DNA of 64,000 nucleotides from Candidatus Tectimicrobiota bacterium (GTDB taxonomy: Bacteria; UBA8248), in assembly GCA_016192135.1 (NCBI GenBank), contig JACPUR010000014.1, positions 10,909 through 74,908 on the forward strand, in the 5' to 3' direction. The translations under genes and the position numbers were made by a program. Below are positions 1 through 64,000 of the stretch, one piece after another. The notes under the pieces were generated by a model. It was not told the origin of the DNA. It saw only the letters and a program-made list of their open reading frames with translations, and did no database searches. Each line of letters opens with the position of its first letter. Positions within the stretch are counted from its first letter, which is position 1.

Positions 1-1
1 T

Positions 2-82
2 GCACGAGAAGGGCTGCCCCGCCAGCCAGAGCGTCCAGCGGGGCATCAAGGTCGAGTACAGCGCCGAGTTCGAGGAGGAGTA
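2..82 (+). CDS. 3' end of an upstream CDS (…HEKGCPASQSVQRGIKVEYSAEFEEE*), product unknown
   Basis: The frame is open from the window edge to TAG at 80-82. Almost all codons end in G/C, like the confirmed genes here. Confidence 0.4.
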
Positions 83-295
83 GGCGCGGCCGGCGATTCT
101 GGGACGGTCAAGTGAAACCGCCCTGGATGAGAGGAAGGAACAGGCTTAAATCTTGGACCCCCTCCCCCTCCGGGGGAGGGATGGGGTGGGGGAAGAATCC
201 CCCTCGCGGCTTCCCTCCCCCCTCGGGCCCATGCGGGCCCGACCTCCCGAAGGGAGGGGGAGAGGCCAAGGCAACAGCCAGTGTGCCATACGCCC

Positions 296-2116
296 CTACA
301 GGTCCCTGTTGGATGAAAGTCCCCTCTTCCCCAGCAGCGCCGCCCCGAGCAGGGCGAGGGCGAGCAGGCCTCCCCACATCCCTGCCTCGCCCGGGGTGCC
401 CACCAGGAGCGATCCCGCGAGGAACATTCCGGCGAAGACGGCCACGCTCAGGAGCGCCCATTCCGCCGCCAGGGGAAGAAGGGGCGTCCCGGCCTCGCCC
501 CGCCCCCGGGCCGGCCCCCAGGCCCCCGGCGGCCTCGCATCCCGGTAGAAGAGCCGGAGCACCTCCAGGGGGACGGGCCGGGTGAGATAGGTCGCGGCCA
601 GCATCGCCGCCGCCCCGGCCGTCACCTGGGCCGTCAGCAGCACCGGGAACGAGGGCGCCGCCCCGGCCCAGTGCAGCGCCGCCGTGGTGAGCCCCGCCGC
701 CGCCATCCCCGCCACCTCGGTCCACGCGTTCGCCCGCCACCACAGCCACCTGAGCAGCACCGGGAGCCCCAGCCCCGCGCCCATGGAGACGTTGAACTTC
801 CAGGCCCACTCGATGCTCCCGATCCGCGCCGCCACCGCGAGCGAGCCCAGCGTCATGGCGAGCACGGCCGCCCGGCTCGCCAGTATCACCTCCCGGCGGC
901 CGGCGCCGGGCCGGACGAAGCGGGCGTAGATGTCGTTGATGAGGTAGCTCGTCCCCCAGTTGAAGTGGGTGTCCACCGTGCTCATGAAGGCGCTGAGGAG
1001 CCCCGCCAGCGCGAGCCCCAGCAGGCCCGCCGGCAGCATCTCGCGCATGAGGAGGGCGTACGCCGCCTCCCGGTCGGCCACGATCCGGGCGGCCAGGCTC
1101 CCGGCGGGGGCTTCCATCCCCCGCGGGAAAAGCACGAGGCCCACCAGCCCGACGAGTATCCAGGGCCAGGGCCGGAGGACGTAGTTGGCCCAGGTGAACC
1201 AGAGCATCCCCCGGCGGGCGTCCCGGGGGCTGGCCGCCGCGACCAGGCGCTGGGCGATGTAGCCTCCCCCGTCCGCGTGGTGCTGGGCCCACCACACCAC
1301 GAAAAGATAGATGAGCAGCATCTGGGCCCCGGCCTCGGCGGGGGGAAAGAAGGAGAGTATCTCGCCCGCCCCCGCCTCGCCGTAGATCGAGCGCAGTTTT
1401 TCCGTCAGCCCCGAGAGCCCGCCCACCCTCCCCACCGCCAGCCAGGCGAAGAGGACGCTCCCCGCCATGGCGATCGCGAACTGGAAGAGGTCGGTGAGGA
1501 TCACCCCCCGCAGGCCCCCCGCGCTCGAGTAGAGCCCGATGAACAGCACGAGGGCCACGATGGTGAGCGTCTCGTTCAGCGAGCCGATGAGGAGCCACCC
1601 CGGCCAGGCCGCCTGGACGGCCGCCCAGGCGGGCGCGGGCAGGGCCTCCTCCCAGCGGAGGAAGGGGTCGGCGATCTTCCCCATCGCGCGGAACACCCAG
1701 CCCAGCACGATCAGGTTCACGACGAGGGAGGAGTAGACCGCCTTGAAGCCCCGCAGGAAGGTGCCGGGCCCCCGCCCGTAGCGGCGCTCGAGCAGCTCGG
1801 CGTCCGTCACCACCCCGAGCCGCCGCCACAGCGGGGAGAAGAAGACGGCCACCCCCACGTGCCCGATGGCCCACGACCACCAGAACCAGTTGCCCGAGAT
1901 GCCCTTCGTCGCCACCACCCCCGCGATGACGAGCGGGGTGTCCGAGGCGAAGGTGGTGGCCACCATGCTGGTGCCCACCCACCACCAGGGGAGGCTCCGG
2001 TCCGCCGCGAAGTAGGAGACGAGGCTCGCCGAGGCCCGGCGCGAGACCCACAGCCCCGCCCCCAGGGTGAAGGCGAGGTAGGCCAGGATGAGGAACCAAT
2101 CGAGCGGGGAGAGCAT
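296..2116 (-). CDS. sodium:solute symporter (SSS) family transporter
   Basis: 606-aa ORF with many hydrophobic segments. The N-terminus (FLILAYLAFTLGAGLWVSRR…YFAADRSLPWWWVGTSMVATTFASDTPL) is typical of the SSS family. Confidence 0.85.
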   Translation of the reverse strand: MLSPLDWFLILAYLAFTLGAGLWVSRRASASLVSYFAADRSLPWWWVGTSMVATTFASDTPLVIAGVVATKGISGNWFWWSWAIGHVGVAVFFSPLWRRLGVVTDAELLERRYGRGPGTFLRGFKAVYSSLVVNLIVLGWVFRAMGKIADPFLRWEEALPAPAWAAVQAAWPGWLLIGSLNETLTIVALVLFIGLYSSAGGLRGVILTDLFQFAIAMAGSVLFAWLAVGRVGGLSGLTEKLRSIYGEAGAGEILSFFPPAEAGAQMLLIYLFVVWWAQHHADGGGYIAQRLVAAASPRDARRGMLWFTWANYVLRPWPWILVGLVGLVLFPRGMEAPAGSLAARIVADREAAYALLMREMLPAGLLGLALAGLLSAFMSTVDTHFNWGTSYLINDIYARFVRPGAGRREVILASRAAVLAMTLGSLAVAARIGSIEWAWKFNVSMGAGLGLPVLLRWLWWRANAWTEVAGMAAAGLTTAALHWAGAAPSFPVLLTAQVTAGAAAMLAATYLTRPVPLEVLRLFYRDARPPGAWGPARGRGEAGTPLLPLAAEWALLSVAVFAGMFLAGSLLVGTPGEAGMWGGLLALALLGAALLGKRGLSSNRDL

Positions 2117-2254
2117 GGGGGCTCCGGGGGGGCGGGAGTCTCGGACGATTAAATGCTGGCAATCCTTTTGTTAACAAACAGCATTGCTTCACCCTCGCCT
2201 TAAAGGCTATATTTTTATTGGCTATTGAATTTCTCTAAATCAGGGACAAGGGCC

Positions 2255-2428
2255 ATGCCTAAAACAAAAATCTCAACGCCATACCCTTCCTTGGAAGCTG
2301 TCGCCCGCGAACTCGGCGTGGCCAAATCCAGAATCACAAAAATTGTCGACATGGTACGCAAGGTTCAGAAAAATGAGGCAGCCCGCGCTGTCCCTGCGGT
2401 GCGGACGGCCAAAAAAAGAAAAAAGTGA
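2255..2428 (+). CDS. small basic protein with a putative helix-turn-helix (…LEAVARELGVAKSRITKIVDMV…)
   Basis: Short ORF in a low-GC islet. I placed the ATG at 2255 inside the 2225-2428 ORF. It has an HTH-like segment and a Lys/Arg-rich tail, and sits 54 nt upstream of the next ORF on the same strand. Confidence 0.45.
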   Translation: MPKTKISTPYPSLEAVARELGVAKSRITKIVDMVRKVQKNEAARAVPAVRTAKKRKK

Positions 2429-2481
2429 TACCCGTGCTGTCCGTTTCTCTCTAAGGCAAGCCCTGACAGGTATCAACAATC

Positions 2482-3114
2482 ATGCCGCCTAAACGACAAG
2501 GGAAGCGGAAACCTGCGAATACCGTATTCTTAAACATCCCTTACGATAAGCGTTATGAGACTCTGTTCATAGCTTATATCGCCGGCTTGTGTGCATTTGG
2601 CCTAATCCCTCATGCGACACTGGAAATTCCAAGCAGCGACCGGCGGTTGGAGCGAATCTTCAAACTAATTCGCGGTTGCTCTTATTCTCTCCACGATCTC
2701 TCCCGCGTACAGTTGGATCGCAACTCGCCCCCGACACCCCGCTTCAACATGCCATTCGAGCTCGGCCTCGTCGTGGCGTGCGCAAAATTGGAATCGCGGT
2801 CCCATAAATGGTTCGTGTTCGAGGCACGGAGACACCGGCTGAACAAATCGCTGAGCGACCTCGACGGGACCGACCCCCACATTCACAACGGAAGGCCGGA
2901 AGACCTCCTGACTGCCCTGACCAATGTGTTCGTCCGTTCCAAGAATCACCCAACCATCCGGGAGCTTCGCCCCATATTCTCACTCCTAAGGAAAACATCG
3001 CAGATCATCAAAAAGGACAATTCGAATTCCCTGTTCGGAGCTCATGCTTTCCGTGATCTCGTTTTGGCGGCACAAGCCATCGCGCGGGAAAAATTGTCCT
3101 GGCTTAACCACTAA
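2482..3114 (+). CDS. hypothetical protein, possible TIR / nucleoside 2-deoxyribosyltransferase-like Rossmannoid domain
   Basis: 210-aa ORF in a low-GC islet. It has a beta-alpha start (VFLNIPYDKRYETLFIAYIAGL) and an …HDLSR…RFNMPFELGL motif resembling the D-x-G-x-x-F-E-x-G motif of NDT/TIR-like folds. The fold assignment is inferred, not searched. Confidence 0.55.
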   Translation: MPPKRQGKRKPANTVFLNIPYDKRYETLFIAYIAGLCAFGLIPHATLEIPSSDRRLERIFKLIRGCSYSLHDLSRVQLDRNSPPTPRFNMPFELGLVVACAKLESRSHKWFVFEARRHRLNKSLSDLDGTDPHIHNGRPEDLLTALTNVFVRSKNHPTIRELRPIFSLLRKTSQIIKKDNSNSLFGAHAFRDLVLAAQAIAREKLSWLNH

Positions 3115-3133
3115 CATTTCGTTCGTCGTCTTG

Positions 3134-3168
3134 TAAAAAAAGCGGCCCCGCATCCCTGCGGGGCCGCT
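3134..3168 (-). terminator. rho-independent terminator downstream of the Mo-subunit gene (may also stop the convergent + gene)
   Basis: Hairpin AGCGGCCCCGC-atccct-GCGGGGCCGCT (3141-3168), flanked by an A7 run that reads as a T-tract on the minus strand. Confidence 0.7.
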
Positions 3169-3190
3169 TCTGTGTCTGGCTACGAACGTG

Positions 3191-5470
3191 CTACCGCCCC
3201 TTGCCGTTGCCCCCTGCCTTCGAGGCCTTCGGGCTCTTCTTGAGCTTGCCCAGCACCTCGAGCACGTGGTCCGGGGTGATGGGGATGCGGGTGATGCGGG
3301 CGCCGATGGCGTGGCTCACGGCGCAGGCCACGGCGGCGGCCCCCGCCGTGCAGGGGGGCTCCCCGATGCCCTTCGCGCCGTAGGGCCCGAGGCCCTCCTG
3401 CGACTCCTCGATGACGTTCGCCCACTCGGGCGTCTCCACGGCGGTGGGGATGAGGTAGCCGTGGAACTCGTTGTTGGCGATGGCCCCCTTGCGGGTGACG
3501 ATCTCCTCCGAGAGGCCGTGGCCGATGCCCATCATGGTGCCGCCCTCGAACTGCCCCTCCACGTGCTGGACGTTGATGGCCTGGCCCACGTCGTGGCCCG
3601 ACACGTAGCGCAGGAGCCGCACCTCGCCCGTCTCCACGTTCACCTCGACCTCGGCGCCGTGGACGCCGAAGGTGTAGTCCATCCAGCCGCCCGCGTCGCC
3701 GTACTTCTCGTGGCCCTCGAAGCGGTGGTCGCCGATCTTCATCTTGCCGGTGTGGAACATGTCGAGGCCCATGGAGCGGCACTTCTTGACCGCCTGGGCA
3801 ACGGTGACGCCCCTCTCCTCGGCGGATTTGACGAAGATGCGGCCGCCGCGGATGTCGAGATCCTCGGGGCTCACCTCGAGGAGCTCGCCCGCGCCCTTCA
3901 GGAGGCGGCTCCGGAGCTCGAGGCCGGTGCGGTGGGTGGCCCCGCCCGAGATGAGGGTCTGCCGGCTCCCGGCCGTGATGCCCACCAGGGGGGTGACGTG
4001 GGAGTCCGACATCACCACTGTCACCTTCTCCCACGGAATGCCCAGCACCTCGGAGGCGATCTGGCGGTAGGCGTGGGTCTGGCCCGCGCCCACGTCGGAG
4101 GCGCCGACGCGCAGGTTCACGCTGCCGTCGTCCTCGAGGGAGGCGTAGACCTCGCCCTCGTTGCGGGGGCGGCCGTAGCCCCCCATGTTGCCGATGAGGC
4201 TCCGCCCCCGGCGCCAGGGGCCGCGGTCCTTCTCCGGCACCCGGCCCGCCGGCCCGCCCAGGGCGGCGATGGCCTTCTCCAGCAGCTCGGGCAGCATGAC
4301 GCGGCTGGGCAAGGGCTGCTTCTGCATGAGAGTGCCGCCCTTCTTGATGAAGTTGCGGCGGCGGAACTCGACGGGGTCCATGCCGAGGCGCTTCGCCAGC
4401 TCGTCCATCTGGGACTCGTAGGCGAAGCAGACCTGGTTGGCCCCAACCCCGCGCATGGCCTCGGTGAAGGGGTTGTTCGTGAGGACGGCCCGCGCCCGGC
4501 CCCGGGCGTTCGGGATCTCGTAGGGCCCCCCGCTGATGCAGAGCGCCCCCATCACGAGGCCCTTGCTGTTCGAGGCGTAGCCCCCGGCGTCGGCCAGGAT
4601 GTCCACCTCGACCGCCGCGAGCTTGCCGTCCCGGGTGGCCGCCGTCTTGTAGCGCATGAGGAAGGGGTGGCGCTTGCTCCCCGTGTTCACGCTCTCCTCG
4701 CGCGAGTAGGCCATGCGCACGGGCCGGCCCGTCCTCATGGCGAGGAGGGCGAGGAAGGCGCCCAGCAGGGGGTGCTCCTTCCCGCCGAAGGCGCCGCCCA
4801 GCATGGGGCACTCGTAGCGCACCCGGCTGGCCGGGAGGCCGAGGATGGAGGCCACCTTCTGGTAGTTCTCGATGGTCTGGGTGGGCACGCGGACGTTCAC
4901 CACCCCGCGCTCGTCCACCCAGGCCACGCCCCCCTCGGGCTCGATGTAGGCGTGATCGAGGCAGGCCGAGAAGTAGACGTTCTCGACCGTCACCACGTCC
5001 GGCCGGGCGAAGGCGGCGTCCACGTCGCCTTTCTCGGTGTTCCAGTCGCAGATGATCTCGCCCTCGGGCTTCATGAAGTCGTAGGCGCCCGGCAGGGGCT
5101 CGTAGGCGACGTGCACGAGCGAGGCGGCCTCCGCCGCCAGGTCGCGCGACTCGGCCGCCACGATGGCGACGGCGTCCCCGATGTCGCGCACCACGTCCTC
5201 GGCCATGACGGGGTAGTCCGCGTAGCGCCCGGCGTTCACCCCCGGGATGTCCTTGGCCGTCAGGACGCAGTGGACGCCCGGGAGCGCCAGGGCGCGCGAG
5301 GCGTCGATCTTCTTGATCCGGGCCGGGGTCATGGCCGCCCGGACCACCCGGGCGTGGAGCTCGCCGGGGAGGTGGAAATCGTCTCCGTACAAGGTATCCC
5401 CCACCGCCTTGGCGAGGGCGTCCGCCTTGGTGGGCGAGGTTCCGACTACGTTCATTCGGGGCATGCGCAC
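3191..5470 (-). CDS. xanthine dehydrogenase / aldehyde oxidase family molybdopterin-binding subunit
   Basis: 759-aa ORF. N-terminus VGTSPTKADALAKAVGDTLYGDD…ARVVRAAMTPARIKKID…ALPGVHCVLTAKDIPG and the C-terminal GAKGIGEPP motif are typical of the CoxL/XdhB-type large subunit. Confidence 0.9.
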   Translation of the reverse strand: MRMPRMNVVGTSPTKADALAKAVGDTLYGDDFHLPGELHARVVRAAMTPARIKKIDASRALALPGVHCVLTAKDIPGVNAGRYADYPVMAEDVVRDIGDAVAIVAAESRDLAAEAASLVHVAYEPLPGAYDFMKPEGEIICDWNTEKGDVDAAFARPDVVTVENVYFSACLDHAYIEPEGGVAWVDERGVVNVRVPTQTIENYQKVASILGLPASRVRYECPMLGGAFGGKEHPLLGAFLALLAMRTGRPVRMAYSREESVNTGSKRHPFLMRYKTAATRDGKLAAVEVDILADAGGYASNSKGLVMGALCISGGPYEIPNARGRARAVLTNNPFTEAMRGVGANQVCFAYESQMDELAKRLGMDPVEFRRRNFIKKGGTLMQKQPLPSRVMLPELLEKAIAALGGPAGRVPEKDRGPWRRGRSLIGNMGGYGRPRNEGEVYASLEDDGSVNLRVGASDVGAGQTHAYRQIASEVLGIPWEKVTVVMSDSHVTPLVGITAGSRQTLISGGATHRTGLELRSRLLKGAGELLEVSPEDLDIRGGRIFVKSAEERGVTVAQAVKKCRSMGLDMFHTGKMKIGDHRFEGHEKYGDAGGWMDYTFGVHGAEVEVNVETGEVRLLRYVSGHDVGQAINVQHVEGQFEGGTMMGIGHGLSEEIVTRKGAIANNEFHGYLIPTAVETPEWANVIEESQEGLGPYGAKGIGEPPCTAGAAAVACAVSHAIGARITRIPITPDHVLEVLGKLKKSPKASKAGGNGKGR

Positions 5471-5559
5471 CTCAAGAGCGGCAGGTGAATGAGCCGCGGC
5501 AAGGGCATCCGGCGCCGGCCGGAGGGAGCCGCCCCTCCGGCCATTCTACGCGCTCAAGC

Positions 5560-6558
5560 TTATTTGCGCAGGGCCGCGACGTCCACGGCGCGGCCCGTCC
5601 GCGCGCTCTCGATGACCGCCTCCAGCACCGCGACCACCTGGAGCCCGGCGTGGCCGTCCGTCTCGGGCTTGGCCTTGCCGCGGATGCACTGGGCGAACTC
5701 GGCCAGCTCGAGGGCCAGGGCGTCGCCCGCCTGGTTCGGGAGCTCCCGGCGGACGTCCTCGCCCTTCTTCTGGAAGTAGAGCTTGGCGCCGTCCTCGTCG
5801 CTCCAGGCGCTGGCCTCGGTGCCGTAGGCGGCGGTGTAGCAGATCTTGGGGAGGACATAGCCCGTCCCGATGTAGCCGAGGGGGCCGCTCTCGAACTCCA
5901 GGATGATGCTCGTCACGTCGTCGAGCTGGCTCTTGCCGAGCAGGCGCTTGCTGAAGGCGGAGAGGCGCTTCACGGGGCCGGCGAGGTAGATGAGGTTGTC
6001 CACCATGTGGACGCCCAGGCCCGTCATGGAGCCGGCGGGCGACTCGCCCGGCTCGGAGCGCCAGCCGGGCCGCGGCGTCTGCCCGCCGAACATGGACAGG
6101 TTCGCCTCGAGCTGGTGGAGCATGCCGAGCTCCCGCTTTTCGACCATCTCCTTGATGCGGCGGGTGGCCCCGAGGCGGCGGCGGTGGTGCCCGACCAGGA
6201 GGGTCACACCCGCCTTCTCGCAGGCCTCGATGGCGCGCCGGGCGTCCTTCACGGTGAGGGTGAGGGGCTTCTCGACGAAGACGTGCTTGCCCGCCGAGGC
6301 CGCCTGCTCGATCATGGTGACATGCGTCGAATGCGGGGTGGCGAGGACGATGCCCTGGATCGAGGGGTCCTTGAGTATCTCCTCGAAGCTCCCCGCCTGG
6401 GGGCAGCCGGCCTTCCCGGCGAAGGCCTTGCGGGCGTCCGCACCCCGGGCGAAGCACGATACGATCTCGCCCTCCCCGCTCCGCTTCACCGCCTCGGCCA
6501 GCATCGCGCCCCACCAGCCCAGCCCCACCGAGGCCAGGCGCACCTTATCCGCAGCCAT
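5560..6558 (-). CDS. Gfo/Idh/MocA family NAD(P)-dependent oxidoreductase
   Basis: VRLASVGLGWWG Rossmann start and family-typical length. ATG at 6558 chosen because of the GGAGAAG RBS; the ORF track extends to 6624. Confidence 0.85.
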   Translation of the reverse strand: MAADKVRLASVGLGWWGAMLAEAVKRSGEGEIVSCFARGADARKAFAGKAGCPQAGSFEEILKDPSIQGIVLATPHSTHVTMIEQAASAGKHVFVEKPLTLTVKDARRAIEACEKAGVTLLVGHHRRRLGATRRIKEMVEKRELGMLHQLEANLSMFGGQTPRPGWRSEPGESPAGSMTGLGVHMVDNLIYLAGPVKRLSAFSKRLLGKSQLDDVTSIILEFESGPLGYIGTGYVLPKICYTAAYGTEASAWSDEDGAKLYFQKKGEDVRRELPNQAGDALALELAEFAQCIRGKAKPETDGHAGLQVVAVLEAVIESARTGRAVDVAALRK

Positions 6559-6903
6559 TTCTTCTCCTTTTTCCCATTTGCCTGGAGCCGGCAGGGCCGG
6601 CGGATACGTCGAGCGCTCCAACATAAAGCATGGGGGGGCCGTCCCGCAAAGGCCCCGCCGGACATAAAAAAGCTTCCCCTCCCGTCGCCGGGAGAGGAAG
6701 CCGTAAGCAAGAGGGTGGTGCCCGATGAATTATGAGTGCGTGGCGGAGGAGAGCCGACCCGATCGACTACTCCATCCGCCTGCCAATCGAGACGTGCCGC
6801 CTAAGAACGCCTCGACCAGCATAGTTCTATAAAGCAAGCGGTGTGCCATTTCGGATTCCTATATAAACCATTGATTTCACTGTCCGTAACTTTTCGGATA
6901 GCC

Positions 6904-6918
6904 TTGGCAAATTGCCAA
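6904..6918. promoter_or_regulatory. palindrome TTGGCA-N3-TGCCAA upstream of the cupin gene (candidate operator)
   Basis: Perfect 6+6 inverted repeat in an AT-rich leader, 67 nt before ATG 6985. Confidence 0.25.
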
Positions 6919-6984
6919 TTTGTCAGGCTTCGCCGATGCGGCTTCGGACAAATCGTCATTCTGCCCCGGATATAGGAGAGCCCG

Positions 6985-7335
6985 ATGCAAATCTTCCACT
7001 GGGACAGCGTCCCCAGCCATCCGGTTCGTCCCGGAGTAAGCCGTAAGGTGTTCACCGGTGAGGGCGCCATGCTTCTCATCACCGAGTTCGGGCCCGGCTC
7101 GACCGAATCGCCCCACACCCACCCTTTCGAGCAGCTCGTCTTCGTCCTGGAGGGGGACGTGGAGTTCACCCTCGGCGGGGAGAAGCGCGCCGTGCCGGCC
7201 GGCTCGGTCTTCCGCATCCCGCCCGGCACCCCGCACGGCGCCAGCGCCCTCGGCGGCAAGCGCTGCCGCGTCCTCGCCGTCTACGGCCCCCCGCGGGAGG
7301 ACGTGCTGAAATATTGCGATTACCAGAAGGAGTGA
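6985..7335 (+). CDS. cupin domain protein
   Basis: 116 aa with the two-motif cupin signature (…GSTESPHTHPFEQLVFVLEGDVEF… and …GSVFRIPPGTPHGASA…). Confidence 0.8.
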   Translation: MQIFHWDSVPSHPVRPGVSRKVFTGEGAMLLITEFGPGSTESPHTHPFEQLVFVLEGDVEFTLGGEKRAVPAGSVFRIPPGTPHGASALGGKRCRVLAVYGPPREDVLKYCDYQKE

Positions 7336-7339
7336 GGGC

Positions 7340-7795
7340 CATCACGCGAAAACTTTCCATCCCCCGGCACCGTTCGATGGTGGCCACCATGCCACCGTTC
7401 GACCCCTCCCCTCCGCCCCTCCCCTTATCAAGGGGAGGGGATGGGGGTGGGGTGGTTTGCGGGAGTTGCCGCTTTTTCAAGGGGCGGCCGGCCGCCCCTA
7501 CGGACAATTCACGCCCCGATCATCTTCTTCCTCAGTCCCCTACCTCCGCCTCGGCAGGCCCGAAAGCATCCGTTGCCTTCGGCGGGGCGGCGATCTCCCT
7601 CCCCCTTTCGGGGGGAGGGCCGGGGAGGCCCCAAGGGCCGGTGGGGTAAAGTGTCACCCATGTACCCGGTCTGATGTGTTACCCATGTAGCCGGTTGCAC
7701 AGAGCGCAGCCCGGTGATCTCCCCTCCCCCTCCCCCCTCCCGGAGGGAGGGGGGAAAACGAACCGGGCGGATGGATGGCGCATCGCAGCCCCTCC
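7340..7795. repeat. composite intergenic repeat block (families A, C and D plus a 34-nt direct repeat)
   Basis: Contains CCCCTCCCC…GGGGAGGGGATGGGGGTGGGG units; GGGGCGGCCGGCCGCCCCTACGGACAATTC; two GTNACCCATGTRNCCGGT units at about 7651-7700; and CCTACCTCCGCCTCGGCAGGCCCGAAAGC at about 7541 and about 7795. Confidence 0.6.
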
Positions 7796-8356
7796 CTACC
7801 TCCGCCTCGGCAGGCCCGAAAGCGCCTCCTGGATGGCGGCCTTCATCTCGTCCCCCTGGTGGATCAAGGTCGAGGCGGAGGCCTCGGCCGACCACAGGCG
7901 CTCCCCCTCCGTGCTCCACAGGGTGAGGGAGACCCGGGCGGTGCACGCGTCGACGCTCTCGCACCGGGCGTCCCCCCGGGCGGCGAGCATCGCCGGATGC
8001 CCCCCCTCCCGCAGGCGCCCGAGCAGCGCCTTCGAGGGCATCACGGGCGGGGCCTCCTCCCCGCCCGGCCAGGGGAGGGGCTCGTAGCCGCGCGCCGCCA
8101 GGGCCTCCTCGACGAGAAAGGTGGCCTCGATCCGGTCCACCTTGCTCCCCGGAGGAGCGGGCACGCCCGCCTTTCGGTAGATGTCGCGGAAGTACCCCGT
8201 CCAGTCGTAGGGATAGGCGAAAGGCGCCACCGCCACCCGCCGCACACCCTCCAGCTCGCCCGAGTTGAACACCTCGGCCTGGCCGCTCAATTGATAGCCG
8301 CAGCCCGCGCACCAGAGCAGGAGGGCCGCCAGGAGGGGCGCGGGCCGCTTCCTCAT
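7796..8356 (-). CDS. putative lipoprotein
   Basis: MRKRPAPLLAALLLWCAGCGY signal peptide with lipobox. Its ATG overlaps the stop of the upstream gene (ATGA). Confidence 0.6.
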   Translation of the reverse strand: MRKRPAPLLAALLLWCAGCGYQLSGQAEVFNSGELEGVRRVAVAPFAYPYDWTGYFRDIYRKAGVPAPPGSKVDRIEATFLVEEALAARGYEPLPWPGGEEAPPVMPSKALLGRLREGGHPAMLAARGDARCESVDACTARVSLTLWSTEGERLWSAEASASTLIHQGDEMKAAIQEALSGLPRRR

Positions 8357-9093
8357 CCGAACATCCCCCCGCGCCCCAGGAGCAGCCCGAGGCCCGCCAG
8401 CAGCTCTCTCCCGGCCCAGGCGTAGGCCCCGGCCAGCCGGCCGGGGAGGCTCCACGCGAAGGCGGCGAACGCCCCCGCGCCCCCCGCCGCCGCGAGCGCC
8501 GTCCCGCCCGCGAAGAACCCGCCCGCGAAGGCGATCACCGTCCACGAGAAGAAGCGCCCGCCGCGGGCGATGTCGGGCTGGGCCGAGCGCAGCACCCGCA
8601 GGGTCATCGTCAAGTGGAAGCTCAAGGCGAGGCCCACCGCGAAGGCCGTGGCCCGGTCCACCCAGGGCGACCCGGCCACGCGCCCCGCCAGGGCGCCCGC
8701 GGCCAGCGCCAGCGCGGCCAGCAGCGGGAAAAAGTACGGCGCCAGGGTGATGAGGAAGTTCGTCCCGCTCAGGGCCACCTTCCCGTCCGCGCGGGAGACC
8801 TCGAAGCGGCTCACCTTCTTCCCCATGAGAAGGGCGAAGGCCAAGTGGGTGAACTCGTGCGCGAAGGTGTAGAGGAACTCGGGCGGCCGCAGGCGGTGCC
8901 AGGCGAGGTAGGCGAGCGCCCCGGCGAGGAAGGCCCAGCCCCCGGGGGAGAGGAGGAAGCCCGGCTCCCCGCCTCCCCGGTGGAGGAAGGCCCCGGGCGC
9001 CGCCGCCGCGAGCGCCTCCGCCAGCGCCCAACAGGCGGGCAGGAGCAGGAGGCCCCCCATCCACGCGAGGGGCCGGAGCAGGATCTTCCTCAT
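8353..9093 (-). CDS. membrane metalloprotease-like protein (HExxH; peptidase M50B-like)
   Basis: 246 aa with multiple TM segments and an FAHEFTHLAFALLMGKKV…GKVAL motif. The ORF track frame 8353-9735 is trimmed to ATG 9093. Confidence 0.6.
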   Translation of the reverse strand: MRKILLRPLAWMGGLLLLPACWALAEALAAAAPGAFLHRGGGEPGFLLSPGGWAFLAGALAYLAWHRLRPPEFLYTFAHEFTHLAFALLMGKKVSRFEVSRADGKVALSGTNFLITLAPYFFPLLAALALAAGALAGRVAGSPWVDRATAFAVGLALSFHLTMTLRVLRSAQPDIARGGRFFSWTVIAFAGGFFAGGTALAAAGGAGAFAAFAWSLPGRLAGAYAWAGRELLAGLGLLLGRGGMFG

Positions 9094-9267
9094 CCCCGTT
9101 TCCCGTCCCGGGCGGCCACTTCCCTCATGCGGGCCAGGATAGCGGGTCAAGTCCGCCCCTCCAACTCCATGGGACATCGGATTGACGGCGGGGCGCCGGA
9201 GCGCCAAATTCCCTGCGGGCCGCCAGTGGCATAGAATGATCCCCTTCCCTCCCCCTGGAGAGCCCTC

Positions 9268-9795
9268 ATGTATACCGCCCCGGACGTCGTCGCCAAGACC
9301 CTGGAGCTCAACTCCAACCTCGTCCGCATGGCCCTCGAAGGCCTGAGCGACGAGGAGTTCCTCCAGCAGCCCAAGGCGGACTGCAACCCCATCGCCTGGC
9401 TCCTCTGGCACATGACCCGCGTCGAGGACTCCATCCTCTCCCGCTTCAGCGGCGAGCCCCAGGTCTGGATCGAGGGGGGCTGGCACGAGCGCATCCAGGC
9501 ACCCGGCGGCGCCGAGGACGCCGGCATGGGGAACAAGATGGAGCAGGTCTGCGCCTTCCGGGCCGGGAAGGAAGACCTCCTCGCCTACGCCGAGGCCGTG
9601 CGCCAAAACACCCAGGACATCCTCCCCGCCATCTCCACCGAGATGCTCACGGCGAAGGTGGAGAACCCGCCCTCCCCCGCCGTCCAGCGGCAGGGCGATT
9701 TCCTCAGCATCCTGCTCACCGACTACTCCCACCACGCGGGCCAGATCTGCTACCTCCGCGGCTACATCAAGGGGGCCGGCTGGCTGCCGTTCTAG
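9268..9795 (+). CDS. DinB family protein
   Basis: 175 aa with the DinB/DinB_2 four-helix pattern (WLLWHMTRVED… and …DYSHHAGQICYLRGY). Confidence 0.8.
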   Translation: MYTAPDVVAKTLELNSNLVRMALEGLSDEEFLQQPKADCNPIAWLLWHMTRVEDSILSRFSGEPQVWIEGGWHERIQAPGGAEDAGMGNKMEQVCAFRAGKEDLLAYAEAVRQNTQDILPAISTEMLTAKVENPPSPAVQRQGDFLSILLTDYSHHAGQICYLRGYIKGAGWLPF

Positions 9796-9846
9796 CGGAA
9801 GGCCCCGGCTCTAGCGGAAGGCCCCGGCGGCGCCTGGATTTTCCCC

Positions 9847-9891
9847 CTTGACGGAACGCATTGGCCGCCTTATTATTAACCAAGTGGTTAA
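9847..9891 (+). promoter_or_regulatory. sigma70-like promoter (TTGACG-17-TATTAT) overlapping a perfect palindrome TTAACCAAGTGGTTAA
   Basis: Read directly: TTGACG at 9847-9852, TATTAT at 9870-9875, 16-nt palindrome at 9876-9891. Located upstream of the second DinB gene and the ArsR operon. Confidence 0.45.
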
Positions 9892-9929
9892 ATATCATCG
9901 GCCCCCCCCTTGAGACAGGAGACGCGCCC

Positions 9930-10457
9930 ATGAACGCCGCGGACCTCATCGCCAAGACCCTTGAGCTGAACAGCCAGGCCCTCGTGAGCAAGGCCCTCGA
10001 CGGCCTCACCGACGAGGACCTCCTCAAGCAGCCCGGCAAGGACTCCAACCCCACCGGCTGGCTCCTCTGGCACATGACCCGCACCGAGGACGGCCTCATC
10101 GCCCAGCTCGCCGGCAAGCCCCAGGTCTGGGCCGGGGACGGATGGGAGAAGCGCATTCCCCTCCCGGCCGGCACCAACGACAGCGGCTTCGGGCACACCA
10201 TGGAGCAGGTGCGGGCCTTCCGGGCCAAGAAACAGGATCTCCTCGACTACGCCCAGGCGGTGCGGAAGAACACCCTCGCCCTCCTGCCCTCCGTCCCCCC
10301 CGAGGCCTTCGACCGGAAGCTGGAGAGCCCGCCCAACCCGGCCGTCCAGACGGCGGGGGACTTCATGGCCGTCCTGCTCCTCGACTACTCCCACCACGCC
10401 GGCCAGATCTGCTACCTCCGGGGCCACTTCAAGGGCCACGGCTGGCTCGGGTTCTGA
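9930..10457 (+). CDS. DinB family protein (paralog)
   Basis: Collinear with 9268-9795 (WLLWHMTRTED… and DYSHHAGQICYLRGH). ATG 9930 is preceded by AGGAGA. Confidence 0.8.
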   Translation: MNAADLIAKTLELNSQALVSKALDGLTDEDLLKQPGKDSNPTGWLLWHMTRTEDGLIAQLAGKPQVWAGDGWEKRIPLPAGTNDSGFGHTMEQVRAFRAKKQDLLDYAQAVRKNTLALLPSVPPEAFDRKLESPPNPAVQTAGDFMAVLLLDYSHHAGQICYLRGHFKGHGWLGF

Positions 10458-10475
10458 CCGATCGCAGGAGAGCCC

Positions 10476-10886
10476 ATGCCCCCCGCCCTCGACCGCACCT
10501 TCGCCGCCCTGGCCGACCCCACCCGGCGGGCCATCCTCGCCCGCCTCGCCCAGGGGGAGGCCAGCGTCACCGCGCTCGCCGCCCCCTTCCGCATGTCGCT
10601 CCCGGCCGTCTCGAAGCACCTGCGGGTGCTCGAGCGGGCGGGGCTCGTGGGGCGCAGCCGGGAGGGCCGGGTCCACCGCCTGCGCCTGGAGGCCTCGCCC
10701 CTGCGCGAGGCGGAGGCGTGGATCGCCCGCTACCGCCGCTTCTGGGAGGCGCAGTTCGACGCCCTCGCCCGCTACCTGGAGGAGACGGCGGAGGAGCCTC
10801 ATGCGCCGGAGCCCCCATTTGAGCCCAAGCCGCCCTCCGCCCCCTCGCCGCCCGCCGGGGGAAAGCGCCGGCGGAGGCGCGGATAA
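10476..10886 (+). CDS. ArsR/SmtB family transcriptional regulator
   Basis: [50 protein letters not shown] is a classic ArsR winged-HTH. Confidence 0.9.
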
Positions 10887-10904
10887 GGAAGAAGGAGACA
10901 ATCC

Positions 10905-11630
10905 ATGAAAACGATCGAGACGGCGGCGCACAGGGCCGTGTCGCGGGAGGCGTGGCTCGAAGCGCGCAGGGCGCTCCTGGACAAGGAGAAGGATTTGACC
11001 CGCCGGCGCGACGAATTGAGCCGGCGGAGGCGCGAGCTGCCCTGGGTCAGGGTGGACAAGAATTACATCTTCGACGCGCCGGATGGGAAGAAATCCCTGG
11101 CCGATCTCTTCGGGGGCAAGAGCCAGATCATGATCTACCACTTCATGTTCGGGCCGGACTGGGAGGAGGGCTGCCGCAGCTGCTCGTTCCTGTCCGATCA
11201 TATCGACGGCGCCAACCGGCACCTCCCGCACCGCGGCGTGCGCCTGCTGGCGGCCTCCCGCGCCCCCCTGGCCAAGATCGAGAGGTTCAAGAAACGCATG
11301 GGCTGGCGCTTCGAGTGGGTTTCATCCCTCGGCAGCGACTTCAACTTCGACTACGGCGTGTCGTTCGCGAAAGAAGATGTGGCGAAGGACCAGGTGAACT
11401 ACAACTACGCGGTCTCGACCGCGCACGGCAGCGAGGAACTCCCCGGGCTGAGCGCGTTCTATAAGGACCCGGCCGGCGCCGTCTTCCATACCTATTCCGC
11501 CTACGCGCGCGGGCTCGACATGCTCATCGGCGCGTACAACTTCCTCGACCTGGCGCCGATGGGCCGGGACGAGGAGGGCTTTTCTTTCACCATGGAGTGG
11601 GTGCGTCACCACGACCGGTACGGAGCGTAG
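10905..11630 (+). CDS. DUF899 thioredoxin-like family protein
   Basis: 241 aa with SREAWLEARRALLDKEKDLTRRRDELSRRRRELPW… and …CRSCSF, typical of DUF899. Confidence 0.8.
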   Translation: MKTIETAAHRAVSREAWLEARRALLDKEKDLTRRRDELSRRRRELPWVRVDKNYIFDAPDGKKSLADLFGGKSQIMIYHFMFGPDWEEGCRSCSFLSDHIDGANRHLPHRGVRLLAASRAPLAKIERFKKRMGWRFEWVSSLGSDFNFDYGVSFAKEDVAKDQVNYNYAVSTAHGSEELPGLSAFYKDPAGAVFHTYSAYARGLDMLIGAYNFLDLAPMGRDEEGFSFTMEWVRHHDRYGA

Positions 11631-11690
11631 AGGAGAGCGTCCCGCCCGGGGGCGAAGCCCGGGCCGCCGCCCGCCCGAAGGAGAACGCCC

Positions 11691-12140
11691 ATGCCCGCCT
11701 CCCCGGCCGGCATCCACCTCCGGCTCACGCGGACCTTCGAGGCGCCGCGCGAAAAAGTCTTCCGCGCCTGGACCGACCCGGAGGCGCTGAAGCGCTGGTG
11801 GGGACCCGCCGACTTCGACTGCATCGAGGCCCAGAGCGACCCGCGCCCGGGGGGCCGCTACCGCATCACCGTCCGGGAGAGGGAGAAGGGCGAGGTCTAC
11901 ACCGTCCTCGGCGAGTACCGGGAGGTCGAGCCCCCCGCCCGCCTTGTCTACACCTGGCGCTGGGGGCACTGGGACGCGGCCGCGGAGGAGAGCCTCGTCA
12001 CCGTCGAGTTTCACGCGCGGGGCGCCTCCACCGAGCTCACCCTCGTCCACGAGCGCTTCCCGGACGAGGGCACGCGCGACCAGCACAGCCAGGGCTGGGC
12101 GAGCACCCTCGGCTGCCTGGCGGAATACCTGGGCGGATGA
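11691..12140 (+). CDS. SRPBCC (AHSA1/START-like) domain protein
   Basis: LTRTFEAPREKVFRAWTDPEALKRWWGP… signature. Confidence 0.85.
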   Translation: MPASPAGIHLRLTRTFEAPREKVFRAWTDPEALKRWWGPADFDCIEAQSDPRPGGRYRITVREREKGEVYTVLGEYREVEPPARLVYTWRWGHWDAAAEESLVTVEFHARGASTELTLVHERFPDEGTRDQHSQGWASTLGCLAEYLGG

Positions 12141-12179
12141 CCTCGGGCCGGACATGACGCCGACCCCCAGAGGAGGAGC

Positions 12180-12644
12180 TTGATCGTGCCCGCTCTCCCG
12201 GCCCGCGCCCTCCACACCCTGCGCCTCGTCCGCACCTTCGAGGCGCCGCGCGAGAGGGTCTTCCGCGCCTGGACCGACCCCGAGGCGCTGAAGGAGTGGT
12301 ACGGGCCGGACGGGTGGTCCACCCCCAGCGCGGAGGTGGACCTCCGGGCGGGAGGCGGCTACCGGATCACCATGAAGGGCCCGGAAGGCGAGGAGATCCG
12401 CCTGAGCGGGACCTTCCGGGAGGTCCGGCCGCCGGAGCGGCTCGTCTACACCTGGAATTGGGAGAAATTCCACCTCGACCTCGGCGGCTTGGGGGAAACG
12501 CTGGTCACGGTTGAATTTCACGAGCGGGGCGGCGCCACGGAGCTGATCCTCACGCACGAGCGGTTCCCCCGCGCCGAAACCCGCGATCTGCACGGGGGGG
12601 GCTGGGCGAGCACCCTCGATTGCCTGGCGGAATACCTGGGCTGA
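12180..12644 (+). CDS. SRPBCC (AHSA1-like) domain protein, paralog 2
   Basis: LVRTFEAPRERVFRAWTDPEALKEWYGP… Non-ATG start (TTG 12180 or GTG 12186) after GAGGAGG. Confidence 0.8.
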   Translation: MIVPALPARALHTLRLVRTFEAPRERVFRAWTDPEALKEWYGPDGWSTPSAEVDLRAGGGYRITMKGPEGEEIRLSGTFREVRPPERLVYTWNWEKFHLDLGGLGETLVTVEFHERGGATELILTHERFPRAETRDLHGGGWASTLDCLAEYLG

Positions 12645-12670
12645 GCCTTCCACGGGAAAGGAGTCTCCGC

Positions 12671-13108
12671 ATGATCGATCGCCGCTTCCTCACCATCGCG
12701 CTGGGCTACGTCGCGGTCACCTTCGTCCTCGCCGTCCTCTGGCACCTGGTGCTGTTCAAGGGCGTCTACGACGCGCTCGGCTACGTGGGGCGCAAGGAGC
12801 CGATCTTCGCCCTGGGCCTCCTCTCCATGGTGGTGCAGGGGGCGGCGCTGGGCGGGCTCTTCCCGCGCTTCGCGCGGGGCGGGGACCCCTACCGGGAGGG
12901 GCTCCGCTTCAGCCTGGCGATGGGGGCCTTCTTCTGGAGCTGCCACGTCCTCGCGGCGGCGGCGAAGAACCCCATCTCCCCGATCCCGACCTTCGTGGCC
13001 ATCGAGACGGCCTATCTCCTGATCCAGTTCACCCTGGCGGGCCTGATCATCGGGTGGGCCCACCGGCCCGGCACGGCCCCCGCCGCGCGCTTCGCCGCCA
13101 AGGCGTGA
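12671..13108 (+). CDS. small integral membrane protein
   Basis: About 145 aa with 4 hydrophobic segments. ATG 12671 follows AAGGAG. Embedded between SRPBCC paralogs. Confidence 0.6.
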   Translation: MIDRRFLTIALGYVAVTFVLAVLWHLVLFKGVYDALGYVGRKEPIFALGLLSMVVQGAALGGLFPRFARGGDPYREGLRFSLAMGAFFWSCHVLAAAAKNPISPIPTFVAIETAYLLIQFTLAGLIIGWAHRPGTAPAARFAAKA

Positions 13109-13133
13109 GAGACTCGAAAAAAAAGGAGGCCCC

Positions 13134-13583
13134 ATGTCCATCCCCCAGACCCAGCCCCTCCACACCCTGCGCCTCACCCGCGTCTTCAACGCCCCCCGCG
13201 AGCGGGTCTGGCGCGCCTGGACCGACCCGGAGCAGATAAAGCACTGGTGGGGGCCCAAGGGCTTCACCGCCCCCAGCATCGAGATGGACCTCCGGCCGGG
13301 CGGCCGCTACCGAATCGCCATGCGCCCGCCCGAGGGGGAAATTTTTCACCTGAACGGGGTCTTCCAGGAGGTCCTCCCGCCCGAGCGGCTGGTCTACACC
13401 TTCCAGTGGGAGAAGCCCGGCTGGGACTACCCCGAGACCCTGGTGACGGCCGAGTTCCGGGACCTGGGCGGCCGGACCGAGCTCGTCCTCATCCACGAGC
13501 GGTTCCCCGAGGAGAAGATGCGGAACGATCACGAGGGCGGCTGGACGGGCACCCTCGACCGCCTGGCGGAGCTGCTGGGCTGA
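13134..13583 (+). CDS. SRPBCC (AHSA1-like) domain protein, paralog 3
   Basis: LTRVFNAPRERVWRAWTDPEQIKHWWGP…. Confidence 0.85.
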   Translation: MSIPQTQPLHTLRLTRVFNAPRERVWRAWTDPEQIKHWWGPKGFTAPSIEMDLRPGGRYRIAMRPPEGEIFHLNGVFQEVLPPERLVYTFQWEKPGWDYPETLVTAEFRDLGGRTELVLIHERFPEEKMRNDHEGGWTGTLDRLAELLG

Positions 13584-13603
13584 GCAGGGGGTGTTCCCGC
13601 TCC

Positions 13604-13747
13604 GTAGGGGCAGGCCCCTCCGCCCCGCGCGACACGTCGCGCGGGGGCCCCAAATTCGACGCCTGCCCCGGGCGGCCATGGCCGGTCGCCCCTGCGGACG
13701 TACACGGCCCCGGTTTCCGTAGGGGCGTATGGCAATACGCCCCTGCC
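13604..13747. repeat. cluster of family-A palindromic (REP-like) units
   Basis: GTAGGGGCAGGCCCCTCCGCCCC…, GGCGGCCATGGCCGGTCGCCCCTGCGG and GTAGGGGCGTATGGCAATACGCCCCTGC. Confidence 0.6.
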
Positions 13748-13796
13748 CAAGACGGTGAAGGAGATCGGCGGCGGGTTTCCGCACGGAGGTGTCCAC

Positions 13797-14123
13797 ATGG
13801 CCTATGACGAGAAGCTGGCCGCGCGCGTCCGCCGGGCGCTCGCGGGGCGCAGGGGCATCGAGGAGAAGAAGATGTTCGGGGGCCTGACCTTCATGCTCCG
13901 GGGCCACATGTGCTGCGGGGTGCTGAAGGACGACCTCATCCTGCGGGTGGGGCCCGGGCGGGCGGCCCGGGCGCTGCGCTCGCCCCACGCCCGGCCCTTC
14001 GACTTCACGGGCAGGCCCATGACGGGCATCGTCGCGGTCGCCCCTTCCGGCTGCCGCGCCGCCGCCCTCAGGCGCTGGCTGGCGCTCGCCGAGGACTTCG
14101 CCTCTTCCCTGCCCCCGAAGTGA
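13797..14123 (+). CDS. TfoX/Sxy N-terminal domain-like protein
   Basis: MAYDEKLAARVRRAL…EKKMFGGLTFMLRGHMCCGV…DLILRV pattern. ATG 13797 follows GGAGG. Confidence 0.65.
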   Translation: MAYDEKLAARVRRALAGRRGIEEKKMFGGLTFMLRGHMCCGVLKDDLILRVGPGRAARALRSPHARPFDFTGRPMTGIVAVAPSGCRAAALRRWLALAEDFASSLPPK

Positions 14124-15030
14124 CCGGCCCGGACGAGGATTCCGAAGCCACCCCCCCTTGCCCCCCCTTGTGCAAGGGGGGGGTGGGGGGGTCAGGCTCC
14201 GCCGGAGGGCCGGCCGCCGCGCCGCCGCCCGTTCCCTCCGCAGGGACGGGTGCCGAATCCGCTCCCGCGTCTTCCGGGGCGCCCGTTCTCCCGCCGTCAT
14301 TCCGGGCGGGCGAGGAATCTGCTTTTACGCATGAAGCGGAATCCGAAGCAGATTCCTCGGGCCTCCGGCCCTCGGAATGACAAGCACAATCCGCCGCGCC
14401 CCGATCCGCCGGGCCTGCCCCGCCTTCCGGGGAGGGACCGGATGCCGTCTCCTCCTCCTCCCCCAGCGCTTCCTGGACCTGGGCCCAGAGCCCGGGGCGC
14501 CGCTTGAGGGCGGCCTCGAGCTCGCCCAGGGCCCGGCTCCGGGCCCGGGCCTCCATGTTCTCCCGCCGGAGGCGGAGGCTCTCCTGCTGGGCGGCCGCCC
14601 GGGCCAGCGCGGCCGCCACCCGGCAGAGCCGCTCGGCCGGGAGGTCCTCGAAGGCCAGGTCGTCCAGCTCGGCCGCCGCCTCGAGCGCCTGGGCCTGGAG
14701 CATCTGGAGGGCGAGCGTCCCGAGGCCCCCCTCCCCCGCCCGCCCGGCCAGCTCCCGGGCCAGGAGCTCCAGCGCGCGGGCGTGCCGGGCCCGGGCCTGG
14801 AGGGCGCCGTAGTGGTGGCTCATCGCGCCCAGGCTGATTTTTTCGCCTGTAATATCGTGAAATATCGTAGACGCCTCCCGCAGCGACCCCCCTTTCAGGA
14901 GGCATTCGTCCACCGCCTGCGCCGCCCGGCTGCGCTCCACCTTCGTCGCCCTCCGCTTGCGGCGGGCCTCCTCGGCGTCGGCCTCCCGCGCCGCCCGGTG
15001 AATCGTCTCGATGATGTCCCGGCTGACCAT
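14068..15030 (-). CDS. hypothetical protein (Ala/Arg/Glu-rich helical; possibly phage-derived)
   Basis: 320-aa ORF. The N-terminal roughly 200 aa look coding. The C-terminal third runs through repeat elements and overlaps the convergent TfoX-like gene, so the true end is uncertain. Confidence 0.4.
   Translation of the reverse strand: MVSRDIIETIHRAAREADAEEARRKRRATKVERSRAAQAVDECLLKGGSLREASTIFHDITGEKISLGAMSHHYGALQARARHARALELLARELAGRAGEGGLGTLALQMLQAQALEAAAELDDLAFEDLPAERLCRVAAALARAAAQQESLRLRRENMEARARSRALGELEAALKRRPGLWAQVQEALGEEEETASGPSPEGGAGPADRGAADCACHSEGRRPEESASDSASCVKADSSPARNDGGRTGAPEDAGADSAPVPAEGTGGGAAAGPPAEPDPPTPPLHKGGQGGVASESSSGPVTSGAGKRRSPRRAPASA
14296..14381. repeat. family-B inverted-repeat element (GTCATTCCG…CGGAATGAC)
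   Basis: Terminal inverted repeats plus an internal GAATCTGCTT…AAGCAGATTC hairpin. Confidence 0.6.
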
Positions 15031-15257
15031 GGCCCTCCTCCTCTCGCGGGCGCGATGGCCCGCTCCGGGAGCAATCTAGGGCGCGGGCGGGGAAGGCCCG
15101 TTACCGCAAATCGCGCCAATTTCGCGCACCTTCATGCACCGGGGGATTTTTTTCGAGGGGTGGTGAAGCGAGTCGGTTCCGGGTATTATTTGAATTTGAG
15201 GCGAGCGAACGATGCGCCTGAAAGAGGCCCCTGCTGCCGGACACCCGGAGGGTAGCC

Positions 15258-15737
15258 GTGACATTGCAAGCTTATATGTTGCCCGGCCTTGCGAGCCTCT
15301 TGCACCTGGAGGGTGAAGGCATCAGCAGGCTTGCCGAGCAATACAGGGAAGGATTGGAAGCCGGACATGGCGTGCGCCAAGTGGCTTGGCGCGTTCAAAA
15401 TGGAATCGCGAAGGCGCTCGTCGCGCATCGGATGGCGCTGGAACTGGAAGAAGACGTCCATGGTGCCGTCAATGAGTACCCGAAAGACCAATGGCTCGAA
15501 ATGAAAGGTGAAATGGACGGCGTTATCGCGCTGGTCTGCCAGAACGAGAAGGAACTAATCCGAACGGCCGAAGAAATTTCCAAAAGGGGGCAAAAGGTCG
15601 CAGGCTTGGAGGAGCTGAAGAAAAGGCACGCGGAACTGATTCATCAGATGAACTGGGATTACACATCCGAGGCGTTCCAGAAAATCATCCGACAAGCGGA
15701 GGAAGACGCCAAGGCGGGACACGTCTTGGAAGATTGA
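15258..15737 (+). CDS. hypothetical helical protein, candidate (atypical) antitoxin
   Basis: 159-aa ORF in a low-GC islet with a GTG start after GGAGGG. Its stop overlaps the ATG of the downstream RelE/ParE-like gene (TGATG). Confidence 0.45.
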   Translation: MTLQAYMLPGLASLLHLEGEGISRLAEQYREGLEAGHGVRQVAWRVQNGIAKALVAHRMALELEEDVHGAVNEYPKDQWLEMKGEMDGVIALVCQNEKELIRTAEEISKRGQKVAGLEELKKRHAELIHQMNWDYTSEAFQKIIRQAEEDAKAGHVLED

Positions 15738-16036
15738 TGCGCTCAATCCGCTCGCGCAGATATAAAGCATTCCTGGACAGGTTGCCCGCAAGAATTCAGA
15801 AGGCCGCCTCAGAAAAATTTAAAATCTTCACAGAAAATCCCTTCGACAGCCGGCTGGATCGCAAACCGATTGAACAGCTCAAACATCTGGGAACGTATAT
15901 TGAGGTGGAAATAACGGGAAGAAGATACCGTGCGGTGGCCCGCGTCACCAAGGAAAACAACGAGGATGTGTACTATTGGATTTTCATAGGCACACATTCG
16001 GATTTCGACAGGTTTGCGCAAACCTATTCTGGCTAG
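15737..16036 (+). CDS. RelE/ParE superfamily toxin-like protein
   Basis: About 99 aa. …FKIFTENPFDSRLDRKPI…YRAVARVTKENNEDVYYWIFIGTHSDFDRF matches the RelE/HigB-type C-terminal pattern (yR…W.GTH.eYD). Confidence 0.6.
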   Translation: MRSIRSRRYKAFLDRLPARIQKAASEKFKIFTENPFDSRLDRKPIEQLKHLGTYIEVEITGRRYRAVARVTKENNEDVYYWIFIGTHSDFDRFAQTYSG

Positions 16037-16114
16037 GCCCCCCTCGCCCCCTCCCCCGCTCTGTGCCAGAATGCCCCCGGGCCCCCGTCATCCCCCGCGC
16101 TTGAGGACGCCCGC

Positions 16115-17884
16115 ATGGCCTTCCGCCACCGCCTGCCCGACGGACGCGAGTACATCTGCCACAGGCCCCAGGTCGCGGGCCGCCGCGCCATGGTGGCCTC
16201 GGGCCACCATCTCGCCACCCAGGCCGGGCTCAGGGTCCTCGACCGGGGCGGCAACGCCGTGGACGCGGGTGTGGCGGCGGGGCTGTGCATGAGCGTGCTG
16301 CTGACCGACATGATCTCCTTCCTGGGGGTGGCCCCCATCATCCTCTACCTGGCGAAGGAGCGCCGCGTCGTGACCATCAGCGGCCTGGGGCGCTGGCCCC
16401 GGGCGGTTTCCATCCAATGGTTCCGGGAGAAGTGGGGGGGCGAGATCCCGCCCGGCGTCGCCCGCTGCTTGGTGCCCGCGGCGGCGGACGCCTGGCTCAC
16501 GGCGCTGGAAAAATACGGGACCATGCGCTTCGCGGACGTGGCGGCGGACGCCATCGAGCTGGCGGGCCGGGGCTTCCCCATGCACCACTTCATGCACGAG
16601 CACATCGCCGGGGCGCGGGAGAATTATCACCGCTTCCCGGAGAACCGCCCCGTCTACTTCCCGGACGGCGATCTCGTGCCGGTGGGGGCGCCCGTCCTGC
16701 ACCGCGACCTGGCCGGGACCTACGAGCGCATGGCGCGGGCGGAGGCGAAGGCCTCCTCGCGCCCGGCCGGGGTCCGCGCCGCCCGGGACGAGATCTACAA
16801 GGGGGAGACGGCGCGCCGCATCGTGGACTTCATCCAGAAGAACGGGGGCGCCATGACGCTGGAGGACCTGGCCGGGTTCCACGTGGGGGAGGAGCCGCCC
16901 GTGGTCTCGTCCTACAAGGGGCACGAAATCCACGCCTGCGGCCCCTGGTGCCAGGGGCTCACACTCCCCCAGGCACTCAACCTCCTGGAGCGGGTGGACC
17001 TCCGGGCGCTGGGCCACAACCGCCCGGCCAGCCTCCACGCGCTCTTCTCCGCCTTCGACCTCACCTTCGCCGACCGCCACGCCTTCCTCGGGGACCCCGA
17101 GTTCGTGGAGGTGCCGGCGGAGGGCCTCCTCTCCAAGGGCTACGCCGCCGAGCGGGCGAAGCTCATGGAGCGGGCGGAGGCCTTCGGGGGGATGCCCCCG
17201 GCGGGGGACCCCTGGGCCTTCCAGAAGGGCCAGAAGGGGAACGGGCGGCGGGCCGCTGACTTCAACTTAAAAGAGACGGCGGGGGCGGGCGCCTTCGAGC
17301 AGGACACCTCCTTCTGCACCGCCGTGGACGCCGAGGGCAACGCCTTCGCCGCCACCCCCTCGGACGGGAGCGGGGACGTGCCCATCTTCCCGGGCGTGGG
17401 GGCCTCGGTCTCGGGGCGGGGCTCCCAGAGCTGGCTGGACGAGGCGCACCCGAGCTCGGTCCAGCCCTGGAAGCGCCCCCGCCTCACCCCCGCCCCGGCC
17501 CTCGTCCTGAAAGACGGAGAGTTCTACATGACCCTCGGCACCCCGGGCGGGGACGTGCAGCCCCAGGCCATGGCCCAGGTCTTCCTCAACATCGCCGAGT
17601 TCGGGATGGCCCCCCAGATGGCGGTCGAGGCCCCCCGCGGCGCCACCTTCAACTTCCCCAACTCCTTCTGGCCCCACGAGTACAAGCCGGGCCGGGCCGT
17701 GGTGGAGCAGAGCATCGAGCGCGAGGCCGGGGCGGAGCTCCGGGAGCGGGGCTACAAGCTCGACACGTGGCCCGACTTCGGCTGGCGCCCCGGGAGCGTC
17801 TGCTGCATCCTCCGCGACCCCAAGACGGGATTCTTGCTGGGCGGGGCGGACCCCAGAAGGGAATCGTACGCGGCGGGGTGGTAG
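16115..17884 (+). CDS. gamma-glutamyltransferase family protein
   Basis: 589 aa with MVASGHHLATQAGLRVLDRGGNAVDAGVAAG…, an autoprocessing-type Thr region (QDTSFCTAVD) and a C-terminal GGADPRRESYAAGW. Confidence 0.9.
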   Translation: MAFRHRLPDGREYICHRPQVAGRRAMVASGHHLATQAGLRVLDRGGNAVDAGVAAGLCMSVLLTDMISFLGVAPIILYLAKERRVVTISGLGRWPRAVSIQWFREKWGGEIPPGVARCLVPAAADAWLTALEKYGTMRFADVAADAIELAGRGFPMHHFMHEHIAGARENYHRFPENRPVYFPDGDLVPVGAPVLHRDLAGTYERMARAEAKASSRPAGVRAARDEIYKGETARRIVDFIQKNGGAMTLEDLAGFHVGEEPPVVSSYKGHEIHACGPWCQGLTLPQALNLLERVDLRALGHNRPASLHALFSAFDLTFADRHAFLGDPEFVEVPAEGLLSKGYAAERAKLMERAEAFGGMPPAGDPWAFQKGQKGNGRRAADFNLKETAGAGAFEQDTSFCTAVDAEGNAFAATPSDGSGDVPIFPGVGASVSGRGSQSWLDEAHPSSVQPWKRPRLTPAPALVLKDGEFYMTLGTPGGDVQPQAMAQVFLNIAEFGMAPQMAVEAPRGATFNFPNSFWPHEYKPGRAVVEQSIEREAGAELRERGYKLDTWPDFGWRPGSVCCILRDPKTGFLLGGADPRRESYAAGW

Positions 17885-17989
17885 GGGGGGAGATTATCGA
17901 AAGCACAAAGAAAAGGCTGGCCTTCAAAGTATTTAAAATCAGTAGGTTATAGTTTCAAGTGGAAGTTTTTTTGCACAACGCATATAGTA

Positions 17990-18254
17990 TCTTTGACAGG
18001 TGGAGAGGCACGCGGTTATCCGCGTACTGTCAGCCATGCGATCCATTAGGATCGCGCTTCCGGAGGGAAGCTAGAGGGATTGAACGTTGCCCGAACTTGT
18101 TCGTCCCGTCGCAGAGGATGAACGAGAGGGCTATCTCTCGACACCCTGCTAGCCAGGGAAGGAACTGTACGGGATAGATGGGGTCCCAAGGCAGTTCCGT
18201 GGCCAATGCCTCTCATACGGGGAAGCGACCCTCATCCTCTCGCTTCCCTTTTTT
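17990..18254 (+). ncRNA. unclassified structured RNA ending in an intrinsic terminator
   Basis: Closing helix GAGAGGCA (18003-18010) / TGCCTCTC (18207-18214) encloses six perfect hairpins at 18010-18025, 18038-18055, 18056-18071, 18123-18140, 18144-18158 and 18161-18198. It is followed by the terminator GGGAAGCGA-11nt-TCGCTTCCC-T6 (18220-18254). The 5' end is not determined. Confidence 0.45.
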
Positions 18255-18766
18255 CTTTCTTTACACTCGCCACCACTCACACATTTCTTTCCTTCTAATT
18301 TCTTTTCTACTTTTTTGTCACCCATGAAAATGTGGGTCATTAGCGATAACGAACCGTGAATCCGATCAGCAATTGCGATGTACCTTGTTCCCGGCGAAGG
18401 CTTCCACGGACTTATGTATATAAAAGAATGACGTTTTCCTCTTTCCCTGTAAATTTCGATGGGCCTTTCCAGGGAAGGCTTTAACAACGTGAGGCACTTC
18501 ATTTTAAGGATGTTGAATTGATGGCCTCCGGCTTTTGCATCCGAAACCAAGAGATGTCCGAACCTACGCTCGTGAATTAAAATAACCCTTCCAAGTGGAT
18601 CCCGAATCACAACAGGCTTCCCATCCTTAGCCGCTATTAAATTTTCCACGAACCACTTCTGGGCTGATTTGACCTTGAAGGTATGTATTATTTCATCCAG
18701 CAATTGTGGCGATGGCCTAGTTTCAAGGGCCTTCAGCTTCACGATTGATTTCTTCATTTGCCCCAT
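18149..18766 (-). CDS. hypothetical protein, possibly a Barnase/EndoU/RelE-like (PBECR-type) nuclease
   Basis: Low-GC ORF. …RVILIHERRFGHLL…LTLLKPSLERPIEIYRERGKRHSFIYISPW…YIAIADRI… resembles phage PBECR nuclease domains (weak, by eye). The last roughly 35 codons are antisense to the ncRNA 3' end. Confidence 0.45.
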   Translation of the reverse strand: MGQMKKSIVKLKALETRPSPQLLDEIIHTFKVKSAQKWFVENLIAAKDGKPVVIRDPLGRVILIHERRFGHLLVSDAKAGGHQFNILKMKCLTLLKPSLERPIEIYRERGKRHSFIYISPWKPSPGTRYIAIADRIHGSLSLMTHIFMGDKKVEKKLEGKKCVSGGECKERKKGSERMRVASPYERHWPRNCLGTPSIPYSSFPG

Positions 18767-18949
18767 AGCCGGATTTGTTCGCCACCGGAGATATACCAGC
18801 AAGGCTTTTCAAGGCCATTGGCATGCCCAAGCCAGCGCAAACCTATGAAATTTCCCCATTCGATGGCTTCATTGGGAAATTCATTTCACCATAGTGGGAT
18901 AGTGACCCCGGTGCAGGGCCGAAAGGCTGTCACACTTTTGGTTCTCCCC

Positions 18950-20353
18950 CTACCCCTCCCTCGCCCCCTCGGGCATCTTGAACGGCCTCGCGCGCTCGAA
19001 GGCGCGGGCGGCGCGCAGGACGAGGGCGTCCCGGTGCATGGGGCCCACGATCTGGAGCCCGGCGGGGAGGCCCTTCGAGGTGAAGCCGCAGGGGACGGAG
19101 CAGGCGGGCTGGCCGGTGAGGTTGAAGGGGTAGGTGAAGGGGGTCCACTTCACCCAGCGGCCGGGCTCGCCCTCCCCGGGCGCCTCCCGGCCCGCCTCGA
19201 AGGCGGGGATGGGGAGCATGGGGGTCAAGAGCAGGTCCCAGCCCTGGTGGAAGAGCTTCATCTTGCGCCCGAGGGCCGCGCGCTCGGGGACCGAGGCCCG
19301 CACGTAGTCCTCGAGGCGGATGCCGGACCCCATGCGCGCCGCCTCGATGAGGCCGGGGTCCATGAGGGCGTGCTTCTCCCGGGGGATGCCCCCGACGAGG
19401 GTGGCCGCGGCGGCGAAGTAGATGGTCCAGAAGATGCGCTCGGCATCGCCCAGCCCCGGGTCGGCCTCCTCGACCCGGGCGCCCAATTCCTCGAAGGCCC
19501 AGGCGGCCGAGGCCACTCTCTCAGCCACCTCAGCGTCCACCTCCGCCCCGCCCAGCGAGGGGCTGAAGGCGACCCTGAGCCCCGAGACTCCATCCTCCAG
19601 GCCCTCGCGGTAGTCCCGCGCCTCATAGGGGAGGGCGAACCAGTCCCGCGCGTCCGGCCGGGCGAGGGCGTTGAGCATCAGCGCCGCGTCCTCCACGGTG
19701 CGGGTCATGGGGCCCGCGTGGGCGAGGGTGTGGTTGGGGTTGGGGGGATGGGTGGGGACGCGACCGAAGCTGGGCTTGAAGCCGAAGACCCCGGTGAAGC
19801 CCGCCGGGATGCGGATGGAGCCCCCGGCGTCGGTGCCGAGGTGGAGTGCCCCCATCCCCAGGGCGCAGGCCGCGGCGGCCCCCCCGCTGCTCCCGCCCGG
19901 GGTCATGCGGGTGTCCCAGGGGTTGCGGGTGACGCCGGTGAGGGGGGAGTCCGTCACCCCCTTCCAGCCGAGCTCGGGGGTGGTGGTCTTCCCGAGGAGG
20001 ACGGCCCCGCCCTCGCGCAGGCGGGCGGTGGGAGGCGCGTCCTCCCCGGCCGGCGCCTCGTCCGCCGTCTTGCTCCCGCGCCGGGTGGGCCAGCCCCGGG
20101 CGAGCACCAGGTCCTTGATGGTGGCGGGCACCCCGTCCAGGGGCCCGAGGGGCTCCCCGCGCCGCCACCTTTCTTCCGAGGCGCGGGCCGAGGCGAGCGC
20201 CCCCTCTTCGTCCACCAGGCAGAAGGCGTTGACCGCCCCGTCCCAGGCCCGGATGCGATCCAGCGCCGCGCGCGCCGCCTCGACGGGGGAGGCCTTGCCC
20301 GCCCGGTAGAGGGCGGTCAGCTCCCTCACCGGGAGGCGGTAGAGGTCGGTCAT
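18950..20353 (-). CDS. amidase (amidase-signature family)
   Basis: GVPATIKDL…GGSSGGAAAACA signature. Start trimmed to MTDLYRLPVRELT (20353); the upstream part of the ORF is REP-derived. Confidence 0.85.
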   Translation of the reverse strand: MTDLYRLPVRELTALYRAGKASPVEAARAALDRIRAWDGAVNAFCLVDEEGALASARASEERWRRGEPLGPLDGVPATIKDLVLARGWPTRRGSKTADEAPAGEDAPPTARLREGGAVLLGKTTTPELGWKGVTDSPLTGVTRNPWDTRMTPGGSSGGAAAACALGMGALHLGTDAGGSIRIPAGFTGVFGFKPSFGRVPTHPPNPNHTLAHAGPMTRTVEDAALMLNALARPDARDWFALPYEARDYREGLEDGVSGLRVAFSPSLGGAEVDAEVAERVASAAWAFEELGARVEEADPGLGDAERIFWTIYFAAAATLVGGIPREKHALMDPGLIEAARMGSGIRLEDYVRASVPERAALGRKMKLFHQGWDLLLTPMLPIPAFEAGREAPGEGEPGRWVKWTPFTYPFNLTGQPACSVPCGFTSKGLPAGLQIVGPMHRDALVLRAARAFERARPFKMPEGAREG

Positions 20354-20440
20354 GGCCCTGCCCTCCCCGGCGAGGGGGAAACCGCCTGTCACCCATGTGC
20401 CCGGTCTATTCTGGACCCTCACCCTGCGGCGCGTTTTTCC

Positions 20441-20468
20441 GTAGGGGCGAGGCATGCCTCGCCCCTAC
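20441..20468. repeat. family-A REP-like palindrome GTAGGGGCGAGGCATGCCTCGCCCCTAC
   Basis: Perfect 28-nt palindrome, identical to the copy at 23773-23800. Confidence 0.75.
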
Positions 20469-20528
20469 GGACAATTCCGACGGGCTGCGCCCCGGCCGGG
20501 CGGTTCCGGCGTTCGAATGTTCCCCCGC

Positions 20529-22289
20529 CTACTTTCCCCGCTTGGCCGGGATGACGGGCAGCAGGATGTGGCTGGCCCGGCCCTTCCCGGCGTGGATCGT
20601 GACCTTGCCTCCGAAGACCTCGGGCGGGCGGTCCTGGGGGTCGTCGTGCTTGAAGGGCCCGACCCCGGTGAAGACCTCGCCCAGCGTCCCCAGCCCCTTG
20701 GCGCCCCCGCCCGGCCACTCGTAGTCCTTCCCCCGCACGGTCAGGCCGATGCGGTGGCCGGCCGGCACCACGATGGAGGTGACCCACACCTCGACGTCGA
20801 GCTCGTAGACCTGCCCGGGCTTGAGGGGCTGCACCTCGTCGTGGGTGTGGTAGGGCCGCCAGGGGAGCGAGAGCTCCTTGTCGAGCTTGCGGTGGGAGGC
20901 CCGGAGCCAGCCCTGGGCGATGGGGGTGTGGGGATCGAGCGCCCCCATGAAGGTGATCTCCTTCATGTTCGGGTCGAAGGCCCGCAGGATGAGGAAGAGG
21001 TCGGCGTCCCGGGTGGAGGAGGAGACGAAGAGCTTGGCCGCGATGGGGCCGGTGATCTCGGTGTCTTCCTTCAGGGGCGCCGTCAGGAAGGTCACGCCCT
21101 CGCCCAGGCCGCCGTAGCTCACCTTCCCCGAGGCGCCCGCCTTGGTGGTCAGGGCCGCGCCGGCCGGGTCGAGGTAGAACTTGGTCCACTTGGTGCGCTT
21201 CAAGGGCCACTCGCCCTCGGCGCGCTCGGCGAACTTCTCGCCCGGGTGGCGCACCTGGAGCACCACCTTGGGCTGCTTGTCCCAGCCCGTCTTCTCGCCC
21301 TTCAGGAAGTGGCCGAAGAACTTCTTCTGAAGGCTGACCCCGTAGTCGGTGTAGAAGTGGGTCCAGTGCTCGATGCCGTGCATCTCGAGCCACTTCTGCC
21401 GGGAGGCCGAGCGCACGAAGCCCTCAATGTTCCCGCGCGGGTGGAGGCCCTGGCCGCCCCAGTTCCCGGCCGAGAGGAGGGGCACCTGGACCTTCGACCA
21501 GTCGGGCATGCGGGAGGTCCAGTAGCCGTCCGTGGCGAGGGGGTTGCTCACGCAGTCCGGGTAGAAGTCCCGGCGGCTGGCGCCCAACTGCTCCTCGGTC
21601 AGCTCGGCCGGGCCGGCCACCCAGTCCCCGTTCATGCGGCTGCGGTAGCCGCGCGAGCCCTTGCCGTGCTGGACCCGGATGACCTGGGAGGGGAACCAGG
21701 TGCGGCCGAAGGTGCACAGGATGCCGCCGTGGTGGCTCAGGTCGCGGTAGTAGTCCGCCGCGCCCTCCCAGATGCAGATGGCCGCGAGGTGGGGGGGCTG
21801 GAGCGCCGCCACCTGCCACTGGTTCATGGCGTAGTAGGAGATGCCGTTGAGCCCCACCTTCCCGCTGCTCCAGGGCTGCTTGGCGCCCCACTCGATGCAG
21901 TCGTGGAAATCCTTCGCCTCGCGGGCCGACCAGATGTCCAGCAGCCCCGGCGAGCGGCCCGCCCCGCGCGAATCCACCCGCACCACCGCGTAGCCGTCCG
22001 GCACCCACTTCTCGGGGTCCACCACCTCCCAGTTCTGGTACTTGTTCGTGGAGCCCGAGGGCACGTCCGGGTGCTCCTCCGCCATCCGGCGCCACTGGTC
22101 GGTGTAGAGGTCCTCGAAGTGGAGCCACTTGCCGTAGGGGCCGTAGGTCATGATGACGGGGTACTTGCCGCCCTTGATCGGCCGGTAGACGTCGGCCCGG
22201 AGCACCACCTTGTCGTCCATCTGGATCGGAACGTCCCAGTCGATCCGCATCCCGTCCCGGATCTCGCTCTTCGGATATCCGCCGCTCAT
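20529..22289 (-). CDS. CocE/NonD family hydrolase (X-Pro dipeptidyl-peptidase S15-like)
   Basis: RADVYRPIKGGKYPVIMTYGPYGK…VVRVDSRGAGRSPG and a large C-terminal beta domain. Start set at MSGGYPK (22289). Confidence 0.85.
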   Translation of the reverse strand: MSGGYPKSEIRDGMRIDWDVPIQMDDKVVLRADVYRPIKGGKYPVIMTYGPYGKWLHFEDLYTDQWRRMAEEHPDVPSGSTNKYQNWEVVDPEKWVPDGYAVVRVDSRGAGRSPGLLDIWSAREAKDFHDCIEWGAKQPWSSGKVGLNGISYYAMNQWQVAALQPPHLAAICIWEGAADYYRDLSHHGGILCTFGRTWFPSQVIRVQHGKGSRGYRSRMNGDWVAGPAELTEEQLGASRRDFYPDCVSNPLATDGYWTSRMPDWSKVQVPLLSAGNWGGQGLHPRGNIEGFVRSASRQKWLEMHGIEHWTHFYTDYGVSLQKKFFGHFLKGEKTGWDKQPKVVLQVRHPGEKFAERAEGEWPLKRTKWTKFYLDPAGAALTTKAGASGKVSYGGLGEGVTFLTAPLKEDTEITGPIAAKLFVSSSTRDADLFLILRAFDPNMKEITFMGALDPHTPIAQGWLRASHRKLDKELSLPWRPYHTHDEVQPLKPGQVYELDVEVWVTSIVVPAGHRIGLTVRGKDYEWPGGGAKGLGTLGEVFTGVGPFKHDDPQDRPPEVFGGKVTIHAGKGRASHILLPVIPAKRGK

Positions 22290-22455
22290 GTCGCTCCCGT
22301 CCCCCCTGTGTCGGAAAAAGGCGCGGGCCCGCCCCCTGCCCGGGCGGGCGTCACCGTTGGCATGTGGCGCTTCGTGCCGCGAGGCGGCCATTATCCCGCC
22401 GGGGAGGGAATGCGGCAAGGGCGGGGGGGCCATCTATCAGATTGGGCGCAATGAT

Positions 22456-22532
22456 GTCGTGCTGAGCGCAGCGAAGCATCTCGGTTTGAATCCAACCGAG
22501 ATTCTTCGCTCCCTCCGGTCGCTCAGAATGAC
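22456..22532. repeat. family-B inverted-repeat element
   Basis: GTCGTGCTGAGCGCAGCGAAGCATCTCGG…CCGAGATTCTTCGCT…GCTCAGAATGAC. Confidence 0.55.
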
Positions 22533-22558
22533 ATCTTTTTTTCCGTATGCTCCTTTTC

Positions 22559-23728
22559 CTACCCCAGCACCTCCCTTGCGATGAGGGAGCGCTGGATCTG
22601 GTTGGTGCCCTCGATGATCTGGAGCTGCTTGGCGTCGCGCATGAAGCGCTCGAGGGGGTGGTCCTTCATGTAGCCCGCGCCGCCCAGGACCTGGATGGCG
22701 TCCACCGAGACGCGCATGGCGGCGTCCGAGGCGTAGCACTTGGCGGCCGAGACGTAGCGCACGCACTCCCGGCCGTCCCGGCCCGCGTCCACCATGGCCG
22801 CCGCCCGGCGCACGAGGAGCCGCGCCGCCTCGGTCGCGAGGAACATGTCGGCCAGCATGAACTGGATGGCCTGGTGCTCCGCGATGGGCCGGCCGAAGGC
22901 CTCGCGCTCCTTCGCGTAATTCGAGGCGTAGTCGAGGCAGCCCTGGGCGAGCCCCACCCCCCGCGCCCCGATGACGGGCCGGGCCTGGTTGAAGCCCCGC
23001 ATGGCGGCCCGGAAGCCGTTGTGCTCCTCCCCCACCAGGTTCTCCGCCGGGACCCGGCACCCCTCGAGGAGCACCTCGCAGGTGGGGATGCCCCGCATCC
23101 CCATCTTGCGCTCCCGGCGCCCGACCCTGAGCCCCGGCGTCCCCTTGGGCGCGATGAGCATGGAGATGCCCCGGCTCCCGGCGCCCGGGTCGGTCTTGGC
23201 GGCCACCACGATGAAGTCGGCGTGCGCCGAGCCGGTGCAGAAGGCCTTCTGGCCGTCGATGACGAAGGAGTCCCCGTCGCGCGCGGCGCGGGTGCGGATG
23301 TTCGCCACGTCGGAGCCGGCGTGGGGCTCGGTCATGGCGAGGGAGCCGCGCAGCTCCCCGGTGGCCACCCCGCGCAGGTAGCGCTCCTTCTGGGCGGCGC
23401 TTCCCGCCACGGCGATGGGCCGGGTGGCGAGGAGGTGGACCGAGAGGAAGAGGGGGCTGTTCGAGCAGACGCGGGCGATCTCCTCGACCGCGACGCAGGT
23501 GCCGAGGATGCCCATCCCGCTCCCGCCGTACTCGGGCGGGACGTAGAGGCCGAGGAGGCCCTGGGCCTTGAGGAGCTGGAAGACGTCCTCGGGGTACTCC
23601 TCCCTCTCGTCGATCTCGGCGGCGCGGGGGGCGATATGGCGCCCGGCCAGCTCCCGCACCACGCGGCGGAGCATCTCCTGCGGCTCGGTCAGGTGGAAGG
23701 GGAGGCCGGCGGTGCCAGGGGAAGTCAT
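22559..23728 (-). CDS. acyl-CoA dehydrogenase
   Basis: FHLTEPQEMLRRVVRELA…, TEPHAGSDV and a C-terminal QIIEGTNQIQR. ATG 23728 has a GGGAGA RBS; the ORF track start is 23764. Confidence 0.9.
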   Translation of the reverse strand: MTSPGTAGLPFHLTEPQEMLRRVVRELAGRHIAPRAAEIDEREEYPEDVFQLLKAQGLLGLYVPPEYGGSGMGILGTCVAVEEIARVCSNSPLFLSVHLLATRPIAVAGSAAQKERYLRGVATGELRGSLAMTEPHAGSDVANIRTRAARDGDSFVIDGQKAFCTGSAHADFIVVAAKTDPGAGSRGISMLIAPKGTPGLRVGRRERKMGMRGIPTCEVLLEGCRVPAENLVGEEHNGFRAAMRGFNQARPVIGARGVGLAQGCLDYASNYAKEREAFGRPIAEHQAIQFMLADMFLATEAARLLVRRAAAMVDAGRDGRECVRYVSAAKCYASDAAMRVSVDAIQVLGGAGYMKDHPLERFMRDAKQLQIIEGTNQIQRSLIAREVLG

Positions 23729-23772
23729 GTCGGCGTCTCCCGCCTCGTCGGCAAGGGTTGTCATGCCCTTTT

Positions 23773-23800
23773 GTAGGGGCGAGGCATGCCTCGCCCCTAC
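23773..23800. repeat. family-A REP-like palindrome (identical copy)
   Basis: GTAGGGGCGAGGCATGCCTCGCCCCTAC. Confidence 0.75.
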
Positions 23801-23831
23801 GGATTGGAATCGTGGGGCTGTTTCCTCGCCC

Positions 23832-24575
23832 CTATATCGCCATCCCGCCGTCCACCCGCAGGACGTGGCCGGTGACGTAGCTCGCGTCGTCCGAGGCGAG
23901 GAAGACGAAGCCCGCCGCCATCTCCTCGGGCGTGCCCCAGCGGCCGAGCGCGATGCGCTCCAGGTACTTCTGCTCGAAGCGGGGGTCGGTGCGGATGGTC
24001 TCGGTCATGGGAGTGACGGCCGCGGGGGAGATGCAGTTCACGGTGATGTTGTAGCGGCCGAGCTCGCGGGCCGCGCTCTTCGTGGCCCCGACGATGCCCA
24101 TCTTGGCCGAGGAGTAGTTGATCTGCCCGATGGTTCCGCGCAGCCCCGCCCCCGAGGTGACGTTGATGATGCGCCCGCGCTTGAGCGGGATCATCCGCTT
24201 GGCGGCGGCGTGGAGGCCGTTCCAGGTGCCCTTCAGGTGAACGGCGATCACCTCGTCCCACTGCTGCTCGGTCATCTTGTGGAGCATGGCGGCGCGCACG
24301 ATACCCGCGTTGTTCACCATCACGTCCACGGGGGCGTAGGCCTTCTCGCAGGCGTCGAGCACGGCCTCGACCTCGGAGAGCTTGCTCACGTCCGCCCGGT
24401 GGAACCGGGCCTCCCCGCCCGCCTCCCGCGCGAGCCGGGCGGTCTCCTCCCCCCCCGCCTCGTTCAGATCCACCGCCACCACCCGGGCGCCCTCGCGGGC
24501 GAAGGCCACCACCACCGCGCGGCCTATGCCCTGGGCCGCCCCCGTCACCACCGCGGCTTTCCCCTTGAGACGCAT
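23832..24575 (-). CDS. SDR family oxidoreductase (FabG-like)
   Basis: LKGKAAVVTGAAQGIGRA…NNAG…YSSAKMG… ATG 24575 follows GGGAGG. Confidence 0.9.
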   Translation of the reverse strand: MRLKGKAAVVTGAAQGIGRAVVVAFAREGARVVAVDLNEAGGEETARLAREAGGEARFHRADVSKLSEVEAVLDACEKAYAPVDVMVNNAGIVRAAMLHKMTEQQWDEVIAVHLKGTWNGLHAAAKRMIPLKRGRIINVTSGAGLRGTIGQINYSSAKMGIVGATKSAARELGRYNITVNCISPAAVTPMTETIRTDPRFEQKYLERIALGRWGTPEEMAAGFVFLASDDASYVTGHVLRVDGGMAI

Positions 24576-24608
24576 CGGACCTCCCGTGAAGATGGACGAA
24601 GAAGACAC

Positions 24609-24947
24609 TCGACGAAAAAGCCCGGGCGAACACGAGGTTCGCCCCTACAGATCAGGCAGTCCGTAGGGGCGATGCTTGTCATCGCCCTCCGTGACGCGGC
24701 GCCGGCCGGTCCGCAGGGGCGTATTGCCATGCGCCCCTACAGGGCATCCACGCGCCGCGGGTTCCGTAGGGGCGGCCCCCCGTGGCCGCCCCTCACACGG
24801 GGCAGGCACGGGGGCCTGCCCCTACAGGAAATTTTCGCCGGTGACGAAACCGCCGAGGGCGAACACGAGGTTCGCCCCTACAGAATTTGGTGCGTTTCCG
24901 CAGGGGCGTATTGCCATGCGCCCCTACGTTCCCATCCGCCCACCCCC
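24609..24947. repeat. dense array of at least 7 family-A REP-like palindromes filling a whole intergenic region
   Basis: Units of the form (GTA)GGGGC-[variable palindromic core]-GCCCCTAC, for example GGGGCGTATTGCCATGCGCCCCTAC (x2), GCGAACACGAGGTTCGCCCCTACAG (x2) and GTAGGGGCGGCCCCCCGTGGCCGCCCCTC. Confidence 0.7.
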
Positions 24948-25349
24948 CTACTCCATCCACGCCTCGGCGCTACCGGCGGTGACGACCGCCCCCTCCTGGT
25001 TCATGGCCTCGATCTCGCACACGGCGAGCGCCCGCCCGCCCGCCTCGCGGACTTCCTTCACCCGCCCCCGGCAGGTGACGCTGTCCCCGAGCCGCACCAT
25101 CCCCCGGAAGTTCACCTCGATCTTCCGCGTCATCCCCGGGCCGAAGGCGGCCTCGACGAACTGGCCGAGGAAACCCATGGAGAGCATCCCGTGGGCGATG
25201 ACGCTGGGCAGGCCCCGCGCCCGCGCCGCCCCGTCGTCGAAGTGGATGGGGTTGAAATCCCCGCTCGCCCCCGCGTACCTCACGAGCTGGACGCGTGCGA
25301 CGGGCGGCTTCGCCAGCTCGGGCAGGGCGTCACCCGCCATGTAACGCAT
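24948..25349 (-). CDS. MaoC-like (R)-hydratase hotdog-fold protein
   Basis: YAGASGDFNPIHFDDGAARARGLPSVIAHGML motif. Confidence 0.85.
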   Translation of the reverse strand: MRYMAGDALPELAKPPVARVQLVRYAGASGDFNPIHFDDGAARARGLPSVIAHGMLSMGFLGQFVEAAFGPGMTRKIEVNFRGMVRLGDSVTCRGRVKEVREAGGRALAVCEIEAMNQEGAVVTAGSAEAWME

Positions 25350-25532
25350 GGGTGCCTCCTGGCAGCGGAATCCAATGTTGTTCAGCGTCCAACGATAAAT
25401 CCGGGGGCACAGCGCATCCGCGCCCTCCCTCTCCCTTTGGGAGAGGGTTTACGACCCGACGGAGAAGCAGGGGGCGAGGCATGCCTTGCCCCTACGGATG
25501 GGGGCGCGAATCCGGGAAAAAGGAACCGCCCC

Positions 25533-26165
25533 CTACCTCCGCAGCAGCTTGACGGCGATGTTGGCCCCGTTGCCGAGCTGGTAGGCCAGGCACACCCAGA
25601 GCAGCGCCAGGTGCTCGAGCTGGCGGGCCGCCGCGAGGGGGCCGCAGTCCACCACCTCGAAGCCCAGGTCCTCCATGAGCCGGCCTACCGTCTTCTTGGC
25701 CCCGGCGTCCTCTCCGCAGATGAACATGGAGATGTCCTGGTCCCCGTAGCGGGGGTTCTCCATGTTTGCCGACCCGGTGGTGCTCAGCCCCTTCACCACC
25801 TTCGCCCCCTTCGCCCAGGAGGCCACCTGCTCGGCGGCCGAGGTGTCCGGCCCGACCGCGAGGCCCGAGAGGTCGGGCTTCAGCGGATTGGTGCAGTCGA
25901 TGACGACCTTCCCGGCGAGGCTCCCCGCCGCGGCGAGGGCCTCCTTCGTCCCCGCCCAGGGGGTGGCGAGCACCACCACCTCGCCGTGGGCGGCCGCCTG
26001 GGCGATGGTCGCGGCCTTCGCCTTCCCTCCGGAGGCGCCCATCAGTTCCTTGACCTTCGCCGCGCCCGGGTCGCGGGAGCCGAACACCACCTCGTGCCCC
26101 ATGGCCGCCCAGCGCTTCCCCACCGCCCCGCCGACCTTGCCCGTCCCGATGATCCCGATCTTCAT
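25533..26165 (-). CDS. NAD(P)-binding oxidoreductase, NADPH-dependent F420 reductase (Npd)-like
   Basis: MKIGIIGTGKVGGAVGKRWAAMGHEVVFGSRDP… ATG 26165 follows GAGGAG. Confidence 0.7.
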   Translation of the reverse strand: MKIGIIGTGKVGGAVGKRWAAMGHEVVFGSRDPGAAKVKELMGASGGKAKAATIAQAAAHGEVVVLATPWAGTKEALAAAGSLAGKVVIDCTNPLKPDLSGLAVGPDTSAAEQVASWAKGAKVVKGLSTTGSANMENPRYGDQDISMFICGEDAGAKKTVGRLMEDLGFEVVDCGPLAAARQLEHLALLWVCLAYQLGNGANIAVKLLRR

Positions 26166-26196
26166 GATGGCAGTCTCCTCATGCGCCGGATGCGCG

Positions 26197-26631
26197 TCAG
26201 GGGTCGAAGCGCCGCAGCGACACCCACTTGCCCCCGCCCGCCCTCGCCCCCGTCCTCGCGTCGGTGAATTCGTAGGTCCGCTCGATGAACACCAGGTCCC
26301 CGCTCCGGCCACCCTTCTCGTAGATGTCCGTGACGGTGAACGAGACGTCCAGGACGTCCCCCGCCCGGAGCGGCCGCTCGAACTCGTAGGACTGGGAGGC
26401 GTGGAGCCCCACGTCGCCGAAGTCCGCCGGCACGTCGGGGTAGTCCCCCTCGGGCCGGAAGGTGGCCGGGAAGGTGGGGGGCACGATGGGGCTCTCCCCC
26501 CGGTAGGCGGGGCTCGGGTCCCCGATCGCCTCGGCGAAGCGGCGGATGGCCCCCGCCTCCACGGCGACCCGGTAGGGGCCGTGCGTCCGCCCCTTGAGGG
26601 CCGCGATCCCGGGGGTGATGCGGTTCGGCAT
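26197..26631 (-). CDS. MaoC-family dehydratase N-terminal-type hotdog protein
   Basis: …YRVAVEAGAIRRFAEAIGDPSPAY… …PPTFP… pattern of the MaoC_dehydrat_N partner subunit. Confidence 0.75.
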   Translation of the reverse strand: MPNRITPGIAALKGRTHGPYRVAVEAGAIRRFAEAIGDPSPAYRGESPIVPPTFPATFRPEGDYPDVPADFGDVGLHASQSYEFERPLRAGDVLDVSFTVTDIYEKGGRSGDLVFIERTYEFTDARTGARAGGGKWVSLRRFDP

Positions 26632-26647
26632 GGGGGACTCTCCTCGG

Positions 26648-28780
26648 CTACGCCGCCCGGACGCGGGCGTCCACGGCCAGGGCGCCGCCTGGGGTCACGA
26701 TGAGGGGGTTGATGTCCAGCTCGGCCAGCGCCCCCTCCAGCTCGGCCGCCATCTCGGAGAGCCGGGCCAGGACGCGGGCCGCGGCGGGGAGATCCACCGG
26801 CGGCCTCCCGCGCACACCCTCAAACAACTTGGCCCCGCGCAGCCCCCACAGCATGGCCGAGGCCTCCTCCTCCCCGAAGGGGGGGAGCCGGCGGGCCGCC
26901 TCCCCGAAGACCTCCACGAAGATGCCCCCGATGCCCCCCGTGACGCAAAGGCCGAAGGCCGGGTCGCGCGAGAGCCCGGCCAGGAGCTCCACCCCGCCCT
27001 CCGCCATCCGCTGCACGAGGAGTCCCGCGTCCGGGGCCAGGGCGAGGAGGCGCGCCGCCGCTTCCCGGAGGCTCCCCTCGTCGTCCAGGCCGAGGACCAC
27101 GCCGCCGGCGTCGGTCTTGTGGACGAGGCCTTGGGAGATCGCCTTGAGGGCCACCGGCCCGCCCATTTTCCGCCAGGCGGCGACCGCCCCATCCGCGTCG
27201 GTGGCCTCGGCCTGGGCGGGCTGGGGGATGCCGTAGAGGCCGAGCAGGGCGCGGCAGGCGGCGGGCGGAAGCATTCCCTCCGGGCTCCGGGGCGCGCTCC
27301 CGATCAGCCGCCGCGCCTCCTTCTGGCGCGACAGGTCGATCTCCGACCCGGGCCTGGCCGCGCGCGCGGCGGCCTCCTCGAAGCCAGCCTGCGCGGCCAG
27401 CGCCCGCACCGCCCGGTCGTAGTCCTCGAAGACGGGCACCCCGGCCTTGCGCACGGCCTGGAGCGCCGCCCGGTGGGGCGCCATCCAGCAGCAGGCGAAG
27501 GGCTTGGCGCTCTCCTCGAAGAGGCGCTTGAAGTCCCGGCCCACCTGGTCCGCCATGTGGTGGTACACCCCCATCACGAGGACGGCGGCGTCCACCGAGG
27601 GATCGTCCCGCACCGCCGCGCCGGCCTCGGCGATGGGGCTCTGGCCGGGCTTGCTCACCATGACCGAGACGAGGTCCACCGGGTTCCGCAGGGCGGCGTA
27701 TCGCGGGAGGACGGCCTGGAGGCGGGCGCGGGTGGCCTCGGCGAGCGGGGGGAGGGAGAAGCCCTCCTCCACCGCGGCGTCCGCCACCAGGGAGGCCCCG
27801 CCCCCCGAGAAGCTCAGGACGCCGAGCCTTCTCCCTCCACCGGCCTTCGCCGGCGAAGGCCGCGGGGCGCGCGGCGCGCGCGAGAGGAAGTGAGCCGTCT
27901 CCATGAGCTCCTGGTAGGAGCGGCAGAGGGTGACGCCGCACTGCCGGGCGAAGGCGGTGAAGACACCGTGCGGGGTGGCGAGGGCGGCGGTGTGGCTCAT
28001 GGCGGCGCGGGCGCCCGCCTCGGTGGCCCCGGACTTGAGCAGCACGATGGGCTTCCCGGCCGCGAGGGCCCGCTCCGCCGCCCGGCGCAGGCCCTGCCCG
28101 TCGCGCACCGATTCGAGGTAGCCGCAGATGACGCGGGTATCGGGGTCGTCCACGAAGTGGTCCACGCACTCGGCGAAGTCCACGTCGGCCTCGTTGCCGA
28201 GGCTCACCATGGCGCTCAGGCCGGCGCCCGTGTCGTGGAGGTCGGAGATCATGCAGGCGGCGAGCGCCCCGCTGTGGGTGACGAGAGCGATGGGGCCGGG
28301 CGAGAGGGTTTCGCCCTCCCGGATGGAGATGGTGAAGGTGGCCATGAGGCGCGAGCGGGTGTGGATGACGCCCATGCAGTTGGGGCCCAGCAGGCGCATC
28401 CCCGCGGCGCGGCAGAGGCCGGCCATCTCCTCCTGGAGGCCCGCGCCCCCGGGGCCCGTCTCCCCGAAGCCCGAGGTGAAGACGGCGGCGGCCTTCACCC
28501 CGCGCTCCGCGCACTGGCGCAGCGCCGGAAGGACGGCGTCGCGCGGGGCGGCGAAGAGGGCGAGGTCGGGGGCCTCGGGAAGCGAGGCGACGTCGGGGTA
28601 GCAGCGCAGGCCCGCGATCTCCGCGCGGTTGGGGTTGATGGGGTAGATGGCGCCCGGGAAGCCGTGCTCCCGCATGAGGCGGATGGGGATGCCGCCCAGG
28701 CGCCGGAGATCCGAGGAGGCCCCCACCACGGCCACCGATGCCGGATGGAACAGGGGCGCCAGGCTGTGATTCGCGCTCAT
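26648..28780 (-). CDS. ADP-forming acyl-CoA synthetase (CoA-binding + ATP-grasp, acetate-CoA ligase family)
   Basis: 710 aa. PASVAVVGASSD…YPINPN… is followed by succinyl-CoA-synthetase-like and ATP-grasp regions. Confidence 0.85.
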   Translation of the reverse strand: MSANHSLAPLFHPASVAVVGASSDLRRLGGIPIRLMREHGFPGAIYPINPNRAEIAGLRCYPDVASLPEAPDLALFAAPRDAVLPALRQCAERGVKAAAVFTSGFGETGPGGAGLQEEMAGLCRAAGMRLLGPNCMGVIHTRSRLMATFTISIREGETLSPGPIALVTHSGALAACMISDLHDTGAGLSAMVSLGNEADVDFAECVDHFVDDPDTRVICGYLESVRDGQGLRRAAERALAAGKPIVLLKSGATEAGARAAMSHTAALATPHGVFTAFARQCGVTLCRSYQELMETAHFLSRAPRAPRPSPAKAGGGRRLGVLSFSGGGASLVADAAVEEGFSLPPLAEATRARLQAVLPRYAALRNPVDLVSVMVSKPGQSPIAEAGAAVRDDPSVDAAVLVMGVYHHMADQVGRDFKRLFEESAKPFACCWMAPHRAALQAVRKAGVPVFEDYDRAVRALAAQAGFEEAAARAARPGSEIDLSRQKEARRLIGSAPRSPEGMLPPAACRALLGLYGIPQPAQAEATDADGAVAAWRKMGGPVALKAISQGLVHKTDAGGVVLGLDDEGSLREAAARLLALAPDAGLLVQRMAEGGVELLAGLSRDPAFGLCVTGGIGGIFVEVFGEAARRLPPFGEEEASAMLWGLRGAKLFEGVRGRPPVDLPAAARVLARLSEMAAELEGALAELDINPLIVTPGGALAVDARVRAA

Positions 28781-29068
28781 GCGGCGGGTCCTAGACGGCC
28801 GTGGCGGGCAACTCGCAATTGAGACAAAGGAATCCCAATAACGGGTGACTCTCGATCACTCTCCGGCGAGGTGTCAACACGCGGCGCCTCCGCCGCGGGG
28901 CCGGGCGCCTTTCCGGACGGCTCATCGCGCGGCGGCGCTCCCGCGGTTGCAATATTTTCCGGTCGGAATACCCTGGATGGCACATCGGCTATGAATCCAT
29001 CCGTCGGGGCCCGCTTTCGTCCACACACGTGGAAAGGGATGCCGGCTCTTTCATGGGGAGAGAACACC

Positions 29069-30601
29069 ATGAGACGATCGTTTCTCGCCGCTCTCGTTCT
29101 CGCCGCCGGGGTCCTCGCCGCGCCCTCCACCCAGGCGTTCAAGGGAGAGGTCACCATCGCCTTGGCGGACGAGGTGCCCACGATGGACCCCCACATCATC
29201 ACCAGCGCCATCGGCGTGATGGTCTGGCGCTATCCCTTCGACACCCTGACCTCGGCCGATACGGCCACCGGGAAGGTCGGGCCCTGGCTCGCCGAGAGGT
29301 GGGAGCAGATCAGCCCTACCGCTATCAAGTTCTGGCTGCGCAAGGGCGTGAAGTTCTTCGACGGCACGCCCGTCACCTCCGAGGCGGTGAAGTACTCCAT
29401 CGGCCGCATCATGGACCCGGCGAACAAGAGCCGCTCGGCCCCGGCCTTCAAGGCGTTCGACCGGGTCGAGATCCTCGACGACCACACCTTCATCTGGCAC
29501 AACAAGGTCCCCGACAACGGCACCCTCAACCGCATGACCGTCCGTCCGGCCATCATGTCGCCGAAAACGAAGGGGTGGGACAAGGCCCGGTTCGCCCGCG
29601 AGCCCGCCGGTTCGGGGCCTTACATCCTCCAGTCCTGGACGAAGGGGCAGCGGATGGTTCTGGAGGCAAACCCCGGCTGGTGGGCCAACGACAGATTCCC
29701 CCACCGGCCGAAGACCGTCGTCCTCCGCCGGATCCAGGAGGCGTCCACGCGGGTCAAGGCCCTGGCCGTGGGCGAGGTGGACCTCATCACCCAGATTCAC
29801 CCCCAGTTCATGGACGAGATCAAGGACAACCCCAACGTCGAGATGAAGTCCGTGCCTTCCGTCCGGATCATGTACCTGGGGTTCCACACCCGTCACGGCG
29901 GGCCCTTCACGGACCTCAACGTGCGCCTCGCGGTCAACCACGCCATCGACACGGCCAGCATCATCCGGACCCTGCTCCGCGGGCAGGCCGTGCCCATCGG
30001 CCAGATGATCCACCAGTGGAACTACTCCGGCTACAACCCGGACAAGAGCTGGTACGGCTACGACCCGGCGAAGGCGAAGGAGTACATGCGGAAGTCCGCC
30101 TACCCGGACGGCTTCAAGGCCACCTTGCTCTCCCCCGTCGGACGGTTCCCGGCGGACAAGCAGACCTGCGAGGCGATGACGGGGATGCTCAAGGAGATCA
30201 AGATCGACGCGGTCTGCAAGCCGATGACCTTCGCGCTCTTCACGAGGGAGTACCGGGCATACGCGCAGGGCACGAAGAAGGACCCGGCCATGTACTACAT
30301 GGGCTTCGGGAACAGCTCGGGAGACCCCGGCCTCGCCATGATCAGTACCTCGGCCTGCGGGGGCGGATGGTCGAGCCATTGCTTCAAGGACCTGGACGAC
30401 GCGATGTACAAGGCCTTGGGCACCCCCGGCTCCGAGGCGCAGCAGGCCGGGTGGGAGCGCGTGACGGACATGATCAAGGCGAAGGCGACCCACAAGATCA
30501 TGTTCCAGGTCAACGACGTCGTGGCCTTCCAGAAGAAGAGGATCGAATTCCGCCCGCGATACGACGAGATCGTCTATGCCTGGGAGATCGTCATGAAGTG
30601 A
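29069..30601 (+). CDS. ABC transporter substrate-binding protein, family 5 (peptide/nickel type)
   Basis: Signal peptide MRRSFLAALVLAAGVLAAPSTQA and an SBP_bac_5-like body. ATG 29069 lies inside ORF 28871-30601. Confidence 0.85.
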   Translation: MRRSFLAALVLAAGVLAAPSTQAFKGEVTIALADEVPTMDPHIITSAIGVMVWRYPFDTLTSADTATGKVGPWLAERWEQISPTAIKFWLRKGVKFFDGTPVTSEAVKYSIGRIMDPANKSRSAPAFKAFDRVEILDDHTFIWHNKVPDNGTLNRMTVRPAIMSPKTKGWDKARFAREPAGSGPYILQSWTKGQRMVLEANPGWWANDRFPHRPKTVVLRRIQEASTRVKALAVGEVDLITQIHPQFMDEIKDNPNVEMKSVPSVRIMYLGFHTRHGGPFTDLNVRLAVNHAIDTASIIRTLLRGQAVPIGQMIHQWNYSGYNPDKSWYGYDPAKAKEYMRKSAYPDGFKATLLSPVGRFPADKQTCEAMTGMLKEIKIDAVCKPMTFALFTREYRAYAQGTKKDPAMYYMGFGNSSGDPGLAMISTSACGGGWSSHCFKDLDDAMYKALGTPGSEAQQAGWERVTDMIKAKATHKIMFQVNDVVAFQKKRIEFRPRYDEIVYAWEIVMK

Positions 30602-30670
30602 GAGCGGGGCCGCCCCGGCCCGCCCTCTTCCGCGAACGGCCGGGATTCCCGGTATCCCGCCGCCGCGCGG

Positions 30671-31276
30671 CTAGTGCATCGGGGAGAAGGGGGCCGGGAG
30701 CCAGATCTCCGACTGCTGGGATTTCAGGATGCCCCGGGCGTAGTCGATGGTGCCGGGCGGCCAGCCGGCCTCGTGGGCGCGGCCGCGCACCTCGGCGCGG
30801 TGGTTGAGGTCCCGGTAGGGCCAGAAGTGGACGTACTCCCAGGAGCCGTCGGGAGCGGGCTCCGAGAAGAAGAGCGCCACGCAGGGCGAGAGCTTCAGCC
30901 GGGGGGGGAGATGCTTCTCCCAGGCGCGGACGGCGTCGTCCATCCTTCCGGGATGGCCCTGGTAGGTGCGGACCTCGTAGACGCCGCCCCAGCTGCCCAC
31001 GAGCGGGCGGGGAAGAAGGGGGACGGTGCGGTACATCCTGGAGGTGGAGCCCTCCACCTCGCAGCAGTTGGTCAGCGCGCGGCGCACGCGCGCCTGCTGG
31101 TCCCCGTCCTCGTGCGCCCAGACCAGCATCGCCCGGTTGAGGAGGCCGATGTCGGCCTGGAAGAGGCCGAGGAGCGAGGCCCCCAGGTCGTGCTTCCGGA
31201 AGACCCGCGCGAACTCTTTCGCGTACTCCCCCCACCCCCGGGGCGCCAAACGCACGATTTCGATCTCATAGATCAT
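30671..31276 (-). CDS. NIPSNAP family protein
   Basis: Two NIPSNAP-like halves (MIYEIEIVRL… and VYEVRTYQ…). ATG 31276 follows GGAGAA. Confidence 0.7.
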   Translation of the reverse strand: MIYEIEIVRLAPRGWGEYAKEFARVFRKHDLGASLLGLFQADIGLLNRAMLVWAHEDGDQQARVRRALTNCCEVEGSTSRMYRTVPLLPRPLVGSWGGVYEVRTYQGHPGRMDDAVRAWEKHLPPRLKLSPCVALFFSEPAPDGSWEYVHFWPYRDLNHRAEVRGRAHEAGWPPGTIDYARGILKSQQSEIWLPAPFSPMH

Positions 31277-31522
31277 GCGGAATTTCTCCACACAGAGGCC
31301 GCCGGATTATCCGACGCCATTCTCCAAAGACGCAACCGAGAGTGGGAGGTACGCGCAATCCATTGATAAGCATGAGAGTACGGGCCAAGGCCGCCGTGGC
31401 CCAAATTTCCTCCCAGGCGGGGCTTGACTTTGATTTTGCCAAACCACACAGTGCCGGGAATCTCTAGATTGATCATCCTTTCTCAATACAGAGACAAAGC
31501 AGAAGAGAAGCAGAGGCCCCAA

Positions 31523-32392
31523 ATGGACCACACGCCCTCCGCCATCCGGCATGCCCTCGACACCATCGAGGCCTTCCAGTTCGGGCCCAAGGAATTCAGC
31601 GCGCGCGAGCTCCATGAGATGCTCCACATCCCGCGCGCGACGCAGTACCGCGTCCTGCGGGTGCTGGAGGAGCGCGGCTACCTGCGCCGCGACCCCCAGA
31701 GCGGCCGCTACCGCATGGGCTTCAAGATCCTCCAGCTCGCCGCCCTCGCCCAGGATCAGATGGAGCTCGTGCGCATCGCCCAGGACGTGCTCCACCGCAT
31801 GTGGATCGAGTCGCGGGAGACGGCCCAGCTCGCGGTCGTGGACGGCCTCGAAACGGTCTACCTCCGGGTGCTGGAGAGCCCCGTGCCCCACCGGTTCGTG
31901 CTGCGGCCGGGCGTGCGGGCGCCCATCCACTGCACCTCCCCCGGCCTCGCCATCCTCGCCCACTCCCCGAAGGAGAAGGTGGAGGAGGTGCTCCGCGCCG
32001 GGCTCAAGCGCTTCACCGACAAGACCATCACCGCCCCGGAGGCGCTTCTCGCCCGGCTGGAGCAGATCCGCCGCGAGGGCGTGGCCATCAACCGGGGCGA
32101 GTGGCGGGAGAGCGGCGGAGGGATCTCGGCCCCCGCCTTCGATTTCACGGGCGAGGCGGTGGCCGCCATCGGGCTCTCGGGGCCGAACGACCGGCTCACG
32201 GAGGACCGGGTGCCGGCCATCGCGGAGGCCGTCCGGCGAGGGGCCGCCGAGCTGTCCAGGCTCCTGGGGGGAGCACCATCACCGCCGCTTGGGGCGGAGA
32301 GTGGCGTATCGGTCAACGGGGGAACCCGCGGTCATCCAAAGGAGAAGAGCAATGGAGTACAAAAGCGCGTCCGAAGCCAAGGAGTACTGTAA
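31523..32392 (+). CDS. IclR family transcriptional regulator
   Basis: ALDTIEAFQFGPKEFSARELHEMLHIPRATQYRVLRVLEERGYLRRD wHTH plus an IclR effector domain. Confidence 0.85.
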   Translation: MDHTPSAIRHALDTIEAFQFGPKEFSARELHEMLHIPRATQYRVLRVLEERGYLRRDPQSGRYRMGFKILQLAALAQDQMELVRIAQDVLHRMWIESRETAQLAVVDGLETVYLRVLESPVPHRFVLRPGVRAPIHCTSPGLAILAHSPKEKVEEVLRAGLKRFTDKTITAPEALLARLEQIRREGVAINRGEWRESGGGISAPAFDFTGEAVAAIGLSGPNDRLTEDRVPAIAEAVRRGAAELSRLLGGAPSPPLGAESGVSVNGGTRGHPKEKSNGVQKRVRSQGVL

Positions 32393-33326
32393 GGCCCACA
32401 TGAAGGGCGTGTGGGCCGCCCTCTGCACTCCGTTCACCCCCTCGGGCGAGCTGGACGAGGAGGGCCTCCGCCGCAACGTCCGCCGCTGCATCGACGACCT
32501 CAAGATCGACGGCTTCTTCTGCAACGGCCTCATGGGCGAATTCTGGTCGCTCTCCCCGCAGGAGCGCAAGCGCGCCCAGCACATCGTCTGCGAGGAGAGC
32601 CGGGGCAATGCCCAGACCATCCCGCACACGGCCCACATCAACATCTCCGAGGCGGTCGAGCTCACCCACCACGCCGAGGAAGTGGGCGGCGACTACGTGA
32701 TCATGATCAACCCGGTCTACGGCGCGCACGACGACGACGAGATCTTCCTCTACTTCCAGACCATCGCCAAGCAGACCGAGATGGGCATCGCCCTCTTCAA
32801 CCAGCCCAAGTCGGGCACGACCCTCAGCCCCGCGCTCGTCGAGCGGCTGACCGACATCCCCAACATCTGCTGCATCAAGAACGCGGTCAACAGCATGGAC
32901 CACATGGCCGAGGTCCGGCGCCGGGTGGGCGACAAGATCGTGGTCTGCGACCCCAGCGACGAGAACATGCTGGTCGGCATGGCGCACTTCGGGATGCAGG
33001 TCCACATGTCCTCGCCCGCGCCGTTCCTGTACCAGGTCCCCGGCTACACCCCGATGAAGGACATGTACGACGCGATCCAGAAGGGCGACATGGTCAAGGC
33101 CTGGAAGCTCCACTATGAGCTCGAGCCCCTGCGCCAGGTGCGGAAGAAGTACTTCACCTCGGGCCCGAACGGCCGGACGACGGCCTACCTGAAGGAGTGG
33201 AGCAAGCTCCTCGGCATGGCCGCCGGCGAGCCGCGCCCGCCCATCGTCCCCCTGACGGACAAGGAGCGGAAGCAGTTCCGGGACGATCTGACCAAGACCG
33301 GGATTCTCGACAAGGTGAAGGCCTAG
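32352..33326 (+). CDS. dihydrodipicolinate synthase (DapA/aldolase class I) family protein
   Basis: GVWAALCTPFTPSGELDEEGLRRNVRRCIDD…GFFCNGLMGEFWSLS… ATG 32352 follows AAGGAGAAG. Confidence 0.85.
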   Translation: MEYKSASEAKEYCKAHMKGVWAALCTPFTPSGELDEEGLRRNVRRCIDDLKIDGFFCNGLMGEFWSLSPQERKRAQHIVCEESRGNAQTIPHTAHINISEAVELTHHAEEVGGDYVIMINPVYGAHDDDEIFLYFQTIAKQTEMGIALFNQPKSGTTLSPALVERLTDIPNICCIKNAVNSMDHMAEVRRRVGDKIVVCDPSDENMLVGMAHFGMQVHMSSPAPFLYQVPGYTPMKDMYDAIQKGDMVKAWKLHYELEPLRQVRKKYFTSGPNGRTTAYLKEWSKLLGMAAGEPRPPIVPLTDKERKQFRDDLTKTGILDKVKA

Positions 33327-33472
33327 GCTTCATTCCCGCGTCCATGCGCCCTCGGGGGTGGCCCGGCCGCCCCCGAGGGCGGAACTCTCGAACTCATCAG
33401 CGGTGGGAAGGCCGGTGCGGCGGCCCATGCGCCGCCATGCGGTCATCCAGGATTACTGGAGGAAAAAATCCC

Positions 33473-35050
33473 ATGATGCATATTCTCGCCGCTGCCCTCG
33501 CAGTTCTCGCCCTCGCCCTTGGACCCGCGGCCGGCGCCCAGGCCGCGAAGCGGGGCGGCACCCTCCGGATCGCGACCGAGGGAGAAGCGTTCGATCTCAA
33601 CCCCATCGGGATCAGCGGCGCCCTGAAGGTCTACCGGGAGATCATGGGCGGCGCCCTTCTCCGCCTCGACGAGAACTTCAACCCCATCGGCGACCTGGCG
33701 AAGAGCTGGGAGATCTCCGACGAAGGGCGCATCGTCACCTTCAAGCTCCACCCCGGGGGCACCTACCACGACGGCGCCCCGCTCGACGCCGAATCGGTCA
33801 AGTGGAACCTCGACCTCGTCAACAAGACGGTCCCGAAGTGGGTCGAGGAGATGAAGAAAAAGAACCCCAAGTACAAGTGGCAAAATCTCTTCGTCAACTA
33901 TCTCTACCACATCGACAAGGTGGAGGTGGTGGACAAGTACACCCTCCGCGTCCACCAGAAGGACCTGGGTAAGGGCCAGCTCTTCGACGCCATGACGGGC
34001 ACCCTGGGACGCTTCGTCCTCGTCTCGCCCAAGGCCTACGACACCGACATCGAGTCCTTCCGCCGCCGCCCCGTCCTGAGCGGCCCCTACAAGTTCGTGG
34101 AGTGGAAGCGCAACCAGCACCTCTTCGCCGAGCGCCACAGGGGCTTCTACCGCAAGGGCCAGCCCTACCTCGACCGGCTCGAGTTCTACTTCATCCCCGA
34201 CGCGAACCAGCGGATGAACGCCCTCCTCTCGGGCCAGATCGACGTCATCAACAACCTGCCCCTCTCCCTCTACGAGACGATGAAGAAGGCGCCCGGCGTC
34301 GTCGTCCACCGGGGGCGGGCCACCATCAACTACGCCTTCCCCTTCAACAACCAGATGGAGCCCTGGAAGGACCTCCGGGTGCGCAAGGCCGTCTCCTGCT
34401 ACGCCGTGGACCGGGCCCAGATCGTGAAGACCGCCCTGCGGGGGCTCGGCAAGCCCTGGGTGACCTTCGCGCCCGGCGGGGCCGTGGACGCGCTCGACCT
34501 CACGGCCGAGTGCCCCTACGACCCCGAGAAGGCCAAGAAGCTCCTGGCCGAGGCGGGCTACGGCCCGGGCAAGCCCCTCAAGATCACCATGACGACCAAC
34601 AACTCCGACCCGGCCCACATCGAGGTGTCCCAGGCGCTCAAGCTCCAGTTCGCCAAGAGCAACATCGACATGGAAGTCAAGATCGTGGACTACGCCACCT
34701 GGAACCGCGGCTTCGTGGGCCAGCACAAGATCCAGCTCACGCTCCAGAACACGCTCTCCTCCCGCAGCGTGAACAGCAACTCCCACGTCGTCTACTCGAA
34801 GGCGGGGAACGACTACTACCAAGTCAAGGACCCCAAGCTGGACGAGCTGCTGGACGCCTGGCGCTCGACCATCGACCCGCGCAAGCAGCTCGAGGCCAGC
34901 CACGCGATCCAGCGCTACGTCCTGGACCAGGCGTATTACCCCAACCTCGCCACCTTCTCGTTCCTGGAGGTCACGCGGGACTACGTGAAGGGATTCAAGT
35001 ACCTGGGCAAGCTGATGTTCGACTACAGCGAGGTCTGGCTGGACAAATAG
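33473..35050 (+). CDS. ABC substrate-binding protein family 5, tandem paralog 1
   Basis: Signal peptide MMHILAAALAVLALALGPAAGAQAAKRGGTLRI and an SBP_bac_5 body. Confidence 0.9.
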   Translation: MMHILAAALAVLALALGPAAGAQAAKRGGTLRIATEGEAFDLNPIGISGALKVYREIMGGALLRLDENFNPIGDLAKSWEISDEGRIVTFKLHPGGTYHDGAPLDAESVKWNLDLVNKTVPKWVEEMKKKNPKYKWQNLFVNYLYHIDKVEVVDKYTLRVHQKDLGKGQLFDAMTGTLGRFVLVSPKAYDTDIESFRRRPVLSGPYKFVEWKRNQHLFAERHRGFYRKGQPYLDRLEFYFIPDANQRMNALLSGQIDVINNLPLSLYETMKKAPGVVVHRGRATINYAFPFNNQMEPWKDLRVRKAVSCYAVDRAQIVKTALRGLGKPWVTFAPGGAVDALDLTAECPYDPEKAKKLLAEAGYGPGKPLKITMTTNNSDPAHIEVSQALKLQFAKSNIDMEVKIVDYATWNRGFVGQHKIQLTLQNTLSSRSVNSNSHVVYSKAGNDYYQVKDPKLDELLDAWRSTIDPRKQLEASHAIQRYVLDQAYYPNLATFSFLEVTRDYVKGFKYLGKLMFDYSEVWLDK

Positions 35051-35090
35051 CCGCCTGAACCGCGGCGCGCACCGGAAGGATGGAGCCGAC

Positions 35091-36668
35091 ATGAAAGCCC
35101 GCCTGGCATTGATCGCCGCCGCCCTGCTGCTGCTCGGCGCCGCGCCCGGCGCCCACGCCGCCAAGCGCGGCGGGACCCTGCGCGTGGCCATGGAGGGGGA
35201 CACCACCGACCTCGACGTCGTCAAGGTCGGCTGGCCCCTCAAGGTGTACCGGGAGAGCCTCGGCACCGGCCTCATGTCCGTGAACGAGAACTTCGAGTTC
35301 ACGGGAGACTTGGCGCGGAGCTGGGAGCTCTCCGACGAAGGGCGGGTCCTCACCCTGAGGCTCCACCCCGGCGGGACCTACCACGACGGGGCCCCGCTCG
35401 ACGCCGAGTCGGTGAAGTGGAACTTCGGCCTCGTCACGGGCGAGGTGGTGCCGAAGTGGCTGCAGGAGGCCCGGAAGAAGAACCCGAAGGCGCAGATACC
35501 CAACAGCTTCAAGGCCTACCTGAGCCACGTCCAGAAGGTGGAGGTGGTGGACAAGTACACCCTCCGCATCCACCAGAAGGACATCGGCAAGGCCCAGACC
35601 TTCGAGGCCCTGGCCGCCACCTTCACCCGGTTCGTGCTCGTCTCGCCCAAGGCCTACGACATGGACATCGAGAAGTTCAGCCGGTCGCCGGTCCTGAGCG
35701 GTCCCTTCAAGTTCGTGGAGTGGAAGCGCAACCAGCACCTCTTCGCCGAGCGCCACAAGGGCTACTTCGACAAGAACCTGCCCTACGTGGACCGGATCGA
35801 GTTCTACTTCATGCCCGACGCCAACCAGCGGATGAACGCCCTGACCTCCGGGCAGATCGACATCATCAACAACCTGCCCCTGTCCCTCTACGAGACGGCC
35901 AAGAAGGCGCCCGGCGTCCGGACCTACCTCGGCCGGACCACCACCAACTACGCCTTCCCCTACAACGTGCAGCTTCCGATGTGGAAGGACATCCGCGTCC
36001 GGAAGGCCATCTCGTGCTACGGGGTGGACCGGGCCGGGATCGCCAAGACCGCCCTGCGCGGCCTCGGGCAGCCCTGGAACAGCGTCTCCCCCCCCGGGGC
36101 CGTCGACGCCCTCGACCTCACCAAGGAGTGCCCCTACGATCCGGAGAAGGCCAGGAAGCTCCTCGCCGAGGCGGGCTACGGGCCGGCCAAGCCCTTCAAG
36201 TTCACCATGACCACCAACAACTCCGATCCGGCCCACCTCGAGGTGGCCCAGGCGCTGAAGTCCCAGTTCGCCCGGATCGGGGCGGACATGGACATCCGGG
36301 TGGTGGACTACGCCACCTGGAACCGCGCCTTCGTGGTCCAGCGCAGGCTGGAGATCACCCTTCAAAACACGCTCTCCTCGCTGACCGTGAACACCAATTC
36401 CCACGTCTTCTACTCGAAGTCGGGGCTCGACTACTACAACATCAAGGACCCCAAGCTGGACGGCCTCGTGGAGGCCTGGCGCTCCACCATCGACCCGCGC
36501 CGGCAGATCGAGGCCAGCCACCGCATCCAGCGGTACATGGCCGAGATGGCCTACTACCCGGCCATCGCCGGGTTCCCGTTCATCCAGGCGTCGCGGGCGG
36601 ACGTGAAGGGCTTCCACTACCTGGGCAAGCTGATGAACGACTTCCGCGGGGTGTGGCTGGACAGGTAA
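35091..36668 (+). CDS. ABC substrate-binding protein family 5, tandem paralog 2
   Basis: MKARLALIAAALLLLGAAPGAHAAKRGGTLRV. Collinear with paralogs 1 and 3. Confidence 0.9.
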   Translation: MKARLALIAAALLLLGAAPGAHAAKRGGTLRVAMEGDTTDLDVVKVGWPLKVYRESLGTGLMSVNENFEFTGDLARSWELSDEGRVLTLRLHPGGTYHDGAPLDAESVKWNFGLVTGEVVPKWLQEARKKNPKAQIPNSFKAYLSHVQKVEVVDKYTLRIHQKDIGKAQTFEALAATFTRFVLVSPKAYDMDIEKFSRSPVLSGPFKFVEWKRNQHLFAERHKGYFDKNLPYVDRIEFYFMPDANQRMNALTSGQIDIINNLPLSLYETAKKAPGVRTYLGRTTTNYAFPYNVQLPMWKDIRVRKAISCYGVDRAGIAKTALRGLGQPWNSVSPPGAVDALDLTKECPYDPEKARKLLAEAGYGPAKPFKFTMTTNNSDPAHLEVAQALKSQFARIGADMDIRVVDYATWNRAFVVQRRLEITLQNTLSSLTVNTNSHVFYSKSGLDYYNIKDPKLDGLVEAWRSTIDPRRQIEASHRIQRYMAEMAYYPAIAGFPFIQASRADVKGFHYLGKLMNDFRGVWLDR

Positions 36669-36803
36669 GAGCCTTTTTGAGAAAAATGACCATTCGAAAA
36701 GCGGCCATCATCCGGCCGGCGGCCGCCCCGCGGCGCCGGGCGCACCGCGATCCTGACGCTGGATCCTGACAATGCAGGCCCAAACCATGGGAGGCACACC
36801 ATC

Positions 36804-38384
36804 ATGATGTGGACGCGGACCGCGGCCGTCATGGCCGCCCTGGCCCTCGTCCTGGCCCCCGCGGCCGGGGCGGAGGCCGCCAAGCGCGGCGGCACGCTGC
36901 GCATCGGAATCGAGGGCGAGGCGCCGGACCTGAACGTCATCGGCATCAACTTCGCCCGCAAGGTGTACCGCGAGGCGATGGGCAACGGCCTGGTCCGCCT
37001 CGACGAGAACTTCGAGGTCGTGGGAGACGCGGCCAAGGAGTGGGAGGTCTCCGAGGACGGGCGCATCATCACCTTCAAGCTCCATCCCGGGGGCACCTAC
37101 CACGACGGCGCCCCGCTCGACGCCGCGTCCGTCAAGTGGAACCTCGACCTCATCAACAAGACGGCCCCGAAGTGGGCCGAGGAGATGAAGAAGAAGAACC
37201 CCAAGTACAAGTGGCGCAACATCTGGGTGGGCTATCTCTTCCACATCGACCAGGTGGATGTCATCGACAAGTACACCGTCCGGGTCCGCCAGAAGGACCT
37301 GGGCAAGGCGCAGACCTTCGACGCCATGTCGAGCGCCTTCTCCCGCTTCGTGCTCGTCTCGCCCAAGGCCTACGACACGGACCTCGAGAAGTTCCGCCTC
37401 CACCCGGTCCTGAGCGGTCCCTTCAAGTTCGTGGAGTGGAAGCGCAACCAGCACCTCTTCGCCGAGCGCCACAAGGGCTACTTCGACAAGAACCTGCCCT
37501 ACGTGGACCGGATCGAGTTCTACTTCATGCCGGACGCCAACCAGCGGATGAACGCCCTGGCCGCCGGGCAGATCGACATCATCAACAACCTGCCCCTCCC
37601 GCTCTACGAGACGGCGAAGAAGACCGAGGGGGTGAAGGTGCTGGTAGGCCCCAACACCATCAACTACGCCGTGCCCATCAACGGCCAGATGGACCCGTGG
37701 AAGGACGTGCGCGTCCGCCGGGCCCTCGGCTGCTACGGCATCGACCGGGCCCAGATCGTGAGGACCGCTCTGCGGGGGCTCGGCAAGCCCTGGGCGAGCT
37801 ACTCCCCCGCCGGCGCCAAGGACGCCCTGGACCTCACGAAGGAGTGCCCCCACGACCCCGCCAAGGCGAAGAAGCTCCTCGCCGAGGCGGGCTACGGGCC
37901 GGGCAAGCCGCTCAAGATCACCCTGACCACCAACAACTCCGACCCGGCCCACCTCGAGGTGTCCCAGGCGCTCAAGTCCCAGTTTGGCCAGCTCGGGGTC
38001 GACATGGAGATCCGCGTGGTGGACTACGCCACCTGGAACCGCGCCTTCGTCGCCCAGCGCCGGCTCCAGCTCACGCTGCAGAACACCCTCTCCTCCCGGA
38101 CGGTGAACAGCAACTCGCACACCATCCACTCCAAGTCGGGGATCGACTATTACAACATCAAGGATCCCAAGGTGGACGCCTTCCTCGACGAGTGGCGCTC
38201 CAACATCGACCCCCGCAAGCAGCTCGAGGCCAGCCACAAGCTCCAGCGCTACATGGTGGAGCAGGGGTACTACCCCAACATCGCCAGCTTCGGCCTCCTG
38301 CAGGCGGCGCGGGACTACGTGAAAGGATTCACGAATCTTGGTAAGCTCATGCTCGACTACAGGGCCGTCTGGCTGGACAAGTAA
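36804..38384 (+). CDS. ABC substrate-binding protein family 5, tandem paralog 3
   Basis: MMWTRTAAVMAALALVLAPAAGAEAAKRGGTLRI. Collinear with paralogs 1 and 2. Confidence 0.9.
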   Translation: MMWTRTAAVMAALALVLAPAAGAEAAKRGGTLRIGIEGEAPDLNVIGINFARKVYREAMGNGLVRLDENFEVVGDAAKEWEVSEDGRIITFKLHPGGTYHDGAPLDAASVKWNLDLINKTAPKWAEEMKKKNPKYKWRNIWVGYLFHIDQVDVIDKYTVRVRQKDLGKAQTFDAMSSAFSRFVLVSPKAYDTDLEKFRLHPVLSGPFKFVEWKRNQHLFAERHKGYFDKNLPYVDRIEFYFMPDANQRMNALAAGQIDIINNLPLPLYETAKKTEGVKVLVGPNTINYAVPINGQMDPWKDVRVRRALGCYGIDRAQIVRTALRGLGKPWASYSPAGAKDALDLTKECPHDPAKAKKLLAEAGYGPGKPLKITLTTNNSDPAHLEVSQALKSQFGQLGVDMEIRVVDYATWNRAFVAQRRLQLTLQNTLSSRTVNSNSHTIHSKSGIDYYNIKDPKVDAFLDEWRSNIDPRKQLEASHKLQRYMVEQGYYPNIASFGLLQAARDYVKGFTNLGKLMLDYRAVWLDK

Positions 38385-38402
38385 CATGAGGTTCGGAGGA
38401 CG

Positions 38403-39350
38403 ATGCGGTCATACATCATCCGGCGCCTGCTGCTGCTGATCCCGACCCTGCTCGGGATCACCATGGTGATTTTCCTGGCGATCCAGTCGATCCCGGGCGA
38501 CCCAATCGAGGCCTACCTCGGCCAGTACTATGAGGAGGAGCTCGCGGCCTCGCTCCGCAGGCAGTACGGCCTGGACAAGCCCGTCTACGTCCAATACGTG
38601 CTTTGGCTCGGCCGGCTGGCCCGGGGGGACTGGGGCAAGGAGGTCCTCTCGGGCCTGCCGGTCCTGGAGCAGATACTCGAGCGCCTGCCCATCAGCCTCG
38701 AGCTCATCTTCGGCGCCATGATCGTGGCTCTCATGGTGGCCCTGCCGGCGGGCATCATCTCGGCCACCCGGCCCTACACGGCCAGCGACTACACCGCCAT
38801 GACCAGCTCCATGGTGGGCATCTCGGTGCCGGAGTTCTTCGGGGGCATCCTCCTGGTGCTCCTGTTCTCGCTGGGGCTGGGCATCCTGCCTGTCCAGGGC
38901 TACAAGCCCTGGTCGCAGGGGGCCGCCGAGCACGTCACGCACATGGTCCTGCCGGTGCTCACCCTGGGCCTCACCCGGGGCGCGCTGCTCACCCGCATGG
39001 TGCGCGGCTGCATGCTGGAGGTCGTGGGCCTGGACTACGTCAAGACGGCCCGGGCCAAGGGTTCGCCCGAGTTCCTGGTCATCTGCAAGCACGCCCTGAA
39101 GAACGCCCTCATCCCGGTGGTCACGGTGATGGGGCTCCAGGTCGGCTTCCTGGTGGGCGGCTCCATCGTGGTCGAGACCATCTTCTCCGTGCCCGGGCTC
39201 GGGCAGTACGGCATCAACGCCATCGCCAGCCGGGACTACCCTGCCGTGATGGGCTTCATTCTGGTATCATCGTCCATCTTCGTCCTGGCGAACCTGACGG
39301 TGGACCTGGTATACGCGTTCCTGGATCCGAGGATTCGTTATGAGAACTGA
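38403..39350 (+). CDS. ABC transporter permease (DppB/OppB-like)
   Basis: MRSYIIRRLLLLIPTLLGITMVIFLAI… and the EAA-loop region …DYVKTARAKG…. Confidence 0.9.
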   Translation: MRSYIIRRLLLLIPTLLGITMVIFLAIQSIPGDPIEAYLGQYYEEELAASLRRQYGLDKPVYVQYVLWLGRLARGDWGKEVLSGLPVLEQILERLPISLELIFGAMIVALMVALPAGIISATRPYTASDYTAMTSSMVGISVPEFFGGILLVLLFSLGLGILPVQGYKPWSQGAAEHVTHMVLPVLTLGLTRGALLTRMVRGCMLEVVGLDYVKTARAKGSPEFLVICKHALKNALIPVVTVMGLQVGFLVGGSIVVETIFSVPGLGQYGINAIASRDYPAVMGFILVSSSIFVLANLTVDLVYAFLDPRIRYEN

Positions 39351-40293
39351 ACCCGCCCGCCAGGGCGCCCTGGCCGGGAACGGCCGCGCCGGCGCCCAGC
39401 TCGGGGAGATGGGAGGGCGCCCGGCAGGCCTCCCGGGGCCGGAGGAGCCCGGCTACGAGTCCATGCTGCTGATGATCTGGCGCAACCTGTGCCGGAGCAA
39501 GACCGCCATTGCCGGCCTCGTCGTCGTCGTCGGCCTCGTCCTGACCGCCCTGACGGCCGACTTCATCGCCCCCTACTCCTTCGAGAACCCGGCCGCGGGC
39601 AGCCTGCAACCGCCCTCCCTGAGGCATCCCTTCGGCACCGACCCCCTCGGCCGCGACATCCTGACCCGGGTGATCTACGGCACCCGGGTGGCCCTGTTCG
39701 TGGGCCTGGGCTCCATCAGCCTCGCGGTGCTGTTCGGCATCCCGCTCGGGATCAGCTCGGGCTACTACGGCGGCTGGATCGACCTGCTCGTCATGCGCCT
39801 GATGGACTTGATCCTGGCCTTTCCCACCTTCCTCCTGGCCATCGTGATCATGGTCATCCTGGGCCCCAGCACGAAGAACGTGGTGCTGGCCCTGGCCATC
39901 GTGCGCATCCCCATCTTCGCGCGCGTCATCCGGGGGAGCGTCCTCACCGTGAAAGAGCTCGACTACGTCTCCGGCGCCCGGAGCATCTCCGCCTCCGACG
40001 TCCGGCTCCTCTTCCGGCACATCCTGCCCAACTGCCTCGCCCCCATCATCGTCACGGCCACCGTGTCCATCGCCTTCGCCATCCTGGTGGAGGCCAACCT
40101 CTCGTTCCTCGGCCTGGGCACCCAGCCCCCGACGCCCTCCTGGGGCTTCGACCTGAAGCAGAACATGACCTCCCTCTCCGAGCGGCCGTTCATCGTCGTC
40201 GCGCCGGGGCTGGCGATCATGTTCACGGTCCTGGGCTTCAACCTCTTCGGCGACGGCCTGCGGGACGCCCTCGACCCCCGCACCCGCAACTGA
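39340..40293 (+). CDS. ABC transporter permease (DppC/OppC-like)
   Basis: …HPFGTDPLGRDILTRVIYG… …DYVSGARSISAS… The start overlaps the upstream stop. The N-terminal 40 aa are uncertain. Confidence 0.85.
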   Translation: MRTEPARQGALAGNGRAGAQLGEMGGRPAGLPGPEEPGYESMLLMIWRNLCRSKTAIAGLVVVVGLVLTALTADFIAPYSFENPAAGSLQPPSLRHPFGTDPLGRDILTRVIYGTRVALFVGLGSISLAVLFGIPLGISSGYYGGWIDLLVMRLMDLILAFPTFLLAIVIMVILGPSTKNVVLALAIVRIPIFARVIRGSVLTVKELDYVSGARSISASDVRLLFRHILPNCLAPIIVTATVSIAFAILVEANLSFLGLGTQPPTPSWGFDLKQNMTSLSERPFIVVAPGLAIMFTVLGFNLFGDGLRDALDPRTRN

Positions 40294-40331
40294 GCCTCGC
40301 GGTCCGGCCTCTCCGGACCGGGGAAGCGCGC

Positions 40332-41504
40332 ATGGAATTCCGGCTCACCGAACGCCAGCTCGCGCTCCAGGGGATGGCCCGGGAGTTCGCCCGCAGGGAG
40401 ATCCGCCCGGTCGCCCGCGAGCTCGACCGGCGCCCCGACCCCAAGGACCGCAGCCCCGTCGAGGTCCTGGACAAGGCGAGCCGCCTCGGCCTGAGGACGC
40501 TGGGCCTGGCCGAGGAGTGGGGCGGCGGCGGGGCCGACATGGTGACGCTGTGCATCGTGGGGGAGGAGCTCGGCTGGGGCGACCTCGGCACGAGCGTCAT
40601 CCTGGAGCAGGACTGGAAGCTCTCCCGCGTCTTCGAGACCCTGATGACGGAGGAGCAGAAGGGGCGCTTCCTCCGGGCCTTCGCCGGGGACCACCGCTAC
40701 CACTTCAGCATCGCCGGCACCGAGCCCGACTCGGGCTCGGACAACCTCATCCCCGTCGACGCCCCGGGCGCCGGGATGCACACCTCCGCCGTCCGCAAGG
40801 GCGCGGGCTGGGTGATCAACGGCATGAAGCACTTCATCTTCAACGCCGGCCTCTCCAAGCTCTACATGGTGAACACCCGCACCGACCCCTCGGCCGGCAT
40901 CACCAAGGGGACGACCTTCTTCCTCCTGACCCCGGACATGGAGGGCTTCTCCTACGGCCGCTACCACGACAAGCTGGGCATGCGCCTGGGCCCCAACCGC
41001 GAGCTCGTCTTCCGCGACCTCCAGGCGCCGGACGGGAACCGCCTGGGCGAGGTGAACGGCGCCTACCAGGCCCGCCGCAAGGTGCGCGGCTCGAACATCG
41101 AGGCGGTGGGTCCCTGCCTCGGCGTGGCCCGCGCCGCCTACGAGGACGCCCTGGAGTACGCCCGCAACCGCGTCCAGGGGGGCAGGCCCATCATCGGGCA
41201 CCAGGCGGTCGGGTTCCTGCTCTGCGACTGCTTCGTCCAGCTCGAGGCCGCCCGGCGGCTCCTCCACTACGCCGCCTGGACGGCCGAGGACCCCGCCATC
41301 TACGACCCCAAGATGGCCTTCATGACCAAGGCCTACATGGGGGAGACCTGCTTCGACGTGGTCCGCAAGGCGCTCGAGGTCTGGGGCGGCATGGGCTACA
41401 TGACCGAGGCCCCCATGGAGAAGTACCTCCGGGACGTGACCGCCTTCCTCCACTCCGAGGCCACGAACCAGGTCATGCGCGTCCGCTCCATGCCGTTCCT
41501 ATAA
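40332..41504 (+). CDS. acyl-CoA dehydrogenase family protein
   Basis: MEFRLTERQLALQGMAREFARREIRPVAREL… …TEPDSGSD… Trimmed from ORF 39489-41504. Confidence 0.85.
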   Translation: MEFRLTERQLALQGMAREFARREIRPVARELDRRPDPKDRSPVEVLDKASRLGLRTLGLAEEWGGGGADMVTLCIVGEELGWGDLGTSVILEQDWKLSRVFETLMTEEQKGRFLRAFAGDHRYHFSIAGTEPDSGSDNLIPVDAPGAGMHTSAVRKGAGWVINGMKHFIFNAGLSKLYMVNTRTDPSAGITKGTTFFLLTPDMEGFSYGRYHDKLGMRLGPNRELVFRDLQAPDGNRLGEVNGAYQARRKVRGSNIEAVGPCLGVARAAYEDALEYARNRVQGGRPIIGHQAVGFLLCDCFVQLEAARRLLHYAAWTAEDPAIYDPKMAFMTKAYMGETCFDVVRKALEVWGGMGYMTEAPMEKYLRDVTAFLHSEATNQVMRVRSMPFL

Positions 41505-41564
41505 GCCCCTGCCGGCGGCCCCCGCCGGCGCGTCCTTATCCCCGCTCCACCGCGAGAGAAGACC

Positions 41565-42548
41565 ATGCGAGCCATGCGGATCCACGCCTACAGCGACACC
41601 CTCGGCGAGCCCCTGCGCCTGGACGAGGTCCCCGTCCCCGAGCCGGGGCCGGGCGAGCTCCTCGTCCGGGTGAAGGCCGCCGGGGTGAACCCCATCGACC
41701 TCTCCATCCGCCGGGGGCTGCCGAACTACGTGGCCGGCCTCAGGCTCCCCCACTTGCTGGGGAGCGAGTGCGCGGGCGAAGTGGCGGCCCTGGGCAAGGG
41801 CGTCCAGGGCTTCAAGGAGGGCGACCGGGTGTTCGCCTACTGCCCCAGGCGGGAGGCCTACGCCGACTACACCCTCATGGAGGCGCGCTCCGCCGCCCGG
41901 CTGCCCGGCTCCATCTCCTTCTCCGACGGGGCCGCCCTCCCGGTGGCCTTCCAGACGGCCTGGCACGCCCTCGTCCTCCAGGCCCAGGCCGGGCCCGGCG
42001 AGGCCGTGCTGGTCCAGGGCGGGGCCGGGGGCGTGGGGATCGCCTCCATCCAGCTCGCCCGGGCGCTGGGCTGCCGGGTGCTCACCACCGTCAGCTCGGA
42101 GGAGAAGGCCGCCTTCTGCCGCACCCACGGGGCCCACGAGACCATCAACTACAAGAAAGAGGACTTCGCCGCCCGCTGCCGGGAGCTGACCGGGGGCCGG
42201 GGCGCGGACGTCATCGTGGAGCTGGCCGCCTGCGACAACCTCGACAAGGACCTGGACGCCATCCCGGCCGGGGGCCGGGTCGTCCTGGTGGGGATGGGGA
42301 CCGGAAAGGGCCCCATGACCACCTTCCGCGTCTCGGGGGTGATGGGGAAGAACGCCCGCGTCCTCGGCATCGCGGCCCGGAACCTCGAGCCCCACATCCC
42401 CGAGGTGAACCGCCGCCTGGACGCCCTGTGGGAGAAGAGCGGCTTCCGGGTGCCCGTGGACCAGGAGATGCCCCTCGCGAAGGCGAACGAGTGCCACGAG
42501 CTCTTGCGGAGCGGGCGCTTCCTGGGCAAGCTGGTCCTCGTCCCCTGA
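41565..42548 (+). CDS. NADPH:quinone oxidoreductase / MDR family zinc-independent dehydrogenase
   Basis: …GELLVRVKAAGVNPIDL… …VLVQGGAGGVGIASIQLAR…. Confidence 0.85.
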   Translation: MRAMRIHAYSDTLGEPLRLDEVPVPEPGPGELLVRVKAAGVNPIDLSIRRGLPNYVAGLRLPHLLGSECAGEVAALGKGVQGFKEGDRVFAYCPRREAYADYTLMEARSAARLPGSISFSDGAALPVAFQTAWHALVLQAQAGPGEAVLVQGGAGGVGIASIQLARALGCRVLTTVSSEEKAAFCRTHGAHETINYKKEDFAARCRELTGGRGADVIVELAACDNLDKDLDAIPAGGRVVLVGMGTGKGPMTTFRVSGVMGKNARVLGIAARNLEPHIPEVNRRLDALWEKSGFRVPVDQEMPLAKANECHELLRSGRFLGKLVLVP

Positions 42549-42574
42549 CCGAATTCATCGAGGAGGAAGGCTTC

Positions 42575-43456
42575 ATGGCCGAACGGCTGGGCTACATCGG
42601 CTTGGGCAAGATGGGGCTGGCGCTCTCCCGGGCGCTCATTAAGGACGGCCACGCCGTCTCGGGCTACGACACCGACCCCGCGCGCTTGAAGCTCCTGAAG
42701 GAAGCGGGCGGCACCCCCTGCGCCTCGGCCAAGGAGGTGGCCGAGCGCTCCGACGTCACCTTCTCCATCCTCCTCAAGCCCGAGCACATCGAGGGGAACC
42801 TCTTCGGCCCGAACAGCCTCACCGAGGCGAAGAAGAAGGGCCTCATCCACGTCGAGATGAGCACCATGTACCCGAGCTGGCAGGCCGAGCTCGCGAAGAA
42901 GCTCGAGGCCCACGGCGTCGAGATGCTCGACGCCCCCATCTCGGGCTCCCACCCCAAGGTGGACGACCGCACCATCTCCATCATGGTCGGGGGAAAGCGC
43001 GAGGTCTTCGACCGCGTCCATCCCATCCTCAAGCCCCTGGCCTCGGGGGTGGACTACACCGGGCCGAGCGGCACCGGGGCCACCATGAAGGTGGTGACAA
43101 ACCTCTACGTGAATTCTTCCGTCGCCCTCCTGTGCGAGATGATCCTCCTGGGGGAGCGCTGCGGCCTCTCCCACGAGACCATGATGACCTGCCTGCGCAA
43201 GGGCTCGGTCCGGGGCGCCATGCTCGAACAGACCGCCCCCCGCATCATGGGGCGCGACTTCGCCCCGCGCGGCGCCGTCGAGATCTTCGTCAAGGACATG
43301 GGCATGGCCGTCAAGCTCGCCAAGGAGAAGGGCTTCGACCTCCAGGTGGTGAAGGCGGCCCGCGAGATGTTCCAGCGCGCCGAGGCCGCCGGCTGGGCCA
43401 AGGACGACGCCACCCGGGTGCTGGAGGTGTACGAGGGGAAGGACAGGAAGGGGTAG
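42575..43456 (+). CDS. NAD(P)-dependent oxidoreductase, 3-hydroxyisobutyrate dehydrogenase family
   Basis: LGYIGLGKMGLALSRALIKDGHAVSGYD… ATG follows GAGGAGGAAGG. It is the only credible part of ORF 40517-43456. Confidence 0.85.
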   Translation: MAERLGYIGLGKMGLALSRALIKDGHAVSGYDTDPARLKLLKEAGGTPCASAKEVAERSDVTFSILLKPEHIEGNLFGPNSLTEAKKKGLIHVEMSTMYPSWQAELAKKLEAHGVEMLDAPISGSHPKVDDRTISIMVGGKREVFDRVHPILKPLASGVDYTGPSGTGATMKVVTNLYVNSSVALLCEMILLGERCGLSHETMMTCLRKGSVRGAMLEQTAPRIMGRDFAPRGAVEIFVKDMGMAVKLAKEKGFDLQVVKAAREMFQRAEAAGWAKDDATRVLEVYEGKDRKG

Positions 43457-43532
43457 GGGCGAGGCATGCCTCGCCCAGATCAGGCGGCATGGCAGGGTTT
43501 GGTTGTAGGGGCGGTTCGCGAACCGCCCCTGC
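43453..43532. repeat. two family-A REP-like units
   Basis: GTAGGGGCGAGGCATGCCTCGCCC and GTAGGGGCGGTTCGCGAACCGCCCCTGC (the latter recurs at 61284-61311). Confidence 0.65.
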
Positions 43533-43597
43533 GGATGAACGGCACCGAAGGCGAAACGCCGCGATTATCCGATCCCATCCCACAGGAGGCCCATCCC

Positions 43598-44788
43598 GTG
43601 CCGGACGCCCAGGAACGCATCCTCGCCCGCGTGAGCCGCGACTCCGTCGTCGGGATGACCCGCGAGCTGGTGCGCCGGCCGAGCGTGAACCCGCCCGGGG
43701 ACTATGCCGCGGTCGCCGACGAGGCCGAGCGGCTGATGCGCGAGGTGGGGCTCGTGGACATCCGGCGCTCGATCGGGGAGCCCGGCCGCCCGAACATCGT
43801 CGGCCGCCTGCCCGGCGCGGGCGGGGGGCCCGCCTTCTGCCTCTCCTCCCACATGGACGTGGTGGACCCGGGCGACCTCTCGGCCTGGAAGTACCCTCCC
43901 TTCGAGGCCCGGGTGGAGGAGGGCATCCTCTGGGGCCGGGGCACGGCCGACTCCAAGGGCATGCTCGCCGGGATGCTGGAAGCGATCCGCGCCATCCGCG
44001 CCTCCGGTGTCCGGCTCAAGGGGGACCTCTGGTTCGTGGCCGCCGTGGACGACGAGACCGCCGGGCGCTACGGCCTGCGCTACCCCTTCGAGAAGGGCCT
44101 CGTGCCCGCCCGGGCCGCCATCCTGGGCGAGGCCACCAACTTCGACGTCCCCCACGTCTTCAAGGGGCGCATCTGGTTCGAGCTCGACGTCATCGGCAAG
44201 GCCAGCCACGGCGCCTTCCCGGAGGACGGGGTGAACGCCATCGAGAAGGCCGGCGACGTCATCCGGGCGGTGAAGGGCATCGCCCTCCCCGGCCACCCGC
44301 GCCTCGGGAAGGACACCGTGAGCGTGGGCACCATCCGGGGGGGCAAGGTGGTGAACGTGGGGGCCGAGCTCTGCACCCCCGCCTTCGACATCCGCTGGTG
44401 GCCCCCCCTCACCAGCCGGGACATCCGGGACAAGGTGAAGGAGGCGGCCGAGAGCGCCGCCCGCGCGGGCGGCTTCCGCGTCTCCGATCTCCGGGCGAGC
44501 GAGGAGCGCGACCCCCTGGAGTTCTCCGAGGGCTCCGGCCTCGTCCGCGCCGTGCGCGCCGCCTGCAAGACGGTGCGCGGCAAGGAGGCCGGCCTCATCG
44601 GCTGGTACTCGAGCGGGGAGATCTTCCACATGCACCGGAACGGCAACATCGAGGCCGGCGCCCTCTTCGGCCCCGGCGAGCCCTGGCAGGCCCACGCCAT
44701 CGACGAGCACATCACCCTCCAGGATTTGGAGGACGGGGCCAAGGTCTACGCGCTAATTGCGCTGGAGATGTGCGGGGGGGAGGGGTAG
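43598..44788 (+). CDS. M20 family metallopeptidase (ArgE/DapE/ACY1-like)
   Basis: …LVRRPSVNPPG… …SSHMDVVDPG… …GRGTADSKG… GTG 43598 follows AGGAGG; the start is uncertain. Confidence 0.8.
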   Translation: MPDAQERILARVSRDSVVGMTRELVRRPSVNPPGDYAAVADEAERLMREVGLVDIRRSIGEPGRPNIVGRLPGAGGGPAFCLSSHMDVVDPGDLSAWKYPPFEARVEEGILWGRGTADSKGMLAGMLEAIRAIRASGVRLKGDLWFVAAVDDETAGRYGLRYPFEKGLVPARAAILGEATNFDVPHVFKGRIWFELDVIGKASHGAFPEDGVNAIEKAGDVIRAVKGIALPGHPRLGKDTVSVGTIRGGKVVNVGAELCTPAFDIRWWPPLTSRDIRDKVKEAAESAARAGGFRVSDLRASEERDPLEFSEGSGLVRAVRAACKTVRGKEAGLIGWYSSGEIFHMHRNGNIEAGALFGPGEPWQAHAIDEHITLQDLEDGAKVYALIALEMCGGEG

Positions 44789-44829
44789 AACTCCGAGCGA
44801 CGCAAAACGGCCCGGTTTTTCGGCCCTTT

Positions 44830-45576
44830 CTATGACTGCGTTGGAGGATTTTGGCGAGCTTCAAATTGCTGGCGCGAATTGCGAACTAGGTTGGCAACCA
44901 AATTTCCCTGAGTGCCAAATATCTGGAATAGCCGGTTGCCAGTAACAAAACTTTGTTCTCGTTGAGCCCATTGATTCAAGGCACCGGTAATTAGCATTAC
45001 ATCGGCAGCACTTAAGTCAAGTAATTGGCGAACAAAACGATGATATAGACTTCCTTCCTGATATTCATTTTCTGATGGCAAATCTCCTTGTGCAAAAAAA
45101 TTGGCGCACGATGCATAATAATAAACAGCCAAATACATTGAGAGGGCCGATTCCCGTAGAATATTTCTGTCCACTTCATTTTGAAGTAAAGGGACATTAT
45201 GGCCGCGAATAATCTCGCCGGTAACAACTCTATTTGGTTGTTCTGGTTCGATTAGCCCATTTCGCTGTGAAGCGGCTAGCTCTCGCATTAGCGGGCCTAG
45301 CTGGCTCATTATTTCCGCCATGGTTTCTGGTGGTCGCGTTTGTTGCCCTATTATCCCGGTCAGTTCCCTTAATTGCTGTCGAGATATATCTGCCAAAGTT
45401 TTGGTCTGCGATCTAATACCCTCCAAGGCTACGGAGGCCTCACGTTCACCTTTTTGCCCGAAGTAAAAGAAGGCAACGCTTAAAGCAATAGCTACGACCC
45501 CAAGTAATACTGACACAATACCCGCCACAAGGCCACTGATTGACAACCAATCCAAGGGGATAGTCTGAACAGGCAT
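44830..45576 (-). CDS. orphan membrane-anchored protein (one N-terminal TM), unknown function
   Basis: 248-aa ORF occupying a low-GC islet. TM segment LSISGLVAGIVSVLLGVVAIALSVAFFYF. I recognise no family motif. Confidence 0.55.
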   Translation of the reverse strand: MPVQTIPLDWLSISGLVAGIVSVLLGVVAIALSVAFFYFGQKGEREASVALEGIRSQTKTLADISRQQLRELTGIIGQQTRPPETMAEIMSQLGPLMRELAASQRNGLIEPEQPNRVVTGEIIRGHNVPLLQNEVDRNILRESALSMYLAVYYYASCANFFAQGDLPSENEYQEGSLYHRFVRQLLDLSAADVMLITGALNQWAQREQSFVTGNRLFQIFGTQGNLVANLVRNSRQQFEARQNPPTQS

Positions 45577-45621
45577 TGTAATCTCCTACGATGGGCGTTA
45601 AAAAACGGACTGTATAATTAG

Positions 45622-45699
45622 CTTAGGGCAAATAGAAAATTGAAGAAATCCCCCTCCCTCTTGCGGGCGCTGGAGCGGGAACTGGGGAGGCCGCAATGA
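45622..45699 (+). pseudogene. possible 3' remnant of a toxin-like partner gene truncated by the low-GC insertion
   Basis: A short open frame ending …SLLRALERELGRPQ* whose TGA overlaps the ATG of the HTH gene (ATGA). The GC-rich part begins abruptly at about 45648. This is inference only. Confidence 0.25.
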
Positions 45700-46058
45700 C
45701 CCCGAAACTCCACAAGAGCCCGGACAACCTCTTCGCGGACCTGGGAAGGCCCGACGCGGAGGAGGCCTACCTGCGGGCGCGGCTCCTCGGCCAGATTCTC
45801 GCCGCCGTGGAGCGGATGGGGCTGACGCAGGGGGACCTGGCCCGGCTGCTCGGCATCAAGCAGCCCGAGGCGTCCAACCTCATGCGCGGCAAGCTCTCGC
45901 GCTTCTCGCTGGAGCGGCTCGTGGCGTACCTGCTCGCCCTGGGCGGGGACGTGGAGGTCGCCGTGCGCTGGAAGAAAGGGAGGGCGTGCGGGAAACCGGG
46001 CGTTCTCCGCTTCGCGGAGCGGCGGGCTAGCCTGTCCGGAAAACTCTCCGACATTTGA
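45696..46058 (+). CDS. XRE-family HTH protein (HigA-like antitoxin type)
   Basis: …NLFADLGRPDAEEAYLRARLLGQI…GLTQGDLARLLGIKQPEASNLMRGKLSRFSLERLVAYLLALG…. Confidence 0.8.
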   Translation: MTPKLHKSPDNLFADLGRPDAEEAYLRARLLGQILAAVERMGLTQGDLARLLGIKQPEASNLMRGKLSRFSLERLVAYLLALGGDVEVAVRWKKGRACGKPGVLRFAERRASLSGKLSDI

Positions 46059-46093
46059 CAGTGATTGGTTGGTCTGCCTACCGGATGGAAGGT

Positions 46094-46173
46094 GTCATTC
46101 CGAGGGAGCGTAGTGACCGAGGAATCTACGGGGGCGGCGACTCACGAAGATTCCTCGCTGCGCTCGGAATGAC
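46094..46173. repeat. family-B inverted-repeat element
   Basis: GTCATTCCGAGGGAGCG…GAGGAATC…GAAGATTCCTCGCTGCGCTCGGAATGAC. Confidence 0.6.
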
Positions 46174-46225
46174 ATCGGAACCGCCAAACTTACCCACTAC
46201 CTAAAAATTTTCCGGGATGATTCCC

Positions 46226-46301
46226 TGGAGCCGACGAGGGGACTCGAACCCCTGACCTGCTGATTACGAATCAGCTGCTCTACCGGCTGAGCTACGTCGG
46301 C
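46226..46301 (-). tRNA. tRNA-Thr (anticodon CGU)
   Basis: 76-nt cloverleaf read by hand: GCCGACG/CGTCGGC acceptor stem, GCTC…GAGC D stem, GCTGA-TTCGTAA-TCAGC anticodon arm, AGGGG-TTCGAGT-CCCCT T arm, encoded CCA. Confidence 0.95.
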
Positions 46302-46469
46302 CCGAGGCGCGCCGCAGGGGGGGAATTGACCACAGGGGCGGAGGGCGCGTCAAGGCCCACCCGCCGGTTCCCCCCGCCGCTCCCCGGGACTATCCTACGC
46401 CAGAACCATGCCCTCATCCCCCGGTCCCGGGCGGGCCGCCCGGGGCCGGAGCCGCCTCGGGAGAACGCG

Positions 46470-47831
46470 ATGCGCCTCAGCGTGGCCAGCAACTACGACC
46501 CCCGGCTGGTGGAGGGGCTCGCCGGGTACCCGGTGGAGGAGGTGTACGGGAAGCTCCCGGCGGACTGCCTGGGGGGCGGGCGGGCGAGCTACATGCTGGG
46601 GCCGCTCTCCCGGCGGCGGCTGGCGGAGCACGCGGCGCACGTGCGGCGGGCGGGGATGCGCTTCAACTACCTCCTGAACGCGGCCTGCTGGGACAACCGG
46701 GAGACCACCCGCCGGGGGCAGCGGGAGCTGCGGGGGCTGCTCGACTGGATCGTCTCCATCGGGGCGGGGGCGGTGACGGTCTCCATCCCCTCCATCCTGG
46801 CCCTGATCAAGCGGAGCTACCCGGCCCTCCACACGCGGGTGAGCGTGTTCGCGTGCGTGGACAGCGTGCAGAAGGCGCGCTACTGGGAGGACGCGGGGGC
46901 GGACTGCATCTGCCTGGACAGCCTCCAGGTGAACCGGGAGTTCCGGGCGCTCGAGGCCATTAGGCGCCACGTCTCCTGCGACCTCCAGCTCCTGGTGAAC
47001 AACAGCTGCCTCCAGCACTGCTCCCTCGCCCACGCCCACATGACTCACCTGGCGCACGCCTCCCAGAAGGGCCACGCCTCGGGCGGCTTCCTCGTGGACT
47101 GGTGCTTCCTAAAGTGCACCGCCATGAAGCTGGACGACCCGGTGAACTACATCCGGGCGGACTGGATCCGGCCCGAGGACCTGGGCGAGTACGAGCGCCT
47201 GGGCTACGAGAACTTCAAGATCGTGGAGCGCAACGCCCCGACGGACCTCCTCCTCGCGCGCGTCAAGGCGTACAGCGAGCGCCGCTACGAGGGGAACCTC
47301 CTGGACCTGGTGCAGCCCTACGGCCACGGGGAGAGGTGGCGGAAGGGGGAGGACACGGGCCGGGCCCGGCGCTGGCGGCTCCGGCACCTCGTCCGCCCCT
47401 GGAAGCTGGGGCTCTCCCCGGCCCTTCGGCTCAAGGCGCTGGCAGAGGCGCGGGGCTTCCTCCCGGGGACGAACGGCGGGGCGCTTTCATCCGGCGAGAC
47501 GAACGGCGGGCCGCTTCACGAGAAGAACGGCGGGCCGATGCACTCCGGCGAGTCGAACGGCGGGGCGGCGGGTGCCGGCGGGAGAAACGGCGATCCGGTG
47601 TATGTGGACAACCGGGCGCTCGACGGCTTCATCGAGCGCTTCCGGAGGCTCGGCTGCCGGGATGTCTCCTGCGAGGCCTGCGGCCACTGCCGGGAATACG
47701 CCGGGCGGGCGGTGGTCATCGACCCGGCCTTCCGGGAGCGGTGCCGGGCGCTCTACGCCTCCCTCTTCCGGGACATGGACACGGGCGCCTTCTTCGGGTG
47801 CGCCCCGCGGAGGGGTGAGCACGTCTCGTGA
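46470..47831 (+). CDS. peptidase U32 family protein (UbiU/UbiV/RlhA/TrhP-type Fe-S hydroxylase family) with a C-terminal extension
   Basis: MRLSVASNYDPRLVEGL…, a central Cys cluster (SCLQHC…WCFLKC), an Asn-Gly-Gly repeat tract and a CRDVSCEACGHC tail. Trimmed from ORF 46326-47831. Confidence 0.7.
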   Translation: MRLSVASNYDPRLVEGLAGYPVEEVYGKLPADCLGGGRASYMLGPLSRRRLAEHAAHVRRAGMRFNYLLNAACWDNRETTRRGQRELRGLLDWIVSIGAGAVTVSIPSILALIKRSYPALHTRVSVFACVDSVQKARYWEDAGADCICLDSLQVNREFRALEAIRRHVSCDLQLLVNNSCLQHCSLAHAHMTHLAHASQKGHASGGFLVDWCFLKCTAMKLDDPVNYIRADWIRPEDLGEYERLGYENFKIVERNAPTDLLLARVKAYSERRYEGNLLDLVQPYGHGERWRKGEDTGRARRWRLRHLVRPWKLGLSPALRLKALAEARGFLPGTNGGALSSGETNGGPLHEKNGGPMHSGESNGGAAGAGGRNGDPVYVDNRALDGFIERFRRLGCRDVSCEACGHCREYAGRAVVIDPAFRERCRALYASLFRDMDTGAFFGCAPRRGEHVS

Positions 47832-47931
47832 GGGCGGTTCCCCGCGCCGCCGCCCTTGACGCGGGGCGGCTTTCACTCGGCGCGCCCCTTGACGCGGCGC
47901 GCCGGGCCGCGTAAACCTTGGGTCCTCTCCT

Positions 47932-48007
47932 GTGCCGCTAGCTCAGCCGGTAGAGCAACGGACTTTTAATCCGTAGGTGCCGGGTTCGACCCCCGGGCGG
48001 CACACCA
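47932..48007 (+). tRNA. tRNA-Lys (anticodon UUU)
   Basis: 76-nt cloverleaf: GTGCCGC/GCGGCAC acceptor stem, ACGGA-CTTTTAA-TCCGT anticodon arm, CCGGG-TTCGACC-CCCGG T arm, encoded CCA. Confidence 0.95.
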
Positions 48008-48032
48008 ATTTTTGGCCCGCCGGCCACTTGGG

Positions 48033-48575
48033 TCACTTGCCGCCGCTCTCCTTGGTGATCCCCAGGCTCGCCTCGGCGTTCGCGAGATATTCCCCGATGC
48101 GGCCCCGCTCGGCGTCGATCTTGTTCAGCACTTCCACGAAGGCGGCGGCCCTCTCGGGCGAGCCCTCCCGCTGCTGGAGGGAAATCTTGTCGATCTCCGT
48201 CTCCGCCGTGCTCATCAGCCGCCGGATGTCGTGGACCGCCCTCCGGTGGACGTTGTGGAGCATGCCGCCCGGCCAAAGGCCGTCGATGGCGACGCAAATC
48301 CCGGCGACGAGCGCGAGGACGCCCACCAGCTGCTCGCTCGCCCCCACGGTGGCCGAGGCCGCACTGACGGCCGAGCTCGCGATGGCGGGCAGCTTGAAGC
48401 CCCAAAAACGCACGAAGTCCCACCGGGCGTCCCGGTTGTTCCGCCTGGCCCAATCCGACAGATGGGCGAGGTGCTTCCGGATCCGCTCCTCGTCGCTCTG
48501 CGGCTTCCCGCCGCCTCCCCCTCCGCCGCCGAATTCCCCCATGGGTGCGAGCACTGGATGCCGGCGCTCGAACAT
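48033..48575 (-). CDS. 2-TM protein, possibly SLATT/DUF4231-like
   Basis: 180 aa: poly-Gly N-terminus, an amphipathic helix, two adjacent TM helices (LPAIASSAVSAASATVG / LVGVLALVAGICVAIDGLW), then a helical tail. The family call is by architecture only. Confidence 0.45.
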   Translation of the reverse strand: MFERRHPVLAPMGEFGGGGGGGGKPQSDEERIRKHLAHLSDWARRNNRDARWDFVRFWGFKLPAIASSAVSAASATVGASEQLVGVLALVAGICVAIDGLWPGGMLHNVHRRAVHDIRRLMSTAETEIDKISLQQREGSPERAAAFVEVLNKIDAERGRIGEYLANAEASLGITKESGGK

Positions 48576-48652
48576 CTCCCGCCCCCCTCAGCCGGAAACC
48601 GCCCTATCCGCCCATTCGATTCCTGCCCATCCCGTATTCCATATTCTACTAC

Positions 48653-48700
48653 GAAAAATCCAAAGGCTTCCAGGCGCGATTCCGGGGGGACGCGGAAGCC
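48653..48700 (-). terminator. intrinsic terminator of the DUF1573-like gene
   Basis: Minus-strand hairpin GGCTTCC…GGAAGCC (48700-48665) followed by TTTGGATTTTT. Confidence 0.55.
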
Positions 48701-48708
48701 TTCGCCGA

Positions 48709-49143
48709 TCAATTCAGCGTGAAGTCGGCCTTGATGTGGAGCTCGACGGCGGGCCTCCGGGGATCGTTCGTCTCGAGGCGGATGAGGAAGTGGTGCGGCC
48801 CCTCCATCCCCTGGGTCATGGTGAAGGCGATGTCCACGAAGCCTTCCTGGCCGGGCGTCAGGGTTGTGGGACCCACAACCGCGCGGGGGGGTCAGCAGCC
48901 CTCCAGGGCCCTGGCCTGGAGGGTGTTCCCCGGCGGGAGGGAGTTCGTGATCTTGAGGGGGGCGTCGCCCGTGTTCTTGAACGCGAAGCGGTGCCGCACG
49001 TACTGCCCGACGGGCACCTTCCCGTAGTTCACCTCGGAGCCCCGGACCTCGATGCTCGGGGAGCCCGAGCCGCAGGCGGCCGCGAGCGGCAGGAGGAGAC
49101 ACAGGGAAGCCGGGATTCTCCCAATGCGCCATTTCTTCGGCAT
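48709..49143 (-). CDS. DUF1573-like lipoprotein with an in-frame UGA (candidate selenocysteine, …LEGC-U-PP…)
   Basis: Lipobox LLLPLAAAC and a DUF1573-type VNYGKVPVGQYVRHRFAFKNTGDAPLKI motif. There is a TGA at 48892-48894, and the frame continues for 61 codons with the same codon bias to TGA 48709-48711. A SECIS-like hairpin lies 11 nt after the UGA. Confidence 0.55.
48862..48880 (-). other. SECIS-like stem-loop GGUUGUG-GGUCC-CACAACC
   Basis: Perfect 7-bp stem with a GGUC-containing loop, beginning exactly 11 nt 3' of UGA 48894-48892. Compare the E. coli fdhF upper SECIS, GGUUGCA-GGUC-UGCACC, at the same spacing. Confidence 0.5.
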
Positions 49144-49218
49144 GTCGGCGAGCCTCTCGAATGAAAACGACAATCGCGGCGCTGGCCAGGGGAAAACTCC
49201 AGCCCGCCGCCCCCCAGT

Positions 49219-49593
49219 CTACGCCGCGCAGAAGACCTCGACCAGGTTGCCGGAGGGATCGCGGAAGAAGAGCTGGCGCATGCCGAGCCGGGCGTTGATC
49301 CCGTCCTGGACCGCGACGCCCCGGCCCTCGAGGTAGCGCTTCACCCGGTCCAGGTCCTCGGCGGCGAAGGCGAAGTGGGTCTCCCCCGCCCCAGTGCCGG
49401 GAAGGGGGCGGCCCCTCTCCTCCTCCGGGCGCACCGTCAGGTGGAGCTGGCAGGCGCCCGCCTGAAACCACTTGCCCGGGTTGGGGAGGCCCGGCCGGGG
49501 GATCTCGGCGAGCCCCAGGAGGCCCGCGTAGAACTCCCGGGCCCGCTCCAGGTCGTCCACCGCGATCGAGATGTGGTGCATCCCCTTCAGCAC
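49219..49593 (-). CDS. VOC/glyoxalase family protein
   Basis: MHHISIAVDDLERAREFYAGLLGL… …FFRDPSGNLVEV. GTG 49593 follows GGAGG; the ORF track start at 49692 lies in a repeat element. Confidence 0.75.
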   Translation of the reverse strand: MLKGMHHISIAVDDLERAREFYAGLLGLAEIPRPGLPNPGKWFQAGACQLHLTVRPEEERGRPLPGTGAGETHFAFAAEDLDRVKRYLEGRGVAVQDGINARLGMRQLFFRDPSGNLVEVFCAA

Positions 49594-49687
49594 GGGCGCG
49601 GCCTCCAGCGGAGAATTCCCCCGCTTTTCCCTTGGCTTTCGCGGGCGCCCATCATACCATTCCCCCGTCCCAGGATCGTTTTGGCCC

Positions 49688-49812
49688 GTCATTCTGAACT
49701 CTGCGCGGAGTTTATCCTGAGCGAAGCGAAGGACTCAGGACAGGCTCCGCGAAGCGGAGTGAAGAATCTGTTTCTTGTTTAGAAGCAGGTTCTTCGCTGC
49801 GCTCAGAATGAC
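49688..49812. repeat. family-B inverted-repeat element (long form)
   Basis: GTCATTCTGAAC…CTGAGCGAAGCGAAGGACTCAGG…GAAGAATCTGTTTCTTGTTTAGAAGCAGGTTCTTCGCTGCGCTCAGAATGAC. Confidence 0.6.
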
Positions 49813-49845
49813 GGCTCCCGCCCACCACCGCGCCCGGAGGAAACG

Positions 49846-50283
49846 ATGGAGCCAGGGGAGCTGCTCATTGTCCTCACCGCCGGTTTCTTCGCCACCTACG
49901 TCCATCTCGTCCTCGCCCTGTGGGCCGGCCGGGTGGGCATGGCGCGCCTCGACTTCTCGAAGGGCCTGGCCCACCTCTGCTTCGGGGAGTCCTACGAGGG
50001 CCGCCCCCCGGTGGCGCTGGGCTTCCTCCTCGTCCATCTGAACGGGATGTTCTTCGCCCTCCTCTACGCCTACGGGCTGGGGCGCCACCTGCCCGGCCCG
50101 CCCCTGGCGAGAGGCCTCCTCTTCGGGGCCCTCCTCTGGGCGGGCTCCCAGCTCGTCTTCAATCCCCTGGTGACCGGGCACGGCTTCTTCGCCCGCAAGG
50201 CGCACCCCCGGGCCTGGATGACGGCGGTGCTCGCCCACGCGGTCTACGGGGCGGTGCTGGGCTGGCTGTGCCCGGTCCGCTAG
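49846..50283 (+). CDS. small integral membrane protein
   Basis: 145 aa with about 4 hydrophobic helices. Confidence 0.55.
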   Translation: MEPGELLIVLTAGFFATYVHLVLALWAGRVGMARLDFSKGLAHLCFGESYEGRPPVALGFLLVHLNGMFFALLYAYGLGRHLPGPPLARGLLFGALLWAGSQLVFNPLVTGHGFFARKAHPRAWMTAVLAHAVYGAVLGWLCPVR

Positions 50284-50484
50284 CCGGGTATGATGGGGGC
50301 ATGAGGACCCTCGCCGGAACTCCCGCATGATGCATCTCCGTCTGTCTCACTTAAGGCTCCGGCCTCTTTCGGGCGGCCAAGCATCCTTCGGCGGCATCCC
50401 CCTCCCCCGCCGGGGGAGGGCCGGGGCGGGGGAAAGAATTCGCGGCGCGGATGTTTTCCCCCCATCCTTCTCCCGCCCCGTACA

Positions 50485-51951
50485 ATGGGACGCCGCCCCA
50501 TGAGCGCCTGGCCCCCCGAGACGGGCAGCCTCGACTTCTCGACCCTTCGCGCCCATTATGCGGAGGGCTCCCTCTCGCCAGTCGAGGTGGCGCGGGCGGC
50601 CCTCGCCCGCATCGCCCGGGGGGACGAGAAGGCCTGGATCAGCCGCGTCCCGGAAGAAGACGTCCTCCGCCGCGCCGGTGAGCTGGAAGCGCTGGCCGCC
50701 CGGCAGGGGATGGAGCGCGCCCTGGCGGAGCTCCCCCTCTTTGGCCTCCCCTTCGCCGTCAAGGACAACATCGACATTGCGGGCCTCCCCACCACGGCCG
50801 CCTGCCCCGCCTTCGCCTACGCGCCCTCCAAATCCGCGCCCGTGGCCGGGCGCATCCTCGAGGCGGGGGCGGTGCTCCTCGGCAAGACCAACCTCGATCA
50901 GTTCGCGACGGGGCTGGTGGGGGTGCGCTCCCCCCATGGGGCGCCGCGCAACCCCTTCGACGCGCGCTACATCCCGGGCGGGTCGAGCTCGGGGTCGGCC
51001 GTGGCGGTTTCGGCGGGGCTCGCGAGCTTCGCCCTGGGGACCGACACGGCCGGCTCGGGCCGGGTGCCGGCGGGCTTCACCAACATCGTGGGGCTGAAGC
51101 CCACCCGGGGGCTGGTGAGCGCCTCCGGGGTGGTGCCCGCCTGCCGCTCGCTCGACTGCGTCTCCGTCTTCGCTCTGACCGCGCCGGACGCCCTCGGTGT
51201 CCTCCGCGTGATGGCCGCCGAGGACCCGGAGGACCCCTACTCGCGCCCGGCCCCGGGGGGATGGCCCTTCCCTGCGGAGCCGCTGGACGGCCTGCGGGTG
51301 GGCGTCCCCCGGGCGAATGAGCTGGAGTTCTTCAGCGACGGGGAGGCGGAGCGGCTCTTCTCCTCGGGCCTCGCGAGGCTGGCGGAGCTCGGCCCCCGGC
51401 TGACGGAGGCGGATTTCAGGCCCTTCCGGGAGACGGCGGACCTCCTCTACGGCGGCCCCTGGATGGCCGAGCGCCTGGCGGCCGTCGGGGAGTTCATGGA
51501 CAAAAACCCGGAGGCGCTCCATCCGGTGACCCGCCGGCTCATCGAGGGCGGGCGCCGGTACACCGCCGCGGACGCCTTCCGCGCCATGTACCGGCTGGAG
51601 GCGCTGCGGAAGGAGGCGGCGCGGGGGTGGGAGGGGATGGACCTCCTCGCCGTCCCCACCTCGGGGACCATCTACACCATCGCTCAGGTGGAAGCCGACC
51701 CCATCGATCTGAACAACAATCTGGGCCGCTACACCAACTTCGTGAACCTGCTTGACCTCGCCGCCATCGCCATCCCGAATGCCCTGGACGCGCGCGGCCT
51801 CCCCGCCGGGATCACCCTCGTCGCCCCCGCCTTCCGGGAGGGCCTGCTGTGCGCCCTGGGGGACGCCTTTCACCGCGCCACGGGATTATGTCTGGGGGCG
51901 GGCGGGAATCCGGTTCCGCCCGCTTCCGGGAATCCGCCAGGATTTTCGTAG
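50485..51951 (+). CDS. amidase-signature enzyme, allophanate hydrolase-like
   Basis: LPLFGLPFAVKDNIDIAGLPTTAACPAF… …GKTNLDQFATGLVGVRSP… …GGSSSGSAVAV. Confidence 0.85.
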   Translation: MGRRPMSAWPPETGSLDFSTLRAHYAEGSLSPVEVARAALARIARGDEKAWISRVPEEDVLRRAGELEALAARQGMERALAELPLFGLPFAVKDNIDIAGLPTTAACPAFAYAPSKSAPVAGRILEAGAVLLGKTNLDQFATGLVGVRSPHGAPRNPFDARYIPGGSSSGSAVAVSAGLASFALGTDTAGSGRVPAGFTNIVGLKPTRGLVSASGVVPACRSLDCVSVFALTAPDALGVLRVMAAEDPEDPYSRPAPGGWPFPAEPLDGLRVGVPRANELEFFSDGEAERLFSSGLARLAELGPRLTEADFRPFRETADLLYGGPWMAERLAAVGEFMDKNPEALHPVTRRLIEGGRRYTAADAFRAMYRLEALRKEAARGWEGMDLLAVPTSGTIYTIAQVEADPIDLNNNLGRYTNFVNLLDLAAIAIPNALDARGLPAGITLVAPAFREGLLCALGDAFHRATGLCLGAGGNPVPPASGNPPGFS

Positions 51952-51975
51952 GGGCGATCGGCCGGTCGCCCCTAC
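51948..51975. repeat. family-A REP-like palindrome GTAGGGGCGATCGGCCGGTCGCCCCTAC
   Basis: Read directly; it overlaps the stop of the amidase gene. Confidence 0.65.
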
Positions 51976-52071
51976 GGGGCAGGACGCGGCCCCGCTTGCC
52001 CTCTTCGCCCGTTTCCGGAACAATCCCCGGACACCCTCACGCGGCGGATCATTCGGCTCGGCGGGACCGGC

Positions 52072-52515
52072 ATGGAAAAGCCCGAGTACGTCTGGGAGAA
52101 CCTTTCCCCCGGCACGGTGATCGGGGAGCGGGCGATCACCGTCACCCCGGAGATGGTGGCCGCCCACTGCGAGGCGCTGGGGGCGGACCGCCCGTGGTAC
52201 CGGGGAAATTCTCCCTTCGGCGGCCCCATCGCGCCCCCGATGATCTTCATCAACGATCTCATCGCCATCAATGACGAGAACTTCCGCCGCTTCGGCACCA
52301 TCCACGCCAAGCTCTCCTGGCGCTTCGGCCGGCCGGCGCGGGTGGGCGAGCGCGTCCACCAGAAGGCCACGGTGAAGGACCGCTACGTCCGGCGCGGGAA
52401 GGGCTGGGTGGTGAGCGAGCTGGTGGTGCGCGGGGAGGCGGGGGACGTGATCTGCACCTGCCTCCACACCTCGGTCCTGAGCCTGACGCGGCTCCAAGGG
52501 GAGCCGGCGCCGTGA
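52072..52515 (+). CDS. hotdog-fold protein (MaoC N-terminal-like partner)
   Basis: 147 aa; overlaps the next gene by 4 nt (GTGA). Confidence 0.65.
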   Translation: MEKPEYVWENLSPGTVIGERAITVTPEMVAAHCEALGADRPWYRGNSPFGGPIAPPMIFINDLIAINDENFRRFGTIHAKLSWRFGRPARVGERVHQKATVKDRYVRRGKGWVVSELVVRGEAGDVICTCLHTSVLSLTRLQGEPAP

Positions 52516-52955
52516 GCGGGGGCCTGCCACGTCCGGAGGCGCTGCGGCCCGGCGACGCCCTGCCGCCCCTCTTCCGCGCGATCGGCCGGGAGGACATGCT
52601 GCGGTTCAACCGCTACGTCACTGGCGGCCGGGACACGCGGAACATCCACACGGACGACGAGGTGGCCCGCCGGGCCGGTCTCCCCCGGGCCGTGGCCGCG
52701 GGCCGGCATCCGGCGGCCTTCATCGCGGAGCGGATGGCGGACCTGCTCGGCTCGGGCTTCCTGGCCGGAGGGGAGTTCGAGGTGACGTTCGTCAAGCCCA
52801 TCTTCCCGGGGGACGTGCTCCAGCTGACCGCCAAGGTGCGGGAGAGGGTGGAGGAGGAAGGGAGAGTCCGCCTCGTCTTCGAGGTCGCCCTGCTGAACCA
52901 GGACGGCGCGCCCGTCATTGTGGGAACGGCCGACGGAGGTCTGGATTCGGGCTAG
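52512..52955 (+). CDS. MaoC-like dehydratase hotdog protein
   Basis: …RFNRYVTGGRDTRNIHTDDEVARRAGLPRAVAAG… GTG start. Confidence 0.8.
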   Translation: MSGGLPRPEALRPGDALPPLFRAIGREDMLRFNRYVTGGRDTRNIHTDDEVARRAGLPRAVAAGRHPAAFIAERMADLLGSGFLAGGEFEVTFVKPIFPGDVLQLTAKVRERVEEEGRVRLVFEVALLNQDGAPVIVGTADGGLDSG

Positions 52956-53050
52956 TCTCATTTTGGAACAGTCCCCCCGCGTTTTTCTTTTTTTCACGAG
53001 GGCACCCCGCCTTTCAAAACCGTTTCTGGCCCCCGAGAGATATAATAAGA

Positions 53051-56000
53051 TTGTCTTTACTCCACATCCGGACGCGGGGGCGCGGAAACCGTCGCGGGCT
53101 TGTTCCCGGAGGCCTGGAGGAAGCAGGAAACCCGAGGCCGATCTTGAAAACCTCCCTGAACATCCTGAGGGCGCCGAAACCTTTCCGCTGGCTGGCGGCG
53201 GGGGCCGCCCTTTGCATCCTCCTTCTGTGCCTGATCGGCGGCTCCTTCTCCATCTGGCTCATGAAGAACATGCTGGCGGGCAACGAAGCCCGGCATTTCA
53301 CGGATCATCTGCGCGGAGAGTTCCGGGACCGCATTTCGCCGGAGGACCTGCAGCCGGTCTTTTCCCCGCGCGCCGTCTCGGCGCTGGATGTCCTCTTCCA
53401 TGGTTCCATGCTCGCCCGGACGGAGAAGCTCAAGCGCCTGCGGCTCTGGAGCACCGAGGGGAGGCTTCTTTGGGATTCCCATCCGGGCGCGGAGGAGGTG
53501 GCCCCGCCGGCGGAGGCGCTCGGCGAGGCGCACCGGGAGGGGGTCGCCTTCCGCTTGGATCCGCCGAACACCTTCCTCTCGGCCTTCCAGCCCGCTCCCT
53601 CCCCCCTCTATCTTGTGAGCCGGGCGCCCATCGCGGGCCCGGACGCCGAGTCCGCGGGCCATTCCGTCGGATTCGTGCTCGAAACCGTTTCCGAGCCCCT
53701 CGTCCTGAAGACGGAGCTGGCCGATTATGAAACCCACGTCTGGCTGGTCAGCGGTTTCCTGGGCCTGCTGGGAACGTCATTCATCCTATGGGGCCTGGCG
53801 GTCCTGGGGCGCCTGCACGTCACGGTCACCCGGCAGGCCGCGCAGGGGCTGCTCACCAGCAAGATCACGAAAGTCCTGAGCGCCGACCTCGACCCGGATC
53901 GCCTGTTCCGCGACATCCTCCGGGAAATCCGTCACGCCATCCCCTGTGACCGCATCGTCATCGCCGGGGTGGACCCCGCCACGAAAGAGCACCGCATCTG
54001 GCACATCGAGCACACGCTCCCCGTCCCCACCCTCTCCGCCGAGGAGGAGCGGGAGACGGGAGAGTGGTATCTGCGGAATGTGTATTCCCCGATGCGGCCG
54101 GTCAATTTCCCGGACCTGGAGCGGGTGGATACTTCCTGGAGCCGGCGGCTGCTCAAGGCCGGACTTAAGAGCTCCTTCGTCCTGCCCATCCGCCAGGACG
54201 AGGGAAAGGGATTTTACATCCACCTCGGGCTCGCATGGACGAGGAAGGGGGGGGGGGACGCCGAGGGGGCGGAGCTCCTCTCCTCGCTGGCGGGCCACCT
54301 CGGTTCGGCCGTGCGCAACGCGGCGCTGTTCCGGATGGCCGAGACGCGCGCCTCCCGGCTGGCCACCCTCAATATCCTCAGCCAGAAGATCACCCAGAAC
54401 GTGGACCTCCGGGAGACCCTGGACGCCATCGTGAACGCCGCCGCCGAGCTCCTCGGCGCCGACATCTCCCGGGCGTTCCTCCTGGAAGAAGATACGGGCA
54501 TCCTCATCCCCCATGCCCACGCAGGCCGGATCCCCCCCCCTTCCTCCCCGCCGGGCACGCTGCGGGCCGGAAAAGGCGTCATCGGCCGGGTGGTGGCCTC
54601 CGGGAAGCCGATGATCCTGGAGGACGTACAGCAGGCCGCCGAGTGGCAGCTGGAGGATTGGGTCCGGGACCACGGCCTCCACGCCTACATCGCCTACCCC
54701 CTGCGCCTCGGGGAGAAGTCGTTCGGGGCCATCTACTGCCTCTCGTCCAGGAGCGGCATTTTCACCCAGGAAGACCTGGGGCTCCTGGGCTCTTTCTCCT
54801 TCCAGGCCGCCATCGCCATCGAGAAGGCGCGGCTGTTCGCGGAAACCCGGCAGCGGGCGCTGCGCCTGGAGCTGGCGGGCCAGATCACCAAGGCTCTCGC
54901 CTCCACCCTCAGGCCCTCCGAGCTGTTCCGGACGATGATCCGCGAGATCCGGCGGGCCGTCCCCTGCGAGCGCTGCGTCATCGGCTCGTTCAGCCGCGAT
55001 ACCCGCCATATCCACGCCTGGCACTTCGAGTCGGACATCGATCCGCCGTTCCGGGCCGATCCCTTCGACGAGGAGGGGGTGTGGTGGGACAGGGACGTAT
55101 ACGAGATGAAGCGCGTGGTGAACCAGCCCGACATCAGCGTCATCCCGCACGCGCGCGCGCGGCAGATGGCGGAGGCGGGGATAAAAAGCATCATCGCCAT
55201 GCCCATCCTGCAGGACGGCGAATGCGCCGCCCACATATTACTGAGCAGCACGAGGCCCGCCAACTTCACGCACGACCACGAGCGGCTGCTTCAATCCCTC
55301 TCCGACCTCTTCGGCATGGCCATCCGGAACGCCATGCTCTATCAGGCATCGGAGGAGAAGACCTCGCGCCTCGAGATCACCGGCGAGATCGCCAAGGCCC
55401 TGGGCTCCTCGCTCGAACCCGAACAGCTTTTCCAGACCATCGTCCGCGAGATCCGCAAGGTGATCCCCTGCGAGCGATGCGTGATCGCCCGCCTGGATCT
55501 CGCCGGCGCGACGTACCAGTATTTCCATATCGAGAGCGACATCGAGGTTCCCGAGAGGACGGCCGAGGCCGACCGCATCAGCACCCGATGGTTCCACCGG
55601 GAGGTGTACGAAGCAAAGCAGCCAAAGCTTGTTCCGGATCTGTCGAAATGTCTCGATGACGATACGATGAAACCCTGGTCGGAGCGTCTCGTCCGGACCG
55701 GATTGCGCAGCTTCCTGGCCATCCCCATCCTGCAAACTGGGAACAGCATCGCCCACGTTGCGATCTCGAGTGTAAGGGCGAACGCCTTCTCCGGCGCCCA
55801 GATATCCCTACTCACCTCCATCGCCCAGCATATCGGCTCGGCCATCCGGAACGCCATGCTCTATCAGGCGTCGGAGGAGAAGACCTCGCGCCTCGAGATC
55901 ACCGGCGAAATCGCCAAGGCCCTGGGCTCCTCGCTCGAACCGGAGGAGACTTTCCGCACCATCACGAGGGAGATCCGCCGCGCCGTCCCCTGCGAGCGCT

Positions 56001-59000
56001 GCATTATCGCCTCCGTGGAGGCGCGGGGGCCCTTCCCCTCCTACTGGCATACCGACTCCGACATCGATCTCCCGCCTCCCACGCCCGGCGAGGCCGATGC
56101 CCTGCGCGCCATCCTCGTCGAGAAGCTGTACGAGCGAAAGGAGCCCTACTACATCCCCGACATCACCGCCGAGGAGGGCCTGCAGGACCGCTTCGTCCAG
56201 CTCGGCTTCCGCAGCCAGCTGTTCATCCCCGTCCTCGACGGCTCCGTCTGCATCGCGCACATCGCCCTCACGAGCTTTCAAAAGAACGCATTCTCGCCCG
56301 CGCAGCACGAGCTCCTCGCCTCCATCGCGGCCTATGTCGGCCCCGCCATCCGAAACGCCAAGCTCTACCGCACGGCCGGGGAGCGGGCGGCGCGCCTCTC
56401 GGTCCTGAACGAGCTGAACCGGAAGATCTCGGAGAACCTCGATCTGGGCGAGGCGCTGAACAGCATCACCCAGGCTGTCGCCACCCTCCTCCACGCCGAT
56501 TACGCCCGCCTTTTCATGGCGGAGCCGGAGACCAAGGAGCTCGTGCTCCAGGCCGCCGTCGGCGCCATCCCCTGGCCCCCGGGGCTGAGAGCCGTCATCC
56601 CGCCCCAGTCGAGCCTGGCGGGCTGGGTGCTCGAAAACGAGAAGCCGGTCCTGATCTCCGATCTCGCGGCGGATTCACGCTGGGAGCCCATGCCCTGGGA
56701 GTGGATCCCCGCGGGCTCGGTCCGCTCGGCCATCGCCTACCCGCTCACGCAAAGCGGCCGGCCCGCCGGCGTCATCCTGGCGCTCGCCCAGGCGGCCGGA
56801 GCGTTCGCCGAGGAGGACCTGGCCCTGCTGGGCGGCCTGGCGTCCCAGGCCTCCATCGCCGTCGAGAAGGCGGTGCACTTCTCCGCGGCGCGGGAGCGGG
56901 CCGTCCGGCTGAGCGTGCTGAACCAGCTCAATCAGAAGATCATCGCCACCCATTCCCTGGACGACATCCTAAACGCCCTCCTCCAGGCGGCCGCCGAGCT
57001 CCTGAAGGGGGAGCACACCCACATCTTTCTCTACGACGAGGCGGAGGACCGCCTGAAGCTGCGGGCCACCTACGGCCGGCCGCCGACGCTGGATGGGCAG
57101 ATTCTCACCCTCCGGCCGGGCGAGGGCATCGGCGGCCGCGTGTTCGCGACCGGCCTTCCGGTCAATATGCGCGACGTGAACGAGGAGCCCAACTGGCTCA
57201 CGGCCGACTGGTCGCGCGAGACGGGCATCCGCTCCTGCATTTCGCAGCCGCTGAGCCAGCGCGGGCGGAACATCGGCATCATCAACTGCTTTTCGGTGAA
57301 GCCGGGTTTCTTCAGCGAGGAGGACGTCAACCTCCTGGGCGCCCTCGCCTCCCAGACCGCCATCGCGATCGAGAAGACGGACCTCCTCAGGCAGGCGCAA
57401 GAGCGCGCGGCCCGCCTCGAGCTGGCCGGCGAGATCGCGCGGGCGCTGAGTTCCTCCCTGGAGCCCGAGCACGTCTTCCGCGTCATCGTGAGCGAGATCC
57501 GGAAGGCCATCCCCTGCGAGCGGTGCGTCATCGCCCGCCTCGATCCCGGCACCAATGCCTATCTCTACCTGCACGTCGAATCGGACGTCTCCGTCGAGCC
57601 GGCGCCGGAGGGGGGCGCGACGCGGGGAACGTGGTTCCACCGCGAGGTCTACCAGACGCTGCGCCCCAAGTTCGTCCCCGACCTGAGCCAAATGCACGAC
57701 GAGGCCATGACGCCGTGGTCGGACCGGCTCGTGAGCGCGGGCCTGCGGAGCCTCTTGATCGTGCCCATCCTGCAAGACGGGCGCTGCATCGCCCACATCT
57801 CCCTCACTTCCACGCGGGCGAACGCCTTCTCGCGGGAGCAAATCGATCTCCTCACCTCGATCGCCCAGCACATCGGCTCGGCGATCCGCAACACCTCCCT
57901 CTACCGGACCGCCGAGCAGCGGGCCTCCCGGCTCCTGGTCCTGAACCGCCTCAACCGGCACATCACCGAGAACCTCGCCTTGGACGAGACGCTGGGCAGC
58001 ATCGTCCACGCCTCCTATGACCTGCTCGGGGCGGACCTGGCGCGCCTGTACCTGGTCGACGAGTCCTCCAACCGCGTAATCCAGCGCGCCGCCTACGGAA
58101 ACGTCCCGATGGACCGGAACATGCGCCAGTCCTTCCGGACAGGGGAGGGAATCACGGGCAGCGTCGTGGAGACGGGGGAGGCCCTTCTCGTCCCCGACAT
58201 CCTGAACGATCCCCGCTGGCTTTCGACCGACTGGGCGCGCGCGAACGGCCTCCATTCCTTCATCGTCCAGCCCCTGCGCCAGGGCGCGCGCATCATCGGC
58301 GTCCTCAACTGCGTGTCCCGGAAGATCGGCCTCTTCTCGAAACCCGACCTGGAGCTCCTGGGCGCCCTGGCCTCCCAGGCCGCCATCGCCGTGCAGAACG
58401 CGCGCCTGCACGACGAGGAGAAGCGCAGCCGCGAGTTCCTGAACAGCGTGGTGGGGGACACGTCCGATCCCATCACCATCACCAACCTGGACCGAACCAT
58501 ACTGCTCTGGAACTCCGGCGCCGAGGCGCTCTACGGGTACACCGAGCCCGAGGCGCTTGGCCGCAAGGTGGACATCATCATTCCTGAAGAGGACATGGCG
58601 AGGAACAAGACGATCACCGCCCGAGTGATCGCCGAGAAGCTCCCCTACACCTACGAAACCCAGCGCCTCCGCAAGGACGGCGCGCCCATCCCCGTGAGCA
58701 TCACCATATCGCCCGTGCAGGACGAGCGGGGAGAGGTGGTGGCCCTGGCCGGAATCCACAAGGACCTCTCCGAGTGGAAGCGGGCCGAGCGCGCGCTGCA
58801 GGAGGCGAAGGAGGAGGCCGAGGCCGCCAACCGGGCGAAGAGCGTCTTCCTCTCGAACCTGAACCACGAGCTCCGCTCCCCGCTGAACGTCATCACGGGC
58901 CTGAGCGATATCCTCCGCCTGGAGGCCCGGGACGGCGAAACCGCCCAGGTCGCGCAGAAGGTCCGCGAGGCGGGGGAGCACATGCTCAGCCTGATCGAGG

Positions 59001-59983
59001 ACCTGCTGGACCTGGACCGGATATCGACGGGCAAGCTGAGCCTCCAGCTGCGGGACGCCCCCGTCGACTCGCTGGTGCGCTCCGCCGTCGAGGGGCGGAT
59101 TCCCCAGCTGCCCTGCGGCTTCACCCTGGTGAGCGACCTCCGGTCGGAGGATTACGCGGTCCGCTGCGATCTCACGCGCTTCCATCAGATTCTCGGCAAC
59201 CTCCTCGACAACGCCGTCAAGTACTCCCCCTCCGGCGGCACCATCACCGTCCGGACCGAGCGGCGCGGGGAGGAGGCGTGGATCTCGGTCCAGGACGAGG
59301 GCATCGGCGTCGGTCCGGAGGAGGCCCGCATCATCTTCGAGCGCTTCGCCCAGCTCGAGTCCGGCGGCGCCCACCGGGGCGGCGGACTGGGCATCGGGCT
59401 CCACCTGGTGAAGCAGCTCCTCGGCCTCCAGGGCGGCCGCATCTGGGTGGAGGGCGAAAAAGGCTCCGGCAGCATCTTCACGTTTTCCCTTCCGCTGTGC
59501 ATCCCCGCCCCCCCGGCCGGGGGTGGGGAGAACGGCGAGGCGGGTCCGCCCGCGGCCGAAGCGGACGAGCCCTGGGAAGGCGCCTCGGTGCTCGTGGTCG
59601 AGGGCCAGACGCCCTTCCACGGCTACCTCAAGGTGCTCATGCGGAACGCGGCCCGCCTGCTTACGGCCCGGGCCGAGGAGGGGCTCGAGCTGGCGCGCAA
59701 GGAGCGGCCCGATCTCATCCTGCTGGACGTGGAGGCCCCGCACGGCGAAGGCCTCCGCCTCCTCCAGCGCCTGAAAAGCCTGCCCGAGACGCGCGGCATT
59801 CCCGCCGTCGCCGTCGCCTCGGAGGCCGCCGGGGCCGGAAGCGGGAACGGCTGGGACCTCGCCGACGGCTTCCTCGCCAGACCCATCGATCCGGTGGCCT
59901 TCCGCCTCGAGATGGGCCGGGTGTTCGCCGGGCGGAAGAAGGCGGAGAGCGCCCCCCATACCCTCCGCGCCCCGGCGGGATGA
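53051..59983 (+). CDS. giant hybrid sensor histidine kinase: 2 TM + periplasmic region, 9 tandem GAF domains, PAS, HisKA, HATPase_c, degenerate receiver
   Basis: 2310-aa ORF. GAF units are recognisable from repeated linkers (RLEI/LTGEIAKALGSSLEPE… and RLSVLNxLNxKI…). PAS (…ITITNLDRTILLWNSGAEALYGYTEPEALG…), H-box (FLSNLNHELRSPLN), N/G boxes (LGNLLDNAVKYSP… …GGGLGIGLHLVKQL) and a C-terminal REC-like fold are present. The start is non-ATG and uncertain (TTG 53051, or TTG 53144 after GAGG). Confidence 0.9.
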   Translation: MSLLHIRTRGRGNRRGLVPGGLEEAGNPRPILKTSLNILRAPKPFRWLAAGAALCILLLCLIGGSFSIWLMKNMLAGNEARHFTDHLRGEFRDRISPEDLQPVFSPRAVSALDVLFHGSMLARTEKLKRLRLWSTEGRLLWDSHPGAEEVAPPAEALGEAHREGVAFRLDPPNTFLSAFQPAPSPLYLVSRAPIAGPDAESAGHSVGFVLETVSEPLVLKTELADYETHVWLVSGFLGLLGTSFILWGLAVLGRLHVTVTRQAAQGLLTSKITKVLSADLDPDRLFRDILREIRHAIPCDRIVIAGVDPATKEHRIWHIEHTLPVPTLSAEEERETGEWYLRNVYSPMRPVNFPDLERVDTSWSRRLLKAGLKSSFVLPIRQDEGKGFYIHLGLAWTRKGGGDAEGAELLSSLAGHLGSAVRNAALFRMAETRASRLATLNILSQKITQNVDLRETLDAIVNAAAELLGADISRAFLLEEDTGILIPHAHAGRIPPPSSPPGTLRAGKGVIGRVVASGKPMILEDVQQAAEWQLEDWVRDHGLHAYIAYPLRLGEKSFGAIYCLSSRSGIFTQEDLGLLGSFSFQAAIAIEKARLFAETRQRALRLELAGQITKALASTLRPSELFRTMIREIRRAVPCERCVIGSFSRDTRHIHAWHFESDIDPPFRADPFDEEGVWWDRDVYEMKRVVNQPDISVIPHARARQMAEAGIKSIIAMPILQDGECAAHILLSSTRPANFTHDHERLLQSLSDLFGMAIRNAMLYQASEEKTSRLEITGEIAKALGSSLEPEQLFQTIVREIRKVIPCERCVIARLDLAGATYQYFHIESDIEVPERTAEADRISTRWFHREVYEAKQPKLVPDLSKCLDDDTMKPWSERLVRTGLRSFLAIPILQTGNSIAHVAISSVRANAFSGAQISLLTSIAQHIGSAIRNAMLYQASEEKTSRLEITGEIAKALGSSLEPEETFRTITREIRRAVPCERCIIASVEARGPFPSYWHTDSDIDLPPPTPGEADALRAILVEKLYERKEPYYIPDITAEEGLQDRFVQLGFRSQLFIPVLDGSVCIAHIALTSFQKNAFSPAQHELLASIAAYVGPAIRNAKLYRTAGERAARLSVLNELNRKISENLDLGEALNSITQAVATLLHADYARLFMAEPETKELVLQAAVGAIPWPPGLRAVIPPQSSLAGWVLENEKPVLISDLAADSRWEPMPWEWIPAGSVRSAIAYPLTQSGRPAGVILALAQAAGAFAEEDLALLGGLASQASIAVEKAVHFSAARERAVRLSVLNQLNQKIIATHSLDDILNALLQAAAELLKGEHTHIFLYDEAEDRLKLRATYGRPPTLDGQILTLRPGEGIGGRVFATGLPVNMRDVNEEPNWLTADWSRETGIRSCISQPLSQRGRNIGIINCFSVKPGFFSEEDVNLLGALASQTAIAIEKTDLLRQAQERAARLELAGEIARALSSSLEPEHVFRVIVSEIRKAIPCERCVIARLDPGTNAYLYLHVESDVSVEPAPEGGATRGTWFHREVYQTLRPKFVPDLSQMHDEAMTPWSDRLVSAGLRSLLIVPILQDGRCIAHISLTSTRANAFSREQIDLLTSIAQHIGSAIRNTSLYRTAEQRASRLLVLNRLNRHITENLALDETLGSIVHASYDLLGADLARLYLVDESSNRVIQRAAYGNVPMDRNMRQSFRTGEGITGSVVETGEALLVPDILNDPRWLSTDWARANGLHSFIVQPLRQGARIIGVLNCVSRKIGLFSKPDLELLGALASQAAIAVQNARLHDEEKRSREFLNSVVGDTSDPITITNLDRTILLWNSGAEALYGYTEPEALGRKVDIIIPEEDMARNKTITARVIAEKLPYTYETQRLRKDGAPIPVSITISPVQDERGEVVALAGIHKDLSEWKRAERALQEAKEEAEAANRAKSVFLSNLNHELRSPLNVITGLSDILRLEARDGETAQVAQKVREAGEHMLSLIEDLLDLDRISTGKLSLQLRDAPVDSLVRSAVEGRIPQLPCGFTLVSDLRSEDYAVRCDLTRFHQILGNLLDNAVKYSPSGGTITVRTERRGEEAWISVQDEGIGVGPEEARIIFERFAQLESGGAHRGGGLGIGLHLVKQLLGLQGGRIWVEGEKGSGSIFTFSLPLCIPAPPAGGGENGEAGPPAAEADEPWEGASVLVVEGQTPFHGYLKVLMRNAARLLTARAEEGLELARKERPDLILLDVEAPHGEGLRLLQRLKSLPETRGIPAVAVASEAAGAGSGNGWDLADGFLARPIDPVAFRLEMGRVFAGRKKAESAPHTLRAPAG

Positions 59984-60080
59984 GGCCCGCCCCCTCCCGC
60001 GTTCCGTCCCCCCCGCGAAATTGATACACTCCGCCGGCGTGATTCCCGCGTCTTCCTAAGTCCCCGATGGAGGCCCGCCC

Positions 60081-61112
60081 ATGAAGGCGATGCTGCTCAA
60101 GGAATTCGGAAAGCCCCTCGCGTGGGAGGAGGTGCCGGAGCCCAGGATCACCGGGCCGCGCCAGGTCCTCGTCCAGGCCAAGACGAACGGGCTGTGCGCC
60201 ACCGACCTCAAGATCTGGGACGGGCTCGTGAAGTCGGCCAAGAAGCCCCTCCTGCTCGGGCACGAGAGCGCGGGGGTCGTCCTGGAGGCGGGCGGCGAGG
60301 TGGAGTCCGTCAAGCCGGGCGACCGGGTGGTCATGGTGGCCAAGCAGACCTGCGGCCGGTGCCGCATGTGCCGGGCGGGCCGGGAGGAGATGTGCCTGCA
60401 GTCGCCGGGGCGAATGGGCTTCGAGATCGACGGCGGCTTCGGCGAGCTGGTGGCCGTCTCCGAGCGGAACCTCGTCAAGGTGGGCTCCTCCGTCGCCATG
60501 GAGGCGGCCTGCCTCATCGGCGGCACCCTCGGCTCTCCCCTTCACGGCATCCGCATGGCGCGGGTCGAGGTCGGCGAGACGGCCGTCGTCTTCGGGCTGG
60601 GTGGCCTGGGCATCCACGCCCTCCAGCTCCTGCGCCACCTGGGCGCGAACGTCATCGGGGTGGACGTGAAGGACGAGAAGCTCGAGGCGGCCCGCGGCCT
60701 GGGCGCGGCCCACACCATCAACGCGCTGCAGGCCGACCCGGTGAAGGCGGTCATGGACCTCACCGGCGGGGTGGGGGCCGACGTGGCCCTCGAGATCGTG
60801 GGGGGCGCCGCCGTGCCTCCCGTCATCGCGCAGTGCATGGAGCTCCTGCGGCCCGGCGGAAGGCTCCTGATCCTGGGCTACCACTACGGCCAGACCGTCC
60901 CCATCGATCCAGCCAAGATGGTCTACAAGTGGATCCAGATCATCGCCTCCCACAACCATTCGGTGCGGGACGTGACGGACGCCGCCAGCCTCGTGAACGA
61001 CGGCCGGGTGAAGGCCGTCATCTCGGGCACCGCCCCCATGCGGGAGGCCAACGAGGCCCTGGGCTCGCTCCGCAAGGGGGACCCGGTCGGGCGCCTCGTT
61101 CTGCAGTGGTAG
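60081..61112 (+). CDS. zinc-dependent alcohol dehydrogenase (MDR family)
   Basis: …NGLCATDLKIWDG… …GHESAGVV… …CGRCRMCRAGREEMC… …VFGLGGLGIHALQL…. Confidence 0.9.
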   Translation: MKAMLLKEFGKPLAWEEVPEPRITGPRQVLVQAKTNGLCATDLKIWDGLVKSAKKPLLLGHESAGVVLEAGGEVESVKPGDRVVMVAKQTCGRCRMCRAGREEMCLQSPGRMGFEIDGGFGELVAVSERNLVKVGSSVAMEAACLIGGTLGSPLHGIRMARVEVGETAVVFGLGGLGIHALQLLRHLGANVIGVDVKDEKLEAARGLGAAHTINALQADPVKAVMDLTGGVGADVALEIVGGAAVPPVIAQCMELLRPGGRLLILGYHYGQTVPIDPAKMVYKWIQIIASHNHSVRDVTDAASLVNDGRVKAVISGTAPMREANEALGSLRKGDPVGRLVLQW

Positions 61113-61127
61113 GCGGTCCCAGTCTGT

Positions 61128-61311
61128 GTAGGGGCGGTGCCTGCCGGGGTGCGCGATGATGAAGGGCAGCGCGGGAAGACGCGACACACACACGATGCGT
61201 CGAGGTTTTCCCCTTCCCGCCGGGAGGGGACTAGGGGAGGGAAAGCCGCCGGATGCCTGCTCCCCCACCCCCGGAGGGGGAGTGTAGGGGCGGTTCGCGA
61301 ACCGCCCCTAC
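61128..61311. repeat. intergenic repeat block (family A and family C units)
   Basis: GTAGGGGCGGTGCCTGCCGGGG…, CCCCTTCCCGCCGGGAGGGGACTAGGGGAGGG, and GTAGGGGCGGTTCGCGAACCGCCCCTAC (61284-61311). Confidence 0.6.
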
Positions 61312-61446
61312 AAGGCGCGGCGCCTCCTTTGGCCGAGGCGCCCTCTCCGCCTTCCGGCCCCCCCCGGTCCTGTGCCATACTTCCGCCGCTTGGGAGAGGG
61401 CCCTCCCGCTTCAACGCGCCGCGCCCGCGGCCTGAGGACGGAGGCA

Positions 61447-62838
61447 ATGGGAAACCGAATCGAAACCGACAGCATGGGGCAGATCGAGGTCCCCGACGAC
61501 AGGTACTACGGCGCGCAGACGGCCCGCTCGCTCATCCACTTCAACATCGGCGGCGACCGCTTCCCGCGCGAGATCGTCCGCGCGCTCGGCATCCTCAAGA
61601 AGGCCGCCGCCCTCGCCAACGAGGAGATCGGCTCCCTCTCCGCCGACAAGGCCAGGCTCATCGTCCGGGCGGCGGACGAGGTGATCGAGGGCAAGCTCGA
61701 CGACCACTTCCCGCTCCGCGTGTGGCAGACGGGCAGCGGCACCCAGACGAACATGAACGCCAACGAGGTCATCTCGAACCGCGCCATCGAGCTGGCCGGG
61801 GGCAAGATGGGCTCGAAGAAGCCCGTCCATCCCAACGACGACGTGAACAAGGCGCAGTCCTCGAACGACACCTTCCCGACGGCCATGCACATCGCCGCGG
61901 CCGAGCAGCTCACGAAGCGCCTCCTGCCCGCCGTGGAGGGCCTGCGGAAGACCCTCGCCGGGAAGGCGGCGGAGTTCGGGAGCATCATCAAGATCGGGCG
62001 CACCCACCTCATGGACGCCGTGCCCCTCACCCTGGGGCAGGAATTCTCGGGCTACGCCGCCCAGCTCGGGAGCTGCGATGGCCGCGTCCGCGCCACCCTG
62101 GACGGCCTCTTCGACCTGGCGCTCGGGGGGACGGCGGTGGGCACGGGGCTCAACACCCATCCCCGGTTCTCGGAGAAGGCCTGCGCCCACATCGCGAAGA
62201 TGACGGGCCTCCCCTTCCGCTCCGCGCCCAACAAGTTCGAGGCCCTGGCCGCCCACGACGCCCTGGTGTTCGCCCACGGCGCCCTCAAGACGCTGGCCGC
62301 CGCCCTGATGAAGATCGCCAACGACATCCGCTGGCTGGCCTCGGGACCGCGCTCGGGCATCGGGGAGCTGCGCATCCCCGAGAACGAGCCGGGGAGCTCC
62401 ATCATGCCCGGCAAGGTGAACCCCACCCAGAGCGAGGCGATGACCATGGTCTGCGCCCAGGTGATGGGGAACGACACGGCCGTGAACCTGGGCGGGGCGA
62501 TGGGGAACTTCGAGCTCAACGTCTTCAAGCCCCTCATCATCTTCAACTTCCTGAACTCGGTGCGGCTCATGGCCGACGCCTGCGACTCCTTCGACGAGCA
62601 CTGCGCGCGGGGCATCGAGGCGAACCGCGATGTCATCGAGGGCCACCTGAAGCGCTCCCTCATGCTGGTCACGGCGCTCAATCCCCACATCGGCTACGAC
62701 AACGCGGCCAAGGTGGCCAAGAAGGCCTTCGCCGAGAACATCACGCTGAGGGAGGCCGCCGTGGCGCTGGGCCTCCTCACGGCCGAGAAGTTCGACGAGA
62801 TCGTGCGGCCCGAGAGGATGATCGGGCCGGAGGGCTGA
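61447..62838 (+). CDS. fumC: class II fumarate hydratase
   Basis: [25 protein letters not shown]… …[17 protein letters not shown]… …[16 protein letters not shown]… (the fumarate lyase signature). Confidence 0.95.
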
Positions 62839-62865
62839 GAGGCCCTCGGAGCTCCGGCGGAAATG

Positions 62866-62893
62866 AAAAAGCCCCCCGCGCGGGGGGCTTTTT
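62866..62893. terminator. bidirectional intrinsic terminator
   Basis: AAAAA-GCCCCCCGCGCGGGGGGC-TTTTT between convergent fumC and the XRE gene. Confidence 0.8.
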
Positions 62894-62933
62894 CGCACCG
62901 GGACGACGGGAGAAAGAAATCCCGCGCGCTTTC

Positions 62934-63257
62934 CTACTTCCGGGCCAGCCGCTCCGCCATCCGGAGCATCATTGCCTGGTCCTTCCTCTCCAGGTTCACC
63001 CAGATAGCCCTGAGCCGTTCCCACTGGACGGAATAGGTCTCGCGGCTGGTGTCGAACTGCTCGCCCCGGATGGCCGCCCAGACCTCGGCCTCGGATTTCT
63101 CGAGGGCGGCGGCCAAGCGGGCGACCGTGTCCCCGGCGGGGATGTCCCCGAACTTCTCGATCCGGTAGATGGTCCGGGCCGAAATCTGCGCCTTCGCGCC
63201 GAGCTTTTCGCGGGAGAGCCCCGCTTCCTTCCGAAGCTTGAAAAGGCCCTGAGGCAT
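62934..63257 (-). CDS. XRE-family HTH transcriptional regulator
   Basis: LRKEAGLSREKLGAKAQISARTIYRIEKFGD… ATG 63257 follows GGGAGG. Confidence 0.75.
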   Translation of the reverse strand: MPQGLFKLRKEAGLSREKLGAKAQISARTIYRIEKFGDIPAGDTVARLAAALEKSEAEVWAAIRGEQFDTSRETYSVQWERLRAIWVNLERKDQAMMLRMAERLARK

Positions 63258-63796
63258 CACGGCACCTCCCGCGGCGCGCGAAGGCACCCCCGGCGATTCT
63301 CTCCTTGAAACCGCATAATCGCCTCCCGAATCGGGAAAGGCGGACATCTGAACGGCAATATCCCGGCGGGTGCTGCCCGGCCGGGGTGGTGCGGAGAACG
63401 GCAAAGAACGGAAAGGCGTCTCGGCAGGCTTTTGTGGATAGCGGACTTTCCGGAAACGGCTCTAGCAGATTGTCTGAGGGGCCCCTCAGTTTCGGCGGAA
63501 ACCGGGGACCTCCGATGCGGGTTTAGGCCTGGGAGGCCCTGAGTCAACCGCCCCGCTCGACCCCACTCAATATATATGCCGTGCGGCATGATCTCCAGTT
63601 TTCTTTTGAGTGAGTGCCGGAGAGTCGACTACACTGTCATATTTTCTCATAATGACGGGGATAATTCTCTTGACAAATTGATACGGATATCTAGACTGTC
63701 CGGATGTCCGGACTGTTTAATTTGGTTCGCCCCAAAGGGGCGCCTCCCAAATTCATCATCAATTGAATTCATATTCGCCCTAGGATATTTCCTCTT

Positions 63797-64000
63797 ATGC
63801 ACCCCATCGCGGTTCAGCGAGCCGTTGAATTCCTGGGCCAGTTCACCAAAACCGCTCGCCCTGATATCTCCCGCCTGGTGGTCGAGATCCAGGACGAGAA
63901 GCCCAATCCGGCCTTCACGATATTTTACCGGAACGGCAAGTCCCTGAGCGGCTCTCTTCCCTTGCAGCGGCCCCTGAGCGATTCCCCCGAAGAATCCGGC
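63797..64000 (+). CDS. 5' part of a CDS running off the window (MHPIAVQRAVEFLGQFTKTARPDISRLVVEIQDE…), unknown function
   Basis: ATG 63797 with the frame open to the window end. Preceded by an AT-rich region with promoter-like and palindromic elements. Confidence 0.4.
   Translation, partial: MHPIAVQRAVEFLGQFTKTARPDISRLVVEIQDEKPNPAFTIFYRNGKSLSGSLPLQRPLSDSPEESG

What the first reader, a model, noticed from the sequence alone, without database searches (positions are those of the whole stretch)
17960..18802. Low-GC islet with a highly structured unclassified ncRNA converging on and overlapping an orphan nuclease-like gene
Seen: between the GGT gene and an amidase gene lies a roughly 1-kb low-GC islet. 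Its + strand has no credible ORF but folds, by hand, into a closed multi-hairpin structure. An 8-bp closing helix (18003-18010 / 18207-18214) encloses six perfect 5-7 bp hairpins. A textbook intrinsic terminator follows immediately (9-bp stem, T6, 18220-18254). The terminator and the last roughly 100 nt of the RNA lie inside the 3' end of the convergent minus-strand ORF 18149-18766, so the two transcripts must be complementary there. That ORF has an …IHERRFGHLL…LLKPSLERPIEIY…FIYISPW… pattern that reminds me of phage Barnase/EndoU/RelE-like (PBECR) nucleases. Inference: this may be a horizontally acquired RNA-protein pair, for example an antisense-controlled toxin or an RNA-guided or RNA-regulated conflict module, rather than a housekeeping RNA. 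I could not match the RNA to RNase P, tmRNA, SRP or 6S.
Basis: partly seen in the sequence, partly recalled or inferred. Interest (0 to 1): 0.7.

Follow-up and report, generated by a model that had tools for sequence, protein, structure and literature searches.

The report
Rare RNase gene paired with structured RNA
A 1-kb foreign islet carries a predicted toxin-like RNase gene facing a new, highly structured 255-nt RNA gene; the two always occur together in the few known relatives, so they probably form a new RNA-controlled toxin module.

Summary
Window 17885-18949 is a low-GC islet (0.45-0.51 against 0.72) between the stop codons of a GGT gene and an amidase gene. Its + strand carries an RNA gene of about 255 nt (17995-18254) that folds far better than shuffles (z = -6.3) and matches no Rfam family. 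The minus-strand ORF belongs to the PBECR2 (BECR-fold RNase) family and keeps the His/Thr pair expected of an active site.

The protein family is tiny: six members in an exhaustive search of 1.84 billion cluster representatives. All five other loci carry the same RNA, convergent and abutting the RNase gene. Six sequences give 22 of 61 base pairs with compensatory changes, against 4-5 in slid controls, and a covarying pseudoknot. No protein partner is conserved.

A 1-nt frameshift in an A-run removed the ancestral stop (TAA, 18262-18264); in the relatives the stop sits at the terminator's T-tract.

Best reading: a mobile two-gene toxin-antitoxin or abortive-infection-like cassette in which the RNA restrains the RNase, most likely by direct binding. 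Antisense control is the main rival. Function is inferred, not shown.

The parts
17885..18949 (.). Low-GC islet that fills the whole gap between the convergent GGT stop (17884) and amidase stop (18950).
   Evidence: GC is 0.45-0.51 against 0.72 in the flanks. ORFs and Pfam matches for the flanking genes. In relatives L003 and L005 the module has the GC of its surroundings, so here it is foreign.
17983..17988 (+). Putative -10 box TATAGT of the RNA gene. The inferred transcription start is at G17995 or A17996.
   Evidence: Read from the sequence. The same position in L003 has TTGATT-N17-TATATT. L005 and L006 have TTGCAA-N17-CACAAT, read from alignment A2. This part is inferred; no transcript data exist.
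17995..18254 (+). Structured non-coding RNA gene of about 255-260 nt. It has a pseudoknot, eight helices and an intrinsic terminator.
   Evidence: MFE z = -6.3. It is conserved in 6 of 6 loci. Covariation: 22 of 61 pairs changed on both sides, 0 of 500 shuffles as good, slid controls 4-5. G-U pairs number 32 against 8 A-C, which fixes the strand. No Rfam match. No conserved reading frame.
17995..18031 (+). Pseudoknot helix: GACAG 17995-17999 pairs with CUGUC 18027-18031, crossing helix P1.
   Evidence: Five of its 6 pairs show changes on both sides. The sequence is GCAG/CUGC in most loci, GACAG/CUGUC in the window and GUGGC/GCCAC in L135.
18003..18214 (+). Closing helix P1 (18003-18009 with 18208-18214) and inner closing helix P3 (18033-18037 with 18199-18203). 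They enclose hairpins P4-P8.
   Evidence: P1 is 100% paired in 6 sequences, with one covarying pair. P3 is 97% paired.
18100..18116 (+). Conserved motif UUCGUCCCGUCGCAGAG (consensus AUCGUCCCGNCGCAGAG) inside helix P6. The local pairing around it differs between loci.
   Evidence: Alignments A2 and A9. It is a candidate recognition or cleavage site; that role is inferred.
18219..18254 (+). Intrinsic terminator: GGGGAAGCGA, an 11-nt loop, UCGCUUCCCU, then U6. Its sequence is nearly invariant across all six loci.
18149..18766 (-). ORF of 205 aa as it stands: a PBECR2-like predicted RNase with a frameshifted C-terminal tail that is probably adventitious.
   Evidence: PF18810 at E = 1.1e-5 and 26.0 bits, against a cut-off of 27.1. 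All 6 family members match PF18810. Residues 158-205 have pLDDT of about 30. Relatives are 152-167 aa long.
18290..18652 (-). PBECR2 domain (residues 39-159). The invariant His71 codon is 18554-18556 and the invariant Thr144 codon is 18335-18337.
   Evidence: The expected His and Thr/Ser configuration is described in PMC5512222.
18295..18307 (-). A-rich run where a 1-nt loss shifts the reading frame.
   Evidence: Adding one A gives the tail ...VEKKIRRKEMCEWWRV*, which matches the P0002 tail VEKIRREGKFEWERDK*.
18262..18264 (-). Ancestral-frame stop codon TAA, 8 nt beyond the RNA's T-tract.
   Evidence: In the relatives the TAA directly abuts the A-run, read.

Best explanation
The islet is a horizontally acquired two-gene cassette. 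One gene encodes a small, very basic RNase of the BECR fold (PBECR2-like), which acts as a toxin or effector. The other is a convergently transcribed, independently promoted and terminated RNA of about 255 nt. This RNA folds into a compact multi-helix, pseudoknotted structure and is the RNase's dedicated partner. The most likely mechanism is that the folded RNA binds the RNase and keeps it inactive, i.e. an RNA antitoxin that works like type III although it is not built like one. If RNA synthesis falls, for example after loss of the element or transcription shut-off during phage infection, the RNase is freed and cleaves cellular or invader RNA. Antisense pairing with the read-through 3' UTR of the RNase mRNA may add a second layer of control. 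Shown here: the RNA's structure, its conservation, its strict co-occurrence with the protein, the protein's family and the absence of a protein partner. Inferred: toxicity, binding and release.
For: **Co-occurrence**
- An exhaustive HMMER search of 1.84 billion representatives found only three true relatives of the window's protein. Profile searches added two more.
- All five other loci carry the RNA immediately 3' of the gene on the opposite strand (CM scores 150-222 bits).

**The RNA is under selection for structure and sequence**
- 91% of cells are paired, and 22 of 61 pairs changed on both sides. No shuffle of 500 reached this, and slid controls gave 4-5.
- The RNA is the best-conserved DNA in the module. 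blastn between lineages aligns the RNA and at most a short stretch of adjoining ORF.
- The 3' half is 61-77% identical between lineages and the terminator is nearly invariant. The proteins are only 36-48% identical.
- A cis-antisense RNA is complementary to its target whatever its sequence. This degree of constraint therefore points to a conserved binding partner.

**The protein looks like an active RNA-binding RNase**
- All six members hit PF18810.
- His71 and Thr144 are invariant, matching the PBECR active-site description in PMC5512222.
- pI is 10.0-10.7.
- The AF2 core (pLDDT 70-81) finds phage polyvalent and MuF-C proteins in BFVD at E = 1.6e-4 to 1e-2.

**No conserved protein antitoxin**
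- The ORFs called over the RNA in L003 and L005 are unrelated to each other.
- The 5' flanks are not conserved.
- In the window the cassette fills the whole intergenic gap.

**Mobile, conflict-type contexts**
- In the window it is a foreign low-GC islet.
- In L003 it sits next to a Fic/Panacea toxin-antitoxin pair, between IS1-like transposase copies.
- In L005 it sits with an integrase, a ParA gene and an MT-A70 methylase gene.
Against: - There are no expression, toxicity or binding data.
- Only six sequences from about three or four lineages exist, so the covariation statistics are good but shallow.
- The window protein scores 26.0 bits, just under Pfam's 27.1 cut-off. Foldseek against the PDB found nothing significant, with a model of mean pLDDT 60.
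- The RNA has none of the hallmarks of known type III antitoxins: no tandem repeats, it is not upstream of the toxin, and it is not on the same strand.
- The convergent geometry with abutting 3' ends is the classic type I (antisense) layout.
- The window copy has a frameshifted C-terminus and may be decaying.
Confidence: 0.45

Rival explanations
1. Type I-like antisense control. The RNase mRNA has no terminator of its own, so it reads through the RNA gene. The abundant RNA pairs with this complementary 3' UTR, RNase III then degrades the duplex or the mRNA is remodelled, and toxin synthesis is repressed. The RNA's structure would serve only stability and pairing kinetics.
For: - The genes are convergent and their 3' ends abut at a shared hairpin in all six loci. 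This is the layout of par (RNA I/RNA II), txpA/RatA and bsrG/SR4 (PMC4147584; PMC3834814 and PMC3531473).
- Read in the RNase direction, the hairpin has no U-tract after it (read), so read-through is plausible.
- No other terminator was found on that strand in L003 or L005.
Against: - Eight helices and a pseudoknot maintained by compensatory changes, plus strong primary-sequence conservation, are more than cis-antisense pairing needs.
- Known 3'-overlap type I toxins are small hydrophobic peptides. This one is a basic RNase of 150-168 aa.
- Cognate RNA/translation-initiation-region duplexes are no better than shuffles.
- The coding overlap in the window is a frameshift artefact.
Confidence: 0.25
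2. The two form a functional ribonucleoprotein rather than a toxin-antitoxin pair. The RNA would be the RNase's cofactor, scaffold, guide or sensor. Alternatively it would be its dedicated substrate, with the protein acting as a processing or maturation enzyme or a chaperone. The complex, or the processed RNA, would be the active agent in defence or in element maintenance.
For: - The pair co-occurs strictly.
- The RNA has a large, conserved, tertiary-looking fold with conserved unpaired motifs: AUCGUCCCGNCGCAGAG and the P8 loop AGGUGAG.
- The terminator hairpin is invariant and could be a protein handle.
- Iyer et al. note RNA-binding, non-catalytic uses of PBECR domains (PMC5512222).
Against: - No variable 'guide' segment is apparent. 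The variable parts are helices that covary, not single-stranded spacers.
- The catalytic-type His and Thr are retained, which fits a toxin better than a chaperone.
- No other effector gene is conserved in the cassette.
Confidence: 0.2
3. The adjacency is fortuitous or only structural. The RNA would be an independent mobile or regulatory RNA, or a 3' UTR/terminator element of the RNase mRNA, and would not be a functional partner.
For: The sample is small, and three of the six loci (L005-L007) are close relatives.
Against: - The same arrangement is seen in lineages whose proteins are only 36-48% identical and whose flanks are unrelated.
- The RNA lies on the opposite strand, as shown by a 32:8 excess of G-U over A-C pairs, a conserved T-tract terminator and promoter-like boxes.
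- The RNA was not found away from the RNase gene in any collection searched.
Confidence: 0.05
4. The region opposite the RNA encodes a protein. The ORFs called there in L003 and L005, or the window's C-terminal extension, would be real, and the apparent RNA structure would be a by-product.
For: Gene callers placed ORFs of 183-189 aa over the region in L003 and L005. The window ORF extends across it.
Against: - Those ORFs share no similarity.
- Reading frames are interrupted or shifted between loci on both strands.
- The window tail has pLDDT of about 30 and comes from a frameshift.
- Base-pair covariation is strong.
Confidence: 0.03

Closest known systems
PBECR2 (Pfam PF18810): phage Barnase/EndoU/ColicinE5-D/RelE-like nuclease 2 (Iyer et al. 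2017, PMC5512222)
   Same: All six proteins match the profile. They keep an invariant His in a predicted helix and a Thr in the last strand. The predicted core resembles phage polyvalent and MuF-C proteins.
   Different: The described members are domains of phage polyvalent or MuF proteins, or solo phage genes. No RNA partner has been reported for them. This clade is a solo protein of about 155 aa in small mobile cassettes on chromosomal, IS-flanked and plasmid-like DNA. It was not found in the phage or plasmid collections searched.
Type III toxin-antitoxin systems (ToxIN, CptIN, TenpIN)
   Same: An endoRNase toxin is paired with a non-coding RNA and there is no protein antitoxin. Both are small mobile cassettes linked to defence. 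RNA-protein binding is the likely mode of inhibition.
   Different: Type III antitoxins are tandem repeats of about 36 nt, encoded upstream of the toxin on the same strand and processed by it. Here the RNA is a single, non-repetitive, pseudoknotted 255-nt fold encoded convergently. The toxin fold is BECR rather than ToxN-like.
Type I toxin-antitoxin systems with convergent 3' ends (par RNA I/RNA II of pAD1, txpA/RatA, bsrG/SR4)
   Same: Toxin gene and RNA gene are convergent and meet at a shared terminator hairpin just beyond the toxin's stop codon. The RNA length (180-260 nt) is similar.
   Different: Those toxins are hydrophobic peptides of under 60 aa. Their antitoxins act by base pairing and are not known for an eight-helix covarying fold. 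The toxin here is a basic RNase of 150-168 aa.
Large structured orphan RNAs linked to mobile-element nuclease genes (for example HEARO/omega RNA with IscB, and the IS605-orfB RNA)
   Same: A large, covarying structured RNA is genetically tied to a nuclease gene in mobile DNA.
   Different: Those RNAs are in Rfam and did not match. They lie on the same strand as their nuclease gene and guide DNA cleavage. No RuvC/HNH or transposase partner is part of this cassette.

Membership tests
PBECR2 (PF18810) | The sequence matches the family profile at or above Pfam's gathering score. | tested here: inconclusive
   The window protein scores 26.0 bits (E = 1.1e-5) against a cut-off of 27.1, covering profile positions 2-115 of 120. 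All 6 clade members match, with a best E of 1.8e-7.
PBECR2 (PF18810) | Active-site configuration: His in the N-terminal core helix and Thr/Ser near the C-terminus (PMC5512222). | tested here: met
   His71 (in RFGHLL, predicted helix 66-73) and Thr144 (predicted strand 139-149) are invariant in 6 of 6 sequences.
PBECR2 (PF18810) | BECR fold: a helix followed by a 4-5-stranded sheet. | tested here: inconclusive
   The AF2 model has a helix at 66-73, then helices and four strands at 104-149, with pLDDT 70-81 in the core and a mean of 60. The top BFVD hits are polyvalent, MuF-C and 'nuclease' phage proteins at E = 1.6e-4 to 1e-2, but with TM of about 0.4. No significant PDB hit.
PBECR2 (PF18810) | Endoribonuclease activity. 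| not testable with these tools
   This needs an in vitro cleavage assay, with and without H71A and T144A mutations.
Type III toxin-antitoxin | The RNA antitoxin is made of tandem direct repeats. | tested here: not met
   The repeat search of 17800-19050 found no tandem or direct repeats within the RNA. The fold is a single multi-helix domain.
Type III toxin-antitoxin | The antitoxin is encoded upstream of the toxin on the same strand, separated from it by a terminator. | tested here: not met
   The RNA lies downstream of the RNase gene on the opposite strand in 6 of 6 loci.
Type III toxin-antitoxin | The RNA binds the toxin protein directly and inhibits it. | not testable with these tools
   This is inferred only from conservation patterns. 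It needs co-expression rescue, EMSA or co-purification.
Type I toxin-antitoxin (3'-overlap class) | Toxin mRNA and antisense RNA are convergent and their 3' ends overlap. | tested here: inconclusive
   The gene geometry fits: the stop codon lies at or within 8 nt of the RNA's T-tract. Transcript ends are unknown. The coding overlap in the window is a frameshift artefact.
Type I toxin-antitoxin (3'-overlap class) | The toxin is a small hydrophobic membrane peptide. | tested here: not met
   The proteins are 152-168 aa, have pI 10.0-10.7 and carry a PBECR2 domain.
Any Rfam 15 family (RNase P, tmRNA, SRP, 6S, HEARO, ROOL, GOLLD, retron msr, and others) | A covariance-model match. | tested here: not met
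   Nothing reached gathering score in the window. Only noise at E >= 0.6 fell in 17850-19000. Nothing lay over the RNA in L006, L007 or L135.

The most novel reading that the evidence does not exclude
The RNA is more than a passive antidote. It would form a defined ribonucleoprotein with the BECR RNase and gate or direct its activity, as an RNA sensor or cofactor whose fold or integrity is monitored. That would define a new class of RNA-dependent RNase conflict system. At the least, it would be a new toxin-antitoxin type in which a single non-repetitive, pseudoknotted RNA of about 255 nt neutralises a BECR toxin.
Probability: 0.2. Interest if true: 0.85.

Novelty: new variant of a known kind. 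Interest (0 to 1): 0.62.

Why it matters
BECR-fold RNases are among the commonest toxins in bacterial conflict systems. As far as the literature searched here shows, their antidotes are proteins: immunity proteins or type II antitoxins. A BECR RNase whose only conserved partner is a large folded RNA would add a new way of controlling this toxin superfamily.

It would also add a new structured RNA class, with eight helices and a pseudoknot, that is absent from Rfam. And it would be the first genomic-context clue to what solo PBECR2 domains do.

The cassette is under 1 kb and self-contained, so it is directly testable in a laboratory strain. If the RNA is a specific, tight inhibitor or cofactor, the pair could become a compact RNA-controlled RNase tool. 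Its extreme rarity, six loci in about 15 billion predicted proteins, limits its ecological importance.

Tried and rejected
- **Rfam.** cmscan at gathering score and at E <= 10 on the window, and at E <= 1 on three relatives, found no family.
- **tRNA/tmRNA.** ARAGORN found none in the islet.
- **More RNA copies by exact-pattern scans.** The terminator pattern gave 0 hits in metagenome and viral contigs and one hit in genomes (L008, Mesorhizobium). That hit has no T-tract and no core RNA, and the covariance model did not hit it. The core pattern gave more than 120 metagenome hits and 6 viral hits; none matched the nhmmer profile, so all are chance. A third pattern gave 0 viral hits.
- **More protein relatives.** One k-mer search, two profile searches, a genome-contig scan, a viral-contig scan, and tblastn against annotated phages and plasmids found nothing beyond the six. 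blastn of the RNA against phages and plasmids found nothing.
- **Foldseek against the PDB.** No significant hit. A profile search against PDB sequences gave only a spurious local match to a carotenoid oxygenase.
- **PADLOC and PHROGs.** No meaningful hit for the RNase.
- **A protein gene opposite the RNA.** Rejected.
- **Trans-antisense pairing with the RNase's translation-initiation region.** Cognate duplex energies are no better than shuffles, though the test is crude. The 5' regions are not conserved.
- **Riboswitch or leader.** Rejected, because nothing lies downstream in the sense direction except the antisense of the RNase gene.
- **Retron, omega RNA or bridge RNA.** No RT, TnpB/IscB or IS110 gene is part of the conserved cassette.
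- **Full-length covariance model including the terminator.** A 205-position core model was used instead.
Full report
**1. The observation**

The window is about 70-72% GC, but 17885-18949 drops to 0.45-0.51. The islet exactly fills the gap between two convergent host genes:
- a gamma-glutamyltranspeptidase gene, 16115-17884 on the + strand (PF01019, E = 7e-96);
- an amidase gene, 18950-20455 on the - strand (PF01425, E = 8e-95).

The + strand 17995-18256 folds to -125.8 kcal/mol. Dinucleotide shuffles give -93.6 ± 5.1, so z = -6.3 and none of 200 shuffles does as well. The reverse complement folds less well, at z = -4.75.

The terminator is real: a 10-bp stem at 18219-18228/18240-18249, an 11-nt loop, and T6 at 18249-18254. 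The consensus scan missed it only because it allows loops of 3-8 nt.

No Rfam family matches at gathering score or at E <= 10, and there is no tRNA or tmRNA here.

**2. The protein**

ORF 18149-18766(-) matches Pfam PF18810 (PBECR2) at E = 1.1e-5 and 26.0 bits, over residues 39-159 and nearly the whole profile. That is just below the 27.1-bit cut-off.

The family is extremely small.
- A k-mer search of 5.8 billion clusters found only the protein itself.
- An exhaustive phmmer search of 1.84 billion representatives found three real relatives, P0002 to P0004, of 152-167 aa.
- Profile searches added P0006 and the fragment P0007.

All six members hit PF18810.

His71 and Thr144 are invariant. They lie in a predicted helix and in the last strand. 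This is the His plus Thr/Ser configuration that Iyer et al. give for active PBECR domains (PMC5512222).

The proteins are very basic, with pI 10.0-10.7.

An AlphaFold model built from the six-sequence alignment is of moderate quality: mean pLDDT 60, core 70-81. Its best matches in BFVD are phage polyvalent, MuF-C, 'minor capsid' and 'nuclease' proteins (E = 1.6e-4 to 1e-2, TM about 0.4). These are the known homes of PBECR domains. The PDB search gave nothing significant.

**3. The overlap is window-specific**

All relatives end 15-20 residues after a conserved VEK motif. The window protein continues for 45 more residues, and that tail is modelled as disordered, with pLDDT about 30.

Translating the other frames shows why. 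One extra A in the A-rich run at 18295-18307 would give ...VEKKIRRKEMCEWWRV*, ending at TAA 18262-18264. This closely parallels the tail of P0002, VEKIRREGKFEWERDK*.

In the five relatives the TAA directly abuts the A-run that is the reverse complement of the RNA's T-tract. So the conserved design is two convergent genes meeting at one hairpin. The 100-nt coding overlap is not part of it.

Two independent SRA assemblies carry the window's exact sequence. The frameshift may therefore be real, but a homopolymer error cannot be excluded.

**4. The RNA is real and always accompanies the protein**

The contigs encoding the relatives were fetched. nhmmer with the window's RNA found a match in every one, immediately 3' of the RNase gene and on the opposite strand, at E = 1e-18 to 1e-25. 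L135 was then read directly and scored 150 bits with the covariance model.

RNAalifold on five sequences gave 64 pairs, 18 of them with compensatory changes.

A 205-position covariance model (R1) aligned the six sequences. On that alignment my hand-specified structure, which includes a 5' pseudoknot, scores as follows:

| Measure | Structure as given | Controls |
|---|---|---|
| Cells forming a standard pair | 91% | 35-51% (slid partners) |
| Pairs changed on both sides | 22 of 61 | 4-5 (slid partners); 0 of 500 shuffles reach 22 |

Five of the six pseudoknot pairs covary. The helix is GCAG/CUGC in most loci, GACAG/CUGUC in the window and GUGGC/GCCAC in L135.

Several points fix the strand as the + strand of the window:
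- G-U pairs outnumber A-C by 32 to 8.
- The T-tract terminator is conserved.
- Promoter-like boxes lie at the right distance. L003 has TTGATT-N17-TATATT, L005 and L006 have TTGCAA-N17-CACAAT, and the window has TATAGT at 17983-17988.

No reading frame is conserved on either strand.

Only six sequences from about three or four lineages exist, because L005, L006 and L007 are 82-88% identical to each other. The statistics are therefore strong but shallow.

**5. What is conserved**

Between lineages, blastn aligns the RNA and at most a short stretch of adjoining ORF.
- The RNA's 3' half is 61-77% identical between lineages. Its 5' half is 51-60% identical and is maintained mainly by covariation.
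- The proteins are 36-48% identical.
- The terminator hairpin (GGGGAAGCGA...CCUCUCGCUUCCC) is nearly invariant in all six loci.
- An unpaired motif, AUCGUCCCGNCGCAGAG, is conserved inside P6 although the local pairing around it differs between loci.

I cannot explain these last two features. They look like recognition elements.

**6. No other partner, and a mobile context**

The 5' flanks are unrelated between lineages. The ORFs that gene callers placed over the RNA in L003 and L005 share no similarity. In the window there is no room for another gene.

The contexts are mobile or conflict-related.
- L003 has IS1-like DDE transposase copies on both sides (PF03400, 38.6 bits) and a Fic/Panacea toxin-antitoxin pair next door.
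- L005 has a tyrosine integrase gene, a ParA gene and an MT-A70 methylase gene.
- In L003 and L005 the module's GC matches its surroundings. In the window, and less markedly in L135, it is lower than the flanking DNA.

**7. Mechanism**

These facts are established:
- a self-contained cassette of about 0.9 kb;
- a predicted active BECR RNase;
- a dedicated, independently transcribed RNA under selection for both fold and sequence;
- no protein antidote.

The most economical reading is a toxin-antitoxin or abortive-infection-type module with an RNA antitoxin.

I favour direct RNA-protein inhibition, i.e. type III-like in logic (0.45). A cis-encoded antisense RNA is complementary to its target whatever its sequence. 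An eight-helix, pseudoknotted, sequence-constrained fold therefore implies a conserved ligand, and the only conserved candidate in the cassette is the basic RNase.

Antisense (type I-like) control is the main rival and may act as well (0.25). The geometry matches par, txpA/RatA and bsrG/SR4 (PMC4147584). The RNase mRNA also has no obvious terminator of its own.

A functional RNP, with the RNA as cofactor, sensor or substrate, remains possible (0.2).

A crude duplex test found no special complementarity between each RNA and its cognate translation-initiation region.

**8. Comparison and novelty**

The protein is a member, or a near-threshold relative, of PBECR2. The RNA belongs to no described family.

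The module fails the defining features of type III systems, which need a repeat-array antitoxin encoded upstream on the same strand. It also fails those of classical type I systems, whose toxins are small hydrophobic peptides.

Full-text searches found no report of a PBECR or BECR toxin with an RNA partner.

I therefore rate it a new variant of a known kind: an RNA-controlled toxin module. There is a minority chance that it is something more unusual.

Its rarity tempers its general importance. It has six loci in all, none from the collections of annotated phages, plasmids or species-representative genomes that were searched.

Noticed in passing
window 15258-16036: A second low-GC islet (GC about 0.52-0.55) holds two overlapping ORFs of 159 aa and 100 aa. 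The second is weakly RelE/HigB-like: Pfam HigB_toxin at E = 0.0037, PADLOC PD-Lambda-2_A at E = 1.3e-4, and the PHROG RelE-like toxin family at E = 0.053. It is probably an acquired type II toxin-antitoxin pair.
   Followed up: partly
window 2038-3213: A third low-GC islet (GC 0.54) holds a 210-aa ORF at 2482-3114(+). It has no Pfam match.
   Followed up: partly
window 44721-46301: A fourth low-GC islet (GC 0.49) holds an orphan 248-aa ORF at 44830-45576(-), which has no Pfam match. Next to it is an HTH_37/Xre-type regulator at 45696-46058(+), E = 5e-24. The islet abuts tRNA-Thr at 46226-46301 and looks like an insertion at a tRNA gene.
   Followed up: partly
window 63453-63967 and 62934-63404: Another low-GC stretch lies at the window's end, beside an HTH_3 (Xre-family) regulator ORF. 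It is cut off by the window boundary.
   Followed up: no
window 20438-20471, 23770-23803, 24660-24691, 25465-25498, 43450-43483, 51945-51976; also 13716-13746, 24710-24740, 24897-24927, 43503-43530, 61286-61313: REP-like GC-rich palindromes of the form GTAGGGGCG-N-CGCCCCTAC occur in several sub-families, scattered between genes.
   Followed up: no
window 17870-17891 and 18943-18964: An imperfect 22-nt inverted repeat (77% complementary) brackets the islet and partly lies inside the 3' coding ends of the GGT and amidase genes. It could mark an insertion into a former terminator or REP hairpin, or it could be chance between G-runs and C-runs.
   Followed up: partly
window 33487-38253: There are three tandem paralogous units of about 1.6-1.7 kb, 70-85% identical to each other. 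This looks like a triplicated gene.
   Followed up: no
window 54723-58408 and 11717-13583: Internal direct repeats are spaced about 500-520 nt apart. They suggest tandem domain or gene duplications.
   Followed up: no
L003 271-1787 and 4226-5758: Two copies of a gene pair, about 141-144 aa plus about 268 aa. The larger protein is an IS1-family DDE transposase (PF03400, 38.6 bits). The copies flank the RNase-RNA module and a Fic/SocA-Panacea toxin-antitoxin pair, in a composite-transposon-like arrangement.
   Followed up: partly
L006 129-195: A sub-threshold Rfam match to CyVA-1 RNA (28.4 bits against a gathering score of 41.4, E = 0.002) lies outside the module.
   Followed up: no
window 18064-18077 and 18236-18249: A 14-nt stretch spanning P5 3' and P6 5' (AGGGAAGCUAGAGG) is 93% complementary to the 3' half of the terminator. 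This gives a possible antiterminator-like alternative pairing in the window and in L135, but the pairing is not conserved in the L005 group.
   Followed up: partly

What the first reader, a model, noticed from the sequence alone, without database searches (positions are those of the whole stretch)
48709..49143. Candidate selenoprotein: DUF1573-like lipoprotein with in-frame UGA and a SECIS-like hairpin at canonical spacing
Seen in sequence: on the minus strand, a lipoprotein ORF (MPKKWRIGRIPASLCLLLPLAAAC…, DUF1573-type VNYGKVPVGQYVRHRFAFKNTGDAPLKI) hits TGA at 48894-48892 directly after a Cys (…ALEGC-TGA-PPRAVVGPTTLTPGQEGFVDIAF…ETNDPRRPAVELHIKADFTLN). The same frame stays open for 61 more codons with unchanged G/C-ending codon usage. 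It ends at TGA 48711-48709, about 8 nt before a hairpin plus T-tract terminator. Exactly 11 nt 3' of the internal UGA is a perfect hairpin, GGUUGUG-GGUCC-CACAACC. Established knowledge: the E. coli fdhF SECIS upper stem-loop (GGUUGCA-GGUC-UGCACC) also starts 11 nt after UGA and needs the GGUC loop; DUF1573 domains normally carry an S-C-G-C-T motif at this position. Inference: the gene encodes one 144-aa protein with a Cys-Sec (C-U) redox or metal site, not a 93-aa truncated product. I do not recall a selenoprotein form of this family.
Basis: partly seen in the sequence, partly recalled or inferred. Interest (0 to 1): 0.8.

Follow-up and report, generated by a model that had tools for sequence, protein, structure and literature searches.

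The report
Copper-linked Cys-Sec DUF1573-like selenoprotein gene
This small exported-protein gene has an in-frame UGA that is almost certainly read as selenocysteine, guided by a conserved, covarying RNA hairpin. It belongs to a widespread Cys-Sec branch of the DUF1573 family that is absent from the selenoprotein catalogue I checked; DUF1573 already has one known selenoprotein form, and relatives of this gene sit in copper-handling gene clusters.

Summary

- **Gene.** The minus-strand gene 49143..48709 has TGA at 48894-48892 after Cys83. An 8-bp hairpin starts 11 nt downstream, and the same frame stays open for 60 more codons.
- **Domain.** The Pfam DUF1573 match spans the TGA.
- **Relatives.** At least 80 relatives keep the TGA, the 11-nt spacer and the hairpin: 74 GTDB species (Chloroflexota, Methylomirabilota/Rokubacteria, Nitrospinota) plus metagenome contigs. 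Two hairpin pairs made only of synonymous third positions covary with no mispairs (C-G/U-A/G-C and C-G/G-C/A-U).
- **Cys counterparts.** 66 full-length homologs carry Cys at the Sec column (motif E-G-C-C-P-P).
- **Selection.** Codons after the TGA show the same pattern of change as those before it.
- **Novelty.** A DUF1573 selenoprotein (OS_HP2, motif U-G-C, NCBIfam NF041425) has been known since 2007. The window protein scores 42 bits against a cutoff of 100, has C-U rather than U-G-C, and this form is absent from a 2026 catalogue of 119 families.
- **Function (inferred).** An extracytoplasmic copper-handling protein. 45 of 74 Sec-form loci, and the Cys-form loci examined, lie beside a CuA-type cupredoxin-cytochrome c, CYCXC/PCYCGC proteins, Fer4_5 proteins, multicopper oxidases and copper P-type ATPases.
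- **Untested.** The Sec machinery could not be checked in this genome.

The parts
48709..49143 (-). Complete selenoprotein gene: 144 codons including Sec84, plus the stop codon TGA at 48711-48709.
   Evidence: The Pfam DUF1573 hit spans residues 32-139, across the TGA. Orthologs share the same frame and the same end.
49153..49158 (-). Shine-Dalgarno-like GAGAGG, 9 nt upstream of the ATG at 49143-49141.
   Evidence: Read directly from the sequence. Function is inferred.
49072..49143 (-). Signal peptide (residues 1-23) and the lipobox-like L-A-A-A-C with Cys24. This predicts an exported, probably lipid-anchored protein.
   Evidence: Sequence. Close orthologs keep AAAC/AAC. More distant Sec-forms have a plain signal peptide, and Chloroflexota forms have an N-terminal membrane helix. 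No dedicated signal-peptide predictor was run.
48895..48897 (-). Cys83 codon (TGC), the first residue of the Cys-Sec dyad.
   Evidence: Invariant in every Sec-form and Cys-form homolog.
48892..48894 (-). In-frame UGA, read as Sec84.
   Evidence: The TGA is kept in 5 or more independent assemblies of the same gene, in diverged metagenomic orthologs and in 74 GTDB species. It aligns with the second Cys of E-G-C-C-P-P in 66 Cys-form homologs.
48881..48891 (-). 11-nt spacer between the UGA and the hairpin. It encodes P-P-R plus the first two bases of the following Ala codon.
   Evidence: The length is invariant in all 70 distinct sequences aligned. The same spacing occurs in E. coli fdhF (my own knowledge, Liu et al. 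1998).
48862..48880 (-). Bacterial SECIS hairpin. The 5' arm is 48880-48874, the loop region GGUCC is 48873-48869, and the 3' arm is 48868-48862. It folds as 8 bp with a GUC apical loop.
   Evidence: - MFE is -10.7 kcal/mol.
- It meets the published bSECIS model criteria (PMC13188914).
- The six inner pairs are paired in 70 of 70 distinct sequences.
- Two pairs built from synonymous third positions covary (CG58/UA8/GC4 and CG61/GC7/AU2) with no mispairs.
48712..48891 (-). The 60 codons after Sec, which complete the Ig-like beta-sandwich.
   Evidence: The substitution pattern matches the upstream part. Pfam coverage runs to residue 139. The AF2 model of Cys homolog P0163 gives a complete sandwich only when this part is included.
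48790..48819 (-). Conserved Met/His motif, M109-x3-M113-x-G-P-H117-H118. These are candidate metal ligands together with Cys83 and Sec84.
   Evidence: M, M, G and H are invariant or nearly so in 66 Cys-forms. M..[GA]M.G.H is present in 65 of 74 Sec-forms. The ligand role is inferred.
48653..48702 (-). Stem-loop followed by GAUUUUUC, a possible intrinsic terminator.
   Evidence: Fold (-23.8 kcal/mol, z = -1.4). The consensus scan did not call it. Weak evidence.

Best explanation
The gene encodes a 144-residue exported, probably lipid-anchored, DUF1573-like Ig-fold protein. Codon 84 (UGA) is decoded as selenocysteine.

**Recoding mechanism.**
- The mRNA hairpin 11 nt downstream of the UGA has 6-8 bp and an apical loop starting G-G/U.
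- It acts as a bacterial SECIS. SelB-GTP-Sec-tRNA(Sec) binds it and delivers Sec to the A-site, so translation continues for 60 more codons and completes the beta-sandwich.

**Protein product.**
- The result is a vicinal Cys83-Sec84 dyad in a loop. By strand topology, the conserved Met109/Met113/His117-118 loop lies at the same end of the sandwich.

**Function.**
- Most likely this site binds or transfers a soft metal, copper in particular, outside the cytoplasm.
- The candidate roles are a Cu(I) chaperone or buffer, or a thiol/selenol reductase serving Cu-site assembly.
- The Sec form would be a higher-affinity or more oxidation-resistant version of the Cys-Cys form found in relatives.

**What is shown.**
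- The UGA, the hairpin and the frame are conserved.
- The hairpin covaries.
- Sec and Cys pair at the same column.
- The gene family is linked to copper genes.

**What is inferred.**
- Actual Sec insertion.
- Metal binding and the specific metal.
For: **Recoding**
- The DUF1573 domain is complete only with read-through.
- The identical gene with TGA appears in 5 or more independent assemblies.
- Orthologs at 81%, 67% and about 50% identity keep the TGA, the 11-nt spacer and the hairpin, and end at the same C-terminus.
- A genome scan used a protein-level pattern that left the hairpin third positions free. It found 74 true loci and 1 chance hit; the loci not cut by a contig end continue for about 58-80 more codons, mostly 59-60.
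- Covariation sits exactly at synonymous sites with no mispairs. The covariation score is 0.187 against 0.076 in shuffles (0 of 500 reach it) and at most 0.071 for slid registers.
- The hairpin satisfies all four published bSECIS criteria.
- 66 Cys-form homologs have Cys at the Sec column.
- Only 1 of 66 Cys-forms has the A-V-V-G-x-T-T that encodes the hairpin, and that one has TGG at the Sec codon.
- Purifying selection is the same on both sides of the TGA.
- TGA is an ordinary stop here: about 20 of the 46 coding-like ORFs listed in the window end in TGA, and so does this gene.
- Related lineages use Sec. CYCXC genes with in-frame TGA lie in the same clusters. A Methylomirabilota MAG is reported with 63 predicted selenoproteins (PMC13188914). 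Chloroflexi have selenoproteins (PMC1794560).

**Copper link**
- 45 of 74 Sec-form loci carry, mostly on the same strand, one or more of these neighbours:
  - CuA-type cupredoxin-cytochrome c (30 loci; motif C-x3-C-x3-H-x2-M);
  - PCYCGC/CYCXC (23);
  - Fer4_5, NapH/NosR-like (19);
  - multicopper oxidase (10);
  - copper P-type ATPase (9; TIGR01511 at 596 bits).
- Cys-form loci show the same context, plus DUF305, YtkA and YHS.
- C, C/U, M, M and H are conserved.
Against: - No selA, selB, selD or tRNA-Sec is in the 64-kb window, and none is near the gene in 60 related loci. The trait is therefore unverified for this genome.
- No Rfam family matches the hairpin.
- Four of the six inner stem pairs are fixed by Val and Thr codons, so only two pairs are truly informative.
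- The genome scan required A-V-V-G, which biases the sample towards one hairpin class.
- In the window itself the neighbours are not copper genes: a glyoxalase, an unknown protein and a tRNA-Lys. The closest relatives L067 and L017 also lack them.
- Structure search gives only generic PapD/HYDIN-like Ig folds and no metallochaperone.
- Residue proximity in the model could not be measured.
Confidence: 0.85

Rival explanations
1. The UGA is a real stop. The gene is a pseudogene, or the TGA is an assembly error, and only an 83-aa fragment is made, if anything.
For: Gene callers in every source database ended the protein at Cys83. No Sec machinery is visible in the window.
Against: - The TGA recurs in independent assemblies and in 74 species.
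- The downstream 60 codons stay in frame under the same selection as the upstream part.
- The domain would be cut in mid-sandwich.
- Cys is present at that column in homologs.
Confidence: 0.02
2. There are two separate products: the 83-aa N-terminal piece, and a C-terminal piece started at the internal GTG (48876) inside the hairpin.
For: The ORF list shows a 55-aa GTG-initiated ORF at 48709..48876. Some databases hold such a fragment (P0207).
Against: In most relatives the corresponding codons are GTC GTC, which cannot start translation. There is no ribosome-binding site. Neither half is a complete fold.
Confidence: 0.01
3. The hairpin stimulates SelB-independent read-through or another recoding, inserting Trp or Cys at the UGA rather than selenocysteine.
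For: Sec insertion was not demonstrated. One relative (P0159) has TGG (Trp) at this codon yet keeps the hairpin-encoding residues. No sel genes were seen.
Against: - The hairpin geometry matches SECIS: 11-nt spacer as in fdhF, a loop starting GG/GU, and the published bSECIS criteria.
- Cys, not Trp, is the general counterpart at this column.
- A known selenoprotein family with UGA sits in the same clusters.
- These phyla are known Sec users.
Confidence: 0.07
4. It is a real selenoprotein, but its job is thiol/selenol-disulfide redox chemistry or detoxification of another thiophilic element (Hg, As, Cd), not copper binding as such. The vicinal Cys-Sec would form a selenenylsulfide like the G-C-U-G end of thioredoxin reductase.
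For: - Most selenoproteins are redox enzymes.
- The C-U motifs catalogued so far are in Hg or organometallic proteins (HgcA, SaoL, SaoC, MbdU; PMC13188914).
- CuA assembly itself needs a disulfide reductase (Sco/TlpA; my own knowledge).
- The window copy has no copper neighbours.
- L017 sits beside an RND efflux system and sulfur-assimilation genes.
Against: The neighbours are overwhelmingly copper proteins and a copper-specific P1B ATPase, not mer or ars genes. The conserved Met/His residues are typical of Cu(I) sites and are not needed for a simple redox dyad.
Confidence: 0.3

Closest known systems
OS_HP2 / 'DUF1573 domain-containing protein' selenoprotein family (Zhang & Gladyshev 2007, PMC1976440; NCBIfam NF041425; motif U-G-C)
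   Same: It has the same Pfam domain (PF07610) and the same small, secreted, single-domain architecture. Sec lies in the same loop as the family's Cys motif, and a bacterial SECIS follows directly downstream.
   Different: - The window protein scores 42.2 bits against the NF041425 cutoff of 100.
- The motif is E-G-C-U-P-P, with Sec as the second residue of a vicinal pair. In OS_HP2, Sec replaces the first Cys of C-G-C. In the MAFFT alignment the window Sec falls on the Gly column of S-C-G-C-T.
- The taxa differ: Chloroflexota, Methylomirabilota and Nitrospinota, against marine deltaproteobacterial symbionts.
- No OS_HP2 sequence was available for a direct alignment.
E. coli fdhF SECIS (minimal upper stem-loop GGUUGCAGGUCUGCACC, 11 nt after the UGA)
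   Same: It has the 11-nt spacer, a 5' arm starting GGUUG, and a loop beginning GGU(C). The SelB-binding mechanism is presumed to be the same.
   Different: - There is no bulged U.
- The stem is a perfect 7-8 bp, and the loop's later positions vary among orthologs (GGUCC, GGGGC, GGUGC, GGUUC).
- The fdhF sequence is quoted from memory. No Rfam model matched.
Known C-U motif selenoproteins (HgcA, SaoL, SaoC, MbdU, KCU-star, Csac_0668; Table 1 of PMC13188914)
   Same: They carry a vicinal Cys-Sec replacing a Cys-Cys pair, and most are linked to binding of soft metals or organometallics.
   Different: The folds and families are unrelated. None has an Ig-like DUF1573 domain, and none is reported in copper clusters.
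Periplasmic copper chaperones and CuA assembly factors (PCuAC, Sco, CopC, CusF)
   Same: It is inferred to work like them. It is small and extracytoplasmic, has a beta-sandwich fold and Cys/Met/His candidate ligands, and is encoded beside cupredoxin/CuA proteins, multicopper oxidases and Cu-ATPases.
   Different: No sequence or structural membership was found. Pfam gives only DUF1573/HYDIN-like, and Foldseek gives PapD/HYDIN-like Ig domains.
CYCXC / PCYCGC (OS_HP4) selenoprotein family, PF13798 / NF041379
   Same: It is a co-operonic partner in 23 of 74 loci. In the Nitrospinota-type loci it also carries an in-frame UGA (G-U-G-V-C).
   Different: It is a different protein family. It is a neighbour, not a homolog.

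Membership tests
Bacterial selenoprotein gene (Sec-UGA plus bSECIS) | In-frame UGA with the coding frame continuing downstream under selection. | tested here: met
   60 more codons follow. Window against L001 gives 40/12/8 identical/synonymous/non-synonymous codons after the TGA, against 43/9/8 before it. Related loci not cut by a contig end continue for about 58-80 codons, mostly 59-60.
Bacterial selenoprotein gene (Sec-UGA plus bSECIS) | Homologs with Cys aligned to the UGA column. | tested here: met
   66 full-length homologs carry E-G-C-C-P-P, and the second Cys is at least 90% conserved.
Bacterial selenoprotein gene (Sec-UGA plus bSECIS) | bSECIS consensus model: loop of 3-9 nt, stem of 4-16 bp, G in the first two loop positions, 16-37 nt from the UGA to the loop, MFE at or below -7.5 kcal/mol (PMC13188914). 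| tested here: met
   The loop is GUC (or GGUCC) and the stem is 7-8 bp. The UGA-to-loop distance is 18-19 nt and the MFE is -10.7 kcal/mol. About 2.7% of random TGAs in the window pass a comparable geometric test.
Bacterial selenoprotein gene (Sec-UGA plus bSECIS) | The hairpin is conserved with the UGA and supported by compensatory changes. | tested here: met
   Among 70 distinct sequences, the inner six pairs are 100% paired and two pairs show 12 and 9 double changes with no mispairs.
Bacterial selenoprotein gene (Sec-UGA plus bSECIS) | selA, selB, selC and selD present in the same genome. | not testable with these tools
   None is in the 64-kb window. Support is indirect only: a second UGA-containing known selenoprotein family in related loci and the literature on these phyla.
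Bacterial selenoprotein gene (Sec-UGA plus bSECIS) | Selenium actually incorporated into the protein. | not testable with these tools
   This needs 75Se labelling or mass spectrometry.
Pfam DUF1573 (PF07610) | Score at or above the gathering threshold of 26.1 bits. | tested here: met
   35.2 bits, residues 32-139, obtained only with the read-through sequence. PF22544 (HYDIN/VesB-like Ig) also passes at 31.7 bits against 25.5.
NCBIfam NF041425 OS_HP2 family (seleno)protein | Score at or above the curated cutoff of 100 bits. | tested here: not met
   42.2 bits.
NCBIfam NF041425 OS_HP2 family (seleno)protein | Sec within a U-G-C motif (Sec replacing the first Cys of C-G-C). | tested here: not met
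   The motif here is G-C-U-P-P. Cys83 aligns with the first Cys of S-C-G-C-T, and Sec aligns with the Gly.
Rfam bacterial SECIS families | A covariance-model match. | tested here: not met
   No SECIS family was reported at the gathering threshold or at E up to 10.
Bacterial lipoprotein | Signal peptide ending in a lipobox with an invariant Cys. | tested here: inconclusive
   L-A-A-A-C24 fits the loose PROSITE-type pattern (my own knowledge), and the closest orthologs keep it. More distant Sec-forms lack the Cys. No predictor was run.
Known copper chaperone families (CopC, PCuAC, Sco, CusF) | Sequence or fold membership. | tested here: not met
   No such Pfam or NCBIfam hits. Foldseek and PDB sequence searches give only generic Ig-like domains.

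The most novel reading that the evidence does not exclude
This gene may represent an uncatalogued, phylogenetically broad selenoprotein subfamily: E-G-C-U-P-P DUF1573-like proteins in Chloroflexota, Methylomirabilota and Nitrospinota. It would be a dedicated extracytoplasmic copper chaperone or CuA-assembly factor that uses a vicinal Cys-Sec (selenolate) ligand pair. In some lineages it would work in one operon with a second selenoprotein (CYCXC). That would be the first selenoprotein module devoted to copper trafficking.
Probability: 0.35. Interest if true: 0.65.

Novelty: new variant of a known kind. Interest (0 to 1): 0.5.

Why it matters
- **Annotation.** Gene callers truncate this protein everywhere. 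Every database copy of a Sec-form recovered here is an 81-84-aa stub or a 55-aa C-terminal fragment. A whole family in at least 74 species is therefore mis-annotated, and selenoproteome counts for Chloroflexota, Methylomirabilota and Nitrospinota are too low.
- **SECIS constraint.** The family shows clearly how a SECIS constrains a coding sequence. A-V-V-G-x-T-T is present in almost all Sec-forms sampled and in only 1 of 66 Cys-forms. Covariation is confined to wobble positions.
- **Biology.** A vicinal Cys-Sec site in an Ig-like exported protein, embedded in copper gene clusters, would link selenium use to copper homeostasis or CuA maturation. It would also offer natural Cys/Sec pairs for testing what selenium adds to a metal site.
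- **Limit.** This is still one more bacterial selenoprotein subfamily using the standard mechanism, in a domain family already known to have a Sec form.

Tried and rejected
- **Rfam.** Searches at the gathering threshold on the whole window and at E up to 10 around the site found no SECIS family. They found only a weak look-alike on an upstream inverted repeat.
- **tRNA-Sec.** None in the window or in 60 related loci.
- **Sel genes.** Pfam scans of about 46 window ORFs found no SelA, SelB or SelD and no other selenoprotein.
- **Other in-frame TGAs.** A codon-bias scan for further in-frame TGAs found only this gene. The other hit was a junction between two separate AHSA1 genes.
- **Representative-library search.** The search with the N-terminal profile was dominated by giant multi-repeat Ig proteins. 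It did yield three more truncated Sec-forms.
- **Thermodynamic test.** Comparison of the hairpin region with shuffles was uninformative (z = 0.10).
- **Terminator.** The consensus scan found nothing.
- **Structure searches.** Foldseek and PDB sequence searches gave only generic PapD/HYDIN/ASH Ig-like folds.
- **Genetic-code reassignment.** Rejected. TGA terminates about 20 of the 46 coding-like window ORFs and this gene itself, and GC is 68%.
- **Deng et al. groundwater-MAG paper.** It may list this family but is not in the library, so prior description there cannot be excluded.
- **Hairpin in Cys-forms.** Only two Cys-form loci were examined at the DNA level. One has no hairpin at the site and one has a weak 5-bp hairpin, which is too few to conclude.
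Full report
**1. Observation.** On the minus strand an ORF starts at ATG 49143-49141, with GAGAGG 9 nt upstream. It encodes a signal peptide ending L-A-A-A-C24 and then a DUF1573-type sequence. It reaches TGC (Cys83, 48897-48895) and then TGA (48894-48892). The same frame continues for 60 sense codons to TGA 48711-48709. Eleven nucleotides after the internal TGA lies GGTTGTG-GGTCC-CACAACC (48880-48862). It folds as 8 bp with a GUC loop at -10.7 kcal/mol.

The Pfam DUF1573 model matches residues 32-139, so the domain is whole only if the TGA is read through. The truncated product would be 83 aa from the ATG, or 93 aa from an upstream TTG.

The hairpin alone is only mildly improbable. 2.7% of all TGA triplets in the window are followed by a perfect hairpin of at least 7 bp in SECIS-like geometry. 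The region is not more stable than shuffled sequence. The downstream terminator is plausible but weak.

**2. The TGA is not an error or a decayed gene.** The identical gene with TGA occurs in at least five independent assemblies: four SRA runs and a JGI metagenome. Orthologs at 81% (L001) and 67% (L002) identity keep the TGA, the 11-nt spacer and the hairpin. So do three further clusters at or near 50% identity (L009, L010, L011-L016). Where the contig allows, they run to the same C-terminus...HIKA(D/N)F.... Between the window and L001, the 60 codons after the TGA show 40 identical, 12 synonymous and 8 non-synonymous. The 60 mature codons before it show 43, 9 and 8.

**3. Breadth and an unbiased look at the hairpin.** I scanned one genome per GTDB species with a pattern that fixes only the amino acids G-C-UGA-P-P-x-A-V-V-G and leaves every third position free. 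This gave 75 loci. One, in Streptomyces, is a chance hit with no hairpin and a short frame. The other 74 all have a hairpin at the same place, and those not cut by a contig end continue for about 58-80 more codons, mostly 59-60. Most are Chloroflexota (Anaerolineae, Caldilineae, Dehalococcoidia). Nine are Methylomirabilota/Rokubacteria, two are Nitrospinota, and a few carry other labels.

In an ungapped alignment of 70 distinct sequences, the six inner pairs are paired in 70 of 70. Two pairs are formed purely by wobble positions: Val GTN against Thr ACN, and Val GTN against the third base of the loop-closing codon. These covary as C-G 58 / U-A 8 / G-C 4 and as C-G 61 / G-C 7 / A-U 2, with no mispairs. 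The covariation score is 0.187 against 0.076 ± 0.009 in shuffles (0 of 500 reach it) and at most 0.071 for slid registers.

The loop always begins G-G/U, and the spacer is always 11 nt. These features meet the published bacterial SECIS model: loop of 3-9 nt, stem of 4-16 bp, G in the first two loop positions, 16-37 nt from the UGA to the loop, and MFE at or below -7.5 kcal/mol (PMC13188914). From memory, they also resemble the E. coli fdhF minimal SECIS.

Two limits apply. Four of the six inner pairs are fixed by codon identity. The scan required A-V-V-G, so other hairpin classes would be missed.

**4. Sec/Cys pairing.** A profile search with the read-through family returned about 80 full-length homologs of 129-177 aa. 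Their motif is V-E-G-C-C-P-P-R-A. The window's Sec aligns with the second Cys of that doublet, which is at least 90% conserved among 66 sequences.

Only 1 of the 66 Cys-forms has the A-V-V-G-x-T-T that encodes the hairpin. That one (P0159) has TGG at the Sec codon. The peptide stretch is therefore a footprint of the SECIS, not a requirement of the protein.

Classical DUF1573 proteins have S-C-G-C-T here. MAFFT places Cys83 on the first Cys and Sec on the Gly.

**5. Alternatives to selenocysteine.** Code reassignment is excluded. About 20 of the 46 coding-like window ORFs end in TGA, and so does this gene. A separately initiated C-terminal ORF is excluded because the GTG inside the hairpin is GTC in most relatives. 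SelB-independent read-through cannot be formally excluded, because no sel gene or tRNA-Sec is in the window or near the gene elsewhere.

Indirect support for Sec decoding in these lineages comes from three sources.
- The neighbouring CYCXC/PCYCGC genes in L018 and L011 carry an in-frame TGA at the known U-x-x-C position of that recognised selenoprotein family.
- A Methylomirabilota MAG is reported with 63 predicted selenoproteins.
- Chloroflexi are known selenoprotein carriers.

The window organism is uncultured with 68% GC. Its fumarase is 89% identical to one from a 'Nitrospinota bacterium' MAG. The nearest GTDB ortholog of the selenoprotein (67% identity) is in a 68%-GC MAG with the same label.

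**6. What the protein probably does.** An AlphaFold model of a Cys-form (P0163, pLDDT 85) is a nine-stranded Ig-like sandwich preceded by a membrane helix. Foldseek and PDB searches return only PapD/HYDIN/ASH-type domains, including the DUF1573 structure 2qsv.

The conserved residues beyond the fold are G-C-C/U-P and M-(H)-x-G-M-x-G-P-H. By strand parity, both loops lie at the same end of the sandwich.

Gene context is informative. 45 of 74 Sec-form loci have copper-type neighbours, mostly co-directional and abutting:
- a cupredoxin-cytochrome c fusion with a CuA/NosZ-type C-x3-C-x3-H-x2-M (30 loci);
- PCYCGC/CYCXC (23 loci);
- Fer4_5 proteins of the NapH/NosR type (19 loci);
- multicopper oxidase (10 loci);
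- a copper-translocating P-type ATPase (9 loci; TIGR01511 at 596 bits);
- OmpR-type two-component systems.

Cys-form loci show the same cluster, plus DUF305, YtkA and a YHS-domain ABC protein. I therefore favour an extracytoplasmic copper-handling role: a Cu(I) chaperone or buffer, or a reductase serving Cu-site assembly. In this view the Cys-Sec dyad is an upgraded Cys-Cys.

The main weakness is that the window copy and its closest relatives are not next to copper genes. A redox or other-metal role remains a serious rival. The C-U motifs catalogued so far are in Hg or organometallic proteins.

**7. Comparison with what is known, and novelty.** A DUF1573 selenoprotein is not new. OS_HP2 was found in Olavius symbionts in 2007 (PMC1976440). 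Reviews list it as 'DUF1573 domain-containing protein, motif UGC', and NCBIfam models it as NF041425.

The window protein is related but is not a member by the curated test (42.2 against 100 bits). Its Sec is in a C-U rather than a U-G-C motif.

The 2026 catalogue counts forms with a different Sec position as distinct subfamilies. It lists 119 families and no C-U DUF1573 form. NCBIfam release 20 has no model that claims this protein.

I rate it a new variant of a known kind. The selenoprotein is real and is mis-annotated everywhere, the mechanism is standard, and the copper association is new but inferred.

**Verdict.** The copper function is inferred (about 0.5). Interest is moderate (0.5).

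Noticed in passing
window 48899-48923 (-): A near-perfect inverted repeat, CCCTCCAGGCC-AG-GGCCCTGGAGGG, ends 4 nt before the Cys-Sec codons. It encodes T-L-Q-A-R-A-L-E. A permissive Rfam scan flagged it as a weak look-alike of a frameshift-site hairpin (28.5 bits against a gathering score of 45). It is partly kept in L001 and not kept in L002.
   Followed up: partly
L018 4766-5110 (+); L011 8525-8863 (-): The PCYCGC/CYCXC (OS_HP4) genes next to the Sec-form gene in Nitrospinota-type loci are themselves interrupted by an in-frame TGA (...DRHGAG*GVCVETALVAS...). Two selenoprotein genes therefore sit in one cluster with a 700-aa Fer4_5 protein.
   Followed up: partly
protein P0159 (JGI contig, 167 aa): This homolog has Trp (TGG) at the Sec column (EGCWPPRAVVGSTT) but keeps the hairpin-encoding A-V-V-G-S-T-T. 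It is either a recent TGA-to-TGG change or a base-call error.
   Followed up: no
L042 562-1554 (+) and 29 other loci; L094 7903-8937: A roughly 330-aa fusion of a cupredoxin with a CuA/NosZ-type C-x3-C-x3-H-x2-M motif and a C-terminal cytochrome c recurs beside the gene. It is often joined by a second small cupredoxin/COX2 protein, a PCYCGC protein and a Fer4_5 protein. This looks like an uncharacterised conserved copper/electron-transfer operon in Chloroflexota.
   Followed up: partly
window 52487/53051-59983 (+): A very large (about 2300-2500 aa) sensor kinase with eight GAF domains, PAS, HisKA, HATPase_c and a partial receiver domain.
   Followed up: no
window 28823-38384 (+); 11631-13583 (+); 9235-10457 (+): Paralogue runs in the window: four SBP_bac_5 solute-binding proteins, three tandem AHSA1/SRPBCC proteins and two DinB_2 proteins. 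The two AHSA1 genes at 11631-12140 and 12141-12644 are in the same frame and separated only by a TGA, but they are separate full-length genes, not a selenoprotein.
   Followed up: yes
window 48033-48587 (-): The 184-aa ORF directly downstream of the selenoprotein gene has no Pfam family and only a weak SLATT-domain hit (20.6 bits against a cutoff of 41). It is conserved next to the gene in the near-identical contigs L004-L007.
   Followed up: no
L096 6001-6468 (Cys-form locus): In one Cys-form gene, a weak 5-bp hairpin (TTTCC-GTA-GGAAA) sits 12 nt after the second Cys codon. It may be a relic of a SECIS or may be chance. The other Cys-form locus examined (L094) has none.
   Followed up: no
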